Origin: an uncultured Anaerolineaceae bacterium
GTDB lineage: Bacteria; Chloroflexota; Anaerolineae; Anaerolineales; DRMV01
DNA length: 64,000 nt
Reading direction: 5' to 3'
Assembly (NCBI GenBank): GCA_964435005.1
Contig: CAYSXA010000001.1
Span: forward strand, 2,237 to 66,236
Part shown: piece by piece, positions 1 through 64,000 of the stretch
Layout of the letters: each line of letters begins with the position of its first letter
How positions within the stretch are numbered: the stretch's first letter is position 1
Made by a program: the position numbers and the translations under genes
Notes under the pieces: generated by a model
Seen by the model: only the letters and a program-made list of their open reading frames with translations
The model's database searches: none
Told to the model about the DNA's origin: nothing

Positions 1-1
1 G

Positions 2-622
2 GTGCGCGAGGGACTGCGTCTGTTGCTTGACCGGCAACCCGATTTCCGTGTGGTGGCCGAGGCGTCGAACGGTCGCGATGCGGTGCGCTTTGCCCTGGAA
101 GCCTGTCCCGATCTGTTGCTGATGGACATCAGTATGCCGGAAATGGACGGCATCCAGGCGTTGATCGAAATCCGCCGCTGCTTACCCGCTGTGCGCGCGC
201 TGATGCTTACCATGCACGAAGACCGCGACCTGTTCTTCCGCTCCTTGCAGGCTGGCGCAGCGGGTTACCTGCTCAAGGGGGCTTCTTCCCAGGAGCTGCT
301 GGAAGCGTTGCGCGTGGTGAAGCGCGGCGAGGTGTACCTCTCCCCACGGATGAACACCATCCTGGTGCAGCATTTCCTGTCGCACAACCAGATGCCGGCG
401 CCAGGTGAACCGGCGCCGCACGAAGTGCTCAGCCCGCGTGAGATGGAGGTGCTCCAGCGCCTGGCAGAGGGACAGACGAACGCCGAAATCGCCGAGGCGC
501 TGGTCATCAGTCCCAGTACGGTGCAAACCCATCGCACACGCATCCTGGAAAAACTGAGGCTGAAGACCCGCGCCGACCTGGTGAAATACGCTCTGCGTCA
601 TGGCCTGATTGACCTGGGTTGA
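2..622 (+). CDS. NarL/FixJ-type (LuxR HTH) response regulator, N-terminus cut by window edge
   Basis: ORF is open to the 5' edge. Receiver residues (DLLLMDISMPEMDG, LMLTMHED, AGAAGYLLKG) are followed by a LuxR HTH (LSPREMEVLQRLAEGQTNAEIAEALVISPSTVQTHRTRILEKL). Stop at 620-622. Confidence 0.9.
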   Translation: MREGLRLLLDRQPDFRVVAEASNGRDAVRFALEACPDLLLMDISMPEMDGIQALIEIRRCLPAVRALMLTMHEDRDLFFRSLQAGAAGYLLKGASSQELLEALRVVKRGEVYLSPRMNTILVQHFLSHNQMPAPGEPAPHEVLSPREMEVLQRLAEGQTNAEIAEALVISPSTVQTHRTRILEKLRLKTRADLVKYALRHGLIDLG

Positions 623-757
623 TCGGCTGTTGGGGGAAAAAGCCGTTCGTCACCCGTTGGTGTGATGATTTTCACCCTGGATGTCACGTTTTTAACGACA
701 CGTGAATCCCTATCTGCGCGATACCCGCCCACAGTCTCTCATGGTATCTTAATCTCC

Positions 758-1132
758 ATGAGGCGACTGCGCATTTTCCTGATCTGGAAGCACCCCCTGT
801 TACGTGATACCGTTCATGCCATCCTGGAGCAGGCCAACCTCTCGCTGAGCGGCGAATTCGTCGGCGGGGCCGATCTGGAGCAGTTGGAACAACTGCAGCC
901 GGATGTGTTGTTGGTGGAAGACGATGGCGACCTGGTGCAGCGATTGTTGCCTCTGCTCTCGCAGATGAGCGGCGTGCGGCTGATTCGCATCAGCCTGGAA
1001 GATAACCGCCTGCATTTGTATCACCACGTGGAGCGCACGCTGACTCATCAATCCGACCTGATCGAAGCGTTACAGAGCGTCGTTCGCCTGGAAGGCCGCG
1101 AGCGACGAAAATCCCAAAGGAAGGAGAATCGC
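758..1132 (+). CDS. Receiver-like (pseudo-receiver) domain in frame with actA and not separated from it by any stop; either a cytoplasmic N-terminal extension of ActA or untranslated
   Basis: ATG at 758. Alternating beta/alpha pattern (LRIFLIW / PLLRDTVHAILEQ / DVLLVEDDGD / VRLIRISL / LHLYHH) with genome-typical codon usage. No clear SD before 758 and no stop before 1133. Confidence 0.4.
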
Positions 1133-1675
1133 ATGGCTGGAGAGACCCCCTGGTTTCGGCAACCGAAGAAGTTGCTGCCGGTCGTGGCGGTTGTGGTTGT
1201 GCTGCTGCTGGCAGCGGGCTTTTTCGGCCTGAAGCAAACGCAGGCCGCGCCGCCGCAGCCGATTGCCTTCAACCACTCCGTGCACGTCAACCTGGGTGTG
1301 CAGTGTTTGTATTGTCACTCCGGGGCGTTGCGTGGCCAGACGGCCGGGCTGCCCACCATCAGCAAGTGCATGGGCTGTCACCAGCAGATTGACGCCGGTG
1401 ACAATCCTGGCAAGAAGGCGCTGATGGAATACGCCCAATCGGGCAAGCCGGTGGAGTGGGTGCCGGTGGCGATGCAGCCGGACTTTGTGTACTTCAGTCA
1501 CCGGCCTCACGTGAACGCTGGTCTGAACTGCGAGACCTGCCACGGGGATGTGAGCAAGATGACCGTGGCCGAGCCGCAGAAAGGCCAGAACATGGGCTGG
1601 TGTCTGTCCTGCCACAAGGGTCTGGCACCGGAGCACTTCGTGAAACTGTCCGACTGCGCCACGTGCCACAAATGA
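1133..1675 (+). CDS. actA: Alternative Complex III pentahaem cytochrome c subunit (ActA-like) with N-terminal membrane anchor
   Basis: SD AAGGAGAA (1120-1127) plus ATG 1133. TM helix LLPVVAVVVVLLLAAGFFGL. Five CXXCH motifs (CLYCH, CMGCH, CETCH, CLSCH, CATCH). First gene of an act-ordered operon. The ORF stays open upstream to 758/662. Confidence 0.85.
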   Translation: MAGETPWFRQPKKLLPVVAVVVVLLLAAGFFGLKQTQAAPPQPIAFNHSVHVNLGVQCLYCHSGALRGQTAGLPTISKCMGCHQQIDAGDNPGKKALMEYAQSGKPVEWVPVAMQPDFVYFSHRPHVNAGLNCETCHGDVSKMTVAEPQKGQNMGWCLSCHKGLAPEHFVKLSDCATCHK

Positions 1676-1687
1676 GCGGAGGCTGGA

Positions 1688-3868
1688 ATGAGTGAACAGA
1701 TCACCCGACGAGATTTTCTCAAACTAAGCGGTGCCGGTGCCGCGGCGGCAGCGGTGTTGACCGGTTGTGGCCCGGTGGCGCGCTACGTCACCCGCCGCCC
1801 GTACACCGAGATGCCGGAATACACCCTGCCTGGTCAGAGCACCTACTATGCCACCACCTGCCGCGAGTGCCCCGCCGGTTGTGGGCTGATCGTCCGCACG
1901 GTGGAAGGGCGCGCAATCAAGGTGGAGGGCAATCCCAACCATCCGGTCAGCCGTGGGCGCACCTGCTCGCGCGGCCAGGCCTCTTTGCAGGGCCTGTACA
2001 ACCCCGACCGCATCCAGGGGCCGGTGAAGCAGGCCCAGCGCGGAAGCGGCTCGTTCGAGGCGGTGGACTGGGATGCCGCCGTGCAGGTGGTGCAGGACGC
2101 GCTGGCGAACACCGCCCCGGAGGGCATCGCCTTCCTGATGGGGTTGAACCATGACCATTTGTTCGATCTGGTGCAGCAGATCACTCAGGCGCTGGGCGCA
2201 CCTGAGCCGCTGCGCTTTGGGGCGCTGGGGCTGCTGGAGGGCCGCGCCACGCTGATTGCTGCCGCCAGTAAGGTGCTGGGCAAGGCGGCGTTGCCGCACT
2301 TTGACCTGCATCACGCTGAGATGGCCTTCTCCTTTGGCGCAAACTTCCTGGAGACCTGGCTTTCGCCGGTGGCCTATGGCAACGATTACGGCGCGATGCG
2401 GCGCGGGGAGATTGGTCAGCGCGGATATCTGGTGCACTTTGAACCGCGCATGTCGCTGACCGCGGCCAACGCCGACGAGTGGTTCCCGATTACGCCGGGT
2501 ACGGAAGGACTGGTGGCCCAGGCGTTGGGCAAACTGGTCGCCGAAGCGCTGGGTGCTCCCGCGCCGAAGATTTTCGCCGATGTAGATGTGGCGGCTGTCG
2601 CGAAGCAGGCTGGCGTTAAGGAAGAAGACCTGCATCGTCTGGCGACGATGTTCGCCCGCGCCAGCCGCAAGGTTGCTATCCCCGGCGGCGCGGCGCTGGG
2701 ACACACCAACGGCTTCCAGGCCGCGCAGGCCATCCTGGCGCTCAACGCGCTGGTGGATAACCTGGGTAAACCCGGTGGCGTGTTCTTCGCCCCCGATCTG
2801 CCGGTGAACGCCGATCTGGCACACCGACCGGCCACCCTGGCGCAGATCACCCGGCTGGTCAAGCAGATGAATGAGGGCAAGATTCAGGTGCTGTTCGTGC
2901 ACGGCGTGAATCCGGCCTACGAACTGCCGGCGGCGCTGGGCTTCGCTGAAGCGTTGAACAACGTGCCGCTGGTGATTTCCTTTGCGTCCTTCCCCGATGA
3001 GACTGCTCAGATGGCGGATTATGTGTTCCCCGACCACACGCCGCTGGAGGGTTGGGGATATCAGAAGGTGGCCGTGGGCGCCGATCGTGCGGTGATCTCC
3101 GGCGCGCAGCCGGTGGTTGTGCCGCTGTATGACACGCGCGCCACTGCCGACGTGCTGCTGGCTGCCGTCCAGGGCATCGGCGGCAACCTGGCCGATCAGG
3201 TGCCTTACAAGGACGAAGTGGACTTCATCCAGCAGTCGGTGACCGCCTTGTTGCGCGAGCAGGGCTTTTACGCGGCTCCGGAGATCAAGACCTTCTTCGC
3301 CCGCTTCCAGCAGTTTGGCGGCTGGTGGTCGGCTTCTCCCAATCTGGAAGCGCCCACCTCTGGCGCGGCGCTCGGCCATTCGCTGGAGATGCCGGTAGCC
3401 GAGTTTGATGGCGAGGGCGAGTTCACGCTCTATGTGTACCCTTCGCCTACTCTGGGCGACGGTAGTGGCGCCAACCGCCCCTGGTTGCAGGAAACCCCCG
3501 ATCCCATGACCACGGTGATGTGGAACTCGTGGGTGGAGATCAACCCGGAGACGGCGCGCGAACTCGGTTTGCGCGACGATGACGTGGTGCGCATCACCTC
3601 GCCCTATGGCTCGGTGGAGGCAGTGGTGTATTTGTACCCGGCCATCCGTCCGGATACCATTGCCATCCCGCTGGGACAAGGGCACACCGCGCTGGGACGC
3701 TATGCCGAAGGACGCGGTGTCAACCCTCTGACCCTGCTCGGCGCGAAGGTGAACGCGGCCGGCGATCTGGCCTTTGTCGCCACCCGTGTGAAGATTGAGA
3801 AGACCGGGCGCCGCCGCCAACTGGCGCGCTATGAAAACCGCGTGGGCGTGTACGGCGACGGCGCGTGA
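1688..3868 (+). CDS. actB: Alternative Complex III molybdopterin-oxidoreductase-like subunit (ActB1 portion), Tat-exported
   Basis: Twin-arginine signal TRRDFLKLSGAGAAAAAVLTGCG. N-terminal Cys motif CRECPAGCG..C. 726 aa with MopB-family architecture. Sits between the pentahaem and FeS subunits. Confidence 0.85.
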   Translation: MSEQITRRDFLKLSGAGAAAAAVLTGCGPVARYVTRRPYTEMPEYTLPGQSTYYATTCRECPAGCGLIVRTVEGRAIKVEGNPNHPVSRGRTCSRGQASLQGLYNPDRIQGPVKQAQRGSGSFEAVDWDAAVQVVQDALANTAPEGIAFLMGLNHDHLFDLVQQITQALGAPEPLRFGALGLLEGRATLIAAASKVLGKAALPHFDLHHAEMAFSFGANFLETWLSPVAYGNDYGAMRRGEIGQRGYLVHFEPRMSLTAANADEWFPITPGTEGLVAQALGKLVAEALGAPAPKIFADVDVAAVAKQAGVKEEDLHRLATMFARASRKVAIPGGAALGHTNGFQAAQAILALNALVDNLGKPGGVFFAPDLPVNADLAHRPATLAQITRLVKQMNEGKIQVLFVHGVNPAYELPAALGFAEALNNVPLVISFASFPDETAQMADYVFPDHTPLEGWGYQKVAVGADRAVISGAQPVVVPLYDTRATADVLLAAVQGIGGNLADQVPYKDEVDFIQQSVTALLREQGFYAAPEIKTFFARFQQFGGWWSASPNLEAPTSGAALGHSLEMPVAEFDGEGEFTLYVYPSPTLGDGSGANRPWLQETPDPMTTVMWNSWVEINPETARELGLRDDDVVRITSPYGSVEAVVYLYPAIRPDTIAIPLGQGHTALGRYAEGRGVNPLTLLGAKVNAAGDLAFVATRVKIEKTGRRRQLARYENRVGVYGDGA

Positions 3869-3890
3869 GCCGGATGGAGGAGCATCTGCC

Positions 3891-4598
3891 ATGAGTGAAA
3901 ACGTGGAACAAGCCAAATGGGCCATGGTCATCGACCTGGATCGATGCAACGGCTGCCAGGCGTGCGTGACGGCCTGTTCGCTGGAGAACAACGTGCCCAC
4001 CGTGGGCGAAGAACAGGCGGCCTACGGGCGCGGCATGCACTGGATTCGTGTGGTACGCTACTGGGAGGGCGAATTCCCCAACGTGCGGGCGCGCTTCATG
4101 CCTGTGATGTGCCAGCAGTGCGGCAACGCGCCCTGCGAACCGGTCTGCCCGGTGTTCGCTACCTATCACAGCGAGGCTGAGCAGATCAATGTGCAGGTGT
4201 ATAACCGCTGCATCGGCACCCGCTACTGCGCCAACAACTGCCCTTACATCGCTCGTACCTTTAACTGGTTTGATTGGGAGCGTCCGGAACCGCTTACTTA
4301 CCAGTTGAACCCGGATGTCACCGTGCGACGGCGCGGCATCATGGAAAAATGCACCTTCTGCGTGCAGCGCATCCGCAAGGCAGAAGAAGACGCCAAGGCC
4401 GAAGGCCGCCCGGTGGCTGACGGTGAGGTGCAGCCCGCCTGCGCGCAGGCCTGCCCGGCGGACGCCATCGTGTTCGGCGACCTGAGCGATCCGGAGAGCC
4501 GCGTGAGCCAGCTGGCCCGCAGCGGGCGCGCCATGCGCCTGGAAGAGGGTCTCGGCACGGAACCCAAAGTGATCTACCTCAAGGGAGGGCAACCGTGA
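3891..4598 (+). CDS. actB: Alternative Complex III iron-sulfur subunit (ActB2 portion), multi-[4Fe-4S] ferredoxin-like
   Basis: SD GGAGGAG plus ATG 3891. Cys clusters CNGCQACVTAC, CQQCGNAPCEPVCP, CIGTRYCANNCP, CTFC, CAQACP. The ORF-track start at 3795 overlaps actB1 and is unlikely. Confidence 0.85.
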   Translation: MSENVEQAKWAMVIDLDRCNGCQACVTACSLENNVPTVGEEQAAYGRGMHWIRVVRYWEGEFPNVRARFMPVMCQQCGNAPCEPVCPVFATYHSEAEQINVQVYNRCIGTRYCANNCPYIARTFNWFDWERPEPLTYQLNPDVTVRRRGIMEKCTFCVQRIRKAEEDAKAEGRPVADGEVQPACAQACPADAIVFGDLSDPESRVSQLARSGRAMRLEEGLGTEPKVIYLKGGQP

Positions 4599-6031
4599 GC
4601 GCACAAACGGAAATTTTGCACCTCGGACAAGTGGGTGAGGAGCAGGAACTGCGCGAAGAGCACCTGTTGCTCGACCCGCGCCCGCGTGAAGAGATGAACC
4701 GCATGGTCATGGAGGCCATGACCAGCACCACGCCGGGCTTCTGGGCTGCGGTCGCCATCCTGGGCGGGCTGGTGACGTTCGCCCTGTTCGGCGCCTGGGG
4801 CTACATGATCACCAAAGGCATGGGCGTGGCCGGCATCCGCCGCCCGATCTTCTGGGGCGTGTTCATCGTGAACTTCGTGTTCTGGATCGGCATCAGCCAC
4901 GCCGGGACGTTCGTCTCCGCCATCCTTCGCGTATTCAAGGCGGAGTTCCGCCGCCCCTTCACCCGTGCGGCGGAACTGATGACCACCTTCGGCCTGGCGG
5001 CGGCGGGTATGTATCCTCTGATCCACCTGGGACGCACCTGGCGCTTCTACTGGATGGTGCCTTACCCCAACCAGCGCTGGCTGTGGCCAAACTTCCACTC
5101 CCCGCTGGTGTGGGACATGCTGGCGATTACCACCTACCTGCTGGGGAGCACGATGTACCTCTTCCTGCCGCTCATCCCTGACCTGGCGATGGCGCGTGAC
5201 CGCTCGAAAGGCTGGCGCTATCACCTGTACCGCATCCTGGCGCTGGGCTGGCGCGGTACGGAGGCCGAATGGAAGCATCTGCACACCGCGATTAACATCT
5301 TCGCCTTCGCCATCATCCCGGTGATGTTCTCGGTGCACACCATCGTGGCCTGGGACTTCGCGGTCTCGATGAAGATCGGCTGGCACTCCACCATCTTCGG
5401 CCCGTACTTTGTGGTTGGCGCGATCCTCTCCGGCGTCTCGGCGGTGGTGATGGTGCTGGTGACCATCCGCGCCACGATGAAGCACATGACCTACTTCATC
5501 CGTCCGGAGCACATCGACGCGCTGGGGAAACTGGTGCTGATCTTCTCCATGTCCTGGGCGTACTTCTTCTTCAACGATTACGTCCTGGAGTGGTACGGCG
5601 GTGAGGAGGTCGGCAAGCAACTGCTCACCTTCCAGGCGCACGGGCCAGTGGCCTGGGTGTGGTACACCATGTTGATTTGCAACGTGCTTATCCCCTGGCT
5701 CACGCTGTGGAATCGCAAGGTGCGCCGTAACCCGACGCTGATGTTCATCATCACCGCCCTGGTGAACGTGGGAATGTACGCCGAGCGCTATGTGATTGTG
5801 ACTGGCGTGCTCAGCCGCAACCGCTTCCCCTTTGATTGGGGCTGGTACAACCCCACCTGGGTGGAGATTTCCATCAGCATCGGTTCGCTCGCACTGTTCC
5901 TCTTCCTGTACGTGGTGATGTCTCGCCTGATCCCGCTCATCCCGGTCTGGGAGGTGCAGGAAGGGCAACTGGCGCACACGCTGCGCCGCATCGGGAAGAC
6001 GGTGGTGCCTTCGGTGAGCGAGCTGGAGTAG
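4595..6031 (+). CDS. actC: Alternative Complex III NrfD/PsrC-like integral membrane quinol-interacting subunit (ActC-like)
   Basis: GTGA overlap with actB2. 478 aa polytopic membrane protein with many hydrophobic helices and a W/F-rich composition. Position in operon. Confidence 0.85.
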   Translation: MSAQTEILHLGQVGEEQELREEHLLLDPRPREEMNRMVMEAMTSTTPGFWAAVAILGGLVTFALFGAWGYMITKGMGVAGIRRPIFWGVFIVNFVFWIGISHAGTFVSAILRVFKAEFRRPFTRAAELMTTFGLAAAGMYPLIHLGRTWRFYWMVPYPNQRWLWPNFHSPLVWDMLAITTYLLGSTMYLFLPLIPDLAMARDRSKGWRYHLYRILALGWRGTEAEWKHLHTAINIFAFAIIPVMFSVHTIVAWDFAVSMKIGWHSTIFGPYFVVGAILSGVSAVVMVLVTIRATMKHMTYFIRPEHIDALGKLVLIFSMSWAYFFFNDYVLEWYGGEEVGKQLLTFQAHGPVAWVWYTMLICNVLIPWLTLWNRKVRRNPTLMFIITALVNVGMYAERYVIVTGVLSRNRFPFDWGWYNPTWVEISISIGSLALFLFLYVVMSRLIPLIPVWEVQEGQLAHTLRRIGKTVVPSVSELE

Positions 6032-6051
6032 CGGTATAAGGAGCGGATGAG

Positions 6052-6576
6052 ATGAGCGAAGGAACAACTCACCTGGCGTTGTTTGATGACATTGAAAAGG
6101 TCACCCACGCGCTGGATCGCCTGCGTGAATTGGGGCTGGACGAACACGACATCAGCGTGGTATCAGGTGTGCCGTATTCCGAGCACATCCTGGGGCGCCC
6201 GATGCGCTGGAGCAACGTGGGGAAGATCGGCATGGGCGGCTTTCTGGTCGGCTTCGCCGCCAGCATTGCGCTGAACTGGGGCACGCCGTTGCTCTACCCG
6301 GTGCACGTCGGTGGACAGGCGCTTTTGCCCATCCCGCCGACGATCATCCTCACGTTTGAGCTGAGCATGTTGGGGCTGCTGATCAGCACCTTCCTCGGTG
6401 TGTTGTGGGAGAGTGTCTTCCCCTCTTATGGGCCGAAGGTGTATCACCCCGGTATCTCCGATGGCAAGATCGCGCTGGTGTTCAATTGCCCGCCGGAGAT
6501 TCATGAGAAAATGCACGCCGTGATGGCTGACCTGGGTGCGGAATGGGTGCATCGAACGGAGGCGCAGAAACTATGA
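6052..6576 (+). CDS. actD: Alternative Complex III ActD-like subunit (DUF3341-type), C-terminal TM helices
   Basis: N-terminus THLALFDDIEKVTHALDRLRELG is typical of ActD/DUF3341. Two TM helices. Operon position. Confidence 0.75.
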   Translation: MSEGTTHLALFDDIEKVTHALDRLRELGLDEHDISVVSGVPYSEHILGRPMRWSNVGKIGMGGFLVGFAASIALNWGTPLLYPVHVGGQALLPIPPTIILTFELSMLGLLISTFLGVLWESVFPSYGPKVYHPGISDGKIALVFNCPPEIHEKMHAVMADLGAEWVHRTEAQKL

Positions 6577-7085
6577 ACGGTTTGGGAAAACGCATCGCGA
6601 TCACTCTGGCGATTATCACCGTGCCGCTGGTCGTGGGGTTGCTGTTTACCTATGAGAAGGTGAAGGTGGACTGGATCAGTTTCATGGAGATTCAGCCTTC
6701 CTATCGCCCGATGGAAGACCCGTTGCCCGTGCCGGCGGACTCCGTGCCGATTGACGGCCCGGCCTATGTGAAGGGCGTGGGCTCGCCGGTGAACCCGGTC
6801 GAGGCGGATGAGGTCTCGCTGGAGCGCGGCAAGATCCTGTACGATATCAACTGCGCGCTGTGTCACGGCTATGACGGCAAAGGGAACGGGCCAATCGCGC
6901 CCTTCCTGCGGAAGGAGCCGCCTGCTGACCTGACCAGTGGTGTGGTGAAGGAAGACAGCGACGGCGCGATCTTTCTGGTGATCACGAACGGCGTGCCGGG
7001 TGCCATGCCTGCGCTGCGCGAGAACCTGACCGTGCGCGAGCGCTGGGACGTGGTCAACTACCTGCGCACCTTGCAGACGCCGTAA
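6573..7085 (+). CDS. actE: Alternative Complex III monohaem cytochrome c subunit (ActE-like), membrane anchored
   Basis: ATGA overlap with actD. TM anchor IAITLAIITVPLVVGLLF. Single CALCHG with a distal ..GAMPAL.. Met region. Confidence 0.8.
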   Translation: MNGLGKRIAITLAIITVPLVVGLLFTYEKVKVDWISFMEIQPSYRPMEDPLPVPADSVPIDGPAYVKGVGSPVNPVEADEVSLERGKILYDINCALCHGYDGKGNGPIAPFLRKEPPADLTSGVVKEDSDGAIFLVITNGVPGAMPALRENLTVRERWDVVNYLRTLQTP

Positions 7086-7099
7086 CGGGAGTGGTTGCG

Positions 7100-7693
7100 A
7101 TGAAGAACACGAAACTCTGGATGATTCTGGTCGGGCTGATGCTCGTGGTGAGCGCCTGTGCCCGCGTGCCCGATACCCCCGGTGAGCGCACCCCCATTCC
7201 GCCCCTGCCGCCGGCCACGTTGCCGGCGCCTGACCTGGGCGTGAGCGAGGGTGGTGAAGCCGCCGCGCTGCCGTGCAACATCGCTGCTGTTGACCTGATT
7301 GGCGCCTGGGTGCAGGCCGGCACGCCGGAAACCGAGCCGTTTGACTTCACCGATGCGTTCGGCACGGCCTGTGAGGGCACGTTCGAGGCGGATGTACTGC
7401 CGCTGTTTACTCAGGCTAACCTGTGGTTCGATGGCGCGCTGGCGTGCAGCTCCTGCCATGGGTCCGATCTGAAGGCCGCTGCTGCGCAACTGGACTTGAC
7501 CTCGTATGCCGGAATCCTGGCTGGGGCGCGTCGCACCTCGGCGGATGCGCCGGGCGAGGACATCCTCGGCGGCGGGAACTGGGAAGGAGCCAAGCTGTAC
7601 CAGATGTTGGTCAGCCGGGCAATGCCTATCGGACGCCCACCGGATTCACCGGAAAAAGGCCCGGTAATTCCCGCTGGTACGCCCAAAAAGTAG
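7100..7693 (+). CDS. Lipoprotein monohaem cytochrome c (PSCyt1 / planctomycete-type cytochrome c domain-like)
   Basis: Signal plus lipobox LMLVVSAC. Single CSSCHG followed by LDLTSYAGILAG...MPIGRP, which resembles the PSCyt1 pattern. Alternative GTG start at 7091. Last gene before the terminator. Confidence 0.7.
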   Translation: MKNTKLWMILVGLMLVVSACARVPDTPGERTPIPPLPPATLPAPDLGVSEGGEAAALPCNIAAVDLIGAWVQAGTPETEPFDFTDAFGTACEGTFEADVLPLFTQANLWFDGALACSSCHGSDLKAAAAQLDLTSYAGILAGARRTSADAPGEDILGGGNWEGAKLYQMLVSRAMPIGRPPDSPEKGPVIPAGTPKK

Positions 7694-7721
7694 CGCGGCC
7701 CTGTTTGAGGCAGGCCCAGAG

Positions 7722-7760
7722 ACCTGCCAGGTCGGATAGACCTGGCAGGTTTTTTCGTTT
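7722..7760 (+). terminator. Rho-independent terminator of the ACIII operon
   Basis: 12-bp perfect stem ACCTGCCAGGTC / GACCTGGCAGGT, loop GGATA, then TTTTTCGTTTT. Confidence 0.85.
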
Positions 7761-9227
7761 TCCACTCATGATATACTCACGTTACTCCCCGGCTGGAGGT
7801 GACCATGCGGTCGGTCTTGCAGGCGCGCTTGCACGAAGTGGTCTCCGGTGCGGATACGCAACGAGCGTTGCGCTACGCACAGGTGTTTTTGCCGCTCATC
7901 CTGTTTTTTGTGGCTGCCGGCTTCGAAGTGGTAGAGCACCATGTCTGGTCACCTGAACTGCGGCGTCCTGGCTGGAGTCAGGAGATCTTTCTTTTCGGCG
8001 TAGTGGGGCCATTGGCCGTCTCCCTGGTGATCGGCTACATTCGCTATGTGACGCGCTACACTCTGACCATGGAGCGTCACCTGGCGGCCATCACCCAGCA
8101 CTCGCCAGATGCCATCCTGAGCCTGACGCCTCAAGGCGAAGTGCTCTCCTGGAACCGGGGTGCGGAGCGGTTGTTCGGCTATAGTACAACTCAAGCGCTA
8201 AGGCAGTCCATCGAGCATCTGCTACAGGCTGAAGCAGATGCGCTACAACGGTTGCTACAGCAGACTGTGCAGCAGGGCGAGGTGCATGGGCAGGTGCTCA
8301 CCTTCCACGATGCGATGGGGGATGAGCGCCTAGCCGAAGTTTCTCTCACGCTGCTTCCGGCGGTGGAGGGTGAAGCGCTGGCAGTGGCTGCGATCTTCCA
8401 CGATGTGACCGAGCGGGTACAGCATCAACGGGCCATCGAACGCCTGAACGCCGATCTGGCGCGGCAGGTGGAAGAGCGCACCCGCGATCTGGCGCAACGC
8501 AATCGCCAGTTAGAGGCCGCCAACCGCCGCTTGCAGGAACTCGACCGGTTGAAGAGCGAGTTTGTCTCGCTGGTCAACCATCAATTGCGTGGCCCGCTGA
8601 CCAATCTCCGCGGCGCGGTAGAGTTGATGCAGAGCCGTTGCACTCAACCCAACGCCACCTGCGCTCGCATGCAACCCATCGTGCTCGACGAGATCGACCG
8701 TCTGGCGTTTATGGTGCGTCGCATTCTGGATGTTTCGCGCATTGAAGCCGGAGCGATGGCGCTTTCCCTGGAGCCGGTGTTTTTGCAGGAAGTGCTCCAG
8801 TCGCTTGCGGCGGAGTTTGTCGCTGATGCTGGGCGCCTGCGGTGGCCAAAAGACGCCGGGGTCTGGGTGCAGGCGGATGTTCACCATCTGCACGATGTGA
8901 TCTTCAACCTGGTGGACAATGCATTGCGCTATTCTCCCGAAGAGACGCCGGTGGAGATCGACTGCCGTCGTGATGACGGCTGGGTGACGCTTACCGTCAC
9001 GGATCACGGGCCGGGCATTCCGCCGGAAGAGCAGGTGCGCATCTTTGATAAGTTCCACCGCCTGGACGGTGGCGATGCGCAGCGGGTGTATGGCTACGGC
9101 CTGGGATTGTTCATTTGCAAGCGGCTCACCGAAGCCATGGGTGGTGAGATTCACCTGGAGAGCGGGGTCGGGCAAGGGAGTCGCTTCACCGTGCGGCTGC
9201 CGCTGGCGTCTGTGAAGGAGGAGAAGG

Positions 9228-9921
<694 letters not shown>

Positions 9922-9923
<2 letters not shown>

Positions 9924-9939
9924 GCGCTCCGCGCTTTTT
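9922..9939 (+). terminator. Weak terminator-like hairpin after the response regulator
   Basis: AGCGC-TCC-GCGCT followed by TTTTT. The stem is only 5 bp. Confidence 0.4.
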
Positions 9940-9953
9940 CAGCATGGGAAATA

Positions 9954-10047
9954 GAACGCGGATTGTGCGGATCGAACGGATTCCCACGGATCAAAATCGA
10001 AAAATTACTTTCTGTGGAAATCCGTCGTATCCGTCTTATCCGCGTTC
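9954..10047. repeat. 94-nt imperfect palindrome built from periodic CGGAT / ATCCG pentamers
   Basis: CGGAT at 9959, 9968, 9977, 9987 and mirrored ATCCG at 10020, 10029, 10038. Outer arms GAACGCGGAT (9954-9963) and ATCCGCGTTC (10038-10047) are perfectly complementary. Confidence 0.8.
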
Positions 10048-10122
10048 CGTGTTCACTCGACCGATTGCCGCCTGAGCAGTTACTCGATTTTTGAAAAGCC
10101 CTGAGAGGGAAACCATCCGCAA

Positions 10123-10175
10123 GACAAACGAGACAGATGTCCTGTCCAAAAAACGGGACATCTGTCTCGTTTGTC
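10123..10175. other. Perfect 20-bp stem / 13-nt loop hairpin of unknown function
   Basis: GACAAACGAGACAGATGTCC (10123-10142) pairs with GGACATCTGTCTCGTTTGTC (10156-10175). The loop is A-rich. No U-tract on either side. Confidence 0.8.
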
Positions 10176-10337
10176 GTGGGTAACTGGATTGCAACGCCCC
10201 ATAGACCAGATTTAGACCTCTTTTCGGTATGGTTAAGGTGTGATTCATCTGCGTTTAATCTGCAGGAGGTGAACCGATCGATACCGTACAGGTTTGATGT
10301 CCCGTACCCCAAGATCTGATTGAGGAGGAAGTGTGAG

Positions 10338-12665
10338 ATGAAAGCGCATAAAACCTGGTTCTGGACGGCTGTGATCCTCGTAGCACTGGTCGCCGGGCTG
10401 GTGGGTACCGCCCTGGCGCATGGCGAGGTTCCTGGCATCGTCCGTGGTGCCCAGATGTACGATAACTGGTGGAAGACGTTGGGCGTGGAAGCGCCCACCG
10501 GCAATCACCCGTTGTATCCTGCCGAGGGCAAGAAGAGCGGTGCAGAGACCTGGCGCTGCAAAGAGTGCCACGGTTGGGATTACATGGGCAAAGACGGTGC
10601 GTATAGTGAAGGCTCCAGCCATTACACCGGCATCAAGGGCGTGATGGACGTGGCTGGTCAACCGGTGGAAGAGATTGTGAAGTGGCTGGACGGCACGAAT
10701 AACCCGGATCACAACTTTGCCCAGTTCTTCAACGATGAGCAGGCGGTGATCGACCTGGCGACTTTCCTGAGCGAAGGTCTGTTCGATGCCAGCCAGATCA
10801 TCGACTATGCCACCAAGGCCGCGATCAGCGGCAACGCCGAACACGGCAAGGAGTTGTTTGAGACCTGCGCGGCCTGCCACGGCGTGACGGGTCAACAGCT
10901 CAATTTTGGCTCTGACGAAGATCCCGAGTTCGTTGGAACTGTGGCGTCAGGCAATCCGTGGGAGTTCCTGCACAAGGTGCGCGCCGGCCAGCCGGCTACT
11001 GAGATGCCGGCGGCGCTGGCTCCCAACTCGCCCACCGGCACCTGGACGGCGCAGGACTTCGCCGACCTGATCGCTTACGCCAGCACGCTACCCACGGAAC
11101 CGATCAAAGGGAACGTGCCGCGCGGCGGTCTGCTGTATGACAAGTGGTGGAAGGTGATTGGCGCGGATGCCCCGACCGAGACCCACCCGCTGTATCCTGC
11201 CGAGGGCAAGAAGAGCGGCGCGGACACCTGGCGCTGCAAGGAGTGCCACGGCTGGGACTACAAGGGCAAGGACGGCGCCTACGGCGAAGGCTCCAGCCAC
11301 TACACCGGCATCAAGGGTGTAATAGGCGTGGCTGGTCAACCGGTGGAAGAGATCGTCAAATGGCTGGACGGCACGAACAACGCCGACCACGACTTCTCGA
11401 CGGTGATGAGCGCCACTGACCTGGAAGACCTGGCGGCCTTCCTGAGCGCCGGCCTGGCGGACGACGCCCTCGTGATTGACTACGCCTCCAAGGCCTTCGT
11501 CGGCGATGAAGAAGAGGCCATGGAAGAGGGCGAAGAGCTCTTCGAGGCGGTTTGTGCTGCCTGCCACGGCATGGACGGCACGGCGATCGTCTTTGGCGAC
11601 GAAGAAGAGCCGGAGTTCATCGGTACAATTGCCAACGACAATCCGTGGGAGTTCATCCATAAAGTGCGCTTCGGTCAGCCCGGCACGGAAATGCCTTCGG
11701 GTTACGCCGCTGGCTGGGGGCTGGACGAGGCTGCTGATGTCTGGGTGTACGCCACGACGCTGCCCACGGAGAAGGTCGAGGTGGCCGGTGACGTGGTACG
11801 CGGCGGTGCGATGTATGACAAGTGGTGGAAGGTGCTCGGCATCGACCCGCCGGAAGGCGATATGCCGCTTTGGGCTACGCAGACCACGAACACCCGCTCC
11901 GGTGCGGACACCTGGCGCTGCAAGGAGTGCCACGGCTGGGACTACAAGGGCAAGGACGGCGCTTACGGTGAAGGCTCCTCTCACTACACTGGCTTCCCCG
12001 GCGTGCTGGGTGTATCCGGTCAGCCGGTAGAGGAAATCGTTAAATGGCTGGACGGCACGAACAACGCCGACCACGACTTCTCGGCCTGGATGAGCGAGAC
12101 CGATATGGCCGATATGGCTGCCTTCCTGAGCAGCGCACTGATCGACACCAACGCGGTTATCGACCCGGAGACCAAGGCGATCAAAGGCGACGTTGATGAG
12201 GGCAAGGAGTTGTTCGAGGCGGTCTGCGCTGCCTGCCATGGCCCGGATGGCACGGCGATTAACTTCGCAGCGCCCGATGAGGAGGAGTTCATCGGCACGA
12301 TTGCCAACGACAATCCGTGGGAGCTCCTGCACAAGGTGCGCTTCGGCCAACCAGGCGAGGAGATGCCCGCTGTGCTCGACCCGAACTCCGCGACCGGCGC
12401 CTGGTCGTTGGAGGAGATCGCGGAGGTGATGGCCTACGCGCAGACGCTGCCTGCCGGTGCAGGTGGCGAGGAGAAAGAGGCCACGGTAGAAGCGCCCACA
12501 CAGGCGCCTGAACCCACCAAAGCCCCTGCTCCGACCCAGGCACCTGTGCCTACGGAAGTGCCCGCACCAGCACCCTCAGGCGGCAACACGGGCCTGATCG
12601 TCGGCGCGATCATCCTGGTGGTGATCATCGTCGGCGGCGCAGTGTGGTACTCGCGCAAGAAGTAG
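10338..12665 (+). CDS. Hexahaem c-type cytochrome made of three tandem dihaem modules, with secretion signal, Pro/Thr-rich linker and C-terminal TM anchor
   Basis: SD GAGGAGGAAG plus ATG 10338. Signal WFWTAVILVALVAGLVGTALAHG. Three WRCKECHGWDY motifs and three CAACHG motifs. Linker APTQAPEPTKAPAPTQAPVPTEVPAPAP. C-terminal helix LIVGAIILVVIIVGGAVWY-SRKK. Confidence 0.85.
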   Translation: MKAHKTWFWTAVILVALVAGLVGTALAHGEVPGIVRGAQMYDNWWKTLGVEAPTGNHPLYPAEGKKSGAETWRCKECHGWDYMGKDGAYSEGSSHYTGIKGVMDVAGQPVEEIVKWLDGTNNPDHNFAQFFNDEQAVIDLATFLSEGLFDASQIIDYATKAAISGNAEHGKELFETCAACHGVTGQQLNFGSDEDPEFVGTVASGNPWEFLHKVRAGQPATEMPAALAPNSPTGTWTAQDFADLIAYASTLPTEPIKGNVPRGGLLYDKWWKVIGADAPTETHPLYPAEGKKSGADTWRCKECHGWDYKGKDGAYGEGSSHYTGIKGVIGVAGQPVEEIVKWLDGTNNADHDFSTVMSATDLEDLAAFLSAGLADDALVIDYASKAFVGDEEEAMEEGEELFEAVCAACHGMDGTAIVFGDEEEPEFIGTIANDNPWEFIHKVRFGQPGTEMPSGYAAGWGLDEAADVWVYATTLPTEKVEVAGDVVRGGAMYDKWWKVLGIDPPEGDMPLWATQTTNTRSGADTWRCKECHGWDYKGKDGAYGEGSSHYTGFPGVLGVSGQPVEEIVKWLDGTNNADHDFSAWMSETDMADMAAFLSSALIDTNAVIDPETKAIKGDVDEGKELFEAVCAACHGPDGTAINFAAPDEEEFIGTIANDNPWELLHKVRFGQPGEEMPAVLDPNSATGAWSLEEIAEVMAYAQTLPAGAGGEEKEATVEAPTQAPEPTKAPAPTQAPVPTEVPAPAPSGGNTGLIVGAIILVVIIVGGAVWYSRKK
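10428..12455 (+). repeat. Intragenic triplication (about 680 nt per unit): R1 10428-11108, R2 11109-11786, R3 11787-12455
   Basis: Protein-level repeat (RGxxMYDxWWKxLG...WRCKECHGWDYxGKDGAY.EGSSHYTG...VEEIVKWLDGTNN.DH.F...CAACHG...NPWE..HKVR.GQP..EMP). R2 and R3 share perfectly identical DNA runs at 11223-11278 = 11907-11962 and 11358-11399 = 12042-12083, both at an offset of 684 nt. Confidence 0.9.
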
Positions 12666-12694
12666 CCTGAGGCGCTTCGTGCGTCTGCTAACTC

Positions 12695-12729
12695 AAGACC
12701 TGTCAGGCCTCACTGACCTGACAGGTCTT
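12695..12729. terminator. Bidirectional terminator hairpin between the convergent cytochrome gene and rdgB
   Basis: 13-bp stem AAGACCTGTCAGG / CCTGACAGGTCTT with TTT on the + side. It overlaps the rdgB stop codon (12710-12712). Confidence 0.7.
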
Positions 12730-13306
12730 TGATTATCGGGATCGCTGCGCGCAAGGCGCGTCCCCGGTGGCTGATCTGGTTCTTCTCCGCTGGTGGAATT
12801 TCCGCCATGGTCTGGCCGCGGTCGGGTAGCAGGAAGATCGGATCATAGCCGAAGCCGTGAGTGCCGCGTTCTTCCGGGATGATCTCCCCCGGACACACCC
12901 CTTCGGCAAAATGCACTATGCCGTCTGGCGTGGCGATGGCCACCACGCAGCGAAAACGGGCTGTCCATGGGCGGGGGTGGGGATGCAACCGGTCGATCAA
13001 CAGGCGACGCCGGTCGGCGTCCGTGGCGTCCGGCCACGGGGCAAAGCGCGCCGAGTGCAGGCCGGGCGCGCCGTCCAGCGTGTCCACCTCCAGGCCGGAA
13101 TCGTCGGCCAGGGTGATCAGTCCGGCGGCCTGGGCGTAGGTCAGTGCCTTTTTCGCCGCGTTCTCGCGGTAGGACTGGCCGTCCTCAGTCACGGTGAGGT
13201 GCAGCCCCAGGTCAGATGGGGTAAGCAGATCAAACCCATGAGGGGAGAGCACGGCGCGGATTTCGCGGATCTTGCCGGGGTTTTGAGTGGCGATCAGGAC
13301 AGGCAT
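12710..13306 (-). CDS. rdgB: Non-canonical purine NTP pyrophosphatase (RdgB/HAM1 family, dITP/XTP)
   Basis: MPVLIATQNPGKIREI..., ...DDSGLEVD.L.GAPG..SAR..., ...GFGYDPIF..., ...ISHRGRAL: classic Ham1/RdgB motifs. 198 aa. Confidence 0.9.
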   Translation of the reverse strand: MPVLIATQNPGKIREIRAVLSPHGFDLLTPSDLGLHLTVTEDGQSYRENAAKKALTYAQAAGLITLADDSGLEVDTLDGAPGLHSARFAPWPDATDADRRRLLIDRLHPHPRPWTARFRCVVAIATPDGIVHFAEGVCPGEIIPEERGTHGFGYDPIFLLPDRGQTMAEIPPAEKNQISHRGRALRAAIPIIKDLSGQ

Positions 13307-13346
13307 ATTTGAACTCCTTTGGTTTGGATATTATGTATTATTTCTC

Positions 13347-13375
13347 TTGACGATACCTGCTATGCATGTTATAAT
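13347..13375 (+). promoter_or_regulatory. Near-consensus sigma-70-type promoter for yceD-rpoD
   Basis: TTGACG (13347-13352), 17-nt spacer, TATAAT (13370-13375), in an AT-rich island within an otherwise GC-rich window. Confidence 0.7.
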
Positions 13376-13432
13376 GAGGTCACTTTTTAGAAAATATTTT
13401 GCAAGCATATTTTGCAAACATAGTGCCCTTCC

Positions 13433-13966
13433 GTGAAACTTCCTGCTTCCCTCCTCCGCATCAACGTGGGCTTCATCGCCCATGAGAACGTTGGCTACTC
13501 GCGAACCTTCCCCTTTGAGTTCCCGGAACTGTTCCTGCCGCCCGATCTGGATGTCTGGCGTCTGGCCGGACAGGCCAAGTTCAGCCGCACGGCCCGCGGT
13601 CTACTCGCTGAGGTGATCGCTGAGGCACACATTCAGGCGGAATGCGTGCGTTGCCTGGAGCCATTTCGCCTTCGGTTGCACGTTGAGTTCTCCGAACTGT
13701 ATGCCTTCAACCATAAGACGGTGACGGAAGCCGGCTTGATTTTACCGGAAAACGGCTTTGTGGACCTGGCACCATTGCTGCGTGAGTACCTCTGGCTGGC
13801 TGTGCCGATCAACCCGATCTGTCACGCTGGTTGTGCTGGCTTGTGCCCGGAGTGTGGCGAGAACCGCAACCGGGTGGATTGTGGTCATTCCGCCGCGGGT
13901 GTGGATCCGCGCCTGGCGGCGTTGCGATCCCTGTTACACCCAGATGACAAAGCATCAGCCGAGTGA
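13433..13966 (+). CDS. yceD: YceD/DUF177 family protein (large-subunit rRNA accumulation protein)
   Basis: GTG start. C-terminal Cys motif [17 protein letters not shown]...CGH is typical of DUF177. 177 aa. Confidence 0.75.
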
Positions 13967-15147
13967 CATCGAGGAGCGTACTTATGGATGATCAGGGGTC
14001 CCCGGTTCCATTGGATGCGCGTTTCCTGCAGTTGTTAGAGCAGGCGGAAACGCAGGGTTTCCTCACCACGGCGGAGCTGGACGCCTACTTGCAGAGCGAC
14101 GAGGATACGCTGGACGTCCCGCTGGAGGATCTGGTGGCGTATCTGAGTCGTCTGGGCGTGGATGTGGTCGATGAGGAGGAGCCCTTTCACGGAGCCGAAG
14201 TGCCACCTGAAGAAGCACCGTTCAGCCTGGATCACGTGCACGTCGATGACACGGTAGGGCTGTACCTCAAAGAGATGTCGCGCGTCCCGCTGCTCACGAA
14301 CGAGGAAGAAGTGGAACTGGCAAAGCGCATCGAGCGCGGGCGACAGGCGCAGGCCGAGCTGCAAACGCTGGATCGCCGTCAGACGGCGCGCCGTCGTGAG
14401 CTGGAAGCCCTGGTGCGGGACGGATTGGCCGCGCGAGACCACCTGATCAAGGCGAACACCCGCCTGGTGGTCAGCGTGGCCAAGCGCTATGTAGGGCGTG
14501 GCGTGCCTTTCCTCGATCTGATCCAGGAAGGGAACCTGGGCCTGATGAAGGCGGTTGAGAAGTTCGATTACCGCCGTGGCTTCCGCTTTTCCACCTACGC
14601 CACCTGGTGGATCCGCCAGACTATCAGCCGCGCGATCGCTGATCAGGGGCGCACCATCCGCGTGCCAGTGCACATGTCGGATCGCATCCGCCAGATGTAT
14701 CGCAAGAGCCACGAGCTGGAACAGGAGTTGGGCCGTCCGCCGACCAGCGAGGAGCTTGCGGAGGCGCTGGGTGTTACGGTGGATCGCCTGGAATGGATGC
14801 AACGGGTGGCCATGTTGCCGCTCTCGCTCGAAAGCCCGGTGGGGGATGACGAAGACTCCAGCGAGCTGGGGGCGTTTGTGGAGGATGTGGACACGCCCTC
14901 GCCGACTCAGGTCACCTACCAGAACATGCTGCGCGAAAAGATCGAGCAGGTGTTGAGCACCCTTTCGCCGCGTGAGGCACTGGTGCTGCGTATGCGTTAT
15001 GGCCTGGACGACGACCGGCCGTATACCCTGGAAGAGGTGGGTCAGAAGTTTGGCCTGACGCGGGAACGCATTCGCCAGATTGAGGGCAAGGCGCTGCGGC
15101 GGTTACGCCATCCCAGCCGCGCGCGCCAGTTGAAGGGATACCTCTGA
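13963..15147 (+). CDS. rpoD: Primary (group 1) RNA polymerase sigma factor
   Basis: Acidic region 1, then regions 2-4 ([53 protein letters not shown]; [29 protein letters not shown]). GTG 13963 overlaps the yceD stop. ATG 13984 is an alternative start. Confidence 0.92.
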
Positions 15148-15174
15148 CTGGTTGACGGTTCCAGTCGGTACGGG

Positions 15175-15200
15175 GCGCACCGCCTGGTGCGCTTGTTTGC
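15175..15200 (+). terminator. Putative terminator after rpoD
   Basis: GCGCACC-GCCT-GGTGCGC, then TTGTTTGCTT. Confidence 0.5.
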
Positions 15201-15219
15201 TTAAATGTGACCTTTTTGC

Positions 15220-15228
15220 TGATATAAT
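15220..15228 (+). promoter_or_regulatory. Extended -10 promoter element (TGaTATAAT) immediately upstream of moaA
   Basis: TG at 15220-15221 and TATAAT at 15223-15228. The moaA ATG is at 15235, only 6 nt downstream, with no SD. Confidence 0.55.
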
Positions 15229-15234
15229 GACCGC

Positions 15235-16218
15235 ATGGCACTTGATCGATTTGGGCGACGCATCCATTATCTGCGTATCAGCCTGACGGATCACTGCAAC
15301 CTGCGTTGCGTGTATTGTATGCCGGAGGACATCACTTTTCGCCCCAGGGCGGAACTGATGCAAGATGACGAAATTCTGTTCTTTGTGCACCTGTTCGCAT
15401 CCCTGGGGTTCGATAAAATCCGGCTGACGGGCGGCGAACCCACCGTGCGCGCCAATGTGGTTTCGTTGGTGCGGGGAATTGCGCATACGCCGGGAATCCG
15501 TACGGTGACCATGACCACCAACGGCGTATTGCTGGGGCGCCTGGCGCGTCCGCTTAAAGAGGCCGGCTTGCATCGGGTGAACATCAGCCTGGACACGCTC
15601 GACCCGCAAAAGTTCCGCCGCCTGACGCGTTGGGGGAACCTGGAAGACGTGTGGAACGGCATCCGTGCGGCGGAAGAAGCCGGGCTGACGCCGATCAAAA
15701 TCAATGTGGTGGTGGTGCGTGGTTACAACGATGAACAGGACGTGATGGACCTGGCGCGGATGACGCTGGAACATCCCTGGCAGGTGCGCTTTATCGAGAT
15801 GATGCCTTTCGCTGGTGTGACCGGAACGCAAATCCAGCAACTGGTGACTGCCGATGCCCTGAAGCAACGTATCCAGGATACGCTGGGGCCGTTGGAGCCG
15901 GTGAACGGCGGCGCGCTGGACGGCGAGGCGCGGCTATACCGCCTGCCGAACGCGCGCGGCGACCTGGGTTTCATTTCTTCAGTCACCCAACCGTTTTGCG
16001 CCGCCTGCACTCGCGCCCGCCTGACCGCGGACGGTCACCTGCGCCTGTGCCTGCTGCGGGAGAAGGAAGTGGATTTGCTCACGCCACTGCGCCAGGGCGC
16101 GAGCGCAAACGACCTGGCTGACCTGATTCGCACCGCGTTGTGGGAGAAGCCGTGGGGGCACCGTCTGTCCGATGGGGATATCCCGCTCAACCGCACCATG
16201 AGTCAGATCGGAGGGTAA
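15235..16218 (+). CDS. moaA: GTP 3',8-cyclase (molybdenum cofactor biosynthesis protein A), radical SAM
   Basis: HYLRISLTDHCNLRCVYCMP radical-SAM motif. C-terminal CAACTRARLTADGHLRLCL second-cluster motif. 327 aa. Confidence 0.93.
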   Translation: MALDRFGRRIHYLRISLTDHCNLRCVYCMPEDITFRPRAELMQDDEILFFVHLFASLGFDKIRLTGGEPTVRANVVSLVRGIAHTPGIRTVTMTTNGVLLGRLARPLKEAGLHRVNISLDTLDPQKFRRLTRWGNLEDVWNGIRAAEEAGLTPIKINVVVVRGYNDEQDVMDLARMTLEHPWQVRFIEMMPFAGVTGTQIQQLVTADALKQRIQDTLGPLEPVNGGALDGEARLYRLPNARGDLGFISSVTQPFCAACTRARLTADGHLRLCLLREKEVDLLTPLRQGASANDLADLIRTALWEKPWGHRLSDGDIPLNRTMSQIGG

Positions 16219-16940
16219 TGATGGAACCCATCCGCGCGGTACTCTTCGACCTGGACGGTACGCTGCGTTTCCATCGCCCCGGTGCGCTGGAGGCGATTTA
16301 CGACTTCGCCCGCGATCTGGGTGCGCCAGTATGCACCGATTGCCTGCCCGCTGCGACGCGCTGGTCGCATGCCTATTGGGCTTCTTCGGACGAACTCGCA
16401 GCCGATGTGGCCCGCTTTGGTGAACTTAGCGCTGACTTTTGGGTTCACTTCACGGCTCGTTTCCTCATCGCGCTGGGGTGCCCACCCGAAATCGCTGCTG
16501 AGGTCGCTCCACAGGTGCGGCAACGCTTTGAGAGCGACTGGCAGCCGGAGGATCATGTGATGCCTGGCGCTTTGGAGACGCTTTCTACACTGCGGCAACG
16601 TGGTCTTACGGTGAGCGTGGTCACCAATCGACGACAGGCGGTGGACGAGTATCTGCGCGAATTGGGGTTGGGTGATCTGGTGGACTATGCGCTGGCCGCA
16701 GGCGAGATCGATGTGTGGAAGCCTCACCCGGATATCTTCCACCATGCGCTGAAACGCATCAGTGTCTCCCCGGCACATGCGCTATTTGTGGGAGACAATT
16801 ACTATGCCGATGTGGTTGGGGCGCAGCAGGCTGGTCTGCGGGCGGTGCTGATGGATCCGAAGGGGATTTTCCCTGATGCACCATGTCCCGTGGTGCATCG
16901 GTTGGAGGATGTGGTTCCGCTGGTCGAACAATCGTTGTAG
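16218..16940 (+). CDS. HAD-superfamily hydrolase (subfamily IA, phosphatase-like)
   Basis: AVLFDLDGTL (motif I), VVTNR (II), K...GDNYYADVVGA (III/IV). ATG 16218 overlaps the moaA stop. The ORF-track start at 16140 lies inside moaA. Confidence 0.8.
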   Translation: MMEPIRAVLFDLDGTLRFHRPGALEAIYDFARDLGAPVCTDCLPAATRWSHAYWASSDELAADVARFGELSADFWVHFTARFLIALGCPPEIAAEVAPQVRQRFESDWQPEDHVMPGALETLSTLRQRGLTVSVVTNRRQAVDEYLRELGLGDLVDYALAAGEIDVWKPHPDIFHHALKRISVSPAHALFVGDNYYADVVGAQQAGLRAVLMDPKGIFPDAPCPVVHRLEDVVPLVEQSL

Positions 16941-17045
16941 CCGCATCCTGTGGTTGCCGGTATCTGCAGTTCCCTGCTTGTTGCTCAACCTGATAGTTTT
17001 TGAAAGGTCTTCGCCCTAAAATGGGGGTAGCACTATGGAGGAGCA

Positions 17046-18332
17046 ATGATCTCATCACGGATCCCTGGCTTTTACAAGTTGTCGCTGGAAGAGCGGCAGA
17101 AAATCATGGCGCAACTGGGGTTGCTGAGCGCGGAGGAACTAGCGGCGCTGACGGGTTCGGCGCCGCTTTCGCCGCAGCAGGCCGATTACATGATCGAGAA
17201 CGTGGTCGGCACGCACGCGCTGCCGCTGGGCATCGCGCTGAATTTTGTGATCAACGGGCGCGATGTCCTGGTGCCCATGGCGGTTGAGGAGCCGTCCATT
17301 GTGGCTGGTGCGTCATTCATGGCGAAACTGGCACGCGCAGGCGGCGGCTTCCAGGCGCATACCACCCCGCCGGAGATGATCGGCCAGATGCAGGTGCTCG
17401 ACGTGGCCGACCTGCACGCGGCGCGACTGGCGGTGCTCGAAGCGCGTGACGACCTGCTTGCCGAGGCTGCAGAGATCGATCCGGTGCTGCAGCGGCTGGG
17501 TGGCGGTCCGCGCGACCTGGAGGTGCGGCTGATCGAGGATTCGCCCATCGGTCCATTTCTGGTGGTGCACCTGATCTACGACGTGCGCGACGCGATGGGT
17601 GCCAATGCGGTCAACACGGCCTGTGAGCGACTGGCGCCGCGCATCGAGCGGCTGACAGGGGGGCGAGTGCATCTGCGCATTCTCTCTAATCTGGCCGACC
17701 GACGTCTGGCGCGCGCCCGCTGCACCATTCCCCTGAATCAACTGGCCTTTGGCGAGTTTTCTGCCGAGGAAGTGCGCGATGGCATCGTGGCTGCCTGGGC
17801 GTTCGCGGCAGCCGATCCATACCGCGCGGCCACACACAACAAAGGCATCATGAACGGCGTGGACGCGGTGGTGATCGCCACCGGCAACGACTGGCGAGCA
17901 GTGGAGGCCGGCGCACATGCTTACGCTGCCCGTAGCGGGCGCTATACCTCGCTTTCCACCTGGGGCGTGGATGCGGACGGCAACCTGGTCGGCACGCTGG
18001 AAATGCCGCTTGCTGTGGGCATCGTGGGCGGCGCGACCCGTGTGCACCCCACCGCCCAGGCGGTGCTCAAACTGATGGGTGTGACCACTGCAGAACACCT
18101 CGCTGAGATCATCGTCTCGGTGGGTTTGGCGCAGAACCTGGCTGCCTTGCGTGCCCTGGCGACCGAAGGGATCCAGCGCGGACACATGCGGTTGCACGCT
18201 CGCCAGGTTGCCATTGCCGCCGGTGCTCAAGGCAATCAGATCGACGCTGTGGTGGCACGCCTGGTCGAATCGGGCGTGATCCGGTTGGATCGGGCGCAGG
18301 AGATTTTGCGTGAGATCGCAGATGGACAATGA
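17046..18332 (+). CDS. Class II HMG-CoA reductase
   Basis: 428 aa. [38 protein letters not shown] and DAMGANAVN motifs of class II HMGR. SD GGAGGAG. Confidence 0.88.
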
Positions 18333-19423
18333 CTACGTCAGGTAATGGAGCAAAAGAAATGAACCAGCCTTCCCTGTTGAAGCCTGCCCATCCTGTTGGT
18401 ATTGTGGGCTACGGCGCATATGTGCCGCGATACCGCCTGCCAGCGACCGAAGTTGCGCGGGTGTGGCGAGAAGGCCACGGTGGCTTACCGGTACAGGAGA
18501 AATCAGTACCCGGCATGGACGAAGACGTGATCACCATGTCGATCGAAGCGGCGCGCAACGCGCTTAAACGGGCGCAGATCCCGGCGCACGAACTGCGCGC
18601 GGTGTGGGTAGGCTCGGAATCCCATCCCTACGCAGTGAAGCCGACCGGTACGATCGTGGCTGAGGCCATCGGCGCGGCGCCACACGTCCAGGCCGGTGAC
18701 TGGGAGTTTGCTTGCAAGGCTGGCACGGAAGCCATAGTGGCTGCCATTGGCCTGGTCGGCTCGCGCATGGCGCGCTATGCGATGGCCATTGGCATGGACA
18801 CCGCCCAGGGCCGCCCTGGCGATGCGCTGGAATACACGGCAGCTGCGGGCGGCGCGGCTTACATCCTTGGCCCTGCGGAAGAGGCGCTAGCTGAGATCGA
18901 GTGTACATACTCGTTTGTGACCGATACGCCCGATTTCTGGCGCCGCGCTTATCAGAAGTATCCGGAGCATGGAATGCGCTTCACCGGCGAGCCAGCGTAT
19001 TTCAAACACATTACCTCGGCAGCGAAGACCATCATGGAAGCCACCGGTACCACGCCGGCAGACTTCCGTTACGCGGTCTTCCATCAGCCGAACACCAAGT
19101 TCCCTACCCGTGTGGCGAAGCAACTGGGCTTCAGCATGGAGCAGATCGAACCGGGGCTGCTGGTGCCTGTGATCGGCAACACCTACTCCGGCTCGGCGAT
19201 CATCGGCCTGACGGCTATTCTGGATGTGGCTGAACCGGGGGATCGCATTCTGCTGACTTCCTTCGGGTCAGGCGCCGGTTCGGATGCCATGATCATCCGC
19301 GTGACGGACAAACTGCCGGAGCGCCGCGATCTGGCGCCTAAGACCCAGGATTACATCCGTCGCCGCACGCCGATCGATTACGCGATGTATGCCCGCATGC
19401 GTGGCATTCTGACGTTGAAATAA
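18329..19423 (+). CDS. HMG-CoA synthase, archaeal-type
   Basis: [15 protein letters not shown]..., [60 protein letters not shown] overlap with the reductase gene. Confidence 0.85.
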
Positions 19424-19435
19424 GGGAGGTAAACC

Positions 19436-20602
19436 GTGTCCAAAGAAGTTGTCATCGCAGGCGTCGGACAGACGTCATTGGGCGAGCATTGGGATTTCTC
19501 GTTGCGTGAACTGGCCTTTCATGCGGTGGAAGCTGCGATGCAAGATGCCGGCGGCATCCGCCCACAGGCGGTGTTCGTGGCGAACATGCTGGCCTCGGTG
19601 CTCTCTCACCAGGGGCATCTTGGCGCGTTGATCGCCGACTTCGCCGGGCTGTGGGGTGTGGAAGCTATGACGGTGGAGGCCGCTGGCGCTTCTGGCGGGG
19701 TGGCTTTTCGGCAGGCGTTGCTGGCGGTGGCCTCGGGCGCAGTGGATGCGGCGCTGGTGGTCGGCGTGGAGAAACTCACCGACCAGGTCGGCTCGCGGGT
19801 GGATGCGGCCAAGACCATTATGCTGGACAGCGATTATGAATCTGTGCAGGGCGTCACACCGTCGGCGCAGGCGGGGATGCTCATGCGGCGTTACATGTAC
19901 GAGTACGAAGTGCCGCGTGAGGCGTTCGCTGGTTTCCCCATCGTGGCGCATGAGAACGGCGTGCACAATCCAAATGCCATGTTCCGCCGTGCGATCAGCG
20001 AGAAAATCTACCAGCGCGCACCACTTACCAGTGATCCGCTCAATGTTTTTGACGAAGCCCCGGATGCGGATGGTGCAGCGGCGGTGCTGCTCACCCGCCG
20101 CGACTTGCTACCGCCAGAATTCTCGCATCCGCTGGTGGGGGTGGCAGGCTCCAATGTGAGCACGGATACGCTGGCGTTGCATGACCGCCCGGATATGCTG
20201 CGGCTGCGTGCGGCGGAGCGCTCGGTGCAGATCGCCTGCCAGCAGGCTGGCCTGAAGCCAGAGCAGGTGGATCTGTTTGAACTGTACGATGCGTATTCGA
20301 TCTACGCAGCGCTATCGCTGGAGGCCGCGGGCTTTGCGGCGGCTGGCAGAGGGTGGGAACTGGCGCAGAACGGCGCGCTGCGCCGCGATGGGAGCATCCC
20401 GATCTGCACTTTCGGCGGACTGAAAGCACGTGGCAACCCGGGTGGCGCGACAGGGGTATATCAGATCGTGGAAGCTGCGTTGCAACTGCGCGGAGAGGCC
20501 AACGAGAACCAGGTCGAAGGCGCGCGTACTGCGTTAGTGCAGTGTTTTGGCGGCCTGGCATCCACCGTGGCGACGCACGTATTGGCCCGCCTGGAAGATT
20601 GA
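19436..20602 (+). CDS. Thiolase (archaeal-type acetoacetyl-CoA thiolase partner of HMG-CoA synthase)
   Basis: 388 aa thiolase fold (VVIAGVGQT, VEAAGASGG, C-terminal CTFGGLKARGNPGGATG). GTG start after GGGAGG. Confidence 0.8.
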   Translation: MSKEVVIAGVGQTSLGEHWDFSLRELAFHAVEAAMQDAGGIRPQAVFVANMLASVLSHQGHLGALIADFAGLWGVEAMTVEAAGASGGVAFRQALLAVASGAVDAALVVGVEKLTDQVGSRVDAAKTIMLDSDYESVQGVTPSAQAGMLMRRYMYEYEVPREAFAGFPIVAHENGVHNPNAMFRRAISEKIYQRAPLTSDPLNVFDEAPDADGAAAVLLTRRDLLPPEFSHPLVGVAGSNVSTDTLALHDRPDMLRLRAAERSVQIACQQAGLKPEQVDLFELYDAYSIYAALSLEAAGFAAAGRGWELAQNGALRRDGSIPICTFGGLKARGNPGGATGVYQIVEAALQLRGEANENQVEGARTALVQCFGGLASTVATHVLARLED

Positions 20603-20641
20603 TAGTTTCTGATAGCTTCGCAGGCATACACTTCAGGCCGT

Positions 20642-20673
20642 TAGTAAGATCCTTGATTAGTAAGATCCTTGAT
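20642..20673 (+). repeat. Perfect tandem duplication of a 16-nt unit TAGTAAGATCCTTGAT
   Basis: Units at 20642-20657 and 20658-20673, in the AT-rich spacer before the DUF35 gene SD. Confidence 0.9.
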
Positions 20674-20690
20674 GAGGAAGGAGTGCAACA

Positions 20691-21095
20691 ATGGAGATTC
20701 CACGCCATTGGAGATTGAAAAAGCAACGTTACGCATTGGTGGGCGAGGTCTGCCCCCACTGCGATGCCAAAATCTTCCCCCCGCGTGATGTGTGCCCGGA
20801 GTGTGGCCAGGAGGCGAAGACGGACTACCAGTTCAGCGGTCGCGGGGTGGTGTATTCCTATACCCATGTGTACATGAACGCACCGGAGGGTTATGCCGGG
20901 GATGCGCCGTACACCGTGGCACTGGTCAAACTGGATGAGGGAACGATGGTTACAGCTCAACTCACCGATCTGGATGGGCGTGAGGTGGAAATCGGTATGC
21001 CGGTTGAAATGGTCACTCGCCGGCTGCGCTCCGACGGGGATGAACGCGGAATGCTGGTGTACGGTTACAAGTTCCGCCCGGTGCTGGTAGGTTAA
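20691..21095 (+). CDS. DUF35 Zn-ribbon/OB-fold protein (scaffold of the thiolase/HMG-CoA synthase complex)
   Basis: CPHCDAKIFPPRDVCPECG zinc ribbon followed by an OB-fold-like C-terminus. 134 aa. Adjacent to the thiolase. Confidence 0.8.
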   Translation: MEIPRHWRLKKQRYALVGEVCPHCDAKIFPPRDVCPECGQEAKTDYQFSGRGVVYSYTHVYMNAPEGYAGDAPYTVALVKLDEGTMVTAQLTDLDGREVEIGMPVEMVTRRLRSDGDERGMLVYGYKFRPVLVG

Positions 21096-21126
21096 ATCGA
21101 GATCGAAACCCATGAAGTCTGTTAGG

Positions 21127-21167
21127 AGACCTGACGGGGTTCACTAGCCCCGTCAGGTCTTTTTTTC
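21127..21167 (+). terminator. Rho-independent terminator of the mevalonate-entry operon
   Basis: 13-bp stem AGACCTGACGGGG / CCCCGTCAGGTCT, loop TTCACTAG, then TTTTTTT. Confidence 0.9.
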
Positions 21168-21334
21168 TCACGAATTTTTCCGCACCCACCTTCGGACAGG
21201 GGCACTCCGGCGACGGAGTTTATGGTAAACTAACAACATGATGAGCGCGATGATTGGCATGTCCATGCGCAGTCTGCCGGAGCGGTTCCGCGCCTGAGGA
21301 ACCGCCCTGGCCGGCGTTGCCCGGCTCCGGCAAT

Positions 21335-21366
21335 CAGGCTGGCTACGGCCAGCCTGTTGTTTTGTT
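21335..21366 (+). promoter_or_regulatory. Terminator-like hairpin inside the metG 5' leader (possible attenuator)
   Basis: CAGGCTGGC-TACG-GCCAGCCTG followed by TTGTTTTGTT. Ends 26 nt before the metG ATG. Confidence 0.5.
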
Positions 21367-21391
21367 ATCATCCTGTTCTGGAGGACGACCC

Positions 21392-23173
21392 ATGACCGAG
21401 AACATTCTGGTATCCGTCGCCTGGCCCTATGCCAATGCCTACATCCATGTGGGCAATCTGACCGGTGCATATTTGCCAGCGGATATCTTCGCCCGCTATC
21501 ATCGCCTGGCAGGGAACCGCGTGATCATGGTCTCTGGCTCCGATGCCCACGGCACGCCGATCACCGTGCGCGCGGACGACGAGGGCACCACGCCGCTGGA
21601 GGTCTATCAACGCTACCATGCCAGTTTCCTGGAACTCTTCCAGAAATTAGGGCTGGCTTACGATCTGTTCACCACCACACATACAGAGAATCACTTCCGT
21701 GTATCGCAGGCCATCTTCCTTGCGTTGCGAGAGAACGGCTATCTGTACCGGGATACGCAGAAGCAGTGGTATTCGCCCACAGAAGGCCGTTTTCTGCCCG
21801 ACCGGTACGTGGAAGGCACCTGCTACATTTGTGGCTACGAGGGCGCACGCAGCGACCAGTGCGATAAGTGCGGCAACCTGCTCGACCCGGAAAAGCTGAT
21901 CAACCCGCGCACCAAGACCGATGGCTCCACCCCGGAATTGCGTGAGACGGAGCATTTCTTCCTCGACCTGGGCAAATTGCAGGACTTTGTGGTGGATTTC
22001 CTGCGGCAGCGTGAGCACTACTGGCGTCCGAACGTGCTGCGCCAGTCGTTGGGGCAGATCGAGAAGGAACCGCTGCGTGGGCGTCCGATCACCCGCGATC
22101 TGGAGTGGGGTATCCCAGTGCCGGTGGAAGGATGGGAGGAAAAGCGCCTTTATGTGTGGTTCGAGGCGGTGATTGGCTATCTCTCGGCCTCGATTGAGTG
22201 GGCGCACCTGGCCGGCGATCCGCAGGCCTGGCATGCCTGGTGGTACGAGCCGGCACGCGCTTTTTACTTCATCGGTAAAGATAACATTCCTTTCCATGCG
22301 ATCATCTGGCCGGCGCAACTGTACGGAGCAGGTGAGGCCTTCGACCGCCTGTTCGAGAACGGGCCGGGACGCCGGCTCAACCTGCCTTACGATGTGCCGG
22401 CCAATGAGTTCATGAACCTGGAAGGGCGCAAGATCTCCGGCAGCCGCAACTGGGCGGTGTACGGCCTGGACTTCCTCTCGCGCTACGACCCCGACCCTCT
22501 GCGCTACTACCTGACCGTGACCATGCCCGAAACGCGCGACAGCGACTGGGATTGGGCCGACTTCCTGCGCCGCAACAATGACGAGCTGGTGGCTACCTGG
22601 GGGAACCTTGCCAACCGGATGCTTTCTTTTGCCTACAAGCACTGGGAAGGGCGTGTGCCGCAGCCGGGCGCACTGGACGAGCGGGACCGCGAACTGCTGG
22701 CGCAGATCGAGAAAGGCTTTGAGACCGTGGGGGCCGAGATCGACGCTGTGCACCTGCGTGCGGCGTTGAACGAGACCATGCGGCTGGCAGGTGAGGTCAA
22801 CCGCTACCTGGATCAGAAAGCTCCCTGGTTCCAGATCAAGGAAGATCGACAGGCTGCAGCGACCACGGTGTACGTGGCGCTGCGGGCGATCGACTCGCTC
22901 AAGGTGCTGTTTGCCCCCTTCCTGCCGCACAGCAGCGAGCGGCTGCACACATACCTGGGGTACACCTCCCCGATGTTCGGTGAGCAGGGGGTGGAGACGG
23001 TGGAAGATGGGCTGGGTGAGCACACCGTGTTGCGTTACTACCCCGAGAAAGCCACCGGGCGCTGGGCGCCAAGCGACCTGCCTCCGGGGCAGCCGCTGCA
23101 AAAGCCGAAACCGCTCTTCCGCAAACTCGATCCTTCAATCGTCGAAGAAGAGCGAGCCCGATTAGGAAATTAA
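21392..23173 (+). CDS. metG: Methionyl-tRNA synthetase
   Basis: SVAWPYANAYIHVGNL (HIGH-type), Zn knuckles CYICG...CDKCG, KISGSRN (KMSKS-type). SD GGAGGA plus ATG 21392. Confidence 0.93.
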   Translation: MTENILVSVAWPYANAYIHVGNLTGAYLPADIFARYHRLAGNRVIMVSGSDAHGTPITVRADDEGTTPLEVYQRYHASFLELFQKLGLAYDLFTTTHTENHFRVSQAIFLALRENGYLYRDTQKQWYSPTEGRFLPDRYVEGTCYICGYEGARSDQCDKCGNLLDPEKLINPRTKTDGSTPELRETEHFFLDLGKLQDFVVDFLRQREHYWRPNVLRQSLGQIEKEPLRGRPITRDLEWGIPVPVEGWEEKRLYVWFEAVIGYLSASIEWAHLAGDPQAWHAWWYEPARAFYFIGKDNIPFHAIIWPAQLYGAGEAFDRLFENGPGRRLNLPYDVPANEFMNLEGRKISGSRNWAVYGLDFLSRYDPDPLRYYLTVTMPETRDSDWDWADFLRRNNDELVATWGNLANRMLSFAYKHWEGRVPQPGALDERDRELLAQIEKGFETVGAEIDAVHLRAALNETMRLAGEVNRYLDQKAPWFQIKEDRQAAATTVYVALRAIDSLKVLFAPFLPHSSERLHTYLGYTSPMFGEQGVETVEDGLGEHTVLRYYPEKATGRWAPSDLPPGQPLQKPKPLFRKLDPSIVEEERARLGN

Positions 23174-23177
23174 GGCA

Positions 23178-23212
23178 AAGTGTGACGCACCCCAAGGGTG
23201 CGTCACACTTTT
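23178..23212. terminator. Bidirectional terminator between metG and the convergent DUF212 gene
   Basis: 15-bp perfect stem AAGTGTGACGCACCC / GGGTGCGTCACACTT, loop CAA, T-run after it. Confidence 0.85.
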
Positions 23213-23675
23213 ACCGCCAGATCACATACCCCACCTGAGCTACCGCCAGACCCAGGATCACCCCGCCGAGGGCTTCCAGCGGTGTATGGCCGAGCACTTC
23301 ACGGAGTTGTTTTTGATGCTCCTGCCGCAGCGGATGCCCACTCGCCAGATCTCTGATCATAGCGTTGATCAATTCGGCATGCTTCCCTGCCTGGCGGCGG
23401 ATGCCGGTCGCGTCGTAGATCACGATCATCGCGATGGCCACGGCCAGCCCGAACAGTGGCGAATCGAAGCCATGGTACAGCCCGATAGCATGTGCCGTTG
23501 CCGTGACCAGCGCGGAGTGCGAACTGGGCATGCCGCCGGCGCTGAGCAGCATCGCCCAGTTCCAGCGGCGGCTGGTGAAGTACCCCAACGGCACTTTGAG
23601 CGCCTGGGCCAGCCCCCAGGCGATCAGCGCCAGGATCAGGACGTGGTTGTGGAAAATTCCATAAAACGCATTCAT
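23211..23675 (-). CDS. DUF212 / divergent PAP2 (acid phosphatase/vanadium haloperoxidase-related) membrane protein
   Basis: GGMPSSHSALVTA... and IVIYDATGIRRQAGKHA motifs typical of the YuiD/DUF212 family. 154 aa, 4 TM. Confidence 0.8.
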   Translation of the reverse strand: MNAFYGIFHNHVLILALIAWGLAQALKVPLGYFTSRRWNWAMLLSAGGMPSSHSALVTATAHAIGLYHGFDSPLFGLAVAIAMIVIYDATGIRRQAGKHAELINAMIRDLASGHPLRQEHQKQLREVLGHTPLEALGGVILGLAVAQVGYVIWR

Positions 23676-23845
23676 GGTTTCTCGTGGATGATTGGTAACC
23701 AGAATAGAAGTGTGTGTCCTTTAGAGACTGGATGATACTCAGACAATGGCGGTGCCTCTTTGAGGGGCAGCAGTCGCTGGCGCTATTTGCTTACGTGCGC
23801 GATGGTAGGCTTGCCAGAGCAGTGAAGGCAAGCGGGTGGATGAAC

Positions 23846-24210
23846 TCATTCAGCGGTGGGGAGCCGGAGAACAATTTGCCGAAAATGGGTGCGATGAAGA
23901 ACAAAGGCAGGGTTGTTGTGGAAAAGCGATTTCATGGCACTGCTCCCTGAGTTGAGTTTGCGGCCTGGGTGTGGGGGTATTGTGCACTGCCCAGCCGTAA
24001 AGTCCAGCAGGTTGTCTGGGCGCGGGTGGGTGCCCAGCACGTCCAAATGAGCTGGGACCTCTCCAGGAACCATGCTCCGCTCGTGGGCCGCTCAGTACCA
24101 GTACTTGCGCGGTTGCGCGATTGTTCACCACGTAGGCGCAAAGTGCACAGATGAGGTAAAAAGCCCGTTTTTCTCTGCGTTCCCGGCGTTTCCAGCGGTG
24201 AAGCGGTCAT
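23846..24210 (-). pseudogene. Possible frameshifted/truncated remnant of a CoA-transferase beta subunit
   Basis: ATG at 24210, 27 nt after the alpha-subunit stop. Fragments in three frames weakly resemble beta-subunit N-termini (..ICALCAYVVNN..QVLVLSG.., ..LGTHPRPDNLLDFTAGQ..). A5/T5 homopolymers at 24158-24172. No intact ORF in the 560-nt gap. Confidence 0.3.
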
Positions 24211-24236
24211 GGACCACGGGTGATGCGTAACTTCTG

Positions 24237-25142
24237 TCAGTACCCGAAATCCACCGGCGCGGAAGGGGCGGGATGTCGGATGCGGAGCGCATCCAGCCGC
24301 GCCGCGCCCAGGCGGGCCAGGTAGGCTTCCCAATCGCCGCCGAGCACCCAGGTCTCCAGCCAGCAGGCGAAATCCTGCGCTGTGCGGCTCTGGTCGCGGT
24401 ATTCCAGAAAGGCGCGGTGGTCGCGGTTGTAGCAGCCGGGAACGGGCGAGGGGTGCGCTCCCCAGGGGACTTCCGCCACCGCACACACCTTCCAGTTCGG
24501 GAAGGGTATGCGGTTGGGGTCGGAGCGGATCACCTCGTCGGACACGATTTCTTCGCAGGTGATCAGCACGCGGTCGGCGGCCAGGGCAGCTTCGCGGCAC
24601 ATGCCCAGGTTGCCCCACAGATGGACGTTGCCCCGACGGTCGGCGCGCTGTACGTGCAGGATGGTGACATCCGGGCGCAGTGCCTGCACCGCAAGCAGCA
24701 ACTCCTCGTTGAAGGGATCGCGCATTATCTTTAGATGGGGGTTGGTTTGCGGCAGGTCGCTGCCCAGCGCGCTGCGGGTAGGCAGGAAGGGCAATCCCCA
24801 GGCTGCTGCACGCAGGGCCATCGCCAGCAGCAGATTGGAGTAATCCACCACCTGGATCTGACCGCTTTCCGCCGCGCGGCGGAAGTTGTAGGCCGATCCA
24901 GTGATCACATTGCCCACCCAGGCGGCGTGCACCGCGCGCACGCACCCCGCGCCGATCAGTTGATCGAACAGCATGTCCGAGATCGGGGCAATCAGCGTGA
25001 GGTCGCGTTTACCCTGGCGGATGATCTCGTGCCCGGCGGCGAAGGGGATCAGTGTTTCCTGCGCCATCCCCAGCGCCACCGCGTCGCCATCGCGGACGTA
25101 GCGGGCGATGGCTTCTGAAAGCGGAAGCACTTTGTCACTCAT
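24237..25142 (-). CDS. Class I CoA-transferase alpha subunit (glutaconate/3-oxoacid CoA-transferase A-like)
   Basis: MSDKVLPLSEAIARYVRDGDAVALG..., RADRRGNVHLWG..., about 300 aa. Start ATG at 25142 (ORF-track start at 25187 is less likely). Divergent from the BCR-like operon. Confidence 0.75.
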   Translation of the reverse strand: MSDKVLPLSEAIARYVRDGDAVALGMAQETLIPFAAGHEIIRQGKRDLTLIAPISDMLFDQLIGAGCVRAVHAAWVGNVITGSAYNFRRAAESGQIQVVDYSNLLLAMALRAAAWGLPFLPTRSALGSDLPQTNPHLKIMRDPFNEELLLAVQALRPDVTILHVQRADRRGNVHLWGNLGMCREAALAADRVLITCEEIVSDEVIRSDPNRIPFPNWKVCAVAEVPWGAHPSPVPGCYNRDHRAFLEYRDQSRTAQDFACWLETWVLGGDWEAYLARLGAARLDALRIRHPAPSAPVDFGY

Positions 25143-25357
25143 GCGGTTTCCATGTGGTGGTGTTCTGCGTCGCGCATCTCGTGGCATAGCAACTGGTCAA
25201 CTTCGGTCTTGAGAAGCATATCACGAAATTTGATGCTGTGGGGGACTTTGTGGGGCGTCGGTCGCTGAACGGTACCAGGCGCGCCACTCGGCTACGCTCA
25301 TGAAGCGCGTATTCTTGCGCGGTATCACGCTGCTCTGGCTTGCTGTCTTCTTTATCG

Positions 25358-25415
25358 TGAAAAATGTCACTTTGTTGACAAACCGGTAAATCTGTGTATA
25401 CTGAAAATGTCTCAC
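25358..25415 (+). promoter_or_regulatory. Candidate operator repeats bracketing the promoter of the BCR-like operon
   Basis: TGAAAAATGTCAC (25358-25370) and TGAAAATGTCTCAC (25402-25415), plus inverted TGTCA/TGACA (25365-25369 / 25376-25380) overlapping the -35. Confidence 0.35.
25375..25402 (+). promoter_or_regulatory. Sigma-70-type promoter of the BCR-like/aromatic supercluster
   Basis: TTGACA (25375-25380), 16-nt spacer, TATACT (25397-25402). AT-rich divergent intergenic region. Confidence 0.6.
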
Positions 25416-25462
25416 TATTTCATACGGTCGCTGAAAAACCGACGCATAAACAGGAGATGTCT

Positions 25463-26629
25463 ATGACGGTCACCGTATTCGACGCCTGGCAGGGGAAAGA
25501 CCTCGACGAGGTGATCCACCTGTGCCGGGAGTTGTTGGAAGATATGTCCTTCCCCACCGTGCGGCGCTGGCGGGAGGCCGGTGGCAAGGTGCTGGGGCAC
25601 TTCCAGGTGTACTTCCCGGAGGAGGTCGCTCACGCGGCCGGGATGTTGCCGTTCAAGGTGCGCGGCGCGCCGGTCGAACCGATGCAGGCCGATTCGCGTT
25701 TCGGCTCCTACCTGTGTTCTATCCTGAAAACTTCGCTGGAGATCGTGCTGCGCGGCTGGGTGGAACTGGACATATTCGTCACCCACCCGATCTGTGACGC
25801 GGCCCGCAACCTGGCGGCCATCTGGGGACGCAATTTCGACTATCCCTGCGAAATCCTCTACCTGCCCCAGAACGCCAATTCCGCCTACGCGGTGGAGTAT
25901 CTGCGAGGCGAGTACGAGCGGGTGCTGCACGAGTGTGAGCGTATCACTGGCCAGCGAGTGACCGAGGATGACCTGCGGCGCTCGCTGGCGGTGTTTAACC
26001 GCAACCGCGCTTTGATCCGCCGGCTATACGAGATCAAGCGCGAACAGCCCTGGCTGCTGGCGGTGGACGAGGCCTATACCCTGATCTCCGTGGGTGGCAT
26101 GATCCCGCGCGAAGAGCATAACGCCATGCTCGAGGCCGTGATCCCGATGATTGAGGCCCGCCAGGCGCGTCCACAGGACAAAATGCGTGTGGTCTTCGAG
26201 GGTGGTTTCTGCGAGCAGCCCCCGCTGGACTTCCTGACCGTGATCGCCCGCTCCTGCTACGTGGTGGACGACGACCTGATGGTGGGGCTGCGCTGGATCA
26301 CCGAAGATGTGCCGCTGGAGGGCGATCCGCTGCTCAATCTGGCAGAGGCGTACATCGATAAATCGCTCTACAGTCCGGTGCAGCACGACGCGCGCAAGCC
26401 CAAAGAGGCCATGCTGTTGAAAAAGATGCGCGACAGCCGCGCCGGGACGGCCATCGTCGCCGCCGCCAAGATGTGCGAGCCTGGCCTGGAAGATCAGGTG
26501 GCCTATACCCATGCTCTGGACAAGGAGGGGCTGCCCTTCTTTGTCACCGAATTCGAAGAGAACATGACCAGTTTCGACCACCTGGAGATCCAACTGGAGA
26601 CCTTTGTGGAAAACCTGCTGTTTGCGTGA
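25463..26629 (+). CDS. BcrC/BadD/HgdB-family subunit of a benzoyl-CoA-reductase-like / 2-hydroxyacyl-CoA-dehydratase-like enzyme
   Basis: LSFPTVRRWREAGGKVLGHFQVYFPEEVAHAAGMLPF, a family-typical N-terminus. SD AGGAG plus ATG 25463 (ATG 25457 is an alternative). Confidence 0.8.
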   Translation: MTVTVFDAWQGKDLDEVIHLCRELLEDMSFPTVRRWREAGGKVLGHFQVYFPEEVAHAAGMLPFKVRGAPVEPMQADSRFGSYLCSILKTSLEIVLRGWVELDIFVTHPICDAARNLAAIWGRNFDYPCEILYLPQNANSAYAVEYLRGEYERVLHECERITGQRVTEDDLRRSLAVFNRNRALIRRLYEIKREQPWLLAVDEAYTLISVGGMIPREEHNAMLEAVIPMIEARQARPQDKMRVVFEGGFCEQPPLDFLTVIARSCYVVDDDLMVGLRWITEDVPLEGDPLLNLAEAYIDKSLYSPVQHDARKPKEAMLLKKMRDSRAGTAIVAAAKMCEPGLEDQVAYTHALDKEGLPFFVTEFEENMTSFDHLEIQLETFVENLLFA

Positions 26630-26641
26630 AGGAGTAGAGGC

Positions 26642-27928
26642 ATGGCGAAATCAGAAAACGGTCTGGTAGGTCGTGGCAACCGCGAGGGCGCAGCGTTGTT
26701 CCGGCAGTGGTTCGCAGATCTGACCCAACGGGCGGAGCGAAATGAGGGCGCAGCATACGTGTTCGTGATGGGCAGTATGGCCGAGATCCTGCGCGTGTTC
26801 GACCTGCCGACCGTGTTCCCCGAAATCACCTCGCTGCAAACCGCCGTGCGCCATGTGGCGCATGAGTATCTGAGCGCTGCGGAGGACTACGGTTATTCGC
26901 CGGACATCTGCGGCTACGTGAAGGCCGATATTGCATTGCAATTGCGTGGCGGCGAGCACCCCATGGGCAAGGTGCCGCGTCCCATGATTGCTGTGGCGAC
27001 TAACGCTTGCAACACCTACATCAAATGGGGTGAGGCCTGGGAGCGCATGTACAAGGCCCCGCTCTTCGTGCTGGATGTGCCTGCCACGCGGCGCGGCGGC
27101 GCGCAGACCTGGCCAGGCGATCCTGGCTTTGAGCGCGACCGCCGGTACGTGGAAGGTCAACTGCGCGAACTGATTGCCCTCTGTGAAGAAGTCACCGGCA
27201 AGAAGTTCGACATCGACCGCCTGCGCGAGATTCTGGGCTACGCCAATCGCATGAACAAGAACTGGGCACGCGTGCTGGAACTCAACCAGAGCGTGCCCAG
27301 TTTGTTCAACGCCCTGACCGACGGCACCATCTATCTGGGCGTCTCCAACGCCTTTCGCGGCACGCACGAGGGTGCGGAGTTCTTCGAGCGCCTGGTGGAG
27401 GAGATGGAGTACAAGGCCGCCAACGGCATCGGCACCCTGGTGGATGAGAAGTACCGGCTCACGTTCGTGGGTGTGCCATGTTACCCCATCTTCCGTCGCT
27501 TCAATGAACTGTTTACCGAATGGGGCGGCACGTTTGTGGTCTCTACGTATCTGATGTTCGCTTCTGGCGGGGCCAACATGGGCTTTGAATACAACCTGAA
27601 CCGCCCGCTGGAAAGCCTGGCCGAAGGTGTGTTGATCAGCGTGCGCGATGCGATGGATAGCATGTTCCACCAGGATCAGGTGGTGCTGCGCACGCTGGAT
27701 TCTTACAAGATCGACGGTGTGGTGTACCACCCGATCAAGAGTTGCCGTACCGTGTCCACTGGCCTGGCCGACGGGCGGCGCGCGCTGCTGGAATCTCGCG
27801 ACGTGCCCAGCCTGTTCATCGAATCGGACATGATGGATCGGCGGGTGGTCTCCGAAGCGCAGTTGAAGAACCGCATTGACGCCTTCTTCGAGGGGCTGGC
27901 GGCGCGCAGGGCCGCTGCGCTGGCCTGA
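26642..27928 (+). CDS. BcrB/BadE/HgdA-family subunit of the same enzyme
   Basis: 428 aa paralogous fold (..[11 protein letters not shown].., ..[10 protein letters not shown].., ..CNTYIKW.., ..[12 protein letters not shown]..), immediately downstream. Confidence 0.8.
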
Positions 27929-27948
27929 TTTCACCCAAGGAGGATTGT

Positions 27949-28755
27949 ATGGCGTACGCAGCCGGAGTGGATGTTGGTTCCACCCAAACCAAAGCCATTA
28001 TTTTAGACGAGAAACGCAACATCGTGGGGCAGGCGCTGATCGACACTGGCTCCAACGTGATGTTGGCGGCGCAGAAAGCCTTCCGCAATGCGCTGGCCTC
28101 GGCGGATATCCGCGAGGAAGAGGTCGAGTACGTGATTGGCACCGGATATGGTCGCTACCGTGTGACTTTTGGCAACACCCAGGTCACCGAGATCAGTTGC
28201 CATGCACGCGGCGCGGTGCACATGTTCCCTAACACGCGCACGGTGCTCGATATGGGCGGACAGGATACCAAAGCCATTCGGGTGAACGAAAACGGCGAAA
28301 TTCTGGATTTCTGCATGAACGACAAGTGTGCGGCGGGTACCGGGCGCTTCCTGGGCGCGGCGGCAACCGCGCTGGAGATCCCCCTGTCCGAACTTGGCCC
28401 CACTGCGCTGCATTCCGAGAAGCCGGTGCGCATCAGCACCACCTGCACTGTGTTCGCCGAGTCGGAGGTGCTTTCCTGGCTGGGTAAGGGCAAGAAGATT
28501 GAAGACATCCTGTGGGGGGTACACCTCTCCATCGCCTCGCGCTCCATCGGTCTGCTGCGCCGGGTGGGCATCGAGGAGGAGGTCACTTTCACCGGCGGCG
28601 TGGCGAAAAACAAGGGGATGGTCGCGGCGCTGGAACAGGGCCTGGGGGTGAAACTGAACGTCAATCCGCTGTCGCACTTTATGGGTGCGTTGGGCGCGGC
28701 GTTGTTCGCCCTGGATCACATCCTGCTCAGGCGACAGCCTCAGCGCTCGGCCTGA
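27949..28755 (+). CDS. BcrAD/BadFG/HgdC-type ATPase (electron-activating subunit 1)
   Basis: [17 protein letters not shown] (ASKHA N-terminus). Cluster-ligating Cys motifs [12 protein letters not shown] and [11 protein letters not shown]. Confidence 0.88.
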
Positions 28756-28776
28756 CGCCGCATCGGGAGGTTGCAG

Positions 28777-29610
28777 ATGACTTTGACCGCTGGAATAGAT
28801 GTGGGATCCACCTACACCAAAGCCGTGATCCTGGATGACGAATTTCGCATCCTGGGTAAAGCGATGACCAAAACCGGCTTTCAACTGGAAAAGGCCGCCG
28901 AGCGTGCGCTGCTGGGGGCGCTGGACGACGCCGGCGCGCACCGTTCGGATGTGGAATACCTCGTGGCTACCGGCTTTGGCCGCCACCAGGTTTCCTTCCG
29001 CGATGTGAACGTGACGGACATGACTGCCTGCGCCTGGGGCGCCACGCACCTCTTCCCGCGCACGCGCACCATCCTGGATGTGGGCGGGCAGACGATGAAG
29101 GCCATTCGCCTGGGCGACGGTCGGCGGGTGAAATCCTTCCGCCTGAACGACAAGTGCGCCGCTGGCACGGGCGCCTTCCTGGAGAAGACCGCCCGCTACA
29201 TGGGCTACACCACGGAAGAGATCGGTCCGCTGGCCTCCACTTCGAAAGAAGAAGTGCCTATCTCCGGCGTGTGCGCCGTGTTCGCCGAATCCGAGGTGAT
29301 CAATCACCTCTCGCAAGGCGCAGCGCCGGCGGACATCATGCACGGAGCGATCACCGCGCTGGTCAGCCGTTCGGTGCAGTTGATGAAGCGCGTGCGCATG
29401 GAGCCGGAAGTCACGCTGCTGGGCGGCATCCTGCGCTTCGAGACCATGGCTGGCGTGGTGCGGCAGAGCCTGAAGCTGCCGATCAACGTGCCGCCGGGCG
29501 ATATGCCGCAGTTCGTGGCCGCGATGGGCGCGGCTATCCTGGGCCAGCGGCGGCTGCGTAAGCTACGCGCCGGACAGTCGGTGGCGGCCGGAGGCGCTCA
29601 TGCCGTCTGA
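28777..29610 (+). CDS. BcrAD/BadFG/HgdC-type ATPase (electron-activating subunit 2, divergent paralogue)
   Basis: [49 protein letters not shown] plus ATG 28777 (TTG 28771 is an alternative). Confidence 0.88.
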   Translation: MTLTAGIDVGSTYTKAVILDDEFRILGKAMTKTGFQLEKAAERALLGALDDAGAHRSDVEYLVATGFGRHQVSFRDVNVTDMTACAWGATHLFPRTRTILDVGGQTMKAIRLGDGRRVKSFRLNDKCAAGTGAFLEKTARYMGYTTEEIGPLASTSKEEVPISGVCAVFAESEVINHLSQGAAPADIMHGAITALVSRSVQLMKRVRMEPEVTLLGGILRFETMAGVVRQSLKLPINVPPGDMPQFVAAMGAAILGQRRLRKLRAGQSVAAGGAHAV

Positions 29611-29851
29611 TTTGCCGCCCTTTCCCCAGGCGGACTTTGAACCTGACCCCCGCCTGGTGGCTGAGGGTTGGGAGCGGCGCTTTATGGCCGACCCGCAGCG
29701 CGCTCAAGAGGTCCGGGAGATGTTCCTCGCCATGGGTTTCGAGGTGCGGCTGGAGCCGGTGCGCCGCGCTGAGTTCGATGATCTGTGTCAGGACTGCGCG
29801 TTGAGCGCTGAATGTTTGAACTACGTTACCGTCTACGTGCGCAAGAGGTGA
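29600..29851 (+). CDS. Small (83 aa) conserved-looking hypothetical protein with a C-x2-C-x5-C motif
   Basis: SD GGAGG plus ATG 29600, overlapping the ATPase stop by 11 nt. Sequence ..AEGWERRFMADPQRAQEVREMFLAMGFEVRLEP..LCQDCALSAEC..VYVRKR. I do not recognise the family. Confidence 0.6.
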   Translation: MPSDLPPFPQADFEPDPRLVAEGWERRFMADPQRAQEVREMFLAMGFEVRLEPVRRAEFDDLCQDCALSAECLNYVTVYVRKR

Positions 29852-29854
29852 TCT

Positions 29855-30784
29855 TTGACAAAACAACGTCCCACCGTCCAGACTCAGTTCCTGATCTTCA
29901 CCCTGTTTGGCGACTACATTCTGCCGCGTGGAGGCGAGGTCTGGACATCCAGTTTGTTGTATCTGCTGAATTTGCTGGGCGTCAGCGAACGTGCGGCGCG
30001 ATCCACCCTTTCCCGCATGAGCCGCAAGGGGTGGGTGAAGGCCCATCGACAGGGGCGGCGCAGCCGGTATTCACTCACCGAGCGCGGGCGCGCTCTGCTC
30101 AAAAGCGGCGAGCGCCGCATCTTCGAGCCGTTGTACACGGATTGGGATGGCCGCTGGTTCGTGGTGATTTACTCCTTGCCCGAATCCATGCGCGACGCCC
30201 GTCACCAACTGCGTCAGAACCTGATCTGGCTGGGCTTTGGGGCGCTCTCGCCGGGTACCTGGATCTCGCCCCACGACCGGCGCGCCGACCTGGAGCGTTT
30301 GCTGGACGACCTGCAGGTGCGTGAGTACGTGGAGATGTTCGTCGGGCGGCATCTGGGCAACGCCAGCGACCGCGAGATGATCCGCCGATGTTGGGATCTG
30401 GACGGCCTGGTGGAGCAGTATCGTCGCTTCATCGAGCGCTACCAGCCCGAATACGAGCAGTGCGCGATGCCGGGCAACGGCGAGCCGGACATCCCGCCGG
30501 AGGTTTGCTTTGTGCGCCGTTTCTGGTTGACGCACGAGTTCCAGTCTTTCCCCCTCAAAGACCCCAACCTGCCCGTGGCGCTCCTTTCGCCGGACTGGGT
30601 GGGCTTTCGCGCCCGGCGGCTGTTCGAAGAGTACCGCGCCCTGCTGAGCACCAAAGCCAATGCCTTTGTGGATGCGGTGATGAACGGGGAGCACGAAGCC
30701 GTCCCGGCGGTGCAAACGCTGGAGGAAAACCGTCTGGAAGGTTCGTGGCGCATCAGCCCTATGGGGCCGGATGGCTCGCCCTAG
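29855..30784 (+). CDS. paaX: PaaX-family transcriptional regulator (phenylacetyl-CoA-responsive repressor family)
   Basis: QFLIFTLFGDYILPRGGEVWTSSLLYLLNLLGVSERAARSTLSRMSRKGW...RYSLTERG is characteristic of the PaaX N-terminus. TTG start after AAGAGG. Confidence 0.85.
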   Translation: MTKQRPTVQTQFLIFTLFGDYILPRGGEVWTSSLLYLLNLLGVSERAARSTLSRMSRKGWVKAHRQGRRSRYSLTERGRALLKSGERRIFEPLYTDWDGRWFVVIYSLPESMRDARHQLRQNLIWLGFGALSPGTWISPHDRRADLERLLDDLQVREYVEMFVGRHLGNASDREMIRRCWDLDGLVEQYRRFIERYQPEYEQCAMPGNGEPDIPPEVCFVRRFWLTHEFQSFPLKDPNLPVALLSPDWVGFRARRLFEEYRALLSTKANAFVDAVMNGEHEAVPAVQTLEENRLEGSWRISPMGPDGSP

Positions 30785-30796
30785 AGGAGGGGCGTT

Positions 30797-31573
30797 ATGC
30801 AGGAATCCGCACAGGCTACCTTTGTAAAGACTACGGTGGAAGACGGCTTCGCGCGGCTGACGCTGAACCGCCCACCGTTGAACGTGCTGCACATCCCCAT
30901 GTTGCAGCAACTGGATGAAGCGCTGCGCGCGCTGGCGGCGGATGATTCAGTGCGCGTGCTGGTGCTGGACGCCGAGGGAAAGATGTTCTCCGCTGGCGTG
31001 GACGTGGCCGACCACACCGAGGACAAAGTGGGCGAGATGATTCCGCTGTTCGACCGGGTGTGCCGCACGCTGGCGGATTTTCCGGTGCCGACGCTGGCGG
31101 CGGTGCACGGTCACGCGTTGGGCGGCGGCTGCGAGCTGGTGCTGTGCTGCGACCTGGCGGTGATGGTCGAGGGCGCGCGCATCGGACAGCCGGAGGTGCG
31201 CCTGGCGGCGCTGGCGCCGGTGGCGGCCCTTCGTTTGCCGTTGTTGGTGGGGTACCGTGCCGCCGCCGACCTGCTGTTCAGTGGGCGCACGCTGACCGCG
31301 CAAGAGGCGCTGGAGATCGGCCTGGTGAACGCAGTGGTGCCGCCGGAGGAGTTGAGCGGTTGGGTGGAGGGCAAAGCCGCCGGGATCGCTGCGCTCAGCC
31401 GTGCTGCGTTGCGCCTGAACAAACGCGCGCTGCGCCTGGGATACAAGGATTGGACAGCGCGCTTCCCGGAGATGGAGCGCCTCTACCTGGAGGAATTGAT
31501 GTCCACCGAGGATGCCCGTGAGGGCCTGAGCGCCTTCCTGGAGAAGCGCGAACCGGTCTGGAAACACCGTTGA
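30797..31573 (+). CDS. Enoyl-CoA hydratase/isomerase (crotonase) family protein
   Basis: LNRPPLNVL, FSAGVDV, ALGGGCELVLCCD, C-terminal EDAREGLSAFLEKREPVW. 258 aa. Confidence 0.88.
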   Translation: MQESAQATFVKTTVEDGFARLTLNRPPLNVLHIPMLQQLDEALRALAADDSVRVLVLDAEGKMFSAGVDVADHTEDKVGEMIPLFDRVCRTLADFPVPTLAAVHGHALGGGCELVLCCDLAVMVEGARIGQPEVRLAALAPVAALRLPLLVGYRAAADLLFSGRTLTAQEALEIGLVNAVVPPEELSGWVEGKAAGIAALSRAALRLNKRALRLGYKDWTARFPEMERLYLEELMSTEDAREGLSAFLEKREPVWKHR

Positions 31574-31601
31574 GGTTCCGTTCAGTTGAGGAGGAATGAT
31601 C

Positions 31602-32090
31602 ATGGCACGCGGTTTGACGTTCGACGAGTTCGAAGTCGGCGCCCGCTACATCTCGCAAGGACGCACGGTCACCGAGGCCGACGTGGTGGCCTTCGCCGGT
31701 CTGTCGGGTGACTTCAATCCCCTGCACACCAATGCCGAATTCGGACGCCAGACGCCTTTCGGGGAGCGCATCGCCCACGGTATGCTGATCGTCGCCATGG
31801 CGACCGGCATGGCGAACTGGACGGGCATCTTCGAAGGCACCACGCTTGCTCTGATGGAGCAGGTGATCCGCTACAAGGGGGCGGTGAAGTTCGGCGACAC
31901 CGTGCACCTGGAACTCGAAGTGCTGGACAAGCGCGAGACCTCTAAACCCGACCGGGGGGTGGTGCGCTTTGCCGCGCGTGTGCGCAACCAGCGTGACGAG
32001 GTGGTGGTGGACGGCGAATGGACGCTGCTCATGCGGCGGGAACGACCCAAAGAGACCGTGACCGGAGGGGAACATGTTGCTCAAGGATAA
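31602..32090 (+). CDS. MaoC-like (R)-specific enoyl-CoA hydratase / hot-dog dehydratase
   Basis: FAGLSGDFNPLHTNAEFGRQTPFGERIAHGML motif. ATG 31596 is an alternative start. Confidence 0.85.
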   Translation: MARGLTFDEFEVGARYISQGRTVTEADVVAFAGLSGDFNPLHTNAEFGRQTPFGERIAHGMLIVAMATGMANWTGIFEGTTLALMEQVIRYKGAVKFGDTVHLELEVLDKRETSKPDRGVVRFAARVRNQRDEVVVDGEWTLLMRRERPKETVTGGEHVAQG

Positions 32091-32841
32091 AGTTGCCATC
32101 ATCACAGGCGGCGGCAACGGCATTGGCCGCGCCACCGCGCTGCGCTTTGCCCGCGAAGGTGCGAAGGTGGTGATCGCCGACCTGGACGCCGAAGGGCTGG
32201 AAGGCAGCCGCCAGGCCATCGAGGAGCAGGGCGGTGAGGTGCTGGTGTTGGAGGTCAACGTCACCCGGCGTGAGGATGTGCAGCGCATGGTGGATGCCAC
32301 CGTGGAGCGCTTTGGCCGGCTGGACATCCTGATTAACAACGCAGGCATCACCCGTGACGGCCTGACCACACGCATCAAGGACGGCGAAGTGAAGTTGATG
32401 AGCGATGACAAGTGGGACGCGGTGCTGGCTGTCAACCTGAAGGGAACCTGGCTGTGCTCGCAACTGGCCGCCGTGCCCATGATGCAGCAGAAATACGGGC
32501 GCATCGTCAACACCGCCTCGGTGGCTGCGCTGGGCAACATCGGTCAGGCGAACTACTCAGCCTCTAAAGCCGGCGTGATCGGCCTGACGCGCACGCTGGC
32601 GCTGGAATGGGCGCGCTACAACATCGCGGTGAACTGCATCGCGCCCGGTGGCGTGAAGACGCGCATGACCGCCGCTATCCCCGAAAAGATCATGGCAGGG
32701 TTGCTCCAGAAGATTCCCTATCGGCGCATGGCCGAGCCGGAGGAAATTGCTGCGGTACACGCCTTCCTGGCGAGCGATGAGGCCTCTTACATCACCGGTC
32801 AGGTCATTTTTGTGGACGGCGGCCTGACTGTGGGCGCCTGA
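32074..32841 (+). CDS. Short-chain dehydrogenase/reductase (FabG / 3-hydroxyacyl-CoA dehydrogenase-like)
   Basis: TGGGNGIGRA, NNAGI, S..YSASKAG catalytic motif. 255 aa. Overlaps the MaoC gene end. Confidence 0.88.
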   Translation: MLLKDKVAIITGGGNGIGRATALRFAREGAKVVIADLDAEGLEGSRQAIEEQGGEVLVLEVNVTRREDVQRMVDATVERFGRLDILINNAGITRDGLTTRIKDGEVKLMSDDKWDAVLAVNLKGTWLCSQLAAVPMMQQKYGRIVNTASVAALGNIGQANYSASKAGVIGLTRTLALEWARYNIAVNCIAPGGVKTRMTAAIPEKIMAGLLQKIPYRRMAEPEEIAAVHAFLASDEASYITGQVIFVDGGLTVGA

Positions 32842-32853
32842 CGGGAGGCGATT

Positions 32854-34062
32854 ATGGCTATGGAACATTCATACATTCCTTACGGCGGCTACTGGTGTAC
32901 GCCGTTCGTCAAGTGGCAGGGGAACTTCGCCAACCTGCATCCGGTGAAGTTCGCCGCCGAGGTGACCCGCCGTGCTCTGCAAGATCGCGACATCCCGCCA
33001 GATACGTTTACCAACCTGTACTTCGGCATGACCGTGCCGGCGAAACACTCCTTTTACGGCGCGCCGTGGCTGGCGGCTATGATCGGCGCGGAGGGCATCA
33101 CTGGCCCGGTCTTCTCGCAGGCCTGTGCCACCTCGGCGCGCGTGATCGGCAGCGCAGCGCACGCTGTAGAGAGTGATCGTGCGGAGCAGCCTGTCATTCT
33201 GTGCATCACCGCAGACCGCACTTCCAACGGCCCGCACATCGTGTATCCCAACCCGCTCAACCCCGGAGCGCGCGGCGACGCCGAAGACTGGGTGTGGGAT
33301 AACTTCAACTTCGACCCCTATGCCCGCAACAGCATGCTCCAGACCGCCGAGAACGTGGCGCGGGAGTACCACATCACCACCGAGGAACAGCACGAGGTGG
33401 TGCTGATGCGCTACGCGCAGTACCAGCAGGCGTTGGCGGACGGTGCCGCCTTCCACAAGCGGTACATGGTCACGCCCATTGAGGTCAACCCCTCCGGGCG
33501 CAGGGTGATGGCGACCGTGGCCGACGACGAGGGCGTGTTCCCCACCACGGCAGAAGGGCTGGCGCGGCTGAAACCGGTCTTGCCAGACGGCACGGTGACC
33601 TTTGGTGGGCAGACCTATCCCGCCGATGGCAATGCGGGCATGATCATCACCACACGCGATCGGGCGCGCGAACTCAGCCGCGACCCAAACATCGAAATCC
33701 GCCTGCTGTCCTTTGCCGAAGGGCGCACGCAAAAGGGATACATGCCCAAAGCGAACGCCCCGGCGGTGCGTAAGGTGCTCGACCGCGCAGGCATCTCGCT
33801 CAAGGACGTGAAAGCCATCAAGACGCACAACCCCTTCGCGGTGAACGATGTGTTCCTCAGCCGTGAACTGGGCATCCCGCTGGAAGGGATGAACAACTAT
33901 GGATGCTCGCTGATTTGGGGACATCCCCAGGGGCCAACCGGTATGCGCCTGATCATTGAACTGATCGAGGAACTGGTGCTGCTGGGCGGCGGATATGGCC
34001 TGTTCACCGGCTGCGCGGCAGGCGACACGGCGGCAGCGGTGGTGCTGCACGTCCAGGTGTGA
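32854..34062 (+). CDS. Thiolase-family acyl-CoA acetyltransferase
   Basis: 402 aa. Active-site-like SQACATSARV and C-terminal GLFTGCAAGDTAAAVV. Confidence 0.8.
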   Translation: MAMEHSYIPYGGYWCTPFVKWQGNFANLHPVKFAAEVTRRALQDRDIPPDTFTNLYFGMTVPAKHSFYGAPWLAAMIGAEGITGPVFSQACATSARVIGSAAHAVESDRAEQPVILCITADRTSNGPHIVYPNPLNPGARGDAEDWVWDNFNFDPYARNSMLQTAENVAREYHITTEEQHEVVLMRYAQYQQALADGAAFHKRYMVTPIEVNPSGRRVMATVADDEGVFPTTAEGLARLKPVLPDGTVTFGGQTYPADGNAGMIITTRDRARELSRDPNIEIRLLSFAEGRTQKGYMPKANAPAVRKVLDRAGISLKDVKAIKTHNPFAVNDVFLSRELGIPLEGMNNYGCSLIWGHPQGPTGMRLIIELIEELVLLGGGYGLFTGCAAGDTAAAVVLHVQV

Positions 34063-34069
34063 GGCACAC

Positions 34070-34525
34070 ATGGCGAAGCCCAAACCCACGCCCTTTCGCT
34101 ACTACACCACCGTACGGGTGCGTTTTAGCGACACCGACGCGCAGGGCCACGTCAATTTCGCGCAGCACTACAACTACTTCGATGAGGCGCTAACCGGCTA
34201 CCTGCGCGACGCGCTGGGCTACGGCTACTCCCAGCTGCTGGCCGACGGCCTCGACCTGCTGTACGCCGCCTCTCAGGCCGATTATCACTCCCCGGCCTAC
34301 TTCGAGGAGACCCTGCGGGTGCATTGCCGCCTGGCGGAGATCGGCAACTCGTCCATGCGCTTCGAATTTCAGACCTTCGCCGAGACCGACGACCGCCTGA
34401 TCGCCACCGGCAGCATCGTCACCGTGATGGCCGAACGTCAGACCTGGAAAAAGGTCCGCGTCCCCGACCGCATCCGCGAAGCCAACGAACGCTGGCTGGC
34501 GGGTGAGGGACCACCAAACCAATGA
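34070..34525 (+). CDS. 4HBT/YbgC-type acyl-CoA thioesterase (hot-dog)
   Basis: VRVRFSDTDAQGHVNFAQHYNYFDEA is a typical 4HBT N-terminus. ATG 34070. Confidence 0.8.
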   Translation: MAKPKPTPFRYYTTVRVRFSDTDAQGHVNFAQHYNYFDEALTGYLRDALGYGYSQLLADGLDLLYAASQADYHSPAYFEETLRVHCRLAEIGNSSMRFEFQTFAETDDRLIATGSIVTVMAERQTWKKVRVPDRIREANERWLAGEGPPNQ

Positions 34526-34548
34526 ACCGCTAAACTGGCAAACCAACC

Positions 34549-35571
34549 ATGAAAGCAGCCGTATTTTACGAAGCCGGAAAACCTCTGCGAATCGAAGAGG
34601 TTCCCACCCCGGAGCCTGGGGAGGGAGAGGTGCTGATCAAAGTGGCCGCCTGCGGGCTGTGCCACACCGACTTGCACTACATCGACCACGGCGTGCCGAC
34701 CTTCAAGCGGCCGCCCATCATCCTGGGGCACGAGGTCTCCGGGCAGATCGCCGCGCTGGGCAAAGGCGTGAGCGATTGGAAGGAAGGTGACCGTGTGCTG
34801 GCGCCTGCTGTCTACGGTTGTGGACAGTGTCGCATGTGCCGCACCGGGCGCGAGAACATCTGCGAGCGCATGGTGATGTTCGGCAACCATGTGGACGGCG
34901 GCTACGCGGAGTACATGCTCGCGCCCGCCAAAGACGTGATCCCCCTGCCGGAGGAAATCCCGCTGGTAGAGGGCGCGATCATTGCCGACGCCACCACCAC
35001 GCCCTACCATGCGGTGGTCAATCGCGGCCAGGTGCAGCCCGGCGACCAGGTGGTGGTCTTCGGGTGCGGCGGCATTGGCCTGAACCTGGTGCAGGTTGCC
35101 GCGGCGATGGGCGCGCGCGTGATTGCGGTGGACATCCTGGATCAGAAGCTGGAATGGGCGCGGGAACTCGGCGCGCAGGCCACCGTGAACGCCAAAACCG
35201 TGGAGCGCGTGGATAAGGAAATCCGCAAGCTGACCGGTGGCGGCGCGGACATCGGCTTCGAGGCCATTGGCAACCCGATCACCCAGGAGCAGACCTTCAA
35301 GTCGCTGCGCACCGGCGGGCGTTTCGTGGTGGTCGGTTACGCCGACAAGCCCATGCGCCTGGACAGCGGGCGGGTGATGTTTCGCGAGATGGAGATCATC
35401 GGCTCGCTGGGTTGCCGCGCGGTGGACTACCCGCGGGTGATCGAACTGGCCCGCCAGGGCAAGATCAAGGTCAAGGAACTGGTTACCGCCCGCTTCCCGC
35501 TGGACGAAATCAACGCCGGGCTGGACGTGCTACGCAGCGGGGAGGGCATCCGTTCGGTGGTGGTGCCGTGA
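34549..35571 (+). CDS. Zn-dependent medium-chain alcohol dehydrogenase
   Basis: [15 protein letters not shown], structural Zn [21 protein letters not shown] Rossmann. 340 aa. Confidence 0.88.
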
Positions 35572-36446
35572 TCATTGATTTTCACATCCACCTCAGCCGC
35601 CCGGAGCACGAGCGGCCCTGGGTGATGGAGTGGATGCGGAAGAACTTCTCTGGCGACCTGGACGCTCTGATGGAGCAGGTGCTCACGCCGGAGGGGATGC
35701 GTCGCACTCTGCAGGAGTACGGGATCGATTACGCCGTTGGGCTGGCGGAGGTCTCGCCCCTCACCACCGGCGTGGCGGATAACGACTTCGTAGGACGCTT
35801 CTGCCGCCAGGCGAACGCCCTGCCCGACCCACCAGAAGGCCCCAAAGGGCGGCTGATCCCTTTTGCCAGCATCAATCCCTACATCGAAAACGATCTGGCC
35901 GCTGAACTGGAGCGCGTGGTGCAGGAATGGGGCTTTCGCGGCGTGAAGTTGTATCCGGTGTACCAGTATCACTACGTGAACGAGCCGCGCATGTACCCGC
36001 TGTATGCCAAAGCGCAGGAACTGGGGCTGCCGGTGCTGGTGCACACCGGGTCGTCGGTTTTCAAGGGCGCACGCATCAAGTACGGCGATCCACTGCACCT
36101 GGACGATGTGGCGATTGACTTCCCGAACCTGACCATCATCATGGCGCACTCCGGGAGGCCGTTCTGGTACGAGCAGGCGTTCTGGATGGCGCGACGGCAC
36201 GATAACGTGTACATGGAGGTCTCCGGCCTGCCGGGCAAGAAGTTGCTGGAGTACTTCCCTCGGCTGGAGAAGTTGGCGCACAAGGTGATCTACGGCTCCG
36301 ACTGGCCGGGCAATCCCGACCTGCGGCGCAACGTGGAGGCCATCCGCGGCTTGCCGATCTCGGAGGAGGCCAAGTGGCTGATCCTGTACGGAAACGCGGC
36401 GCGGATTCTCGGCCTGGAAGGTGAAACGGGCACCACGTCCCGGTAG
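35568..36446 (+). CDS. Amidohydrolase_2 (ACMSD/LigI-type TIM-barrel metal-dependent hydrolase/decarboxylase) family protein
   Basis: GTGA overlap. VIIDFHIHL..., ...VLVHTG..., ...IIMAHSG..., ...YGSDWP metal-ligand pattern. Confidence 0.78.
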
Positions 36447-36477
36447 GAGAGGTGACTCTCACCTGAGGAGGTATTGG

Positions 36478-38226
36478 ATGAAAGAGTTCCTGTTGGGCAA
36501 TCAGGCCATTGCGCGCGGTGCATGGGAGGCCGGCGTGACCTTCGCTGCCGGTTATCCGGGTACGCCGAGCACCGAGATCATCGAGACGCTGGCGGCGCGC
36601 TACCCGGAGACCAACCCGCGCTGGTCGGCCAACGAGAAGGTGGCCTTCGAGGAGGGGATGGGGGCGGCCATCGGCGGCCTGCGCGTGCTGGTGACCATGA
36701 AGCACGTCGGCCTGAACGTGGCTGCCGACGCGTTCATGGTTTTCCCTTACGCGGGAACCAACGGCGGTTTTGTTTTCATATCTGCTGGCGACCCCGGCAT
36801 GCACTCCTCGCAGAACGAGCAGGACAACCGCTACTTCGCCCGTATGGCGAAAGTGCCCATGCTTGAGCCCAGCACGGCGCAGGAGTGCAAGGATTTCGTG
36901 ATCCAGGGGCTGGAACTTTCGGAGCAATTCGGCACTCCCGTGATGCTGCGCACCACCACCCGCCTGGCGCATCACAAGGGGCTGGTGGAACTCGGCGAGC
37001 GTAAGGAAGTGCCCAAACGGGATTTCGACCCCGACCCAAAGCGTTTTTCGGTGCCCATCTACCGTAAACTGCTGCGCCCGCACGTGGAGGAGCGCCTGCA
37101 ACAACTGAAGCAGTACGCCGAAACCGCGCCCTTCAACCGTGTGGAGCACGCCGATAGTTCAATTGGCGTGGTCACCAACGGGATTGCCTACCAGTACGTC
37201 AAGGAAGTGCTGCCGGACGCGGGCGTGCTGCGCCTGGGGATGACCTGGCCGCTGCCGGACAACCTGCTCAAAGACTTCTGCGCACGCTATGAGACGGTGT
37301 ACGTGGTCGAAGAGGGCGAGCCGTTCATCGAAGAGTACATGCGCAGCATCGGCATCGCGAACATCATTGGGAAGGAGTTGTTCGGCGTGATCGGCGAGTA
37401 CTCGCCCGGTCGGCTGCGGGCGGCGCTAGGGATGGGCGAGGTGCCCAAACCGTTCAGCGAGGGCATCCATTTGCTGCCGCGCCCGCCGATGTTCTGCATC
37501 GGCTGCGGCCATCGCACGGTGTTCGCCGCGCTGCGCCAGTTGAAGGCCACCGTGGCGGGTGATATTGGCTGCTACACCATGGGCGCGCTGCCGCCGTATG
37601 AGGCCGAGCACCTGACCTTCTGCATGGGTGCCAGCATCGGCACGGCGGTTGGGCTGGAGCAGGCCGGTCAGGATCGTACGGTGGCGATCATCGGCGACTC
37701 CACCTTCGTGCACGCCGGCATCCCACCGCTGATTGACGCAGTCTATAACCGGAGCAACCTGACGTTGATCATCCTGGATAACTCGGCGACCGGTATGACC
37801 GGCGCGCAGCCGCACCCGGCGGCGGGCAAGAACGCGCGCGGCGAGGAAGCGCCCAAGCTCGACCTGGCGGCCATTTGCAAGGCGTCTGGTGTGCAGCACG
37901 TCCAGGTGGTGGATACCTGGGATCGACGTGAAGTGGTGCGCTCCATTCGCAAGGCGATGCGCACCGACGGGCCGGCGGTGGTCATCGCGCAAGGCCCGTG
38001 CCAGCAACTGCCGGAGATGAAGCGCCGCAAGATCATCCCCTATATGGTGGAAGAGGAACTGTGTACGCAGTGCGACGCCTGTTTTAAGGTCTGGTGCCCG
38101 GCGATCAAGCGCACGGAAGCGAATTTCCCTTACATTGTGCCGGAGGAGTGCACCGCCTGCACTGTGTGTGCGCAGGTGTGCCCGACCGATGCCATTCACC
38201 TGGCCGACATGGCGGTGGCTGTCTGA
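36478..38226 (+). CDS. iorA: Indolepyruvate (arylpyruvate):ferredoxin oxidoreductase alpha subunit, copy 1
   Basis: LLGNQAIARGAWEAGVTFAAGYPGTPSTEI, GDPGMHSSQNEQDNR, TPP-binding GDSTF, C-terminal 2x CxxCxxC..CP. SD GAGGAGG plus ATG 36478. Confidence 0.9.
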   Translation: MKEFLLGNQAIARGAWEAGVTFAAGYPGTPSTEIIETLAARYPETNPRWSANEKVAFEEGMGAAIGGLRVLVTMKHVGLNVAADAFMVFPYAGTNGGFVFISAGDPGMHSSQNEQDNRYFARMAKVPMLEPSTAQECKDFVIQGLELSEQFGTPVMLRTTTRLAHHKGLVELGERKEVPKRDFDPDPKRFSVPIYRKLLRPHVEERLQQLKQYAETAPFNRVEHADSSIGVVTNGIAYQYVKEVLPDAGVLRLGMTWPLPDNLLKDFCARYETVYVVEEGEPFIEEYMRSIGIANIIGKELFGVIGEYSPGRLRAALGMGEVPKPFSEGIHLLPRPPMFCIGCGHRTVFAALRQLKATVAGDIGCYTMGALPPYEAEHLTFCMGASIGTAVGLEQAGQDRTVAIIGDSTFVHAGIPPLIDAVYNRSNLTLIILDNSATGMTGAQPHPAAGKNARGEEAPKLDLAAICKASGVQHVQVVDTWDRREVVRSIRKAMRTDGPAVVIAQGPCQQLPEMKRRKIIPYMVEEELCTQCDACFKVWCPAIKRTEANFPYIVPEECTACTVCAQVCPTDAIHLADMAVAV

Positions 38227-38238
38227 GGAGGTGCGAGC

Positions 38239-38829
38239 ATGAGCAAAGTGTACAGCCTGATGTTTGCCGGTGTGGGCGGCCAGGGGTCGCTGACGGCGGC
38301 GGAAATCACCTCGCTGACCGCTGTGTTGGCCGGGTACGATGTGAAGCAAACCGAGGTGCACGGCGTGTCCCAGCGCGGCGGGAGCGTGGAGACACACGTC
38401 CGCTTTGGTGAGATGGTCTATTCGCCCACAGTCACCCCCGGCGAAGCCGACGTGGTTGTCGCGCTGGAGAAACTGGAAGCGCTGCGCTTCGCCCACTACG
38501 TGGATCGGGAAGGTGGCACGGTGCTGGTGAACGACTTTGAGATCGTGCCTGCCTCGGTCGCCAACGCGGCGGAGTTGTATCCCCATCACGCGCTGGAATA
38601 TCTGCAACAACAGGGCGTGCGGCTGATGGTGGTGCCCGCTTCGGAGATCGCCCGCGACCTGGGCGATGTGCGCATGACGAACGTGGTTATGCTCGGTGCG
38701 CTCTCCACCCTGCTGCCCTTGCCGGAAGAGACCTGGCTTAAGGCACTGCGGATGCGTCTGCCGAAGAAAATCCTGGAACCCAATTTGAAGGCTTTTGCTG
38801 CCGGTCAACAACTGCGGCAAAGTGCATAG
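38239..38829 (+). CDS. iorB: Indolepyruvate:ferredoxin oxidoreductase beta subunit, copy 1
   Basis: FAGVGGQGSLTAAEI...VHGVSQRGGSVETHVRFG. 196 aa. Confidence 0.9.
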   Translation: MSKVYSLMFAGVGGQGSLTAAEITSLTAVLAGYDVKQTEVHGVSQRGGSVETHVRFGEMVYSPTVTPGEADVVVALEKLEALRFAHYVDREGGTVLVNDFEIVPASVANAAELYPHHALEYLQQQGVRLMVVPASEIARDLGDVRMTNVVMLGALSTLLPLPEETWLKALRMRLPKKILEPNLKAFAAGQQLRQSA

Positions 38830-38839
38830 GAGGAGACCC

Positions 38840-40132
38840 ATGTCCCCCGAACGAGAAGGCCGTGAACTGATTTACGACTGGAACGAGGTGGATGCGCCAC
38901 CGAAGCCAACGCACCGCGTCCTGGTCACCGACGAGACGTTGCGCGACGGACTGCAATCGCCCTCAGTCACGCATCCCGAAATTCAAGACAAGGTGTACCT
39001 GCTCTACCTGATGCGCGACCTGGGCGTGGACGCCGCCGACCTGGGGCTGTGCGGGGCGGGCGAGAAGTTCAAGTACCACGTCACCGTGCTGGCGCGCGAG
39101 ATCGCCAACCAGGGCATGCCCATCCAGCCGCAGAGCGCTGCCCGCACCATGATCGAAGACATCGCGCCCATTGTGGACGCATCCGAGGAGGCGGGTATCC
39201 CCATCGAGGCGGCCATCTTCCTGGGCACCAGCCCCATCCGCCAGTACGCCGAGGGCTGGACGCTGGACTTCCTGCTCCAACGCACGGAGGAGTCGGTGCG
39301 CTTTGCGGTGGATCATGGTCTGCCGGTGATGTTCGTCACCGAGGACACCACCCGCGCCCACCCGGACGTGCTGCGTCAGGTCTATACCGCCGCCATCCGC
39401 GCCGGTGCGCAGCGCATTTGCCTCTCGGACACGGTGGGTCATGCCACACCCGAAGGTACGTATGCGCTGGTGTCGTTCATGCGCCAGGTGGTGGACGAGG
39501 TCAATCCGGAAGTGGGCATTGACTGGCACGGGCACCGCGACCGCGGCATGAGCATCGAGAACACGCTGGCGGCCATCCGCGCTGGCGCCGACCGCGTGCA
39601 CGCCTGCGGTCTGGGCATCGGCGAGCGCAGCGGCAACACGCCGATGGAACTGCTGCTGGTCAACCTGAACCTGCTCGGTTGGGCCGACCGCGACCTCACC
39701 CGTTTGCCGGAGTACTGCCAGGTGATCTCAGAGAAGTGTGGCGTACCCATCCCCTTCAACTACCCTGTGGTCGGCGCGGACTCCTTCCGCACCTCGACTG
39801 GCGTCCACGCGGCAGCCATCATCAAGGCGCTGGACAAGGGCGACACCTGGCTGGCCGACCGCGTGTACTGCGGTGTGCCCGCCAGCATGGTGGGGCGGCA
39901 ACAGGGCATCGAGATCGGCCCGATGTCCGGCGAATCCAACGTGCGCTTCTACCTGCGGCAGCGCGGCATTGAGGAGCATCCCCTTTTCCTGAAGAAGATT
40001 CTTGAGGCCGCCAAGCGGTCCAACCGTCTGCTGGAGGAGGAGGACGTGCTGCGCATGGTGCGCGTGCTGCGTGAGCGTCTTCGCCGCCAGGAAGACGTGG
40101 AGGACATGGACGTGGAGACTCTGTTCCAGTGA
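38840..40132 (+). CDS. 2-isopropylmalate/homocitrate synthase-family (DRE-TIM, LeuA-like) 2-oxoacid:acetyl-CoA condensing enzyme without a LeuA regulatory domain
   Basis: VTDETLRDGLQSP, DTVGHATP, WHGHRDRGM..ENTLAAIRAGADRVHACGLGIGERSGNTPMELL. 430 aa. ATG 38840. Confidence 0.75.
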   Translation: MSPEREGRELIYDWNEVDAPPKPTHRVLVTDETLRDGLQSPSVTHPEIQDKVYLLYLMRDLGVDAADLGLCGAGEKFKYHVTVLAREIANQGMPIQPQSAARTMIEDIAPIVDASEEAGIPIEAAIFLGTSPIRQYAEGWTLDFLLQRTEESVRFAVDHGLPVMFVTEDTTRAHPDVLRQVYTAAIRAGAQRICLSDTVGHATPEGTYALVSFMRQVVDEVNPEVGIDWHGHRDRGMSIENTLAAIRAGADRVHACGLGIGERSGNTPMELLLVNLNLLGWADRDLTRLPEYCQVISEKCGVPIPFNYPVVGADSFRTSTGVHAAAIIKALDKGDTWLADRVYCGVPASMVGRQQGIEIGPMSGESNVRFYLRQRGIEEHPLFLKKILEAAKRSNRLLEEEDVLRMVRVLRERLRRQEDVEDMDVETLFQ

Positions 40133-40268
40133 GATAAGCGTCGGGAGGCGCATCCCCGACCGGGAAATGAGAGAAAGGAGGTGGTGTGTATCGCGGAGGA
40201 AGAGCAGGAGGCAGTCTACTTTTCGGTCAACCGTAGGTTGTCTGTGCGCAGTGAGGAGGATGTGACAA

Positions 40269-41531
40269 ATGAACACCAGGTGGTTAAAAGTTTTGATTGT
40301 GCTGACCGTGATCAGCCTGTTCGCGGCGGCATGCGGAGGCGGCAAAGCCACTCCCACCCAGGCGCCCGCGCCTGGTCAGACGGAAGAGACTCAGAAGGTC
40401 GGCACCACCTATAAGATCGGCTTCATGGCCGCTATCACGGGCAAAGCCGCCTTCCTCGGTGAGCCGGAGCGCGACGCGGCCCTGATGGTCATCGAGCAAC
40501 TCAAGAAGCAGGGTGGTGGTGTTGTTGGTCCAGATGGCGTCTTCCATCCGGTGGAGATCATCATCGAGGACACCCAGGGTAACCCGGACACCGGCATCGA
40601 ACTGGCGAAGAAGTTCATCAACCAGGATCAGGTGGTGGTCATCGTGGGCGGCACCCGCAGCCCGGTGAGCGTGCCGGTGGCGGTCTCTGTGATCGAGAAC
40701 GCCAATACGCCGTTCATCTCGATGGCTTCCAGCAGCGCCATTGTGGAGCCGGTTGAGGAGCGGCACTGGACCTTTAAGACCCCGCAGAGCAACAAGCACG
40801 TGGCTCCGCTGCAGGTGAGGTATTTGCAGGCGTTGGGCATCACCAAGATCGCCAGTCTGTATGTGAACAATGCCTTCGGTGAGGACTCGCGCCAGGCGCT
40901 GTACGATGCTATCCAGGGCACCGGTATTGAGATTGTGGTGGAAGAGTCCTTCGAGGCGGACGATACCGACTTCACCTCCCAACTGACGAAAGTCAAAGCC
41001 AGTGATGCCCAGGCGCTGGTGGTGCACGCGATCCCGCCGGCGGCGTCCACCATCACCGTGCAGTTCCGCGAGCTGGGGCTGGACATCCCGTTGATCCATA
41101 ACCACGGCGTGGGAATGAAACCCTTCATCGACCTGGCGGGCGAAGCTGCCAATGGCGTGGTTTTCCCCATCGGCAAGATGATCGGCGCGGAGAACCTGCC
41201 TGATGACGACCCGCAGAAACCGGTGTTGCTCCAGTTCATCAAAGATTACGAGGCATTCTCCGGCAAACAACGCAGCACCTTCGCCGGGCACGCCTGGGAC
41301 GGTTTGCAAATCGCCCTGAAGTGTCTGGAAAGCCTGCCGGATGGCATCTCGCTGGAGGAACAGCGCTCGCGCTGCCGGGACACCATCGAAAACATGACCT
41401 TTATCGGCACGGGCGGTGTCTTCCACTTCTCGCCGCAAGATCATGTCGGCCTGAGTTCGGACGACCTGATCATGGTGGAAGTGGTGAACGGCGACTGGGT
41501 GTATCTGCCTGAGGAGGAATGGGGCAAATAG
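40269..41531 (+). CDS. Liv-type (cluster-4) ABC transporter periplasmic solute-binding lipoprotein
   Basis: Lipobox LFAAAC plus a Thr/Pro linker. YKIGFMAAITGKAAFLGEPERDAA is typical of LivK/Leu-Ile-Val-binding-family proteins. Confidence 0.85.
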   Translation: MNTRWLKVLIVLTVISLFAAACGGGKATPTQAPAPGQTEETQKVGTTYKIGFMAAITGKAAFLGEPERDAALMVIEQLKKQGGGVVGPDGVFHPVEIIIEDTQGNPDTGIELAKKFINQDQVVVIVGGTRSPVSVPVAVSVIENANTPFISMASSSAIVEPVEERHWTFKTPQSNKHVAPLQVRYLQALGITKIASLYVNNAFGEDSRQALYDAIQGTGIEIVVEESFEADDTDFTSQLTKVKASDAQALVVHAIPPAASTITVQFRELGLDIPLIHNHGVGMKPFIDLAGEAANGVVFPIGKMIGAENLPDDDPQKPVLLQFIKDYEAFSGKQRSTFAGHAWDGLQIALKCLESLPDGISLEEQRSRCRDTIENMTFIGTGGVFHFSPQDHVGLSSDDLIMVEVVNGDWVYLPEEEWGK

Positions 41532-41588
41532 CCTGAATCGGTAAGGGAGGAGGGGAGCGCCTCTCTCCCCTCCTCCGGGAAACCCATT

Positions 41589-42482
41589 ATGACCGCGTAT
41601 GCTTTTTCGGATTACCTTCAGTTTGTGCTCTCAGGGGTTTCCACGGGGAGTATTTACGCCCTGATCGGGCTGGGCTTCGTGGTGATCTTCAACGTGACTG
41701 GCGTGATCAACTTTGCTCAGGGCGAGTTTGCTATGCTGGCGGCCATGCTGGCGAACACCCTGGTGGAGGCGCATCTGCCGCTGCCGGCGGCGTTCCTGAT
41801 CTCGGTGCTGGTGGTGCTGGCGGTCGGGGCGCTGGTGGAGCGCACCACCATCTACCCGGCGCGACATTCCTCGACGGTCACGTTGATCATTATCACCATC
41901 GGCCTGGACATCACCATTCGGGGCATTGCGTTGCTGATCTGGGGCACCACGCCGCACCGGTTGCCGGTGTTCACCAAAGGGCCGCCGTTGGAAATTTTCG
42001 GCGCGGTGCTCAGCCTCCAGCGCCTGTGGATCATGGGCACGGCGGTGGTGCTGTTGATTGGTCTGTACTTTTTCTTCTATCATACGTTGATCGGCAAGGC
42101 CTTTCGCGCCTGCTCCATCAACCGGCGCGCGGCGCGGTTGATGGCGATCTCCCCCAACCGGATGTCGGTGATGGCCTTCACGCTGAGCGCCGGGCTGAGC
42201 GCAGTCGCAGGCATAGTGATCGCCCCGCTCAGTCTGGTGAGTTACGATGTGGGGCTATCCTGGGGGTTGCGAGGGTTTGTGGCTGCCGTGATGGGCGGCT
42301 TCACCGACCCGTTGGGTACGGTGGTCGGCGGGGTGCTGATTGGCGTGCTGGAATCCCTCAGCGCCGGCATGGTCTCTTCGGATTGGAAGAACGCCATTGC
42401 CTTCGTGGTGCTCATCCTGATCCTGTTTGCAAGACCCCAGGGCCTGTTCGGTCGGCGCGAGACCGCCAGGGCCGGGTTGTAG
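41589..42482 (+). CDS. Liv-type ABC transporter permease (LivH-like)
   Basis: 297 aa polytopic. YALIGLGFVVIFNVTGVINFAQGEF motif. Confidence 0.88.
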   Translation: MTAYAFSDYLQFVLSGVSTGSIYALIGLGFVVIFNVTGVINFAQGEFAMLAAMLANTLVEAHLPLPAAFLISVLVVLAVGALVERTTIYPARHSSTVTLIIITIGLDITIRGIALLIWGTTPHRLPVFTKGPPLEIFGAVLSLQRLWIMGTAVVLLIGLYFFFYHTLIGKAFRACSINRRAARLMAISPNRMSVMAFTLSAGLSAVAGIVIAPLSLVSYDVGLSWGLRGFVAAVMGGFTDPLGTVVGGVLIGVLESLSAGMVSSDWKNAIAFVVLILILFARPQGLFGRRETARAGL

Positions 42483-42492
42483 GAGCCTTGTC

Positions 42493-43509
42493 ATGATGCA
42501 AACCCTGTGGAGCGAACACAAACGCGAGATGGAGGTGGCGCTGCTCGCTCTGCTGATGGGGCTGATCCCGCTGGTGGATCGCAGCCCGTACCATCTCTCC
42601 ATTCTGATCCGGATCGGTATATTCACCCTGCTGGTCATTGGGTTGAACCTGGTGATGGGCTACGCCGGGCAGATTTCGCTGGGGCATGCCGCGTTCTACG
42701 GGCTGGGCGCGTACGCCTCGGCCATGACCACGGTGTATTTGCATCTCAACCCCTGGCTGGCGATGGTGCTTGGAATGATCTTCACCGGCCTGGTCGCTTT
42801 TCTGATCGGCATCCCCATCTTCCGCCTGAAGGGACACTACCTGGCGATGGCTACGCTGGGCTTCGGGGTCATCGTGCATCTGATGTTCAAGCAGTTCCTT
42901 AAGAAATGGACAGGCGGGCCGACTGGCCTGCCGGGGGTGCCGTATCTGTCGGTAGGTTCGCTGGTGTTCGATAACGACGTGCGCTATTTCTACCTGGTCT
43001 GGTTCTTTGTGGTGGTGGTGATGGTGCTGGCGCTCAACCTGGTGCACTCGCGGATTGGACGGGCGCTGCGATCCATCCACGGTAGCGAGGTGGCGGCGGA
43101 GTCGCTGGGGGTGGACACCGCGCGCTACAAACTCCAGGTGTTGATCGTAAGCGCGATGTTTGCCAGCCTGGCAGGCTCGCTGCGCGCGCACTACAACCTG
43201 CACGTCAGCCCGTCGTCGTTCTCCTTCATCAGTTCGGTGGAACTGGTGGTGATGTCCGCCGTGGGTGGGCTGGCGAGCATCTGGGGCGCGCCGTTCGGTG
43301 CCGGGGTGGTGCATCTCATCCGTCCTTTGATGCGCGAGATCATGCCGCGCTTGCTGAACTTCCGCTCTGGAGAGTACGAATTGATCGCCTATGGCGTGAT
43401 TCTGGTGGTCATTATGATTGCCATGCCGGAGGGGTTGGTAGCCGGCGCAATAAACCTGTTGCGCCGCTGGCAGCGGAGAAAGGAGGTCAAGGGCGATGTA
43501 TCAACCTGA
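42493..43509 (+). CDS. Liv-type ABC transporter permease (LivM-like)
   Basis: LNLVMGYAGQISLGHAAFYGLGAY motif. ATG 42493. Confidence 0.88.
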   Translation: MMQTLWSEHKREMEVALLALLMGLIPLVDRSPYHLSILIRIGIFTLLVIGLNLVMGYAGQISLGHAAFYGLGAYASAMTTVYLHLNPWLAMVLGMIFTGLVAFLIGIPIFRLKGHYLAMATLGFGVIVHLMFKQFLKKWTGGPTGLPGVPYLSVGSLVFDNDVRYFYLVWFFVVVVMVLALNLVHSRIGRALRSIHGSEVAAESLGVDTARYKLQVLIVSAMFASLAGSLRAHYNLHVSPSSFSFISSVELVVMSAVGGLASIWGAPFGAGVVHLIRPLMREIMPRLLNFRSGEYELIAYGVILVVIMIAMPEGLVAGAINLLRRWQRRKEVKGDVST

Positions 43510-44773
43510 TCTGGAGAGCCTGTCGCGTGAGACGTTGCAGGCGCTGCAACTGGATCGGTTGCGAGCCACGCTGGCGCGCATTCACGCGCGCAACCCGGAG
43601 TACGCCGCCCGCCTGGGAGGGCTGGGGCCGGACGATGTGCACAGCCTGGAAGACATCCGCAAGTTCCCCTTCCTGACCAAAGAGGATTTGCGCAAGGCGT
43701 ACCCCTTCAGGTTCGCCTGCGCGCCGCAGACGGACTTCGTGCGGATGCACATGAGTTCCGGCACTACCGGAACGCCTGTGATCTGTCCGTTCACCGAAGC
43801 GGATGTGGAGCAGTGGAGCGAGATCATGGCTCGCTGCCTGACGGCGGCGGGCGTTACACGCGAGGATGTGATCCAGATCACGCCTTCATTTGGGTTGTTC
43901 AACGGAGGGTTTGGCTTTCACTACGGCGCCAGCGCCATCGGAGCCATGATCATCCCCTTCGGGCCGGGGCGCACCTCCATGCAATTGCAATTCATGAAAG
44001 ACCTGGGAACCACAGCCATCGGTGCCATTGCTTCTTATCCGCTGCGGTTGATGGAGGTGGCTGCCCAGGAAGGTTTCGACTTCCGCCGCGATACTCGACT
44101 GCGCGTGGGCATCTTCGGCGCGGAGACCTGGAGCGACGAGATGCGCCAACGCATCGAGGAGGGAATGGGCATCGAAACCTTCGACATTATTGGCATGACA
44201 GAGACCGGTGGCGTGGGCCTGGGCATTGATTGTGCGGAGCATAACGGTATTCACGTTTGGGAAGACCATTACCTGGTGGAGATTGTGGACCCGCAAACCG
44301 GCGAACCGCTGCCCGACGGCGAACTCGGCGAGATGGTGGTGACTACCCTGACGCGGGAAGGGTTGCCGGTGATCCGTTTCCGCACCCATGACCTGACCCG
44401 CATCCTGAGCCGTGAGCGTTGTGCCTGCGGGCGCACCGGCCTGCGGGTGGATCGTATCCTCAGCCGGACAGACGATATGATCAAGGTCAAGGGGGTGAAT
44501 TTCTTCCCCCGCCAGGTGGAGAGCGTGCTGCTTCAGCATCCTGAGGTCGGGAACGATTACCTGATCGAAGTCGAGCGTGTGGCTGGCGCAGATCATATGC
44601 GGGTTTCGGTGGAAGCGCCGGAAGCGGTGCACCAGACAGCGCTGGCGCAGCAGATCGAGGACGAGATCCACACCCTGTTGGGGTTGCGTGTGGAGGTGCG
44701 GTTACTGCGTCCCGGCGAATTGCCGCGTCTGCCGGGGAAGGCCGTCCGCGTGAAGGACTATCGTCGGAAGTAA
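43496..44773 (+). CDS. paaK: Phenylacetate-CoA ligase family (PaaK-like), copy 1, embedded between ABC permease and ATPase genes
   Basis: [47 protein letters not shown]. 425 aa. Confidence 0.9.
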
Positions 44774-44776
44774 AGG

Positions 44777-45625
44777 ATGGATATGTCGGTAGAAGTGTTG
44801 CTTTCCGCAAAGCAGATACGTAAAACCTTCGGCGGCGTGCTGGCCGTTAACCGGGTGGATTTCGAGGTGCGGCGCGGCGAAATTCTGGCGTTGATCGGAC
44901 CCAACGGCGCGGGTAAGACCACCATTTTCAACCTGATCACGGGTTTTCACCGGCTGGACGGTGGAGAGATCACCTTCGAGGGGGAACGTATTGACCATCT
45001 GCTACCGCATCAGATCGCCGCGCGCGGCATTGTGCGCACCTTCCAGAACCTGCAAATCTTCCACAACATGACGGTGCTGGAGAACGTGATGGTGGGTCTG
45101 CATCGCAGCGGACGCAGCGGACTGGTGGAAGCCATGCTGCGCCTGCCGCGCGCGAGTCGGGAGGAGCGTCGCTTTCGTCAGTACGCGCGCGACATCCTGG
45201 CGATGTTCGGCCTGGCCGACCAGGCCGAACTGCCCGCTGGCGCGTTGCCCTTTGGCAAGCAGCGCTTGCTGGAGATCGCCCGCGCGCTGGCCGCCCGCCC
45301 TCGTTTGCTGATGCTCGACGAACCGGCTGCCGGGCTGACCACCACGGAGACGATTGAACTGGACGAGATCATCCAGCGCCTCCGCGAAAACGGCCTGACG
45401 ATTTTCCTGGTGGAGCACGATATGGACCTGGTGATGGGCATTGCCGATCGGGTAGTGGTGCTGCACTACGGAACCAAACTGGCCGATGGCACGCCATCCG
45501 AGGTGCAAAACAACCCGGCAGTCATCCAGGCGTATTTGGGCACCGACTGGCAGGGCGATACCCGTCTGTTCTGGGAGCCCACGCCGCCTTCTCACGCTTC
45601 GGATGTGGAGGTGCCCCATGCTTGA
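44777..45625 (+). CDS. Liv-type ABC transporter ATP-binding protein (LivG-like)
   Basis: Walker [25 protein letters not shown] signature region, LMLDEPAAG. Carries a 27-aa tail after the usual ..AYLG end. Confidence 0.88.
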
Positions 45626-46418
45626 GGTGCGCGGCATTTCCACCTTCTACGGACGCATCCAGGCGCTGAAGGAGGTCTCTCTGGAGGTGCACCAGGGTGA
45701 GATCGTCACCCTGATCGGCGCGAACGGCGCGGGCAAGACCACGCTGCTGAACAGCATTTCGGGGCTTGTCCCGCCGAAGTCCGGCCAGATTTTGCTCGAT
45801 GGCGATGAAATCACCCATCTTTCGCCGGAGGCCATCGTGGCGCACGGCATCAGCCAGGTGCCAGAGCGGCGGCAACTGTTCGGCACGTTGACCGTGCGTG
45901 ATAACCTGCTGCTGGGCGCTTACCTGCGCCTGCGTCGGGGGGATAAAGCCGGCGTGGAGCAGGACATCGAAGCGATGTTCGAACTTTTCCCGGTGCTGCG
46001 CGAGCGACATAAACAACTGGCGGGGACGCTTTCCGGCGGGGAGCAGCAGATGGTTGCCATTGCGCGTGGCCTGATGGCGCGCCCTAAGGTGCTGTTGCTG
46101 GACGAGCCGTCGTTGGGGCTGGCCCCGTTGCTGGTGCAGGAAATCTTTCGTGTGTTGCGCCGCCTGCGTGACCAGGGCACCACCATTCTGCTGGTGGAGC
46201 AGAACGCCCGTGCCGCGCTGTCCATCGCCGACCGCGCCTATGTGCTCGAAACCGGGCGCGTGGTGCTCTCCGGCTCGGCGCAGGAGTTGGTTGCCAATGA
46301 GCAGGTGCAGACAGCGTATCTTGGACGACGGAGAGACCATCCGCGAGTGCCCGAAGGGTATGTTATAACTTCCTCGGTCACTGAACAACCTTCGAGCAAC
46401 GGACAAAGGAGCGAACCC
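45618..46418 (+). CDS. Liv-type ABC transporter ATP-binding protein (LivF-like); no in-frame stop, so the ORF continues into iorA copy 2 (to 48200)
   Basis: Walker A GANGAGKTT, LSGGEQQMVAIARGL, LLLDEPSLGLAP, family C-terminus ..QTAYLG at about 46325. A 31-codon low-complexity linker then leads to the iorA ATG at 46419, in the same frame. Confidence 0.8.
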
Positions 46419-48200
46419 ATGAAACGAGCCTTGATGAGCGGAAATGAGGCCATTGCTCGCGGCGCATGGGAAGGCGGGGTGGAGGTCGCCACCGCTTACC
46501 CAGGCACGCCCAGCACCGAGATTCTGCAAAACGTGGCGCTGTATGAGGACATTTACGCCGAGTGGTCGGCCAACGAGAAGGTGGCGTTGGACACCGCCAT
46601 CGGCGCAGCCTACGCCGGCAAGCGGGCACTGGCGGCGATGAAGCACGTCGGCCTGAATGTGGCCTCGGAGGCGCTGTTCTACTCGTCCTACACCGGCGTG
46701 AACGCCGGTCTGGTGATCGTTACGGCGGACGATCCCGGCATGCACTCCTCGCAGAACGAGCAGGACAACCGGCACTACGCTCGCTTCGCCAAAGTGCCCA
46801 TGCTGGAGCCTTCGGACAGCCAGGAAGCAAAGGATTTCGTCAAACTGGGGCTGGATTTGAGCGAGCAGTTCGATACCCCGGTGCTGCTGCGTACCACCAC
46901 CCGTACCTCGCACGCCAAGACGGCAGTCACGCTGGAGGAGCGCCACCCGGTGGAGAAGCGGCCTTATGTCAAGCAGCCGTCCAAGTACGTGATGATCCCC
47001 GGCTACGCGCGCCAGCGGCATCCGGTGGTCGAGGAGCGCACGCGTAAATTGCGCGAATGGGCCGAAACGGCAGAGATCAACCGTATCGAATGGGGTGACC
47101 GCTCGCTGGGCATCATTTCCTGTGGCGCGGCGTACAACTACGCGCGCGAGGTGTTCCCCAACGCCTCGTTCCTGAAACTGGGCATGGTCTGGCCGTTGCC
47201 GGAGCGGCTGATCCGCGAGTTCGCCGAGGGCGTGGAGCGGCTGGTGGTGATCGAGGAACTGGATCCCTTCATCGAAGAGTGGGTGCGTCAGATGGGCATC
47301 CCGGTGGAAGGGAAGAACATCTTCCCGCTGGTGGACGAATTGACGCCGGAGCGGGTGCGGCATGCGGCCATCGAAGGTGGGCTGCTGAGCAAGAATGGCG
47401 GCAACGGACACGGTCCCACGCCCTCGGATTTGCCGCGCCGTCCGCCGGTGCTGTGCGCCGGGTGTGGGCACCGTGATGTGTACTGGGTGCTGCGCAAGAT
47501 GAAGGTGACGGTGAACTCGGACATCGGCTGTTATGCGCTGGGCGTGTTGCCGCCGCTGGACGCCACCGACACTATCGGCGCGATGGGCGCCAGCATTGGC
47601 GTGGCGATGGGTATGCGGCACGCCGGTCTGGAGAAGGGCAACGTGGCGACCATTGGCGACAGCACCTTCTTCCACGCCGGGCTGCCCGCGCTGGCGACGG
47701 CGGTCTATAACAACACGCCGATCACGGTGGTAGTGGTGGACAATCGCACCACCGGTATGACCGGTCATCAGGGCAACCCGGCTTCTGGCGAGACGCTGAA
47801 GGGCGAGGAAGGTAAACGCATCGACATCGCTGCTGTGTGCCGCGCGATGGGCGTGGAGTTCGTCGAAGAGGTGGACGCCCGCGACCTGGAGAAACTGGAA
47901 CAGACCATCCGCGCGGCGATGAAGTTCAACGGCCCGGCGGTGGTGGTCGCCAAGACGGTGTGCGTGTTCGTCGCCAGTCACCCGCGCGAGGCGTACACGG
48001 TTGACCTGGAAGCCTGCAACGGCTGCACGATGTGCTTCCGCATCGGCTGCCCGGCGATTTACAAGAGCGAGGAGATGGACGAAAAGTACAACCGTCCCAA
48101 AGCCTGGATTGACCCGGCGCAGTGCGTGGGCTGTGGCCTGTGCTTCGACGTGTGTCCGCGACAGGCCATTGAGCCGGGGAAGGAGAAGGTGACGGTCTGA
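46419..48200 (+). CDS. iorA: Indolepyruvate (arylpyruvate/2-oxoacid):ferredoxin oxidoreductase alpha subunit, copy 2
   Basis: Own SD AAAGGAG (46405-46411) plus ATG 46419. MSGNEAIARGAWEGGVEVATAYPGTPSTEI, DDPGMHSSQNEQDNR, GDSTFFH, C-terminal CNGCTMC..CP and CVGCGLCFDVCP. Confidence 0.88.
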   Translation: MKRALMSGNEAIARGAWEGGVEVATAYPGTPSTEILQNVALYEDIYAEWSANEKVALDTAIGAAYAGKRALAAMKHVGLNVASEALFYSSYTGVNAGLVIVTADDPGMHSSQNEQDNRHYARFAKVPMLEPSDSQEAKDFVKLGLDLSEQFDTPVLLRTTTRTSHAKTAVTLEERHPVEKRPYVKQPSKYVMIPGYARQRHPVVEERTRKLREWAETAEINRIEWGDRSLGIISCGAAYNYAREVFPNASFLKLGMVWPLPERLIREFAEGVERLVVIEELDPFIEEWVRQMGIPVEGKNIFPLVDELTPERVRHAAIEGGLLSKNGGNGHGPTPSDLPRRPPVLCAGCGHRDVYWVLRKMKVTVNSDIGCYALGVLPPLDATDTIGAMGASIGVAMGMRHAGLEKGNVATIGDSTFFHAGLPALATAVYNNTPITVVVVDNRTTGMTGHQGNPASGETLKGEEGKRIDIAAVCRAMGVEFVEEVDARDLEKLEQTIRAAMKFNGPAVVVAKTVCVFVASHPREAYTVDLEACNGCTMCFRIGCPAIYKSEEMDEKYNRPKAWIDPAQCVGCGLCFDVCPRQAIEPGKEKVTV

Positions 48201-48404
48201 TTTGGAGGTGTCCGAGGTGGTAGAAGTCTCTGAGGTATCAGAGATTCAGAGGCGTCAAAGGTGTCAGAGGCGTGATGCACTGACCGCCAGGCGACACCGA
48301 CGACCATCTAGACCACAGCGACTACCACAAACCACAATGACGATACAGACAACGCTGACTACAAAGACCACGACCACCACACAGACTACACAACCGAGGT
48401 AACG
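48201..48404 (+). repeat. Low-complexity spacer with a 9-nt period: purine-rich block (TCNGAGGYR-like units) followed by a C/A-rich block (GACCAC/GACTAC-like units)
   Basis: Units such as TCAGAGGCG / TCAAAGGTG / TCAGAGGCG (about 48210-48275), then GACACCGAC / GACCATCTA / GACCACAGC / GACTACCAC ... (about 48293-48398). One frame (48202-48402, TTG start) is open across the whole spacer. Confidence 0.75.
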
Positions 48405-49013
48405 ATGACCACGAAGAACGTCAACTTTCTGCTCGCCGGTGTGGGCGGCCAGGGCACGCTGCTGGCTAGCGACATTCTGGCTGAGGTGGGGCTGCATGTC
48501 GGCCTGGACGCGAAGAAATCGGAAGTGCACGGTATGTCCCAGCGCGGCGGCGTGGTGACCAGCCATGTGCGCTGGGGCGAGAAAGTCTACTCCCCCCTGT
48601 GCGAGAAAGGCAAGGTGGACATTCTGATCGCCCAGGAACTGCTGGAGGCGCTGCGATTTGTGGATTACCTGCGCCCTGGCGGGACGGCGATCTTGAGCCA
48701 TCACCGTATTCCGCCCACGTCCACCGTGTTTGGCAGCGTGCCCTATCCCGCTGAGGATCAGGTTATGCAAGCGTTTCAGGAACGGGCGGGCAAAGTGTTG
48801 TTGATTGATGCGGTGGAGATCGCTGAGCAGATGGGCAACCGACGCGCGGCGAACACCGTGCTGCTCGGCGCGCTTGCCAGCCAGTTGGATGTGCCGATGG
48901 AGGCCTGGCTGGAAGTGGTGCTGGCCCGTGTTCCGCAGAAGTATAAGGAGGTGAACCGGAAGGCGTTTATGGCAGGCTACGAAGGTCAATGGGAACTGTC
49001 TCGACAACCGTAA
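48405..49013 (+). CDS. iorB: Indolepyruvate:ferredoxin oxidoreductase beta subunit, copy 2
   Basis: LAGVGGQGTLLASDI...VHGMSQRGGVVTSHVRWG. 202 aa. Confidence 0.9.
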   Translation: MTTKNVNFLLAGVGGQGTLLASDILAEVGLHVGLDAKKSEVHGMSQRGGVVTSHVRWGEKVYSPLCEKGKVDILIAQELLEALRFVDYLRPGGTAILSHHRIPPTSTVFGSVPYPAEDQVMQAFQERAGKVLLIDAVEIAEQMGNRRAANTVLLGALASQLDVPMEAWLEVVLARVPQKYKEVNRKAFMAGYEGQWELSRQP

Positions 49014-49084
49014 GGCTGTCTTAACGCTGACCTGTGTGGAGGCCGGCGGCGTTTAACCCATTTCTGCTGTGAGGAGGAGGAACC

Positions 49085-50404
49085 ATGCCTATCTGGAACC
49101 CTGAGTTCGAAACGATGGATCGTGACCGGTTGGCGAAGTTGCAGGGGGAGCGGTTGCGTCAGGTGGTCGAGTGGGTGTACCAGCGGGTGCCATTCTATCA
49201 GCGCAAGTTCAAGGAGGCCGGCGTCACCCCAGAGGACATCCGCTCGCTGGATGACTTGAAGCGGCTGCCCTTCACCACCAAGCAGGACCTGCGTGACGAG
49301 TACCCCTTTGGCTTCTTCGCCGTGCCGCTGGATGAGGTGGTACGCATCCACTGTTCGAGCGGCACCACCGGCAAACCGACCGTGGGCGGCTACAACGCGC
49401 ATGATATGAAAGTGTGGGCCGAGGTGATGGCGCGCACCGTAACGGCGGCGGGCGTGACGGACAAAGACATCTGCCACAACGCCTACGGATACGGCTTGTT
49501 CACCGGCGGCCTGGGCTTTCACCTGGGCTTTGAAACCGTGGGTGCGACCGTGGTGCCTATCTCTGGTGGCCTGACCAAACGGCAGTTGATGTTGATGGAG
49601 GATTTTGGCGCCACCGTGCTCACCTGCACCCCGTCCTACTCGCTGGTACTGGCCGAAGAAGCAGCAGAGCAGGGCTTCGACTTCAAGAGCCGCATGAAGG
49701 TGCGTGTGGGTATCTTCGGTGCGGAGCCGTGGACGGAGGAAATGCGTTTGCGTGTCCAGGAGAAACTTGGCCTGGAAGCCTACGACATCTATGGCCTGAC
49801 CGAGATCATCGGGCCTGGTGTCTCGGTGGAGTGCGAGCATCACAACGGCCTGCATATCTTTGAAGACCATTTCCTGCCAGAGATCATTGATCCCGAAACC
49901 GGTGAGCAACTGCCCTATGGTGAGGAAGGTGAGCTGGTGATCACCACGCTGACCAAGCAGGCCATGCCGATGATCCGCTATCGCACCCGTGACCGCACGG
50001 TGCTGCACGCCGAGAAGTGCGCCTGCGGGCGGACGATGGTGCGCATGGAGAAGGTGCGCGGTCGCACCGACGACATGCTGATCGTGCGCGGTGTGAACGT
50101 CTTCCCCTCGCTGGTGGAGAAGACGTTGTTAAGCATTGACGGTCTGGAGCCGCATTACCAGATCGTGGTGGATCGCCCCAAAGACCAGTTGGACCACCTG
50201 GAAGTCTGGGTGGAAGCCAGCAAGCGTTACTTCGAGCCGGTGGACATGCAGGCGTTGGATGCACTCAAGCGCCGCACGGAAGCCGAGCTGGCCGAAGCGC
50301 TGGGCATTCATGCCGAGGTCAAGTTGATGGGGCCGCACACTATCGAGCGCTCGCTCGGCAAAGCCAAGCGTGTGCTCGATAAGCGCAAAGTGTACCAGGA
50401 CTGA
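49085..50404 (+). CDS. paaK: Phenylacetate-CoA ligase family (PaaK-like), copy 2
   Basis: [47 protein letters not shown]. 439 aa. Confidence 0.9.
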
Positions 50405-50697
50405 TGCGCGTTCACGTGCGCCTGGGTGAACCGTTCTGGCGGGTGGTGGGCCAGCGTGAAGTCGAGGTCGTGTTGCCGGCGGGTAGCAGCCTGGCCGACC
50501 TGCTGGCCCATCTCCGCCAGATGTACCCTGATCTGGAGACGGAGATGGGCGCTGCGCCGCCGTTGCTCTTCCTGGACGACGACGAAGCCGACCCGGAAAC
50601 CCTGCTTTCCGAGGGCGATCGGGTGCATCTGCTCTGGCCGATCGCAGGCGGAATGGAGAGTACCGCACCTGTTCCCCCATTCCGCATCCCTCATTAA
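50404..50697 (+). CDS. MoaD/ThiS-like ubiquitin-fold protein with a 14-aa extension after the Gly-Gly motif
   Basis: Beta-grasp-like pattern ending ..GDRVHLLWPIAGG, followed by MESTAPVPPFRIPH. 1-nt overlap with the paaK stop. Directly upstream of aor. Confidence 0.6.
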   Translation: MRVHVRLGEPFWRVVGQREVEVVLPAGSSLADLLAHLRQMYPDLETEMGAAPPLLFLDDDEADPETLLSEGDRVHLLWPIAGGMESTAPVPPFRIPH

Positions 50698-50726
50698 CTT
50701 ATCCTGCATTCCCATGATCCAAAACC

Positions 50727-52577
50727 ATGAGCCGTACAGCGATCATTGACTTATCTCGCGGCGAAGTCCGCTACACCGAAACGCCACGCGCGCTGGTGGA
50801 AGCCTACCTGGGCGGGCGCGGGTTGAACATGGCCTACCTGCGCCACTACCTGCGGCGTGCGGGCGATCCGCGCGCGGTGGACCCGCTGGGGCCGGAAAAC
50901 CCGCTGATCTTCGGCGCGGGGTTGCTCACCGGCACCATCGCGCCCAACGCGGCGCGCTTCAACGTCTCCGCTCGCTCGCCGGAAAGCGGCATCCTGGGGG
51001 ATGCGAACTGCGGCGGATTCTTTGCCGCGGCCATGCGCAAAGCTGGCTTCGACCGTCTGGTCATCCTGGGACGCGCGGATCGCCCCGTCTATCTGTTGTT
51101 GGAGGACGGTCAGGTACACATCCTGGACGCCGGTGATCTGTGGGGTACGCGCGTGATCGAAGCGCAGGCGCAACTCAAGGCCCGCCACGGTCCTGGCACG
51201 GTTTCGGCGGTCATCGGCCCGGCAGGGGAACATCAGGTGCGCATGGCGGCCATCATGACGGGCAAGAAGAACGCCGCCGGTCGTGGCGGCATGGGCGCGG
51301 TGATGGGGAGCAAGAACCTGAAAGCGGTCGTGGCGCGCGGTGGCAAGGCCATCGCCGTCGCTCAGAAAGAGACCCTGCGTCAGATCCGCATCCAGCAGCA
51401 ACAGGCGCTGAAGAAGTCCAAGGTTGTGCAGGTGCTGGGACGGGTGGGCACGCCGCTGCTTTACGAGGTCAGCAACCGGCTGGGAGCCATCCGCACCCGC
51501 AACAGCCAGGAAAACTACTTCGAGGACACGCTGAACGCCGAAGAGATCGAAAAGTACTCCGACAAGATGCTGGCCTGTACCTCGTGCGTGGTGCATTGCC
51601 GGCATCGCAACACGCTGGGCGGCGAAGGGCCGGAGTACTCCACCATCGGCCTGCTGGGGGCGAACATCGGCATTGCGCCTACCGATCAGGTGATCACGCT
51701 GAACAACCTGGTCAACGACCTGGGGCTGGATGCCTCGTCCACCGGCTCCATCCTGGGTTGGGCGATGGAACTCTACCAGCGGGGCCTGATCGACGACGAG
51801 ATGACCGAAGGCCCGCTGCTGTGGGGGGACTATGAACGGGTGTATGACCTGATTGAGGAGATCGCCTACCGGCGCGGCTTCGGCGACGTGCTGGCGGAGA
51901 GCACACAGGCAGCGCGCTTCTTCCCGCCGGAGGCGAAAGACTACCTGATTGCCGTGAAGAACCTGCCGCAATCCGACCCGCACGATGTGCGCTACTTTAA
52001 GGGCTTTGCGCTGGGTATCGCGGTTGCCAGCCGGGGCGCGGATCACCTGCGCAACCGCCCCACGCTGGAGGTCTTCAAGCTGCCGGACGAGGTACGCGCC
52101 AGCATCTACGGTCGCGTGAACGACCCCGACCCCACCGGTTACAGGGACAAGGGCCTGATTGTGGCCTGGAGCGATGACATCTTCGCCGTGACCGATTGCC
52201 TGGGCATCTGCAAGTTCGTCACGCGTGGCTTCAACAGTCCGCACCTGCTGGGCTACCAGGAGTTCTGCGATCTGATCGAGGCAGCCACCGGTCTACACTA
52301 CACGCCAGAGACGCTGCGAGCCGTCGGGCGGCGGGTGCTGGACACCGAACGGATGATCAACGCGGATTTTGGCCTCAGCCGTGCAGACGACACGCTGCCT
52401 AAACGGTACTTCGACGACCCGATACCAGCCCGCAAGACCAAAGGTCATCATGTAGACCGCGAGCAGTTCCAGCGCATGTTGGACGAGTATTACGCCGAAC
52501 GCGGCTGGGATGCGGAAGGGCGCGTGCCGGCGGGTCGCCAGGCGGGGATCGATGCGTTGATTGCCCAGTTGGGATAA
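50727..52577 (+). CDS. aor: Tungsten-type aldehyde:ferredoxin oxidoreductase (AOR family)
   Basis: N-terminal ..EAYLGGRGLNMAYL.., [4Fe-4S] ligands CTSCVVHC plus DCLGICKF. 616 aa. Confidence 0.9.
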   Translation: MSRTAIIDLSRGEVRYTETPRALVEAYLGGRGLNMAYLRHYLRRAGDPRAVDPLGPENPLIFGAGLLTGTIAPNAARFNVSARSPESGILGDANCGGFFAAAMRKAGFDRLVILGRADRPVYLLLEDGQVHILDAGDLWGTRVIEAQAQLKARHGPGTVSAVIGPAGEHQVRMAAIMTGKKNAAGRGGMGAVMGSKNLKAVVARGGKAIAVAQKETLRQIRIQQQQALKKSKVVQVLGRVGTPLLYEVSNRLGAIRTRNSQENYFEDTLNAEEIEKYSDKMLACTSCVVHCRHRNTLGGEGPEYSTIGLLGANIGIAPTDQVITLNNLVNDLGLDASSTGSILGWAMELYQRGLIDDEMTEGPLLWGDYERVYDLIEEIAYRRGFGDVLAESTQAARFFPPEAKDYLIAVKNLPQSDPHDVRYFKGFALGIAVASRGADHLRNRPTLEVFKLPDEVRASIYGRVNDPDPTGYRDKGLIVAWSDDIFAVTDCLGICKFVTRGFNSPHLLGYQEFCDLIEAATGLHYTPETLRAVGRRVLDTERMINADFGLSRADDTLPKRYFDDPIPARKTKGHHVDREQFQRMLDEYYAERGWDAEGRVPAGRQAGIDALIAQLG

Positions 52578-52602
52578 CCCTTACCCTACCCCCTTCTTTT
52601 CC

Positions 52603-52657
52603 CCCTCACCTCTCCCATTGGGAGAGGGAAGGGGGGCCGGGGGGGGAGAGGTGAGGG
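52603..52657. repeat. GC-rich palindromic intergenic element (core CCTCTCCCA-T-TGGGAGAGG) with two mutually exclusive pairings
   Basis: Left arm 52603-52617 can pair with 52619-52627 (9 bp) or with 52644-52657 (14 bp perfect: CCCTCACCTCTCCC / GGGAGAGGTGAGGG). Confidence 0.8.
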
Positions 52658-52673
52658 CAAACAAGGAGCCATT

Positions 52674-53963
52674 ATGGGAATGACGTTGGCCGAAAAGATC
52701 CTGGCCGCGCACAGCGGCAAAACCGAGGTGCACGCCGGGGAGTTCGTGAACGCCAAAGTGGATCTGGTGCTGGCGTCCGAACTGTCCGGTGTGGTCGCCA
52801 TCGATGCCTTTCGCAAGATCAAAGGCGCGCGGGTGTTCGACCCGCAGAAAGTGGTCTTTGTGATGGATCATTTCACTCCCAACAAAGACATCAAGAGCGC
52901 CGAGATCGTGAAAAAGTGCCGCGAGTTCGCCCAGGAGACCGGTATCCGTCTGTACGATGTGGGACGGGCGGGCATTCAGCACGTGCTGCTGCCGGAGCAA
53001 GGGCTGGTCTCGCCGGGGGACATCATTGCCGGCGCGGACTCGCACACCTGCACTTACGGCGCGCTGGGGGCGCTGGGCACCGGCATCGGGTCCACCGACG
53101 CGGCGGCAGCCATGGCGCTTGGCGAGTTATGGTTCAAAGTACCGGAGACCATCAAAGTCGTCTACCATGGACGCCCGCGCCCTGGCGTGGTGGGCAAGGA
53201 CATCATTCTGCATACCATCAAGGTCGTCGGCGTGGCGGGCGCGCGCTACATGGCGATTGAGTACAGCGGGGAGGCGGTCGGGTATCTGCAAATGAGCGAC
53301 CGTCTGACCATGGCAAACATGGCGATCGAAGCCGGTGCGATGGCCGGGCTGTTTCAGGCCGACGAGGTTACGATGGCGTTCTTGCAGCGCGCGGGTGCGC
53401 GCCCCGGCGTGGCCTATCGGCCCGATCCGGATGCACATTATGCCCGCGTGGTGGACATTGACCTTTCCGACCTGGAGCCGCAGGTGGCCGTGCCCTATCT
53501 GCCAGAGAACAGCGTGCCGGTTTCCGAGGTGGCGGGGCTGGAGATCCATCAGGTGGTGATCGGGATGTGCACCAACGGCACGCTGGACGATCTGCGACAG
53601 GCGGCGGCAGTGCTGCGCGGGCGCAAGATCCATCCGCGCGTGCGAGCCATCATCATCCCCGGAACGCCCCAGGTGTACCGCGACGCATTGAAAGAGGGAC
53701 TGGTGGACATCTTCATGGACGCCGAGTGTGTGGTCAGTATGAGCACTTGTGGGCCGTGCCTGGGCGGGCACATGGGCGTGCTGGCCGCCGGGGAGCGGTG
53801 CGTGTCCACCAGCAACCGCAACTTCCGCGGACGGATGGGGCACATGCAGTCGGAAGTGTACCTCGCCAGTCCCGCGGTGGCGGCAGCTTCCGCCGTGGCA
53901 GGTTGCATTGCCTCGCCGGAGGACATCGGCGTTTCACCGGACGTAGTACGGGTGTATGTGTAG
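52674..53963 (+). CDS. Aconitase-family dehydratase large subunit (LeuC/HacA-type, archaeal-style about 420 aa)
   Basis: MTLAEKILAAHSGK, DHFTPN, GADSHTCTYGALGA, cluster Cys GMCTNG and CGPCLG, STSNRNFRGRMG. Confidence 0.88.
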   Translation: MGMTLAEKILAAHSGKTEVHAGEFVNAKVDLVLASELSGVVAIDAFRKIKGARVFDPQKVVFVMDHFTPNKDIKSAEIVKKCREFAQETGIRLYDVGRAGIQHVLLPEQGLVSPGDIIAGADSHTCTYGALGALGTGIGSTDAAAAMALGELWFKVPETIKVVYHGRPRPGVVGKDIILHTIKVVGVAGARYMAIEYSGEAVGYLQMSDRLTMANMAIEAGAMAGLFQADEVTMAFLQRAGARPGVAYRPDPDAHYARVVDIDLSDLEPQVAVPYLPENSVPVSEVAGLEIHQVVIGMCTNGTLDDLRQAAAVLRGRKIHPRVRAIIIPGTPQVYRDALKEGLVDIFMDAECVVSMSTCGPCLGGHMGVLAAGERCVSTSNRNFRGRMGHMQSEVYLASPAVAAASAVAGCIASPEDIGVSPDVVRVYV

Positions 53964-54022
53964 CGCACCTGTAACTTGCACTCGATTCACCATGAGAAGC
54001 AGAGGTATTTGAGGAATTTGAG

Positions 54023-54418
54023 GTGTCGGAGGAGGAGCGGCTGCGGGCGGATCCCTTCGCCCAATCGCTGGGAGCGGAGTTGCTGAGCGTGCATCCTGGT
54101 GTGGCCAAGGCGGCCATCACGGTGTGCGAGGGACATTGCAACGTGCTCGGCTGGCCGCACGGCGGGATGATCTTTACCCTGGCGGACTACGCCTTCGCGG
54201 CGGCCTGCAACGCCGGAAACCCGCCCACCGTGGCGGTGCACATGGATATGACCTTTCTCACCCCGGCGCGAATCGGCGAGCGGTTGGAGGCCGAGGCCGT
54301 GCGGCGCGGTGGTCAGGGACGCACTCATCTCTATCGCCTGAGCGTGTACGGCGAAGACCGCCGCCTGATCGCCGAAGGGTATGGACTGGCAAGGACGTTG
54401 AAGGAGACGGAGGCATGA
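54023..54418 (+). CDS. paaI: PaaI/PaaD-type hot-dog thioesterase
   Basis: DPFAQSLGAELLSVHPG.A......CNVLGWPHGGMIFTLADYAFAAAC. GTG start. 131 aa. Confidence 0.8.
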   Translation: MSEEERLRADPFAQSLGAELLSVHPGVAKAAITVCEGHCNVLGWPHGGMIFTLADYAFAAACNAGNPPTVAVHMDMTFLTPARIGERLEAEAVRRGGQGRTHLYRLSVYGEDRRLIAEGYGLARTLKETEA

Positions 54419-55965
54419 GTTTCACCCATTTCTATCACACCACCCTGGGCGAGTTGCTGACCACCCAGGCCCGCATCCACGGCAAGCGTCCCTACCTGCG
54501 CCTGGGCGAACGCACCTGGACGTATGCTCAGGCGGAGGAGGCCGCGATCTCCCTGGCCGGGGCGCTGATCGACCTGGGGCTGCGTCCGGGCGACCGGGTG
54601 GCCGTGATGCTGCCCAACCTGCCGGAGTACGTGATCACCCTGTTCGCGGCAGCAAAGGCGGATCTGTTGCTGGTGCCGATCAACTTACGCCGCCATCCAG
54701 GCGAGGTGCGCGCCCGGTTCGAACGCACCCGCCCAAAAGCAGTGGTCACATTTTCTCAACCGGAAGAGTTCTGGGGCGTGGATCACCTGGAGATGGTGCG
54801 CACCATGCAGCCCGATTTGCCCTTCCTGGAGCATATCATTGCGCTGGAGGGCGGCGATGGCGTGCTGGACTGGGCTGCGCTCTGTGAACACGACGGCCCG
54901 CCCCCGCTGGCAGACGTCCGTCCACAGGACGCGGCGGCCATTGTTCACACGCTGGGGAGCGTCGGTACGCCGCGCGGCGCAGTGCTCACCCACGGCGGAT
55001 TGGTGCGCAACGCCGCTGACATCGCCGCCAACCTGGCCTGCACCGAGGCGGATGTCTTCCTGGGGGCGGTGCCGTTCTCCAACACTTTTGGTCTCACTCC
55101 TACCATCCTGTCCTGCACCGTGGCCGGCGCGCAACTGGTCTGCCTTCCGCGCTACCGGGCGGGGGAGGCGCTGCGGCTGATCCGTGAGGTGGGCGTCACC
55201 GTACATCACGGCGTGCCCACCATGTTTGCGATGGAACTGAACCACCCCGATTTCCGCCCGCAAGACTACGCCACGCTGCGAACCGGCATCATGTCTGGCG
55301 CGCCCTGTCCGCCAGAACTGGTGCGCCGCGTGCGCGAGCAGATGGATATCGCGCTGGTGCTGGCCTATGGCCTGACGGAAGCCTCGCCGTCGGTTGCCAT
55401 GACGCGCCTGGACGATGGCCCAATCACCGCCACCGAGACCGTGGGGCGCCCGATGCCGGACGTGGAGGTCAGGGTGGTGGACGAGCGCGGGCAGCCCCTG
55501 CCGCCCGGTCAGGAAGGCGAACTGTGCGTGCGCGGTTACAACGTGATGCGCGGCTACTGGCAGGACGACCGCGCGACCGCCGAGGTGTTGGACGCGGACG
55601 GCTGGCTGCACACCGGCGATCTGGCAGTGATCGACCCCGATGGCCCTATTCGCATTCTGGGGCGCAAGGACGAGGTGATCAACCGGGGCGGCTTCAAAGT
55701 CCATCCTGCGCCAGTGGAGATGGTCTTGCGGTCTCACCCTGGCGTGAAGGAGGCTGCCGTGGTTGGTGTGCCGGATGCCATCTACGGCCAACTCCCGGTG
55801 GCCTGCGTGGTACCTGGCCCGGGAGCCGATCTGGACGCAGACATGCTTCTGGCCTACGCTGCCGAACACCTGAGCGAAGATGCGTTGCCCTCGCGGGTGG
55901 TCTTCTTCGATGTGCTGCCGCGCCGTCCCAGCGGGGCGGTAGACAAGGCCTATCTGAGCGAGCGC
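54415..55965 (+). CDS. AMP-dependent acyl-CoA synthetase/ligase (ANL) domain; no in-frame stop, so the ORF continues into the LeuD-like domain (to 56466)
   Basis: ATGA overlap with paaI. ANL motifs AYGLTEASP, WLHTGDLAV, ILGRKDEVINRGGFKV. Atypical A3 (HTLGSVGTPRGA) and A10 (PRRPSGAVDK) motifs. Confidence 0.8.
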
Positions 55966-56466
55966 GTGCGCCTGCGCGGGCGGGCCTGGAAGTTCGGCGC
56001 CAACGTGGATACCGATGCCATCATCCCCGCCCGGCATTGCAACACCGCCGATCCGCGCGAACTGGCGCAGCACTGCATGGAAGATGCCGACCCCGAATTC
56101 GTGCACAAGATGCGGCGCGGCGACCTGATCGTGGCTGATGAGAACTTCGGTTGCGGTAGTTCTCGCGAGGTGGCTCCCATCACCATCAAGGCTGCCGGCG
56201 TGAGCGCGGTGATCGCCAAATCCTTCGCCCGCATCTTCTTCCGCAATGCGATCAACATCGGCTTGCCTATCCTGGAATGTCCTGAAGCGGTGGACGGCAT
56301 CCAGGAGGGCGACGAGATCGAGGTAGAACCCGCTACCGGCATCATCCGCAACCTGACGCGGGGTGAGACCTATCAGGCCGCCCCCTTCCCGGACTTCTTG
56401 CGGCAAATCATCGACCGGGGCGGTTTGCTGGCCTACGTTCAAGACCGTCTGGCAGGAAAGGTGTAA
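55966..56466 (+). CDS. Aconitase-family dehydratase small subunit (LeuD/HacB-type), encoded in frame with the preceding ligase
   Basis: (V)RLRGRAWKFGANVDTDAIIPAR..., ENFGCGSSREVAPITIKAAGVSAVIAKSFARIFFRNAINIGLP. A possible internal GTG at 55966, but there is no stop upstream. Confidence 0.8.
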   Translation: MRLRGRAWKFGANVDTDAIIPARHCNTADPRELAQHCMEDADPEFVHKMRRGDLIVADENFGCGSSREVAPITIKAAGVSAVIAKSFARIFFRNAINIGLPILECPEAVDGIQEGDEIEVEPATGIIRNLTRGETYQAAPFPDFLRQIIDRGGLLAYVQDRLAGKV

Positions 56467-56467
56467 C

Positions 56468-57616
56468 ATGGTTGATTTTTCACTCTCCGATGAACAAAAG
56501 TTCATGCGCGAACTGGCGCACAAGTTCGCCGAGAAGGAGATCCGTCCCATCGCGGCGGAATATGACGAACGGGAAGAAGTGCCCTGGGAGGTGATCAAGA
56601 AAGCTGCACAGGCCGGCTTCCTCTCCTACTACATCCCGGAGGAGTACGGCGGGGGTGGCGTGACCGACCTGCTGACCCACGTGCTAGTGGATGAGGAACT
56701 CTTCTGGGGCTGTGCTGGGGTGGGAACCATCCTGGGCGGCACCAGCCTGTGCGTCACACCGATTCTGATCGCCGGCACGGAGGAGCAGAAGCAAAAGTAC
56801 CTGTCCCTGTTCTGCGACCCGGAGCATCCGCGCCTGGGTGCGTTCGCGCTCACCGAGCCGTCCGCCGGCTCCGATCCGGCTAGCATGTCTACCCACGCGG
56901 TGCGCGAGGGCGATTACTACATCATCAACGGCTACAAGACATTTATCACCAATGGCGGCATTGCCGACCTGTATGTGGTGTTCGCCACCGTAGACCCCAG
57001 TTTAGGGCATCGCGGCATCACCGCGTTCATCGTGGAGAAGGACACGCCGGGCCTGGTGCCGGGGAAGAAAGAGAAGAAGATGGGCATCCGCGCCTCGCAC
57101 ACTGCCCAGCTGGCCTTCGAGAACATGCGTGTGCCGGTCTCCAACCGGTTGGGTGCGGAGGGCGATGGCTTCACGATTGCCATGAAGACGTTTGAGATCA
57201 CGCGCGTCCACGTCGCCATCGGTGCAGTGGGTATCGCGCGCGCGGCCTTCGAGTATGCCCGCGATTACGCCAACGAACGTGTGCAATTTGGCAAGCCAAT
57301 CATCCAGCACGAGGCGGTTGGTTTCATGCTGGCGGATATGGCAATGCAGATCGAGGCCGCGCGATTGCTGTGCTGGCAGGCCGCCTGGCTGCACGACCAG
57401 GGGAAGACGAATACCTACTATGCCAGCATGGCGAAAGCGTTCGCGGCGGACATGGCGATGAAAGTCACCACCGATGCGGTGCAGGTGTTAGGCGGGTACG
57501 GCTATATCCGCGAGTATCCGGTCGAAAAGTGGATGCGCGACGCCAAAATCGTCCAGGTGTACGAAGGGACATCCCAGATTCAGCGGCTGATCATCTCCCG
57601 CCATCTGATGCAGTGA
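56468..57616 (+). CDS. Acyl-CoA dehydrogenase
   Basis: FSLSDEQKFMRELAHKFAEKEIRPIAAEYDE, FALTEPSAGSD, C-terminal QVYEGTSQIQRLIISR. 382 aa. Confidence 0.9.
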   Translation: MVDFSLSDEQKFMRELAHKFAEKEIRPIAAEYDEREEVPWEVIKKAAQAGFLSYYIPEEYGGGGVTDLLTHVLVDEELFWGCAGVGTILGGTSLCVTPILIAGTEEQKQKYLSLFCDPEHPRLGAFALTEPSAGSDPASMSTHAVREGDYYIINGYKTFITNGGIADLYVVFATVDPSLGHRGITAFIVEKDTPGLVPGKKEKKMGIRASHTAQLAFENMRVPVSNRLGAEGDGFTIAMKTFEITRVHVAIGAVGIARAAFEYARDYANERVQFGKPIIQHEAVGFMLADMAMQIEAARLLCWQAAWLHDQGKTNTYYASMAKAFAADMAMKVTTDAVQVLGGYGYIREYPVEKWMRDAKIVQVYEGTSQIQRLIISRHLMQ

Positions 57617-57640
57617 CAGGCCCTCTCCTCTCCCCCCGCT

Positions 57641-57679
57641 TCCCCCCTCCCCTCTCCCAATGGGAGAGGGGAGGGGGGA
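57641..57679. repeat. GC-rich palindromic intergenic element, second copy (19-bp perfect arms)
   Basis: TCCCCCCTCCCCTCTCCCA (57641-57659), A, TGGGAGAGGGGAGGGGGGA (57661-57679). Same CCTCTCCCA/TGGGAGAGG core as 52609-52627, followed by a similar GGGGTGAGGG tail. Confidence 0.85.
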
Positions 57680-57724
57680 AATGAAGGGGGGCGGGGTGAG
57701 GGAGACCACCAGTGAGGAGGAAGC

Positions 57725-58807
57725 ATGAAAACCTATAACATCGGCGTCATCCCCGGCGACGGCATTGGCCCTGAAGTGGCTGCTGAGGGCCTTAAGGTGC
57801 TGCGCACCGTGATGGAAATCGAGGGCTTCGACTGCAACCTGGTCGAGTACCCGTACTCCGGTGAGTATTACCTGAAGACCAAAGAACTGGTTCCTGAGCG
57901 GGTGATCGACGAGTGGCGCACGCTAGACGCGGTTTTCCTGGGCGCCATCGGGCATCCGGATGTGGAGCCGGGGCTGGTGGAGCGGTCGGTCATTCTGGGA
58001 CTGCGCTTCGGGCTGGATCTGTACATCAACCTGCGTCCGGTCAAACTGTATGCCCCGCACCTCACCCCGCTGAAGGACAAGCAGCCGGAGGATATGGACT
58101 TCGTGGTGGTGCGCGAAAACACCGAGGGGTTGTACGCCCAAATTGGCGGTTTCTTAAAAAAGAACACGCCGGACGAAGTGTCCACCGTGATCGGGGTGTA
58201 CACCCGCAAGGGGGTGGAGCGCGCGGTGCGCTATGCATACGACCTAGCTCGCCGCCGCAAGCAGGAACTCGGAAAACCCGGTCGCCTGACGCTGGTGGAC
58301 AAGGCCAACGCGGTGCGCCCACACGACATCTGGACACGCGCCTTCGCCGAGGTTGGCGAGGAGTATCCCGATGTGGAACAGGATCACGCTTATGTGGACG
58401 CCTGCACCATGTGGATGGTGAAGAACCCGGAGTGGTTTGACGTGATCGTGACCACCAACCTGTTCGGTGACATCATCACCGATCTGGGCGCTGCGCTGAC
58501 CGGCGGGATGGGCATCGCAGCGTCAGGCAATCTGCACCCCGGCAAGACCTCGATGTTCGAGCCGATTCACGGCTCTGCGCCCAAGTACGCCGGCAAGAAC
58601 GTGGCCTGTCCGCTGGGGGCGATTCTGGCGGTCAGTATGATGCTGGAATATTTGGGCGAGAAGCGGGCTGCCACGCTGATCGAAAACGCGATCAGTGACC
58701 TGATGGTGAGCGGCGCCATCCCATCCGCAACCACACGCAGCGGCCTGAGCACCACTCAACAGGGAGACATGGTGGTGGAAGCCATTCGCAAGCAGGTGGA
58801 TGGGTAG
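57725..58807 (+). CDS. Isopropylmalate/isocitrate dehydrogenase-family beta-decarboxylating dehydrogenase (closest by eye to tartrate/D-malate dehydrogenase TtuC type)
   Basis: IGVIPGDGIGPEV, VRENTEGLY, NLFGDIITDLGAAL.GG.GIAAS.N, EPIHGSAPKYAGK. 360 aa. Confidence 0.85.
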   Translation: MKTYNIGVIPGDGIGPEVAAEGLKVLRTVMEIEGFDCNLVEYPYSGEYYLKTKELVPERVIDEWRTLDAVFLGAIGHPDVEPGLVERSVILGLRFGLDLYINLRPVKLYAPHLTPLKDKQPEDMDFVVVRENTEGLYAQIGGFLKKNTPDEVSTVIGVYTRKGVERAVRYAYDLARRRKQELGKPGRLTLVDKANAVRPHDIWTRAFAEVGEEYPDVEQDHAYVDACTMWMVKNPEWFDVIVTTNLFGDIITDLGAALTGGMGIAASGNLHPGKTSMFEPIHGSAPKYAGKNVACPLGAILAVSMMLEYLGEKRAATLIENAISDLMVSGAIPSATTRSGLSTTQQGDMVVEAIRKQVDG

Positions 58808-58861
58808 CAGGAGGTGTGACGCGCTTGCAAAGTGCGTTGTACCTCGTTGTGTCATATATCG

Positions 58862-58895
58862 AAGCGGGTGGCATTGCCGCCCGCTTATTTTGTTT
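58862..58895 (+). terminator. Rho-independent terminator after the dehydrogenase gene
   Basis: AAGCGGGTGGC-ATT-GCCGCCCGCTT (one G-U pair), then ATTTTGTTT. Confidence 0.75.
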
Positions 58896-58991
58896 CCACT
58901 TGCCCGGAAATCACCCTGATGGTAGGATAAGCGCAACCCGATTGCGATGGCGGGGTTGTCACCCTGGGAAATCTCATCGCTTGGAGCGTGC

Positions 58992-60506
58992 ATGTTCAAC
59001 AAGGTCTTGATTGCCAATCGAGGGGAGATCGCCGTCCGTATCTTGCGGGCGTGCCGTGAACTGGGACTGCAAACGGTGGCTGTGTACTCCGAAGCCGACC
59101 GCCAGGCCATGCACGTGCGCTATGCGGACGAGGCGTACTGTATCGGCCCGGCCCCGTCGCGCGATTCCTACCTGCGCATGGATCGCATCCTGGAGGTAGC
59201 GAGGAAGAGTGGCGCGGGCGCCATCCATCCAGGCTACGGCTTCCTGGCCGAGCGGGCAGACTTCGCTCAGGCGTGCGCCGATGAGGGCATTGTGTTCATC
59301 GGTCCCAAACCTTCGGCCATCGCTGCGATGGGCGACAAAGCTGTGGCGCGCGCCACCGTGGCTGCGGCGGGTGTGCCGGTCGTCCCTGGCACGGAGGGCG
59401 AGGGCAGCATGAGCGACGAGGAATTGCTCGCCATTGCGCCCAAAATCGGATTCCCCTTGCTCATCAAGGCCACCGCTGGAGGCGGCGGCAAGGGTATGCG
59501 TGAGGTGCGCAGTCTGGACGAGATGCCTGCCTTGCTTCAGGCCGCCCGCCGCGAGGCCGAGGCTGCCTTTGGCGACGGCAATGTCTATCTGGAGAAACTG
59601 GTCGAGGGCGCGCGACACATTGAAATCCAGATCCTGGCCGACGCTTATGGTAACGTGATCCACCTGGGCGAGCGCGAGTGCTCCATCCAGCGCCGTCACC
59701 AGAAACTGCTCGAAGAATCGCCATCGCCTTTCGTGGACAAGAATGAGGAGTTGCGTCGGCGTATGGGTAAGGTCGCCGTGCGCGCGGCGCAGGCGGTGGA
59801 TTACGTCAACGCAGGTACCATCGAGTTCCTGGTGGACAAGGATGGCAACTTTTACTTCCTGGAGATGAATACCCGCCTGCAGGTGGAGCATCCGGTTACC
59901 GAAATGGTCACTGGGGTGGACATTGTCAAGGAACAAATCCGCATCGCGCGTGGGCGACAACTTTCATACCGCCAGGAAGACATCCAGATGAACGGGTGGG
60001 CCATCGAGTGCCGCGTGAACGCCGAAGATCCCTTCAACAACTTCATGCCGTCTACCGGAAAGATCGTTTTTAGCCAGCTTCCAACCGGGCCGGGTGTTCG
60101 CGTGGACACCGGCGTGTATCCTGGCTTTGAGATTTCCCCTTACTACGACTCGATGATCTCCAAAGTGATCGTGTGGGGGGAGACGCGCGGCCAGGCTCTG
60201 TTGCGTATGCGCCGCGCGTTGGAAGAGTACAAGATCATTGGGGTCAAGACGAACATCCCCTTCCACCAGGCGCTGCTGGAACAGCACCGCTTCATCGCCG
60301 GGCACTTCGACACGCGTTTCGTGGAAGAACGGTTCTCGCTGGAATCTGCCGGAGAGAGCCGCGAATACCGCCCGGAGATCGCTGCGATCTTCGCTACGCT
60401 GGTCGCGCACCAACAAGCCCAGCGCGCGGCGCACATCGTACAGCGCAATGCACGCGACACCAGTAACTGGAAGTGGCTCAGCCGCTGGGAGCGCCTGCGC
60501 CGCTAG
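58992..60506 (+). CDS. accC: Biotin carboxylase (AccC/PycA-type) with about 55-aa C-terminal extension
   Basis: [28 protein letters not shown]-grasp [22 protein letters not shown]. 504 aa. Confidence 0.9.
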
Positions 60507-60514
60507 GAGGCTCC

Positions 60515-61015
60515 ATGACGAAATATATTGCTACCATTGGAGACAAAGAATACCTGATCGAAATCCTGGACGAGCGTCATGTCCGCCTGGGAGACGAAGA
60601 GTTCGAAGTGGATTTCGAGTCGGTCAGCGGGCAGCCGGTGTACACGCTGCTGTTGAATGGCGAATCCTACGAGGCGCTGGTGCACTCTGCCGATGAGGGC
60701 TGGCAGGTGCTGCGGCGCGGCGTGCTCTATGAGGTGCAGGTGGAGGACGAGCGCGAACGTCGGCTGCGAGCATCGGCGGGCAGCGGCGTGGCACAGACCG
60801 GACCCTTCCACCTGAAAGCTCCTATGCCTGGCCTGGTCGTCGCTGTGCCAGTGAGCGAAGGGCAGGAAGTGAAGAAGGGTGAAGTGCTGGTCATCCTGGA
60901 ATCGATGAAGATGCAGAACGAGTTGAAATCGCCGCGCGACGGCACCGTGACCCGCATTCGCGTGCAGGCTGGCGACAGCGTGGAGCAGAAACAGACGTTG
61001 CTGAGCGTAGAGTGA
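60515..61015 (+). CDS. Biotin carboxyl carrier protein with an N-terminal BT-like domain
   Basis: C-terminal biotinyl domain APMPGLVVAV.V..G..V..G..L.ILESMKMQNEL. 166 aa. Confidence 0.85.
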   Translation: MTKYIATIGDKEYLIEILDERHVRLGDEEFEVDFESVSGQPVYTLLLNGESYEALVHSADEGWQVLRRGVLYEVQVEDERERRLRASAGSGVAQTGPFHLKAPMPGLVVAVPVSEGQEVKKGEVLVILESMKMQNELKSPRDGTVTRIRVQAGDSVEQKQTLLSVE

Positions 61016-61650
61016 TGGGTGATGCAGAACAAGGGGGAACCGGCCTGGAGATCGAGGTCAAGTTCTGGGTGCAAGATCTGGCACCCATCCAGGTGCGGCT
61101 GGAGGAGATAGGGGCGCGTCTTGTCCGCCCGCGCACCCTGGAGCGCAATCTGCGCTTCGACAACCCCGCCAGTGAACTCACGCGTAACCATCGTGTGCTG
61201 CGCCTGCGCATGGACACCGTTGCCCGGCTGACGTATAAAGGGCCGGGCTTTGTGCGTCATGGAGTCCGGCATCGGGAGGAGATTGAGTTCGAGGTGAGCG
61301 ACTTCGGCGCGGCGCGCGCGATGCTCGAATCACTTGGCTATCGCGTGGTCGCAGTGTATGAAAAGTACCGTGCCGAGTATGCCCTGGATCAGACCCACAT
61401 CACGCTGGACGAGACGCCGATAGGCCGCTTTGTGGAGATCGAAGGCCCGAATGCAGAGCACATCCGCCGGGTGGCGGAACGGTTGCGTCTGCGCTGGAGT
61501 GCGGGCATCCAGGCCGGTTATCTGGCGCTGTTCGACCGTCTGCGGCAGGTGCGCGGCTGGGAGGGCCGCTCACTTACGTTCGAAGACTTGCGCGGCGAGT
61601 CGGTGGAACCGGCCTGGATCGGCCTGCAATGGGCGGATCAGGCCGGATGA
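61015..61650 (+). CDS. CYTH-domain protein (CyaB-type class IV adenylate cyclase / triphosphatase family)
   Basis: N-terminal LEIEVKF (ExExK). About 210 aa. Overlaps the BCCP stop. Confidence 0.7.
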   Translation: MGDAEQGGTGLEIEVKFWVQDLAPIQVRLEEIGARLVRPRTLERNLRFDNPASELTRNHRVLRLRMDTVARLTYKGPGFVRHGVRHREEIEFEVSDFGAARAMLESLGYRVVAVYEKYRAEYALDQTHITLDETPIGRFVEIEGPNAEHIRRVAERLRLRWSAGIQAGYLALFDRLRQVRGWEGRSLTFEDLRGESVEPAWIGLQWADQAG

Positions 61651-61689
61651 TGCCTGCTGTTGAACCCCACAATTGACCAGGGGCAAGTC

Positions 61690-63051
61690 ATGCGATTGCT
61701 GGAAGTAGTGTTATTGATCCTGGAAGGCGTGGCGTTGATCGCGTGGCAGCGCACTGCCTGGCGGCGTCCGCTGGCCGGGATGGTCCTGGCGGCGCTCATA
61801 GCACAGGTAGCGTTTGAAGGCTTTCGCTGGCAACTCGCGCCGGCGTTGGTGCTGGCGGTGGTGCTGCTCGTGGCGGCTGTCTGGCACCCGCCGGTGTCGC
61901 GCGGTGGGCGCATTGCCCTGTGGAGCGGAGTGGTGCTTTTGGGTGCGGTAGCGGTATTTCTACCAGCGGCTTTCCCCGTTCCACGCATGCCCGATCCGCA
62001 GGGTACATTTGCCGTCGGCCAAGCCGTGCTGTACTTCCGCGACGAGAGCCGTACCGACCCCTACGCTCCTGAGCCCTCGGCGCGCGAGTTCGGCGTGTAC
62101 GTCTGGTATCCAGCGGTGGAATCGTGTGACGATCCGCTGCCCTATTTGCCTGCCGATCGCATCCTGGCGCGCGCCATCGCCGATTATCTGCATCTGCCCT
62201 CGTTCTTTCTGGATCATGTGCCGCTGGTGCGCACCCACACCTGCGCCGATGCGCCAATGGCCGACGGGCGTTTCCCGGTGCTGATCTTTTCCCACGGTTG
62301 GGCAGGCTTCTACGCACAGAACACCATTCAGGCGGAAGTGCTGGCCGCGCACGGCTATGTGGTACTGGCGCTGGATCATCCCTACGGCGCGACCGTGGTG
62401 GTCTTTCCCGATGGGCGGGTGGCCTACCTCAACCGCGATACGCTCCCTGGCGGCCTGCCGGAAGACGAGTACCGCCGTGCGGCGCAACGATTGGTGACGC
62501 AGTGGAGCGGCGATGTGCGCTTACTGCTGGATCGTCTACCTGCTCTGCAAGATGGGGCGATCTCCTCACCGCTGGCCGGGCATCTGGATGTGGAACGCAT
62601 CGGCATGTTCGGCCACTCGACCGGTGGTGGTAACATCGTGGAGACCTGCTTCCGCGATCCACGCTGTGACGCGGCCCTGCTTTACGATCCCTGGCTGGTG
62701 CCTGTCTCGGATGAGGCACTTGAGGGCGGCGTATCGCAGCCGATGCTCGTCCTGCGTACGCCCGAAAGCATCTCCGCGCCCAACCGCGCGCTGCTGGAGA
62801 AGTTATTGCAGCACACGCACACCCCGGCCTGGGATGTGATCATCGCGGGGACAAGGCATTACGACTTCACCGATTTGCCGATGCTTTCGCCGCTCGCGCC
62901 GGCGTTGGGGCTTAAAGGGCCTATTCCGGGTGAGCGGGTGGTCTCTTTGCTCAATCGCCTGACGCTGGCCTTCTTCGATGCTACCTTGAAGGGCGCCTCG
63001 CTTCCCACTGACCTGTTCACGGAACCGGAATTCACCGTGCGCTTACACTGA
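61690..63051 (+). CDS. Membrane-anchored alpha/beta hydrolase (PAF-acetylhydrolase / lipase-like)
   Basis: Three N-terminal TM helices. PVLIFSHGW oxyanion region. Nucleophile elbow GHSTGG. ATG 61690 (TTG 61660 is an alternative). Confidence 0.7.
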   Translation: MRLLEVVLLILEGVALIAWQRTAWRRPLAGMVLAALIAQVAFEGFRWQLAPALVLAVVLLVAAVWHPPVSRGGRIALWSGVVLLGAVAVFLPAAFPVPRMPDPQGTFAVGQAVLYFRDESRTDPYAPEPSAREFGVYVWYPAVESCDDPLPYLPADRILARAIADYLHLPSFFLDHVPLVRTHTCADAPMADGRFPVLIFSHGWAGFYAQNTIQAEVLAAHGYVVLALDHPYGATVVVFPDGRVAYLNRDTLPGGLPEDEYRRAAQRLVTQWSGDVRLLLDRLPALQDGAISSPLAGHLDVERIGMFGHSTGGGNIVETCFRDPRCDAALLYDPWLVPVSDEALEGGVSQPMLVLRTPESISAPNRALLEKLLQHTHTPAWDVIIAGTRHYDFTDLPMLSPLAPALGLKGPIPGERVVSLLNRLTLAFFDATLKGASLPTDLFTEPEFTVRLH

Positions 63052-63227
63052 GACAGGTTGCAGGTAAACGAATCCGGTAAAATATCCTGTCCTGGGGGCT
63101 GATGGCTGCCCCTAAAAATGTCGAGGTGCATTGTACTATAGTCACCCCTGGATGATATTGGACATCGGGGCAGCGTGCCTGCAGCCGGATCGTTGTTTCG
63201 TGCATGGCAATGTGAGAGCGAGGTTCC

Positions 63228-63941
63228 ATGAGCGTAGAATCTGTTCCGTTGGTGCTGGTGGTGGAAGATGAGCCGGCGCTGCGTGAGACGTTGGCTTACA
63301 ACCTGGAACGTGCCGGGTACCGGGTGCTCACGGCGGCAGATGGGCGGCAAGGGCTGGAGATCGCCCGCCGTGAACGTCCCGACGCGCTGGTGCTTGATGT
63401 GATGCTCCCTGGCCTGGATGGGTTGGAGGTCACCCGTATCTTACGCCAGGAGAGCGCAGTACCGATTCTGATGCTCACTGCGCGTGCCGATGAGATCGAC
63501 CGCGTGCTGGGGCTGGAGATCGGCGCGGACGATTACCTGACCAAACCGTTCTCCATGCGTGAATTGCTGGCGCGGGTGAAGGCGTTGTTGCGTCGCGCTG
63601 CTATGAATCAGATTCGGTATGAGGTCACTGAAACGTCACCAGAGGTGTTGCGTTTCGATGATTTGGTGATCGACCTGGGCCGCCGCGAGGTGCGGGTGGG
63701 CGATCGACGCTTCACGCCCAAGCCCCAGGAGTTCGATTTGCTGGTGTACTTCGCCCGCCATCGTGGGCAGACGCTTTCGCGCGAGAGACTGCTGCAGGAG
63801 GTGTGGGGATGGGATTACAGCGGCGGCAGCCGCACGGTGGACGTGCACGTACGCTGGCTGCGCGAGAAGATTGAGGCCGATCCGTCGAACCCGGTGCGCA
63901 TCGTGACCGTGCGCGGTGTGGGCTACCGGTTTGAAGGCTGA
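63228..63941 (+). CDS. OmpR/PhoB-family response regulator
   Basis: [40 protein letters not shown], winged helix ..[32 protein letters not shown]. Confidence 0.9.
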
Positions 63942-63942
63942 A

Positions 63943-64000
63943 ATGCGATCTGCGATCACGCGCGCTGCGCTATCTTCAGCCCTGATTTTGGGCTTGCTGG
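63943..64000 (+). CDS. Start of a probable cognate sensor kinase (3'-truncated by window edge)
   Basis: ATG 63943, 2 nt after the regulator stop. MRSAITRAALSSALILGLL looks like a TM helix. Only 19 codons are visible. Confidence 0.4.
   Translation, partial: MRSAITRAALSSALILGLL

Follow-up and report, generated by a model that had tools for sequence, protein, structure and literature searches.

Gene content of the operon

The stretch of DNA analysed here (64,000 nucleotides, hereafter the window) encodes, on its plus strand, a LIV/HAAT-type ABC importer together with indolepyruvate:ferredoxin oxidoreductase (IOR). The first gene of this operon context specifies the substrate-binding protein (40269–41531; Peripla_BP_6, PF13458, E = 2.5e-49). 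It is followed by LivH-like and LivM-like permease genes (41589–43509; BPD_transp_2, PF02653 in both), listed as open reading frames (ORFs) at 41589–42482 and 42427–43509, with a later start for the second in the gene call of a JGI contig (L001). A PaaK-like aryl-acetate-CoA ligase (43496–44773; PF00501 and PF14535), which scored 403.7 bits against TIGR02155 and so fell under the cutoff of 646.3 bits, lies between the permease and ATPase genes. The LivG-type ABC ATPase (44777–45625) has a tail of 27 amino acids beyond its AYLG motif, as the original prediction had noted; the tail is kept in a sister species (GCA_964433535.1, L004). The livG stop overlaps the livF start (ATGCTTGA).

The livF frame opens with the ATG at 45618 and runs without a stop to the TGA at 48198–48200, giving 860 codons and a protein of 860 amino acids. 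Its LivF-type ABC ATPase domain (45618–46325, amino acids 1–236; PF00005, E = 4.9e-34) is full length and reaches the family C terminus, closing with QTAYLG at 46323–46325. A linker of 93 nt follows (46326–46418; GAAGGGTATGTTATAAC), which encodes 31 amino acids (RRRDHPRVPEGYVITSSVTEQPSSNGQRSEP) and contains the tryptic peptide VPEGYVITSSVTEQPSSNGQR. It comprises a basic tail, RRRDHPRVPEGY (46326–46361, amino acids 237–248), and a newly coding part, VITSSVTEQPSSNGQRSEP (46362–46418, amino acids 249–267), which appears to be former intergenic spacer that lacks a stop. GC content drops to 0.51–0.54 in the linker, resembling a former spacer, and a candidate RNA hairpin (46348–46398; UGC-C-CGAAGG ... 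CCUUCG-A-GCA) lies within it. The remainder of the frame is a full-length IorA, the IOR alpha subunit (46419–48200, 593 amino acids, residues 268–860 of the fusion), which opens with MKRALMSGNEAIARG; the Shine–Dalgarno sequence AAAGGAG (46405–46411), inside the fused ORF, stands 7 nt 5′ of the ATG at 46419. A promoter and terminator scan found neither on the plus strand between livF and iorA. The beta subunit, IorB, is a separate gene (48405–49013; PF01558, E = 3.9e-40), and a second PaaK-like ligase lies 3′ of it (49085–50404). The original prediction that LivF continues in frame through a 31-codon linker into an IorA with its own ribosome-binding site and start is thus confirmed in each of these elements. 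Annotation pipelines can be expected to name such a gene either ABC transporter or IorA, and to lose the other half.

Identity of the fused domains

The LivF half contains a Walker A motif (GANGAGKTT), an ABC signature (LSGGEQQM) and a Walker B motif (VLLLDEPS), and its residues 2–236 match the 240-amino-acid chain of PDB 1ji0 (E = 6.4e-80). The LivF equivalog NF008626 (NCBIfam) is its best-scoring model, at 274.7 bits, below the cutoff of 441; we therefore call it LivF-type, a member of the family and not the orthologue of Escherichia coli LivF. Its neighbours are those of a HAAT operon, with a LivG-type partner, two BPD_transp_2 permeases and a Peripla_BP_6 protein, in an order that is the same on L001, L003 and L002. 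With LivF and LivG of LIV-I (HAAT, TC 3.A.1.4) importers it has in common the ABC ATPase fold, the motifs (GANGAGKTT, LSGGEQQ and LLLDEPS), the AYLG ending and the operon make-up; unlike LIV-I LivF, it is extended at its C terminus by 624 amino acids that constitute a metabolic enzyme subunit. Because PaaK-like and IOR genes share the operon, the substrate of the importer is probably something other than branched-chain amino acids.

The IorA half exceeds the cutoff of the IOR alpha equivalog (TIGR03336; 718.9 bits, cutoff 650.9) and contains POR_N, TPP_enzyme_C and two [4Fe-4S] domains, with CNGCTMCFRIGCP and CVGCGLCFDVCP in the translation. The adjoining IorB is borderline against NF005322 (235 bits, cutoff 237). 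By profile, domains and the adjacent iorB, we identify this half as the IOR alpha subunit. It has the thiamine pyrophosphate (TPP)-binding motif, the two [4Fe-4S] motifs and the neighbouring iorB of IorAB in the 2-oxoacid:ferredoxin oxidoreductase superfamily, and differs from known IorA in that its N terminus is covalently linked to an ABC ATPase. The other close IorA homologues among the matches listed (around 120 clusters, 60–80% identical) are free-standing proteins of 513–615 amino acids. Among solved structures there was no IOR match, only distant OFOR alpha domains. In AF2 models both domains are well folded (LivF domain pLDDT of around 90), and residues 238–264 of the linker have pLDDT values below 50 and are without secondary structure.

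Importer ATPases such as MalK, MetN, ModC and OpuAA carry C-terminal accessory or regulatory domains, which are small ligand-binding modules of 100–150 amino acids. Like these, the fusion has its extra domain on the cytoplasm-facing C terminus of the nucleotide-binding domain, where additions are tolerated; it differs in what is appended, namely a catalytic TPP/FeS subunit of 66 kDa on a linker that is predicted to be disordered. Archaeal IORs are reported to be alpha2-beta2 heterotetramers.

The open frame in independent assemblies

The JGI contig Ga0256915_100341 (L001) encodes an identical fused protein and differs from the window by 1 mismatch in 12,583 nt, at position 49080, outside the gene. 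The sister species has the same read-through, in a protein of 861 amino acids that is 93% identical in the LivF part and 94% identical in the IorA part (around 87% at the DNA level). A single uninterrupted ORF thus spans both genes in independent sequence data, and in relatives its components are separate neighbouring genes. Codon changes between the two species number 74 synonymous and 16 non-synonymous in LivF, and 164 and 37 in IorA; we take both halves to be under purifying selection. The internal start is also conserved in the sister species, with an identical AAAGGAG and the ATG, in line with the earlier proposal of independently initiated IorA.

Unfused relatives and the loss of a stop codon

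At all 15 other orthologous livF–iorA junctions examined, livF has a stop codon after a tail of 1–13 amino acids (39–49 in two of them). These are L003, L005–L010, L016, L021, L085–L088 and L092, plus P0010 with the LivF-type P0310, which apparently lie on one 4,400-nt Logan contig and were paired solely because their contigs are equally long. The basic tail of the fusion is the counterpart of basic LivF tails of 7–13 amino acids in the seven closest unfused relatives; examples in L003, L005 and L086–L088 are RRINQHRERNKRV, RVDRHPKRKGVRP and RRSNHLKKSAPL, each ending at a stop. How long the LivF tail is, and where it stops, changes readily within the clade, in which the two genes range from an ATGA overlap (L005) to a gap of more than 200 nt (L085). 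Shine–Dalgarno sequences comparable to AAAGGAG precede unfused iorA genes, and the IorA half of the fusion is 73–80% identical to unfused Anaerolineae IorAs. Obvious inverted repeats occur in the livF–iorA spacer of several unfused relatives.

A point mutation of TGA to CGA directly after AYLG was ruled out as the origin of the fusion, because the unfused L003 also has RR at this place; the basic tail is therefore ancestral, and the lost stop would have lain further downstream. Three sequences that are 88–92% identical to the IorA N terminus over 130 amino acids (P0275, P0277 and P0125) were considered as closer junctions and rejected, as their contigs have no upstream livF and so hold no orthologous junction. 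A metagenome scan with the junction peptide gave several sequences that seemed to span the junction (L086–L088, L122 and L132); in each of them there is either a stop or another gene downstream.

We suggest that, in the ancestor of the window and the sister species, a short basic LivF tail lost its stop codon. In the seven closest unfused relatives this tail runs into the livF–iorA spacer, and the former spacer would by chance have been free of stops and in the iorA frame; once the native stop was lost, the chance that a 19-codon spacer is open and in phase is around 0.15 by a rough estimate, and thus not rare. The original prediction had proposed either a recent stop loss or a functional transporter–oxidoreductase fusion. 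The loss is borne out by the orthologues, as all other livF–iorA junctions have the stop that the fusion lacks. A stop in orthologues, which the original prediction had named as a refutation, occurs only in relatives with 60–84% identical IorA and is absent from the closest one, with a 94% identical IorA part. A strain-level accident, the sense in which it could be called recent, does not fit a read-through common to two species around 13% apart in DNA, with third-position bias in the linker. As all 15 other junctions keep their stop, the fusion is dispensable.

Evolution of the linker

The linker is 93 nt long in both species. Of its ten isolated substitutions nine are at third codon positions and one, which exchanges R for K, is at a second position; the probability of at least nine in ten at third positions is 3.6e-4. 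Within the newly coding part, all five isolated changes are at third positions (P = 0.004), and there is also one scrambled patch of five codons, which reads SVTEQ in one species and EVESI in the other. Outside this patch none of 28 first and second positions has changed (P of around 4e-5, given a flanking third-position difference of 31%). The fused Anaerolineae lineage is sampled by two sequences, and all linker statistics rest on around ten substitutions. Real spacers of the same two genomes can be aligned only with gaps; the iorB–paaK spacer is around 60% identical outside the ribosome-binding zone, and the iorA–iorB spacer is less so. Equal length and third-position bias, unlike the pattern in nearby spacers, indicate that the junction evolves as coding sequence, within the limited power of two sequences. 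Its centre (the SVTEQ or EVESI patch) is unconstrained. What goes beyond chance, in our assessment, is that the open frame has persisted in a second species with substitutions of the coding type.

The candidate hairpin contains one compensatory change, C:G to G:C, relative to the sister species. The fold energy of the linker is no better than that of shuffled sequences in either species (z = 0.04 and -0.37), nor is that of RNA structure in the iorA–iorB spacer, and we treat the hairpin as a lead only. RNA features, namely the candidate hairpin and the ribosome-binding zone, could account for part of the linker conservation; RNA constraint would not, on the other hand, yield third-position periodicity.

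A second, unrelated fusion

A LivF–IorA fusion of 837 amino acids also occurs in a group of low GC content (38%), the P0093 group, in four protein variants. The DNA was read for three of these, in two metagenome-assembled genomes (MAGs; GCA_037441565.1 and GCA_964505185.1) and a contig of Logan run SRR12999147. Domain order and operon type (PaaK-like, binding protein, two permeases, LivG, LivF–IorA and IorB) are the same as in the window. The linker, an invariant 12 amino acids (YKISDYKVEKPK), is not homologous to the 31-residue one, the family motif AYLG is changed to AYMG, and there is neither a Shine–Dalgarno sequence nor an ATG at the IorA start. These proteins are 53–58% identical to the fusion in the window (53% in IorA), and their IorA is 58–60% identical to unfused IorAs of the Thermodesulfobacteriota type. 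We conclude from these comparisons that the group made the same fusion independently and that the two lineages are unrelated. As its IorA lacks a start of its own, a covalent LivF–IorA protein is compatible with function.

A search of 5.8 billion protein clusters, with a balanced query of 530 amino acids, recovered the fusion in only two 90%-identity clusters with six members, two from the window lineage and four from the other. When a representative library was searched with the junction, none of the best 150 matches had both halves, and the matches in two stretches were LivG–LivF double ATPases; this negative is weak because a fusion protein (P0001) is itself not a representative and fusions can hide under unfused representatives. 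In the literature searched, no paper named both iorA and livF, and nothing relevant was found on IOR, PaaK and ABC gene clusters. We judge the fusion to be real and inherited, but rare.

Discussion

The account that we consider probable is that of a genuine, retained and heritable stop-loss fusion, which tethers IOR to the importer via a disordered linker, while an internal start supplies additional free IorA. Every ribosome on livF would proceed into iorA, such that all LivF is made as a LivF–linker–IorA protein of around 95 kDa. The conserved Shine–Dalgarno sequence and ATG at 46419 would additionally permit free IorA to be made, and IorA output could then exceed that of LivF; their retention suggests that free IorA is still needed. 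LivF would sit with LivG beneath the LivHM permease, its C terminus facing the cytoplasm and continuing into a linker of around 30 residues that is predicted to be disordered, and the IorA moiety would still be able to join IorB and free IorA as IOR at the inner membrane face, beside the importer that shares this putative aryl-acid/amino-acid operon. Co-localization and fixed co-expression are possible benefits. We see the tether as tolerated and probably mildly useful but not as required, since all other relatives do without it.

An artefact of sequencing or assembly, such as an overlooked stop or an indel of 1 nt in one MAG, would suit a protein of which every occurrence is on NCBI or JGI metagenomic contigs, in a window that is apparently metagenome-assembled and has a spacer-like GC drop in the linker. 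It is very improbable, and we regard it as essentially refuted, given a separate JGI contig that is identical throughout the gene and an independently assembled, 13%-diverged genome with the same open frame at equal length; the read-through is real. We also think it improbable, if less so, that the ORF is continuous and two proteins are nevertheless made, by proteolysis of the linker or through an RNA element at 46348–46398 that halts ribosomes or directs mRNA processing. A linker predicted to be disordered would be open to proteases, the predicted folds of both species include the hairpin with its one compensatory change and inverted repeats occur in several unfused spacers, but fold energies are at the level of shuffled sequences, no protease site is recognizable and third-position periodicity runs on 3′ of the hairpin. 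Moreover, an mRNA cut within the ORF would give non-stop messages, with LivF tagged for degradation.

Two further readings concern what the tether does. The read-through may be real but neutral, a stop-loss accident in a translationally coupled pair that is tolerated, destined for reversal and of no use as a tether. The rarity of the fusion (two fused clusters), the unfused state of all other adjacent livF–iorA pairs, the labile tails and stops that make accidental fusion easy in this clade, the retained IorA start and the freely varying patch are all consistent with this reading, which we hold to be possible, though clearly the less probable one; it sits uneasily with an open frame that has persisted over two species differing at around 31% of third positions, neither of which has acquired a stop or frameshift, with the unchanged first and second positions outside the patch, and with an independent lineage whose linker is invariant and whose IorA no longer has a separate start. 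Rather unlikely, in our estimation, is an adaptive transport metabolon, with IOR docked on the importer ATPase. An imported aromatic substrate, or the aryl-acetyl-CoA or arylpyruvate that the PaaK-like ligases of the operon make from it, might be passed straight on to IOR. Alternatively, the transporter's ATP hydrolysis might be subject to feedback from the state of IOR (substrate, CoA and redox), as exerted by the C-terminal regulatory domains of MalK and MetN. Fused operon neighbours are classical evidence that two proteins cooperate physically. Were the metabolon real, two independent origins in different phyla would mark a contact between transporter and IOR that is non-covalent in the many organisms where livF and iorA stay neighbours.

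In the fusion that we favour, a retained and tolerated one, an ABC importer ATPase is joined to the catalytic subunit of a ferredoxin-dependent oxidoreductase for 2-oxoacids, a combination that arose twice. If the tether is functional, it would couple import, at the membrane of anaerobes, to the initial redox step in the metabolism of aromatic acids or amino acids. If it is functionless, the locus would be a clean natural case of a labile stop in a coupled gene pair creating a multidomain protein that persists across speciation.

A continuous LivF–IorA reading frame

A LivF-type ABC ATPase and the second copy of IorA, the alpha subunit of indolepyruvate:ferredoxin oxidoreductase (IOR), share one reading frame at 45618–48200 (+ strand). 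It stays open for 860 codons from ATG 45618, which overlaps the livG stop (ATGCTTGA), to the first stop, TGA 48198–48200. The LivF domain (residues 1–236; Pfam ABC_tran, E = 4.9e-34) is complete and ends in the family motif AYLG, with G236 at 46323–46325; in the closest solved structure, 1ji0, residues 7–238 of 240 align to query residues 2–236. A linker of 31 codons (46326–46418), reading RRRDHPRVPEGYVITSSVTEQPSSNGQRSEP, leads into the IorA start, ATG 46419, which opens MKRALMSGNEAIARG and is preceded by its own Shine–Dalgarno (SD) sequence, AAAGGAG, at 46405–46411. The IorA part passes the NCBIfam IOR_alpha equivalog model (718.9 bits; cutoff, 650.9 bits) and contains POR_N, TPP_enzyme_C and two [4Fe-4S] motifs. 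Missing stop, complete LivF, linker and internal SD thus agree with the original prediction, as does the tail of 27 amino acids after AYLG in LivG (45545–45625). This tail, TDWQG[DE]TRLFW.P.PP...[DM][VE]VPHA, is kept in the sister species (GCA_964433535.1), and the LivG tails of several relatives also start TDWQ or ADWQ. GC content falls to 0.51–0.54 across the linker, with a similar drop across the true iorA–iorB spacer.

In an AlphaFold2 model (alignment of 39 sequences), both domains are confidently folded (pLDDT near 90 in most 10-residue blocks) and the first IorA strand starts at residue 270. The linker looks like a flexible tether in this model, because residues 238–264 have a pLDDT of less than 50 and lack secondary structure. 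Among the solved structures searched there was no IOR, and matches were limited to distant OFOR alpha domains.

The exact 860-amino-acid protein is recorded on two contigs. A 31-kb JGI metagenome contig (Ga0256915_100341) matches the window over 12,583 bases except for a single mismatch, at 49080, which lies outside the fusion gene. The 90%-identity protein cluster has a second member of 861 amino acids from the separate sister assembly (contig CAYSRX010000054.1), which is 93% identical in the LivF part and 94% in the IorA part and reads through as ...AYLGRRKDHPRVPEGYVITSEVESIPSSNGQRSEPMKRALMSGNEA. We read this genome as a different species, because its DNA is about 87% identical to the window and 31% of third codon positions differ.

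Evolution of the linker

The linker is 93 nt long in both species. One patch of 5 codons (SVTEQ in the window, EVESI in the sister) carries 11 base changes; outside it, 9 of the 10 isolated substitutions fall at third codon positions (P = 3.6e-4 for at least 9) and the other, at a second position, is a conservative R to K. In codons 249–267, which are spacer in relatives, all 5 substitutions are at third positions (P = 0.004), and the 28 first and second positions outside the patch are all unchanged, with third positions in the flanking genes differing by 31% (P about 4e-5). Between the same species, the iorA–iorB spacer is essentially unalignable, and the iorB–paaK spacer can be aligned only by inserting gaps, with about 60% of positions (29/49) identical outside its last 22 nt. 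By its substitution pattern, the linker is evolving as coding sequence. Codon differences (74 synonymous and 16 non-synonymous in LivF; 164 and 37 in IorA) indicate purifying selection on both domains. With no stop in the frame, any ribosome on livF must run on into iorA; as read from the DNA, LivF in both species can exist only as the fusion. The internal SD and ATG of IorA are also kept in the sister.

The first half of the window iorA–iorB spacer (48201–48404) is purine-rich with GAGGT-like repeats, and the second is C/A-rich with GACCAC-like repeats; GC skew changes sign across the spacer, and its fold is not significant. The sister spacer has CAACCAATG-type repeats instead, plus a run of N.

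Unfused relatives and the origin of the fusion

We searched the whole fusion against 5.8 billion protein clusters. Among the matches listed, about 120 close IorA clusters (60–80% identical; Anaerolineae or Anaerolineales where named) are all free-standing, at 513–615 amino acids, except for the fusion's own cluster and a second fused cluster, P0093. A balanced query of 530 amino acids (LivF, linker and the first 262 IorA residues) ranked these two at the top, with 1167 and 674 bits, and returned no further two-domain protein down to 427 bits. In 12 of 80 species-representative genome loci a LivF-type gene lies at most 3 kb upstream of iorA, directly adjacent in 8 of the 12 and fused in none; metagenome loci supply further unfused junctions.

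In the closest unfused relatives (IorA 71–84% identical), the livF stop comes after a short basic tail that follows AYLG: RRINQHRERNKRV (locus L003), RVDRHPKRKGVRP (L005), RRSNHLKKSAPL (L086), RRANHFKKPAPP (L087), KRNLRARSSLHI (L088) and RRNHSGR (L006). The livF stop is labile in this clade, since at one extreme it overlaps the iorA ATG as ATGA (L005, where the SD falls within the codons of the tail) and at the other the two are more than 200 nt apart (L085). In the window, RRRDHPRVPEGY corresponds to the ancestral tail, and the fusion would most simply have arisen by loss of the tail stop before an open, in-phase spacer. The predicted loss of a stop thus stands relative to unfused junctions, but it is not an event of a single strain, as the sister species shares it. 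Mutation of a TGA stop to CGA immediately behind AYLG is ruled out as the origin, because relatives also carry RR there.

Some unfused livF–iorA spacers contain inverted repeats (ATGGCTTATCGC...GCGATAAGCCAT at about 2900–2990 of L006; GCCGCC...GGCGGC at about 2950–2975 of L008, L009 and L010 and about 955–980 of L085), which may form hairpins between the cistrons and so give the transporter and IOR genes different expression levels. Two other Chloroflexota (L016, 1703–1849; L021, 2872–2988) have a Cys-rich LivF tail of 39–49 amino acids after AYLG. The pattern KGN[KR]xQLARCR...C...SCxxCP is kept between the two species, which points to a small extension that binds metal and not to a frame left open by chance.

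A second fused lineage

P0093 and its three cluster mates are 837 amino acids each; DNA was read for three members of this lineage (GCA_037441565.1, GCA_964505185.1 and a Logan contig of run SRR12999147). Its GC content is 38%, and its operon (PaaK-like gene, binding protein, two permeases, LivG, LivF–IorA and IorB) is of the same type as in the window. The junction spans 12 residues, ...RAYMG-YKISDYKVEKPK-IILSGNEAIARG; its protein sequence is invariant, with one synonymous change among the three DNA sequences, whose third positions are about 9–16% divergent. IorA here is 53% identical to window IorA and 58–60% identical to unfused IorAs from Thermodesulfobacteriota-labelled and unclassified MAGs; window IorA is 73–80% identical to unfused Anaerolineae proteins. 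Because each IorA is closer to unfused IorAs than to the other fusion, and the linkers are unrelated, the two fusions are, on sequence grounds, of independent origin.

No ATG, GTG, TTG or SD is present at the IorA start position in this lineage. AYLG is replaced by AYMG, which places an in-frame ATG 14 codons before IorA, after AAAAGGG (6709–6717 of L002; also L168 and L169), a possible replacement internal start. Three pairwise comparisons of IorA gave 47–89 synonymous and 18–22 non-synonymous codon changes, a pattern showing that both halves can stay under purifying selection when IorA is covalently joined to LivF.

Operon context

The window operon encodes a binding protein, LivH, LivM, a PaaK-like ligase, LivG, LivF–IorA, IorB, a second PaaK-like ligase, a ThiS-like protein and an aldehyde:ferredoxin oxidoreductase. 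Directly upstream lies a second IorAB pair (36421–38829), flanked by thiolase, Zn-ADH, amidohydrolase_2 and HMGL-like genes; its IorA, copy 1, shares 49% identity with copy 2 in the segment that tblastn aligned. This gene content and the second pair suggest that aromatic acids or amino acids are taken up and converted by CoA-dependent steps, with substrate and direction putative.

The window holds a second, apparently enzyme–enzyme fusion at 54124–56466 (+ strand), in which an acyl-CoA synthetase (AMP-binding and AMP-binding_C) runs straight into a LeuD-like Aconitase_C small subunit (...RLRGRAWKFGANVDTDAIIPARH). Its likely true start, 'MSFTHFYH', is about 97 codons in, and an aconitase-family large subunit lies just upstream (52674–53963).

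Interpretation

We favour, with some confidence, a retained and translated fusion that tethers IOR. All LivF would be made as a LivF–IorA protein of about 95 kDa, ATG 46419 would yield additional free IorA, and the IorA moiety would join IorB and free IorA in an IOR kept on the cytoplasmic side of the importer. A neutral accident is a possible but less probable account: the rarity of the fusion and the labile livF stop fit it, but persistence in two species, the substitution pattern of the linker and the second fused lineage argue against it. Separate proteins could also be produced despite the continuous frame, by cleavage or an RNA element. A hairpin, UGC-C-[C/G]GAAGG ... CCUUC[G/C]-A-GCA, is predicted inside the linker of both species (window 46348–46398; sister locus L004, 1522–1572), with the variable patch within its loop and one compensatory C:G to G:C change, both changes synonymous; however, its fold energy is no better than that of shuffled sequences, and we consider this route improbable. 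An assembly or sequencing artefact is essentially excluded by recurrence of the read-through on the JGI contig and in the diverged sister assembly.

We regard the tethering fusion as tolerated, perhaps mildly useful and not required, because every other relative works without it; that importer and IOR form a functional transport metabolon, or that IOR regulates the ATPase, seems unlikely. Regulatory domains at the C-terminus of ABC ATPases are well documented, and neighbouring genes of an operon are known to become fused in evolution by stop loss. Our literature search found no paper naming iorA together with livF and no relevant account of a LivF–IorA architecture. Unlike the well-documented regulatory domains, the C-terminal addition to the ABC ATPase here is a catalytic 2-oxoacid oxidoreductase subunit, an arrangement that appears to have arisen twice.

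Follow-up and report, generated by a model that had tools for sequence, protein, structure and literature searches.

Analysis of a 64,000-nucleotide stretch of DNA from an uncultured Anaerolineaceae bacterium (the window) shows that a type-II LeuC/LeuD small subunit forms the predicted C-terminal domain of a protein that otherwise resembles an ANL acyl-CoA ligase. The earlier note had described dispersed LeuC-, LeuD- and LeuB-type genes with a condensing enzyme upstream. The LeuC-type, dehydrogenase and condensing-enzyme-like ORFs lie where it placed them (52674-53963, 57725-58807 and 38840-40132), with PaaI, an AMP-forming ligase and an ACAD intervening. However, its separate small-subunit gene at 55966-56466 does not exist as such. 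No stop codon separates the ligase from "LeuD", so 54415-56466 is one 683-aa fusion. The core genes are as follows.

38840..40132, + strand: divergent LeuA/HCS-like condensing enzyme, 430 aa, Pfam HMGL-like alone
52674..53963, + strand: LeuC-type large subunit (Fe-S dehydratase), 429 aa, TIGR02083; presumed partner of the fused LeuD
54023..54418, + strand: PaaI-type hotdog thioesterase, overlapping the fusion start codon (ATGA)
54415..56466, + strand: ANL (AMP-forming acyl-CoA ligase)~LeuD fusion protein, 683 aa, continuous ORF; ligase domain at about 54415-55965, LeuD (aconitase swivel) domain at 55966-56466
56011..56046, + strand: LeuD substrate loop PARHCNTADPRE, HC where YL is usual (PDB alignments and census)
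56468..57616, + strand: acyl-CoA dehydrogenase (ACAD), butyryl-CoA-DH-like, NCBIfam matches below cutoffs
57725..58807, + strand: LeuB-type beta-decarboxylating dehydrogenase, 360 aa, M. tuberculosis-LeuB subfamily

The reading frame from ATG 54415 continues into LeuD sequence with zero internal stops. GTG 55966 is internal and has no preceding Shine-Dalgarno sequence, whereas the neighbouring genes do. The same 683-aa product was called in three independent assemblies, two from JGI and one from Logan. Full-length fused homologues form at least 120 clusters at 62-86% identity, and the named ones belong to Anaerolineales/Chloroflexi. All of the best 120 clusters among the matches listed, which served as the homologue set, have the architecture PF00501+PF13193+PF00694. 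NCBIfam ligase families cover residues 7-518, while residues 522-676 match TIGR02084 (leud) at 243.8 bits, just under its cutoff (245.85). The ANL C-terminal subdomain runs into the first LeuD strand with essentially no linker, and the junction is conserved across the family as RERVRIRGxAWKFG. Mean top-residue frequency in the family is 0.71 for the N-terminal part of ANL, 0.77 for its C-terminal part and 0.87 for LeuD. By these measures the fusion is real and selected. An assembly or sequencing artefact, in which a lost stop or frameshift wrongly joined two genes, is conceivable in general terms but is refuted, to the point of near certainty, by the three assemblies, the conserved junction and the diverged homologue clusters, among them full-length P0123 at 55-59% identity.

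In every related locus, LeuC directly precedes the fusion. Its translation contains the motifs DSHT, MCTNG, TCGPCLG and SNRNFRGR, and it passes the isopropylmalate equivalog threshold of TIGR02083 LEU2 (621.5 vs 610.65). The dehydrogenase had been taken for a TtuC-like enzyme, and this assignment was not borne out. It passes NF002898 (IPMDH, actinobacterial type, 429.5 vs 393) and falls below the cutoffs of both tartrate dehydrogenase TIGR02089 (329 vs 470) and TIGR00169 leuB (255 vs 353). Among solved structures it matches M. tuberculosis LeuB 1W0D best (278 bits), followed by P. putida TDH 3FLK (233 bits) and Bacillus IPMDH (231). The enzyme is thus nearer to TDH than to E. coli/Thermus-type LeuB, yet nearest of all to a LeuB, that of the M. 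tuberculosis type. Its pocket residues are I/L and would suit any hydrophobic substituent.

The LeuD substrate loop was placed by PDB alignments with MJ1277, MJ1271 and PH1724. Jeyakanthan and colleagues reportedly established by experiment in 2010 that Arg26/Thr27 of MJ1271 set HACN vs IPMI specificity. At this site the fusion has N-T, the same as in canonical LeuD. The string DTDAIIPARHCNTADPREL is present where the earlier note read it, and its view of the loop as atypical stands for one part of the loop. The published RT vs VY specificity positions read NT, as in ordinary bacterial LeuD, so the argument from loop to specificity was imprecise; the deviation lies instead at the YL that is otherwise constant in stand-alone LeuD and HacB. 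In the loop census, most stand-alone LeuD representatives carried ARYLNT, whereas [HR]C was found in 120/120 fused proteins of the best 120 clusters listed. Either H or C at its deviating position occurs singly in other LeuD clusters. The [HR]C pair also occurs in unfused LeuDs adjoining the same condensing-enzyme family, namely in L025 (Anaerolineales) and in L041 and L054 (Gemmatimonadota). The latter two clusters also hold an ADP-forming acyl-CoA synthetase (ACD), a HisC-type aminotransferase and an ECH. Across the sequences compared, the whole family shares the [HR]C loop as a signature of the module.

The condensing enzyme is, as far as family models tell, no recognisable IPMS, HCS or CimA. 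Its top NCBIfam match reaches 213 bits against a cutoff of 517, and it falls far below every NCBIfam threshold for LeuA, homocitrate and citramalate enzymes. Pfam detects PF00682 only, and the LeuA_dimer regulatory domain was not found. The pocket reads A/M/V/C/H, compared with L/E/S/N/E in IPMS, H/R/T/S/H in HCS and A/D/A/M/S in HphA. It is hydrophobic and carries Ala at the HphA gatekeeper position, A73. In HphA, the A73L mutant gained 17-fold activity on 2-oxoisovalerate (PMC12961565). Among 82 sequences, the 21 closest members have exactly this pocket and the remaining 61 almost the same one. The family occurs widely in Acidobacteriota and other phyla with a near-identical pocket, in most cases lacking these neighbours, which suggests a more general function. 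In Thermoanaerobaculia, it adjoins a bona fide had-oah-bcrCBAD operon.

Comparison of loci shows a conserved module made up of the fusion, LeuC, the LeuB-type dehydrogenase and the divergent LeuA-like condensing enzyme, located inside a ~33-kb Anaerolineae supercluster predicted to serve anaerobic aromatic-acid catabolism. Besides PaaI and the ACAD, the window holds the following genes of this region.

25394..29610, + strand: four-subunit class-I benzoyl-CoA-reductase-like (BCR-like) enzyme, 2 x HGD-D and 2 x BcrAD ATPase subunits (Pfam)
29855-30784, + strand: PaaX regulator (244 vs 264.55, below cutoff)
30797-31573, + strand: Dch-like ECH (best family match Dch, below cutoff)
31596-32090, + strand: MaoC hydratase
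32074-32841, + strand: SDR
32854-34062, + strand: thiolase
about 34100-34525, + strand: YbgC-type thioesterase
34549-35571, + strand: Had-like Zn-ADH (best family match Had, below cutoff)
about 35600-36446, + strand: Amidohydro_2-like gene (40-54% identity to PF04909 genes of L004 and L006)
36478..38829, + strand: indolepyruvate:ferredoxin oxidoreductase (IOR) IorA1/IorB1, adjoining the condensing enzyme
40269-46400: liv-type ABC transporter genes (Pfam)
43496-44773: PaaK-type ligase inside the transporter genes
46419-48200 and 48405-49013, + strand: second IOR, IorA2 and IorB2
49085-50404, + strand: PaaK-type ligase after the second IOR
50404-50697, + strand: ThiS/MoaD-like small protein (PF02597)
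50727-52577, + strand: aldehyde:ferredoxin oxidoreductase (AOR; PF02730 with PF01314; NF007354 182 bits, below cutoff)

Gene order is kept in at least 15 Anaerolineae loci, as well as in two metagenome relatives where BCR-like genes are linked to IorA. The order from PaaX to the amidohydrolase (29855..36446) recurs in L008-L019, L088 and L089, and linkage of the BCR-like genes to PaaX, beta-oxidation genes and IorA is kept in L088 and L089. The IorA1/IorB1 synteny with the condensing enzyme is likewise conserved. Both IorA subunits exceed the equivalog cutoff of TIGR03336 IOR_alpha (667.6 and 718.9 vs 650.9), and the first IorB scores 226 vs 237 in IorB families. The ThiS/MoaD-like and AOR pair lies directly 5' of LeuC in L004, L006, L012, L015, L016, L020 and L023. 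In L094, an aldehyde dehydrogenase (Aldedh) takes its place; the order of aldehyde-oxidising enzyme, LeuC, fusion and ACAD is kept in a distant fused relative in which ALDH replaces AOR. An ACAD also follows the fusion in L005 and L025, as in L094. The ACAD of the window best matches AcrC (419 bits) and cyclohexane-1-carbonyl-CoA DH (372 bits), both below cutoffs. The PaaI-type thioesterase is below the cutoff of TIGR02286 (106 vs 118.9) and above that of TIGR00369.

Tentatively, and with somewhat less than even confidence, we propose from this gene content that an arylpyruvate gains one carbon by way of benzylmalate and is then beta-oxidised to benzoyl-CoA. Phenylpyruvate would come from Phe transamination or, alternatively, from phenylacetate by a ligase and reductive carboxylation by IOR. 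The LeuA-like enzyme would condense it with acetyl-CoA to 2-benzylmalate, LeuC and the fused LeuD would isomerise this to 3-benzylmalate, and the LeuB-type enzyme would yield 2-oxo-4-phenylbutyrate by oxidative decarboxylation. The adjacent IOR could then form 3-phenylpropionyl-CoA, with a possible side route in which the aldehyde would pass through AOR and then the fused ligase domain. Benzoyl-CoA and acetyl-CoA would be released by the action of ACAD, hydratase, SDR and thiolase, and the BCR-like enzyme would dearomatise benzoyl-CoA.

The non-leucine substrate inferred earlier gains from the [HR]C signature, the divergent condensing enzyme and the aromatic supercluster, but the N-T loop and the scores of LeuC and LeuB above isopropylmalate cutoffs, with LeuD 2 bits short, count against arylpyruvate elongation. 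Further points against it are the single H or C in other LeuD clusters, the LeuB pocket open to any hydrophobic substituent, the wide spread of the condensing-enzyme family and the missing A10 lysine of the ligase domain. In addition, the BCR-like (BcrC 250, BcrB 206, BcrA/BzdQ 226/202, BcrD 134), PaaK-like (559.5 and 403.7 vs 646), Dch-like and Had-like proteins are all below curated cutoffs. The liv-type transporter and downstream AccC/BCCP would fit branched-chain metabolism as well.

There is an appreciable, if minor, chance that the set is simply what this lineage uses as isopropylmalate/citramalate isomerase and dehydrogenase, accompanied by a LeuA/CimA that is short and unregulated. In that case, the fused ligase together with IOR would assimilate short branched-chain fatty acids or others (isobutyrate, propionate) reductively into Val, Leu and Ile, and the aromatic genes would lie close by because the two pathways have IOR/ligase chemistry in common. 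The threshold scores, N-T, the transporter within the cluster, the hydrophobic LeuB pocket and the hisC-equivalog aminotransferase beside the Gemmatimonadota relatives all agree with such a housekeeping role. It is opposed by a condensing enzyme far from every IPMS/CimA model, without a Leu-feedback domain and with Ala rather than Leu as gatekeeper, and by the fixed change from YL to [HR]C, though canonical YLNT LeuDs handle both isopropylmalate and citramalate. Furthermore, ilv genes were absent from all 95 loci and from the window, and those neighbours that are tightly conserved have catabolic roles (ACAD, ECH, thiolase, AOR, PaaX, BCR-like).

Whether the ANL domain works as a ligase is uncertain because the canonical A10 lysine is missing and the A3 motif is non-canonical. 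Among solved structures it comes closest to feruloyl-CoA synthetase (251 bits) and 4-coumarate-CoA ligase (236 bits), a point in favour of arylpyruvate elongation. Among 121 sequences, the A10 position holds Pro in 81, Ala in 14, Leu in 11 and Val in 5, at least 111 in all, and Lys does not appear in the top four. In the A3 P-loop, [HY]TLG[SN]SG[EQ]PRGA stands in place of canonical TSGTTGxPKG. These departures, with a near-zero linker that could hinder domain alternation, would suit a pseudoenzyme that binds a ligand or acts as a scaffold, regulating or anchoring LeuCD. We consider this rather unlikely, since motifs A5 (YGLTE), A7 (TGD) and A8 (GRxxDxIxxGG) are preserved, and strong purifying selection acts on the domain. 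Normal ligases at the equivalent position in other lineages (ACD in L041 and L054, a separate ACS in L082) also argue that ligase activity is needed. A pseudoenzyme domain would be compatible with each of the proposed substrates.

Quite improbable is acetyl-CoA assimilation during growth on aromatics, with the LeuA-like enzyme as citramalate synthase. OFOR-made pyruvate and acetyl-CoA would give citramalate, LeuCD and LeuB would form 2-oxobutyrate, and IOR would produce propionyl-CoA, to be converted to methylmalonyl-CoA and succinyl-CoA through the downstream AccC/BCCP carboxylase. The condensing enzyme does adjoin an OFOR (IorAB) in all Anaerolineae loci, its family spans several phyla as a central-metabolic role would suggest, and AccC and BCCP directly follow LeuB in the window. 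However, that last linkage is seen in this species only, and the cluster contains no carboxyltransferase or mutase. Both OFORs are IOR equivalogs, neither POR nor VOR, and the small gatekeeper Ala would enlarge the pocket, opposite to what a pyruvate-specific enzyme would be expected to show.

Under arylpyruvate elongation, the fusion would hold the ligase domain at fixed stoichiometry to the elongation module. The acids it would activate are aryl-alkanoic ones (phenylacetate, 3-phenylpropionate or cinnamate), either set free by AOR or imported. Obligate anaerobes lack PadB and PadEFGHI, and how they convert phenylacetate to benzoyl-CoA has been described as unclear (PMC5109826), a gap that elongation would fill. 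Placed inside a conserved aromatic-acid cluster, the Leu-like gene set may therefore lengthen phenylpyruvate rather than make leucine.

The genes concerned lie in a region of about 62% GC and are all encoded on the plus strand. Translation recovered the LeuC-type, dehydrogenase and LeuA-like ORFs located by the earlier note, together with PaaI and an acyl-CoA dehydrogenase (ACAD), and contained the loop peptide reported there, DTDAIIPARHCNTADPREL.

38840-40132, +, LeuA-like condensing enzyme
52674-53963, +, LeuC-type large subunit
54023-54418, +, PaaI
54415-56466, +, ANL acyl-CoA ligase~LeuD fusion, 683 aa, a single ORF whose ATG at 54415 overlaps the PaaI stop
56468-57616, +, ACAD
57725-58807, +, LeuB-type dehydrogenase

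The small subunit had been taken for a gene of its own at 55966-56466. However, the AMP-forming ligase ORF continues into LeuD via ...VDKAYLSERVRLRGRAWKFGANVDTD... and stops at 56466. No Shine-Dalgarno sequence precedes GTG 55966, in contrast to the GGAGG-type sites of the genes around it. Instead of a free-standing small subunit of ~165 aa, LeuD forms the C-terminal part of a longer protein (683 aa), in which NCBIfam assigned residues 7-518 to ligase families and residues 522-676 to TIGR02084 (leuD).

The fusion was called as an identical 683-aa gene in three independent assemblies. Homologues were sought among 5.8 billion proteins, and the best 120 clusters listed were all full-length (670-713 aa, 62-86% identity) with the Pfam architecture AMP-binding + AMP-binding_C + Aconitase_C; where named, they came from Anaerolineales/Chloroflexi MAGs. 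A more distant fused member, P0123, showed 55-59% identity. The junction LRERVRIRGxAWKFG is conserved across the family. The three assemblies, at least 120 full-length homologue clusters and the conserved junction exclude an assembly or sequencing artefact as the source of the fusion. The mean frequency of the top residue was 0.71-0.77 in the ANL part and 0.87 in LeuD; judged from the alignment, both halves are under purifying selection. An AlphaFold2 model built on a 33-sequence alignment was confident for the ANL N-domain and was set aside because pLDDT fell below 50 in the LeuD part. We found no description of an AMP-binding/LeuD fusion in the literature. Whatever its substrate, the fusion represents an apparently undescribed protein family, plentiful in metagenomes and annotated merely as "AMP-binding protein" or "fatty-acyl-CoA synthase".

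The LeuD loop was compared by alignment to the solved small subunits MJ1277, MJ1271 and PH1724.

LeuD loops of solved small subunits and of the window fusion
MJ1277 (isopropylmalate/citramalate isomerase): PARYLVYTKPEEL
MJ1271 (homoaconitase): PGPYLRTTDPYEL
PH1724: PGRYNLTKDPKEL
Window fusion: PARHCNTADPREL

The RT versus VY positions of this loop were reportedly implicated in specificity by experiment (Jeyakanthan et al. 2010). At these positions the window LeuD carries N-T, as in ARYLNT, the commonest bacterial loop type among representatives at 50% identity. It departs from the usual type at the two preceding residues, with HC for YL (ARHCNT). The pattern (A/G)(R/P)YL-xx is therefore absent from the fusion, while YL is found in MJ1277, MJ1271 and most representatives. 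The atypical character first described for the loop thus lies in the two residues before the specificity positions; the documented positions themselves are canonical. Among 120 fused proteins, the loop read HCNT in 85, RCNT in 32, HCTT in two and RCNS in one, and the change from YL to [HR]C is a signature of the fused family. Only 3 of the 150 nearest representatives had [HR]C, of which one is a stand-alone protein of 169 aa, one a fragment and one a distantly related fusion. Other LeuD clusters show the H (ARHLNT) or the C (RYC..) singly; the HC loop is therefore unusual, yet each residue has precedent. Unfused LeuDs adjoining the same condensing-enzyme family also carry HC (ARHCNT at L025 of Anaerolineales; ARHCTS at L041 and L054 of Gemmatimonadota); the loop follows the pathway rather than the fusion. 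A stand-alone LeuD with the loop ARHCTR was also observed on a 6143-bp JGI contig (sample 3300075153), on which P0510 lies too; locus L095 holds only the LeuD gene. Its neighbours on the contig, Iso_dh, Aconitase, an FAD-dependent oxidoreductase and an MmgE/PrpD-family protein, suggest another use of HC-type LeuCD.

Family models were then compared for the three Leu-type components. The LeuC-type large subunit passed the TIGR02083 LEU2 equivalog (621.5 vs cutoff 610.65) and shows DSHT and SNRNF in translation, with all three Fe-S cysteines retained. The LeuD domain fell narrowly under the TIGR02084 equivalog cutoff (243.8 vs 245.85; a Gemmatimonadota relative scored 222). It aligned end to end with MJ1277 of the M. 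jannaschii type-II LeuC/LeuD pair (MJ0499/MJ1277, PDB 3VBA) at 196 bits and kept GCGSSRE, but differs in its fusion to a ~520-aa ANL domain, in [HR]C for YL and in a catabolic rather than ilv/leu genomic context. Homoaconitase HacA/HacB (MJ1003/MJ1271, PDB 2PKP) has the same fold, with 147 bits between the LeuD domain and MJ1271, and methanogen homoaconitase with coenzyme B/lysine elongation shares the iterative LeuA/LeuCD/LeuB-type logic. Unlike HacB, the window LeuD has Asn in place of the Arg of the YLRT loop that binds the distal carboxylate, and the HacB/LysU families NF040625 and NF040604 were not among the NCBIfam matches listed for the fusion. The dehydrogenase had been described as TtuC-like. 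It passed NF002898 IPMDH of the M. tuberculosis type (429.5 vs 393), while it stayed below TIGR00169 (255 vs 353) and below the TtuC/D-malate-DH cutoffs (TIGR02089 (TTC), 329.1 vs 470.4; NF006048, 304.7 vs 501). Its best solved structure was M. tuberculosis LeuB (278 bits), followed by P. putida TDH (233) and Bacillus IPMDH (231). The TtuC impression was not borne out and reflects the position of the subfamily, not the best match. Alignments to 1W0D and 3U1H showed the catalytic residues R, R, R, Y, K, D, D and D. The substrate-pocket residues are hydrophobic, and the predicted pocket is compatible with alkyl or aryl substituents.

A non-leucine substrate, as the earlier note proposed, would fit the [HR]C loop, the outlier condensing enzyme and the aromatic-catabolic context. 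The canonical N-T residues and the isopropylmalate cutoffs passed by the LeuC- and LeuB-type proteins count the other way, and would suit housekeeping Leu/Ile synthesis with short-chain-acid assimilation, a reading that we consider unlikely although it deserves to be taken seriously. In a protein search for a second, canonical LeuD in the genomes with the fusion, the named relatives of P0126, the nearest YL-type representative, belonged to Desulfobacterota, Thermodesulfobacteriota and Firmicutes, with none from Chloroflexi.

The closest solved structures to the N-terminal 520 aa of the fusion were hydroxycinnamate:CoA ligases, namely feruloyl-CoA synthetase (8WEU/8WEV, 251 bits) and 4-coumarate-CoA ligase (3A9U, 236 bits). 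The domain comprises PF00501 and PF13193 and conserves A5 (YGLTE), A7 (TGD) and A8 (GRKDEVINRGG). In contrast to these ligases, it lacks the A10 catalytic Lys, its A3 P-loop is altered (TLGSVGTPRG against the canonical T[SG]G[ST][TS]GxPKG), and its C-terminus runs directly into LeuD. Alignment of 121 sequences gave [HY]TLG[SN]SG[EQ]PRGA as the family-specific A3 motif. At the A10 position the same sequences had Pro (81), Ala (14), Leu (11) or Val (5) as the top four residues, Lys lying outside these; the window fusion has Ala there (position 508), and three residues further on (K511 in the fusion) the family conserves Lys or Arg. The ANL domain (54415-55965) may therefore have altered adenylation chemistry or be a pseudoenzyme. 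A non-catalytic ANL domain, whatever the substrate, would agree with the A10 loss; the domain is strongly conserved in the alignment despite that loss, and we regard this alternative as unlikely. Normal ligases hold the equivalent place in other lineages, which speaks for a ligase activity as part of the pathway.

The condensing enzyme was the outlier of the set. Its best NCBIfam score was 213.5 against a cutoff of 517, and all 24 matches were far under their cutoffs; it failed every IPMS, HCS, NifV and CimA model. A citramalate-type route for acetyl-CoA assimilation seems highly unlikely. Pfam found PF00682 (HMGL-like) only, with the LeuA_dimer regulatory domain absent, and the catalytic motifs LRDGxQ, HxH and ED are present in translation. 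A reverse-leucine pathway (alkylmalyl-CoA synthetase plus lyase, cf. ATP-citrate lyase) was rejected, as the enzyme is IPMS/HCS-like (30 bits to HMG-CoA lyase vs 213 to LeuA models) and the idea lacks an energetic rationale. The pocket was compared at five positions tabulated for HphA, HCS and IPMS (PMC12961565), with residue alignments to 6KTQ, 3RMJ and 2ZTJ.

Pocket positions 1-5 of the condensing enzymes
Window condensing enzyme: Ala / Met / Val / Cys / His
IPMS: Leu / Glu / Ser / Asn / Glu
HCS: His / Arg / Thr / Ser / His
HphA: Ala / Asp / Ala / Met / Ser

The window enzyme has neither the IPMS nor the HCS signature, and lacks the His and Arg with which HCS binds the distal carboxylate. 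In the alignment, anchored by conserved R and DI in 6KTQ, 3RMJ and the query, its gatekeeper Ala occupies the place of His in HCS and of Leu in IPMS. This Ala is shared with Nostoc punctiforme HphA at the A73 position, where A73L raised activity on 2-oxoisovalerate 17-fold (PMC12961565), while the other four residues at the published positions differ (M/V/C/H vs D/A/M/S). The A/M/V/C/H pocket was invariant in the 21 closest members and near-invariant in the other 61, with a few substitutions at one position. Together with the [HR]C loop, it could serve as an annotation marker separating the module from true leucine genes. The predicted chemistry resembles that of HphA/HphCD/HphB, from phenylpyruvate through benzylmalates to 2-oxo-4-phenylbutyrate; the window differs in lacking an NRPS/cyanopeptide context, and the proposed role would be catabolic, feeding beta-oxidation. 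HphB lacks the 14-aa IPMDH lid, for which the preprint gives no coordinates; relative to Bacillus IPMDH 3U1H, the window dehydrogenase showed only gaps of 2 and 1 residues in the GAVGGP...LR loop and no large deletion. The LeuA-like family (L026-L087) has ~400-440 aa, an N-terminal IYDWN motif and the same pocket. At 55-62% identity it extends to Acidobacteriota, Gemmatimonadota, Planctomycetota, Dormibacterota and others, with more than 596 GTDB matches; copies outside Anaerolineae mostly lack Leu-like or IOR (indolepyruvate:ferredoxin oxidoreductase) neighbours, and the function of the family appears so far uncharacterised.

The surrounding genes point to the catabolism of aromatic acids and begin with a benzoyl-CoA reductase (BCR)-like set.

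25394-29610, +, class-I BCR-like enzyme, four subunits, two of HGD-D type and two distinct BcrAD ATPases (Pfam)

The best BcrC, BcrB, BcrA and BcrD matches reached 250 vs 421, 206 vs 487, 226 vs 578 and 134 vs 313, respectively, all below the cutoffs, while the architecture fits class I. Downstream follow PaaX (244 vs 264.55), Dch-like ECH, MaoC, SDR, thiolase, YbgC-type thioesterase, Had-like Zn-ADH, an Amidohydro_2-like gene, IorA1/IorB1 and, directly after these, the condensing enzyme. The interval from there to LeuC holds a liv-type ABC transporter, two PaaK-type ligases, a second IOR, a ThiS-like gene and an aldehyde:ferredoxin oxidoreductase (AOR). IorA1 and the second IOR passed the IOR_alpha cutoff (667.6 and 718.9 vs 650.9). 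A compact order (thiolase, thioesterase, ADH, amidohydrolase, IorAB, condensing enzyme, ThiS, AOR, LeuC, fusion, LeuB) was found in the loci L004, L006, L015, L016 and L023 of other Anaerolineae. L008-L019 showed (PaaX), ECH, SDR, thiolase, ADH, amidohydrolase, IorAB and condensing enzyme, and in the metagenome relatives L088 and L089 BCR-like genes and PaaX are joined to the same series up to IorA.

More distant loci were arranged differently. L094, with a distant fusion, reads aldehyde dehydrogenase, LeuC, fusion, ACAD; beside it, at 5615-9094 of this bacterial metagenome contig, are both AcnX subunits (large and small), UbiD and UbiX, the gene set of the archaeal-type anhydromevalonate-phosphate mevalonate pathway. 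In Gemmatimonadota (L041 2945-11227, L054 893-11233), an ADP-forming acyl-CoA synthetase, a HisC-equivalog aminotransferase, LeuB-type, LeuC, LeuD(HC), ECH (crotonase) and LeuA-like genes form a conserved cluster, seemingly this phylum's unfused version of the Anaerolineae module. Ca. Thermofontivivens has the condensing-enzyme family beside PaaK, IorAB, LeuCD, ACAD and ACS. Greedy ORF calling gave spurious ORFs in high-GC Acidobacteriota loci, where further neighbour analysis covered L080, a Thermoanaerobaculia MAG. This locus (1754-11221) holds a bona fide Thauera-type had-oah-bcrCBAD operon, nearly all of its scores above NCBIfam cutoffs, with the LeuA-like gene ~1.4 kb downstream past GNAT and TPR genes. 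Most Acidobacteriota copies of the condensing enzyme have none of the aromatic or Leu-like neighbours.

Several further features of the window were recorded. PaaX operator half-sites (TGATTC/GAATCA) were absent from the intergenic regions of the cluster, and Rfam gave no matches at the gathering threshold over the whole window. Two very stable C-rich/G-rich hairpins at 52578-52660 and 57621-57700 (-61.7 and -79.3 kcal/mol, z -4.4 and -5.1) lie directly upstream of the leuC-like and leuB-like starts and share the core CTCTCCCAWTGGGAGAG, present only twice in the window. L004 has different palindromes at these spots and L006 has none, so that the hairpins seem to be REP-like elements particular to this species, not a conserved leader. 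At 45618-48200 a LivF-type ABC ATPase has no stop before IorA2, and gene callers give an 860-aa ABC~IorA product; IorA2 has its own ATG at 46419 behind AAAGGAG. The read-through is particular to this species, as five related loci have a stop shortly upstream of IorA2. The window also encodes a mevalonate-pathway trio (17046-20602; HMG-CoA reductase, HMG-CoA synthase-like, thiolase) and an alternative-complex-III-like set (662-7085; multihaem cytochrome c, Mo-pterin-like subunit, FeS, NrfD, ActD, cytochrome c). The organism looks like a respiring, possibly facultative, member of the Chloroflexi, which fits an ATP-dependent class-I BCR.

Herein, the firm result of these sequence comparisons is a conserved ANL~LeuD fusion within a conserved supercluster predicted to degrade aromatic acids. 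The module is probably a LeuCD-type 2-oxoacid elongation system with a fused ligase and a catabolic, aromatic role. Elongation via benzylmalate is the most economical functional reading, giving every conserved gene a role. In this route, AOR would oxidise arylacetaldehyde to arylacetate, a ligase (fusion or PaaK) would form arylacetyl-CoA, and IOR would carboxylate it reductively to arylpyruvate, for which Phe would be an alternative direct source. The LeuA-like enzyme would convert arylpyruvate to 2-benzylmalate, LeuC with the fusion would isomerise this to 3-benzylmalate, and the LeuB-type enzyme would yield 2-oxo-4-phenylbutyrate. IOR would then give 3-phenylpropionyl-CoA, which ACAD, hydratase, SDR and thiolase would cleave to benzoyl-CoA and acetyl-CoA, and the BCR-like enzyme, Dch-like ECH and Had-like ADH would continue the ring pathway. 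By our calculation, the route has the same balance of redox and carbon as the known alpha-oxidation (6 [H], 1 CO2). We hold this reading tentatively, since curated models take LeuC and LeuB for isopropylmalate enzymes and the condensing-enzyme family extends beyond the cluster.

The anaerobic Phe/phenylacetate pathway of Thauera/Aromatoleum (Pat, Pdc, AOR/Pdh, PadJ, PadBCD, PadEFGHI) and the clusters for 3-phenylpropanoate beta-oxidation in A. aromaticum and D. multivorans were taken together as a comparison. The window likewise has AOR, aryl-acid CoA ligases, IOR, an ACAD-hydratase-dehydrogenase-thiolase set and a class-I BCR-like enzyme, but its cluster carries the Leu-like C1-elongation module instead of the alpha-oxidation genes PadBCD or PadEFGHI. 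The Leu-like module would link C6-C2 substrates with beta-oxidation at the C6-C3 level. PadB and PadEFGHI are missing from obligate anaerobes such as D. multivorans, whose way from phenylacetate to benzoyl-CoA has been called unclear (PMC5109826). Our literature search found no proposal of benzylmalate or 2-oxo-4-phenylbutyrate in anaerobic degradation or en route to benzoyl-CoA, and no link between Leu-like genes and IOR/AOR in Anaerolineae. To our knowledge, 2-oxoacid chain elongation serves biosynthesis alone (Leu, Lys, coenzyme B, glucosinolates, homophenylalanine). It is conceivable, though somewhat doubtful, that an undescribed catabolic benzylmalate route operates in Anaerolineae and perhaps in some Gemmatimonadota and Acidobacteriota. 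In this route, LeuA/LeuCD/LeuB-like one-carbon lengthening of phenylpyruvate/phenylacetate and beta-oxidation to benzoyl-CoA would replace PadBCD/PadEFGHI alpha-oxidation, with the ANL-ligase~LeuD fusion and its [HR]C loop as hallmark. If true, a catabolic adaptor that makes beta-oxidisable C6-C3 acids out of C6-C2 aromatic acids would represent a new pathway logic, and would give a concrete answer to the acknowledged gap of how phenylacetate or Phe reaches benzoyl-CoA without PadB and PadEFGHI (PMC5109826).

Follow-up and report, generated by a model that had tools for sequence, protein, structure and literature searches.

A gene fusion joining an ANL-superfamily module to LeuD in Anaerolineales, and the possible role of its non-canonical ligase half

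In an uncultured Anaerolineaceae bacterium, one open reading frame runs from an acyl-CoA-synthetase-like (ANL superfamily) module directly into LeuD, the small subunit of isopropylmalate isomerase. Are these two halves truly one gene and, if so, what is the role of an ANL module with atypical adenylation motifs at the front of a dehydratase subunit? The window analyzed here, that is, the whole stretch of 64,000 nucleotides, carries the gene at 54415..56466 on the forward strand, as are all features given below. The frame is open from the ATG at 54415 across 683 codons to the TGA at 56464–56466, as the original prediction had stated, and the 683-residue protein contains three Pfam domains, AMP-binding (PF00501, residues 16–382, E 7e-88), AMP-binding_C (PF13193, residues 434–507, E 1e-17) and then Aconitase_C. 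The ANL module occupies 54415..55965 (residues 1–517, with the N-subdomain at ~1–430 and the C-subdomain at ~431–517), and the LeuD module, a type-2 small subunit, 55966..56466; the NCBIfam model TIGR02084 (LeuD) spans residues 522–676, end to end. The predicted mass is 74.2 kDa (56.0 + 18.2) rather than the ~84 kDa proposed earlier, a figure inconsistent with its own start codon since 84.9 kDa belongs to the longer reading frame from GTG 54124. That GTG was rejected as a start because it overlaps the upstream paaI gene and family members use another start. The fusion ATG itself overlaps the paaI stop codon (ATGA).

A lost stop codon, a frameshift or an assembly chimera could make two genes look fused, and the original prediction had listed a lost stop or sequencing error among its options. 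Nothing favors such an artefact beyond the fact that one window by itself cannot exclude it, and the comparison with relatives leaves it practically no chance. The identical 683-residue protein is present on two other independent assemblies (JGI and Logan/SRA contigs). The same three-domain architecture is found in at least 120 protein clusters, 62–86% identical, from Anaerolineales/Chloroflexota metagenome-assembled genomes; the clusters were defined at 90% identity and come from different studies, and all three domains are carried by 120 of the 120 top clusters. At 16 independently assembled loci with diverged DNA the fusion is again present, and the junction is open and of constant length, with no stop codon in any of these orthologous loci.

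The junction itself has the same implication. The end of the ANL domain reads directly into the LeuD N-terminus, as originally reported, in the linker-free stretch SERVRLRGRAW (55957..55989; junction sequence ...LPRRPSGAVDKAYLSERVRLRGRAWKFGANVDTDAIIP), and on re-checking the TGA at 55955–55957 is indeed out of frame, as is a TAG at 55940. Family counts at the motifs and at the junction refer to 121 sequences, and in all 121 the spacing from G507 to W525 is exactly 19 residues. Residue V518 lies where standalone LeuD has its start Met. An internal LeuD start at V518 was considered and ruled out: among 18 sequences its codon is GTG in 12, GTC in four, ATT in one and GTA in one, and no Shine-Dalgarno (SD) sequence precedes it in the fused genes of these 18. 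The standalone leuD of locus L019 has AGGAG and an ATG at the matching position. No intergenic remnant was found at the ANL::LeuD junction, unlike the LivF-IorA read-through in the same window, which retains both a spacer and an SD sequence. The ANL::LeuD fusion is genuine and has been inherited by many members of the Anaerolineales (Chloroflexota); of the options first put forward, a true fusion is the one that the relatives bear out. A literature search for an ANL::LeuD fusion found nothing relevant.

The LeuD half is the more conventional of the two. Taken alone, it scores 248.5 bits with TIGR02084 against a cutoff of 245.85 (243.8 bits within the fusion), and a genome scan gave best-segment identities of 57–71% to standalone LeuDs of other phyla. 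Among solved structures it has LeuD and HacB homologues, the best match being LeuD of M. jannaschii (3vba, 196 bits, residues 2–162). The substrate-binding motif GSSRE (56155..56169) is intact, within a GCGSSRE segment (residues 579–585) that is invariant in the family alignment, and dN/dS of LeuD is 0–0.10. Given the intact motif, the equivalog-level score, the very tight selection and the conserved gene order from leuC to leuB, the LeuD half very probably acts as an ordinary small subunit, forming with LeuC a dehydratase of the isopropylmalate isomerase type. It resembles the type-2 LeuDs of archaea and Gram-positive bacteria (TIGR02084; MJ1277, 3vba) in its end-to-end match, its GSSRE motif and its leuC and leuB neighbors, and differs from them by the 517-residue ANL module at its N-terminus.

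The neighboring genes form an operon with a conserved order: iorAB, a LeuA-like synthase gene, a ThiS-like gene, the gene of an aldehyde:ferredoxin oxidoreductase (AOR), leuC, in some loci paaI, ANL::leuD, in some an acyl-CoA dehydrogenase gene, and leuB. In the window, AOR (50727..52577) is preceded by the ThiS-like gene (50404–50697) and followed by leuC (52674..53963), which encodes a large subunit of 429 residues (TIGR02083, 621.5 bits, cutoff 610.65). Next come a PaaI-type hotdog thioesterase (54023..54418; PF03061; TIGR02286 at 106 bits, below cutoff), a gene present solely in the sub-architecture having both paaI and the dehydrogenase, and the fusion. Downstream are the acyl-CoA dehydrogenase (56468..57616, 382 residues, Pfam ACAD N, M and C domains), whose best NCBIfam matches, AcrC-like and cyclohexane-1-carbonyl-CoA dehydrogenase, are both below cutoff, and leuB for 3-isopropylmalate dehydrogenase (57725..58807; NF002898, 429.5 bits, cutoff 393). 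Among the 16 loci, leuC is upstream of the fusion in 12, and the other four are cut within the fusion or just before it; leuB is downstream in every locus extending that far. AOR is conserved upstream of leuC in L003, L008, L014, L019, L087 and L089. Scanning the entire window with Rfam revealed no leader, T-box or riboswitch.

Farther upstream, at 36421..40132, lie iorA (TIGR03336, 667 bits), iorB and an HMGL-like (LeuA-like) gene. Here a liv/paaK/ior block has been inserted between them and AOR-leuC, but in the ancestral operon these three genes made up its upstream part. They are contiguous with AOR-leuC in L003, L014, L019 (where a 440-residue ORF at 769–2091 is the HMGL-like synthase), L087 and L089, and in L090 they directly adjoin leuC, with no ThiS-like or AOR gene between. 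PaaK-like genes occur in this window, in L010 and in L016, with a weak 36% match in L015, and are absent within 10 kb of the fusion in L004 and L006. No conserved adenylating partner enzyme adjoins the fusion among the loci compared.

Does this operon make leucine? The substrate-recognition loop of the LeuD half, ARHCNT (56029..56046), is clade-specific; elsewhere it reads ARYLNT or ARYLVT. The H-C-N-T found here, and H/R/Y-C-N-T throughout the clade, departs from the isopropylmalate-type Y-L-N/V-T/Y, and Y-L-x-T is present in at least 60 LeuDs of other phyla. Among individual proteins, the loop is YLVY in 3vba, YLRT in the homoaconitase 2pkp and YLNT in most bacterial homologues. The GSSRE motif has a substrate-binding role and the recognition loop sets substrate preference (PMC7308503); the atypical loop makes the assignment of the LeuD half to leucine biosynthesis tentative. 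It is possible, although we would not expect it, that leuC, ANL::leuD and leuB, together with the LeuA-like synthase, form a paralogous 2-oxoacid chain-elongation module for a substrate other than leucine. Such a module would be tied to aryl- or branched-acid metabolism involving IorAB, AOR, PaaK and PaaX, with the ANL half part of the same pathway. Besides the loop, the synthase points this way, being weak as an isopropylmalate synthase (213 bits, cutoff 517) and having no LeuA_dimer domain, as do the operon partners IorAB and AOR and the PaaX-like regulators downstream in L089 and L090. However, NCBIfam equivalog models of the leucine enzymes match LeuC, the LeuD domain and LeuB, in each case above cutoff. 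This possibility is compatible with the explanations of the ANL half discussed below.

The ANL half has a confidently predicted fold and an unusual active site. AlphaFold2 (AF2) pLDDT is mostly 85–97 over this half, and a Foldseek comparison of the model with ANL structures gave E 1e-49 and TM scores to the target of 0.82–0.85. In the model, the C-subdomain pose is adenylation-like (rmsd 3.6–3.9 Å, versus 9–9.5 Å to thioester-state structures), which, for a predicted pose, would be neutral at best for a non-canonical reading of this half. The two-subdomain fold is that of ANL acyl- and aryl-CoA synthetases such as feruloyl-CoA synthetase (8wev, 33% identical), 4-coumarate:CoA ligase (5bsm/5bsw) and MatB (4fut), from which the fusion differs in that its ANL C-terminus runs on into LeuD. 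The best NCBIfam match is PRK06187 (384 bits, cutoff 476), and the half falls below every NCBIfam cutoff. Its nearest unfused relatives are 35–36% identical and have the canonical TSGTTGxPKG and TGK motifs. A search of 50% representatives with the ANL domain revealed no near unfused relatives; it returned mostly multi-module NRPSs, with P0122 (a truncated fusion) and P0124 as the only family representatives.

ANL enzymes are textbook two-step catalysts in which the A10 lysine is treated as indispensable; in characterized members it is required for adenylation. In the fusion family this lysine is absent from all 121 sequences, the position being occupied by Pro in 81, Ala in 14, Leu in 11, Val in five and other residues in the rest. 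The A10 region of the window protein (LPRRPSGAVDKAYL, 55915..55956) has Ala508 here, and in a residue alignment to 8wev LPRRPSGAVDK stands opposite LPTTGSGKILK, so that the replacement of Lys by Ala in PSGAVDK, noticed originally in this one sequence, holds up in the alignment. The A3 P-loop (HTLGSVGTPRGA, 54946..54981), also flagged as atypical at the outset, proved to be so family-wide (consensus HTLGSSGEPRGA): it lies opposite YTSGSTGRPKGA of 8wev, with Arg in place of the P-loop Lys, and both TLGSVGTPRG in the window and the family consensus TLGSSGEPRG depart from the expected (T/S)(S/G)G(T/S)(T/E)GxPKG. Ser is replaced by Leu and Lys by Arg in 117 of 121 sequences each, Lys is found at that position in none, and the variable position is Glu or Gln in 95. 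The A4 His is Asn throughout the family, and the A9 Lys is Ala. According to one study (bioRxiv 10.64898/2026.07.06.736331), ANL enzymes have a strict requirement for the P-loop and the K-loop, and both are highly conserved. The rest of the active site presents a different picture. Motifs A1, A2, A5, A6, A7 and A8 are recognizable and conserved, and YGLTE (A5), TGD (A7) and GR (A8), which contact Mg, phosphate and ribose, show little or no variation among the 121 sequences. The dN/dS of the ANL half is 0.02–0.19 (0.12–0.19 for the N-subdomain and 0.02–0.12 for the C-subdomain). As judged from its residues, the ANL half is altered rather than decayed; with YGLTE, TGD and GR invariant, dN/dS this low and the canonical lysines gone, it is maintained, though probably not as a ligase of the standard two-step kind.

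Could it still be a competent acyl-CoA synthetase, for example of a short branched-chain or aryl acid, in which the losses of lysine are compensated? Arg187, Lys/Arg at A10+3, or Arg424 and Lys428 in A8 are candidates for such compensation. The CoA ester would then be reductively carboxylated by IorAB to a 2-oxoacid that is elongated by the LeuA-like synthase, LeuCD and LeuB, and the fusion would merely ensure co-expression. We regard this as doubtful, although several observations speak for it: the purifying selection, the invariance of A5, A7 and A8, the conservative nature of the P-loop change from Lys to Arg, the conservation of the clade-specific Arg424 and Lys428 and of Lys/Arg at A10+3, and the acyl-CoA-using enzymes of the operon (IorAB, the acyl-CoA dehydrogenase and PaaI). 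Gene fusions, moreover, usually join proteins of one pathway. Against these stand the missing A10 Lys, mostly replaced by Pro, the lost P-loop Ser with a Glu often gained, the change of the A4 His to Asn and the repeated deletion of the ANL module from operons that otherwise stay. Judged by its motifs alone, the ANL half would be catalytically incompetent.

The deleted state is seen in related lineages. L019 has a syntenic operon with a standalone LeuD that is 88% identical, and a search with LeuD only returned many standalone LeuDs in the same clade. Our earlier view of L019 as one rare fission is thus superseded, as standalone and deletion forms are common. In some sister lineages, LeuD still begins with 22 residues left over from the ANL C-terminus (GPVRKDYLRERVRIRG), a remnant that in L087 and L089 reads MTRSEDPGPVRKDYLRERVRIRG, and in the tree fused forms are interspersed with unfused ones. 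Related lineages that keep the operon after deleting ANL show that the ANL half can be dispensed with for LeuD function. Possible substrate channelling between the two halves, one of the initial suggestions, loses ground, as close relatives keep this operon with a standalone LeuD.

If the ANL half is dispensable and lacks the canonical lysines, is it simply a catalytically dead scaffold or stabilizing appendage of LeuD, with no ligand-dependent role? The lost lysines and the repeated loss of the domain would fit. A pure scaffold, however, would need none of YGLTE, TGD and GR, the motifs that bind Mg, ribose and adenine, which are invariant over 121 sequences at ~65% overall identity, nor does dN/dS of 0.02–0.19 suit it, and we consider it very unlikely. 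The degenerate-ligase scaffold of the original prediction thus stands in one part, the family-wide absence of the adenylation lysines, and fails in the other, as the nucleotide-binding motifs are invariant and the domain is under purifying selection.

On balance, we lean toward reading the ANL half of this inherited fusion as a dispensable accessory module on a conventional LeuD rather than as a two-step ATP-dependent ligase. An ANL-superfamily acyl-CoA-synthetase-like gene was inserted between leuC and leuD and became fused directly, linker-free, to the 5' end of the type-2 leuD, whose product very probably still serves as the usual small-subunit partner of LeuC. The ANL half has kept its AMP-, ribose- and Mg-binding residues (A5, A7, A8), while those that canonical ANL enzymes need for making an acyl-adenylate from ATP were replaced. 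It is probably an accessory module that binds or processes acyl-AMP or acyl-CoA from the acyl-CoA/2-oxoacid branch of the operon (IorAB, PaaK-type ligases, the acyl-CoA dehydrogenase and PaaI), either carrying out a thioester-only half-reaction or riding on LeuD as a ligand-binding domain. A more specific version, which we think improbable, is that ANL has evolved from a ligase into a switch operated by a ligand (an acyl-AMP, an acyl-CoA or a nucleotide), a pseudo-ligase in which ligand binding would drive the C-subdomain rotation classical for ANL enzymes and so control LeuC-LeuD assembly or activity; the rotation would reposition LeuD because the C-subdomain is welded to it by the invariant linker-free junction. 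If true, such a switch would supply the pathway with regulation that the LeuA-like synthase, having no LeuA_dimer feedback domain, cannot give.

Precedents exist for parts of this picture. The ANL-fold enzyme AuaE of aurachin biosynthesis reportedly carries out only the second (thioester/transfer) step, adenylation being done elsewhere. PtmA1/PtmA2 (platensimycin) are cited as half-reaction ANL enzymes in PMC6594144. PtmA2, also of ANL fold, is likewise reported to serve the thioester/transfer step alone, with adenylation elsewhere, and would be a precedent for the half-reaction reading. PtmA2 and AuaE are standalone proteins of secondary metabolism, whereas the fusion ANL has no conserved adenylating partner, and the likeness is one of description. 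Covalent fusions are also familiar in the aconitase family: fungal Leu1 joins LeuC to LeuD, aconitase joins domains 1–3 to domain 4, and AcnB has domain 4 first. At its N-terminus, the small-subunit (domain 4) fold accepts a covalently joined partner. The present fusion differs from these in that the partner is the unrelated ANL fold and LeuC stays a separate polypeptide. Possible leuC-leuD single ORFs were also observed in L060 and L070.

The family amounts to a natural experiment, in which purifying selection has long acted on a large clade with no A10 lysine and a remodelled P-loop, and it would show what the ANL fold is capable of in the absence of canonical adenylation. With the module rigidly joined to a subunit of an Fe-S dehydratase, and with deletion derivatives occurring naturally in sister lineages, its fused, deleted and standalone forms provide a matched set for testing whether the ANL half is catalytic, regulatory or vestigial. 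Because the fusion proteins are currently annotated as "AMP-binding protein" or "fatty-acyl-CoA synthase", or else as "LeuD", leuD may go unnoticed, or acyl-CoA synthetases be counted too often, when the metabolism of Anaerolineales is reconstructed. Finally, the previously undescribed operon (iorAB, LeuA-like, AOR, leuCD, leuB) and the clade-specific recognition loop of its LeuD suggest that in these fermenters acyl-CoA/2-oxoacid:ferredoxin chemistry is linked to the elongation of 2-oxoacids.

The fusion of an acyl-CoA synthetase/NRPS/luciferase (ANL) module with LeuD is encoded on the forward strand from ATG 54415 to TGA 56464–56466, 683 codons without a stop; the nearby TGA at 55955 lies in another frame, as originally stated. 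Pfam models place AMP-binding at residues 16–382 (E 7e-88) and AMP-binding_C at 434–507, in addition to Aconitase_C. Positions 1–155 of the 156 in TIGR02084, the NCBIfam LeuD model, match residues 522–676, and the LeuD part by itself passes the curated cutoff (248.5 bits versus 245.85). The product from ATG 54415 has a mass of 74.2 kDa (56.0 + 18.2), not the ~84 kDa proposed earlier; that value fits a longer ORF (84.9 kDa) from GTG 54124. This ORF overlaps paaI, and the family does not share its start.

The original prediction left room for a lost stop or a sequencing error. This explanation did not hold: the identical 683-residue protein recurs in two further assemblies made independently, one from a JGI metagenome and one from an SRA run, and all three domains occur together in at least 120 clusters (120 of the 120 listed) from a search of 5.8 billion proteins. 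The fused clusters listed are 670–713 residues long and 62–86% identical, and where a source is named it is an Anaerolineales, Anaerolineae or Chloroflexota MAG. When each GTDB species was represented by one genome, a scan yielded 12 more fused loci, all of the same lineage. Exactly 19 residues lead from G507 (motif A10) to W525 (first LeuD strand) in 121 of 121 sequences, with zero indels. The frame is open at the junction in all loci examined, with none of the stop codons that the original prediction had proposed looking for, and no Shine-Dalgarno sequence was seen there in any locus examined at the DNA level. A conserved internal LeuD start at V518 is unsupported, because this codon varies (18 sequences: 12 GTG, 4 GTC, 1 GTA, 1 ATT) and the Shine-Dalgarno sequence is absent. 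It is close to certain that ANL::LeuD is a real, old, lineage-wide fusion, the genuine ligase–LeuD protein originally suggested, borne out across clusters, loci and junction spacing. The architecture is already in public databases under the generic names 'AMP-binding protein', 'fatty-acyl-CoA synthase' and 'LeuD'; a literature search found no published description of it.

The window has another joined frame, a stop-free 904-residue ORF (45486–48200, +) comprising a LivF-like ABC ATPase (residues 45–280) and IorA (residues 314–895). At its junction (46320–46422), a spacer of 33 in-frame codons precedes AAGGAG and the normal IorA ATG at 46420. The livF stop seems to be missing, with read-through into a gene that has its own initiation; the ANL::LeuD junction, in contrast, is spacer-free.

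Alignment to feruloyl-CoA synthetase (8wev), the closest solved ANL enzyme, places YTSGSTGRPKGA of the fusion opposite HTLGSVGTPRGA in the P-loop and LPRRPSGAVDK opposite LPTTGSGKILK in A10. Arg thus replaces the P-loop Lys, and Ala the A10 Lys, in agreement with the atypical motifs described from the sequence originally. Among 121 family sequences, the canonical A3 P-loop T-S-G-T-T-G-x-P-K-G reads T-L-G-S-S-G-(E/Q)-P-R-G (Ser to Leu and Lys to Arg in 117 each, Lys in none), the A4 His is Asn in 117, the A9 Lys is Ala in 111, and the catalytic A10 Lys is never retained (Pro 81, Ala 14, Leu 11, Val 5, other 10). A5 YGLTE, A7 TGD and A8 Gly-Arg vary little or not at all, and Arg424 and Lys428 in the A8 hairpin are clade-specific. 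Since the closest unfused relatives found (35–36% identical) have canonical TSGTTGxPKG and TGK, the changes are specific to the fused clade. Values of dN/dS (Nei-Gojobori, unsaturated pairs) were 0.12–0.19 for the ANL N-subdomain, 0.02–0.12 for the C-subdomain and 0–0.10 for LeuD; the ANL part is constrained, not decaying. The AF2 model has a confident ANL fold (mean pLDDT 83.5, ANL part mostly 85–97) and fits adenylation-state structures (5bsw, 5bsm, 7tz4, 1md9; rmsd 3.6–3.9 Å) better than thioester-state structures (5bsr, 4g37, 3rg2; 9–9.5 Å); this modeled pose says little about function. ANL enzymes are reported to have a strict requirement for the P-loop and K-loop, both of them highly conserved (bioRxiv 10.64898/2026.07.06.736331). 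Judged from its sequences, the ANL half is constrained yet lacks the canonical adenylation lysines; that such a module, with A5, A7 and A8 preserved, remains a full ligase whose product feeds IorAB seems doubtful. AuaE is one precedent for separated ANL half-reactions. PtmA1/PtmA2, with the two half-reactions on separate proteins, is a further natural precedent (cited in PMC6594144).

The gene order leuC, (paaI), ANL::leuD, (acyl-CoA dehydrogenase, ACAD), leuB is found in 16 independent loci, as far as the contigs reach, either compact as leuC-ANL::leuD-leuB (L003, L011, L012, L014, L017) or with the PaaI-type thioesterase and ACAD together (the window, L004–L010, L013, L016). A conserved operon lies upstream: iorA, iorB, an HMGL-like synthase, a ThiS-like gene, aldehyde:ferredoxin oxidoreductase (AOR) and leuC (L003, L014 and, with LeuD lacking the ANL module, L019, L087, L089). 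This order is the ancestral operon; L090, also unfused, has it minus the ThiS-like and AOR genes. The HMGL-like synthase matches the IPMS model weakly (213 bits versus a cutoff of 517) and has no LeuA_dimer domain. In the window, an insertion stands between the iorA, iorB, HMGL-like block (36421–40132) and AOR-leuC; it holds a liv ABC transporter, a pair of PaaK-like ligases and a second iorAB. LeuC (621.5 bits versus 610.65) and LeuB (429.5 versus 393) pass their equivalog cutoffs.

Biotin carboxylase and biotin-carrier protein genes (58947–61015) immediately follow leuB, likewise in L007 (4700–6217, 81% identical), and no carboxyltransferase was seen near either pair. PaaX-like regulators stand just 3' of leuB in two unfused-LeuD operons (L089 7980–8705, L090 8410–9261). 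PaaX is known as a repressor responsive to phenylacetyl-CoA, and these genes hint that the operon is regulated by acyl-CoA. A cluster at 25394–32841 has genes for two HGD-D-type subunits and two BcrAD/BadFG ATPases, predicted to form an enzyme of the benzoyl-CoA reductase or 2-hydroxyacyl-CoA dehydratase type, and then enoyl-CoA hydratase and SDR genes; thiolase, YbgC thioesterase, Zn-ADH and amidohydrolase_2 genes lie 3' of them. Given this cluster and its downstream genes, the fusion adjoins a region of anaerobic aromatic/alicyclic acyl-CoA metabolism. HMG-CoA reductase, an HMG-CoA-synthase-like gene (ACP_syn_III_C) and thiolase in a row (17046–20602) form a putative upper mevalonate-pathway block.

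The ANL half has been lost repeatedly while the operon stays, and it is dispensable. In L019 (uncultured Anaerolineales), a syntenic operon has ACAD, lacks paaI and ANL, and encodes a standalone 168-residue LeuD, 88% identical to the fused domain, with its own AGGAG and an ATG exactly at the V518 position. A LeuD-only protein search found many LeuDs of the same lineage, 74–89% identical; among the matches listed, 61 begin M-x-L-K-G as in L019 and 15 are fusion fragments, and the proportions of fused to unfused are unreadable because the 120 short proteins listed include zero full-length fusions despite their equally similar LeuD domains. A further series of LeuDs has an N-terminal tail of ~22 residues left over from the ANL A10 region, for example MTRSEDPGPVRKDYLRERVRIRG in protein P0357 versus ...LPRRGSGPVRKDYLRERVRIRG in the fusion, and related clusters show progressively more decayed tails (MTWSEGSGSPRKDHLSDRVRLRG, MSWNKESGLEHNDPLSEQIRIRG). 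Tailed genes encoding 185–189 residues (L087 6001–6570, L088 2106–2675, L089 6001–6558) lie in the same IorB, HMGL, ThiS, AOR, LeuC, LeuD, LeuB operon and start straight after leuC, where the ATG of the fusion would stand; the simplest reading is that almost the entire ANL module was deleted in frame. Neighbour-joining recovers the clade as a whole as monophyletic relative to 30 LeuDs from other phyla, with fused and unfused forms interleaved, which suggests several separate ANL losses, their number being uncertain in a tree of ~160 columns without support values. That rotation of the ANL C-subdomain, rigidly coupled to LeuD through the constant junction, regulates the isomerase is quite improbable.

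The LeuD half is conventional and strongly constrained, with an intact GSSRE motif. Its five-residue substrate-recognition loop (56029–56046) reads (A)R-H-C-N-T. The whole Anaerolineales clade, fused or unfused (L003–L019, L087–L091, P0271–P0390), has H/R/Y-C-N-T with invariant Cys, whereas R-Y-L-N/V-T is found in more than 60 LeuDs from other phyla; relative to the usual Y-L-N/V-T, Tyr is replaced by His or Arg and Leu by Cys. The HCNT of the fusion also differs from YLVY in isopropylmalate/citramalate isomerase (3vba), YLRT in homoaconitase (2pkp) and YNLT in 1v7l. Since this loop sets LeuD substrate preference (PMC7308503), the true substrate of the clade's LeuCD may be other than isopropylmalate. 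In P0124 (686 residues), a divergent fused member whose ANL part is 55% identical, the LeuD half is degenerate, with GSSSE for GSSRE and DTNM for DTDA; this protein may be a paralogue that lost function in its LeuD half and not in its ANL half. The LeuD motif also lies in stop-to-stop frames of 559 codons in a Dehalococcoidia MAG (L060 4819–6495) and 621 codons in a Rokubacteria MAG (L070 4675–6537), which may be leuC-leuD single ORFs.

The ANL::LeuD architecture is built from two known families. We lean, cautiously, towards a joint reading in which the LeuD half would pair with LeuC and the ANL half would be something other than a standard two-step ligase, namely an accessory module handling or sensing acyl-AMP or acyl-CoA species. 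The acyl species handled would belong to the acyl-CoA/2-oxoacid branch of the operon (IorAB, PaaK, ACAD, PaaI).
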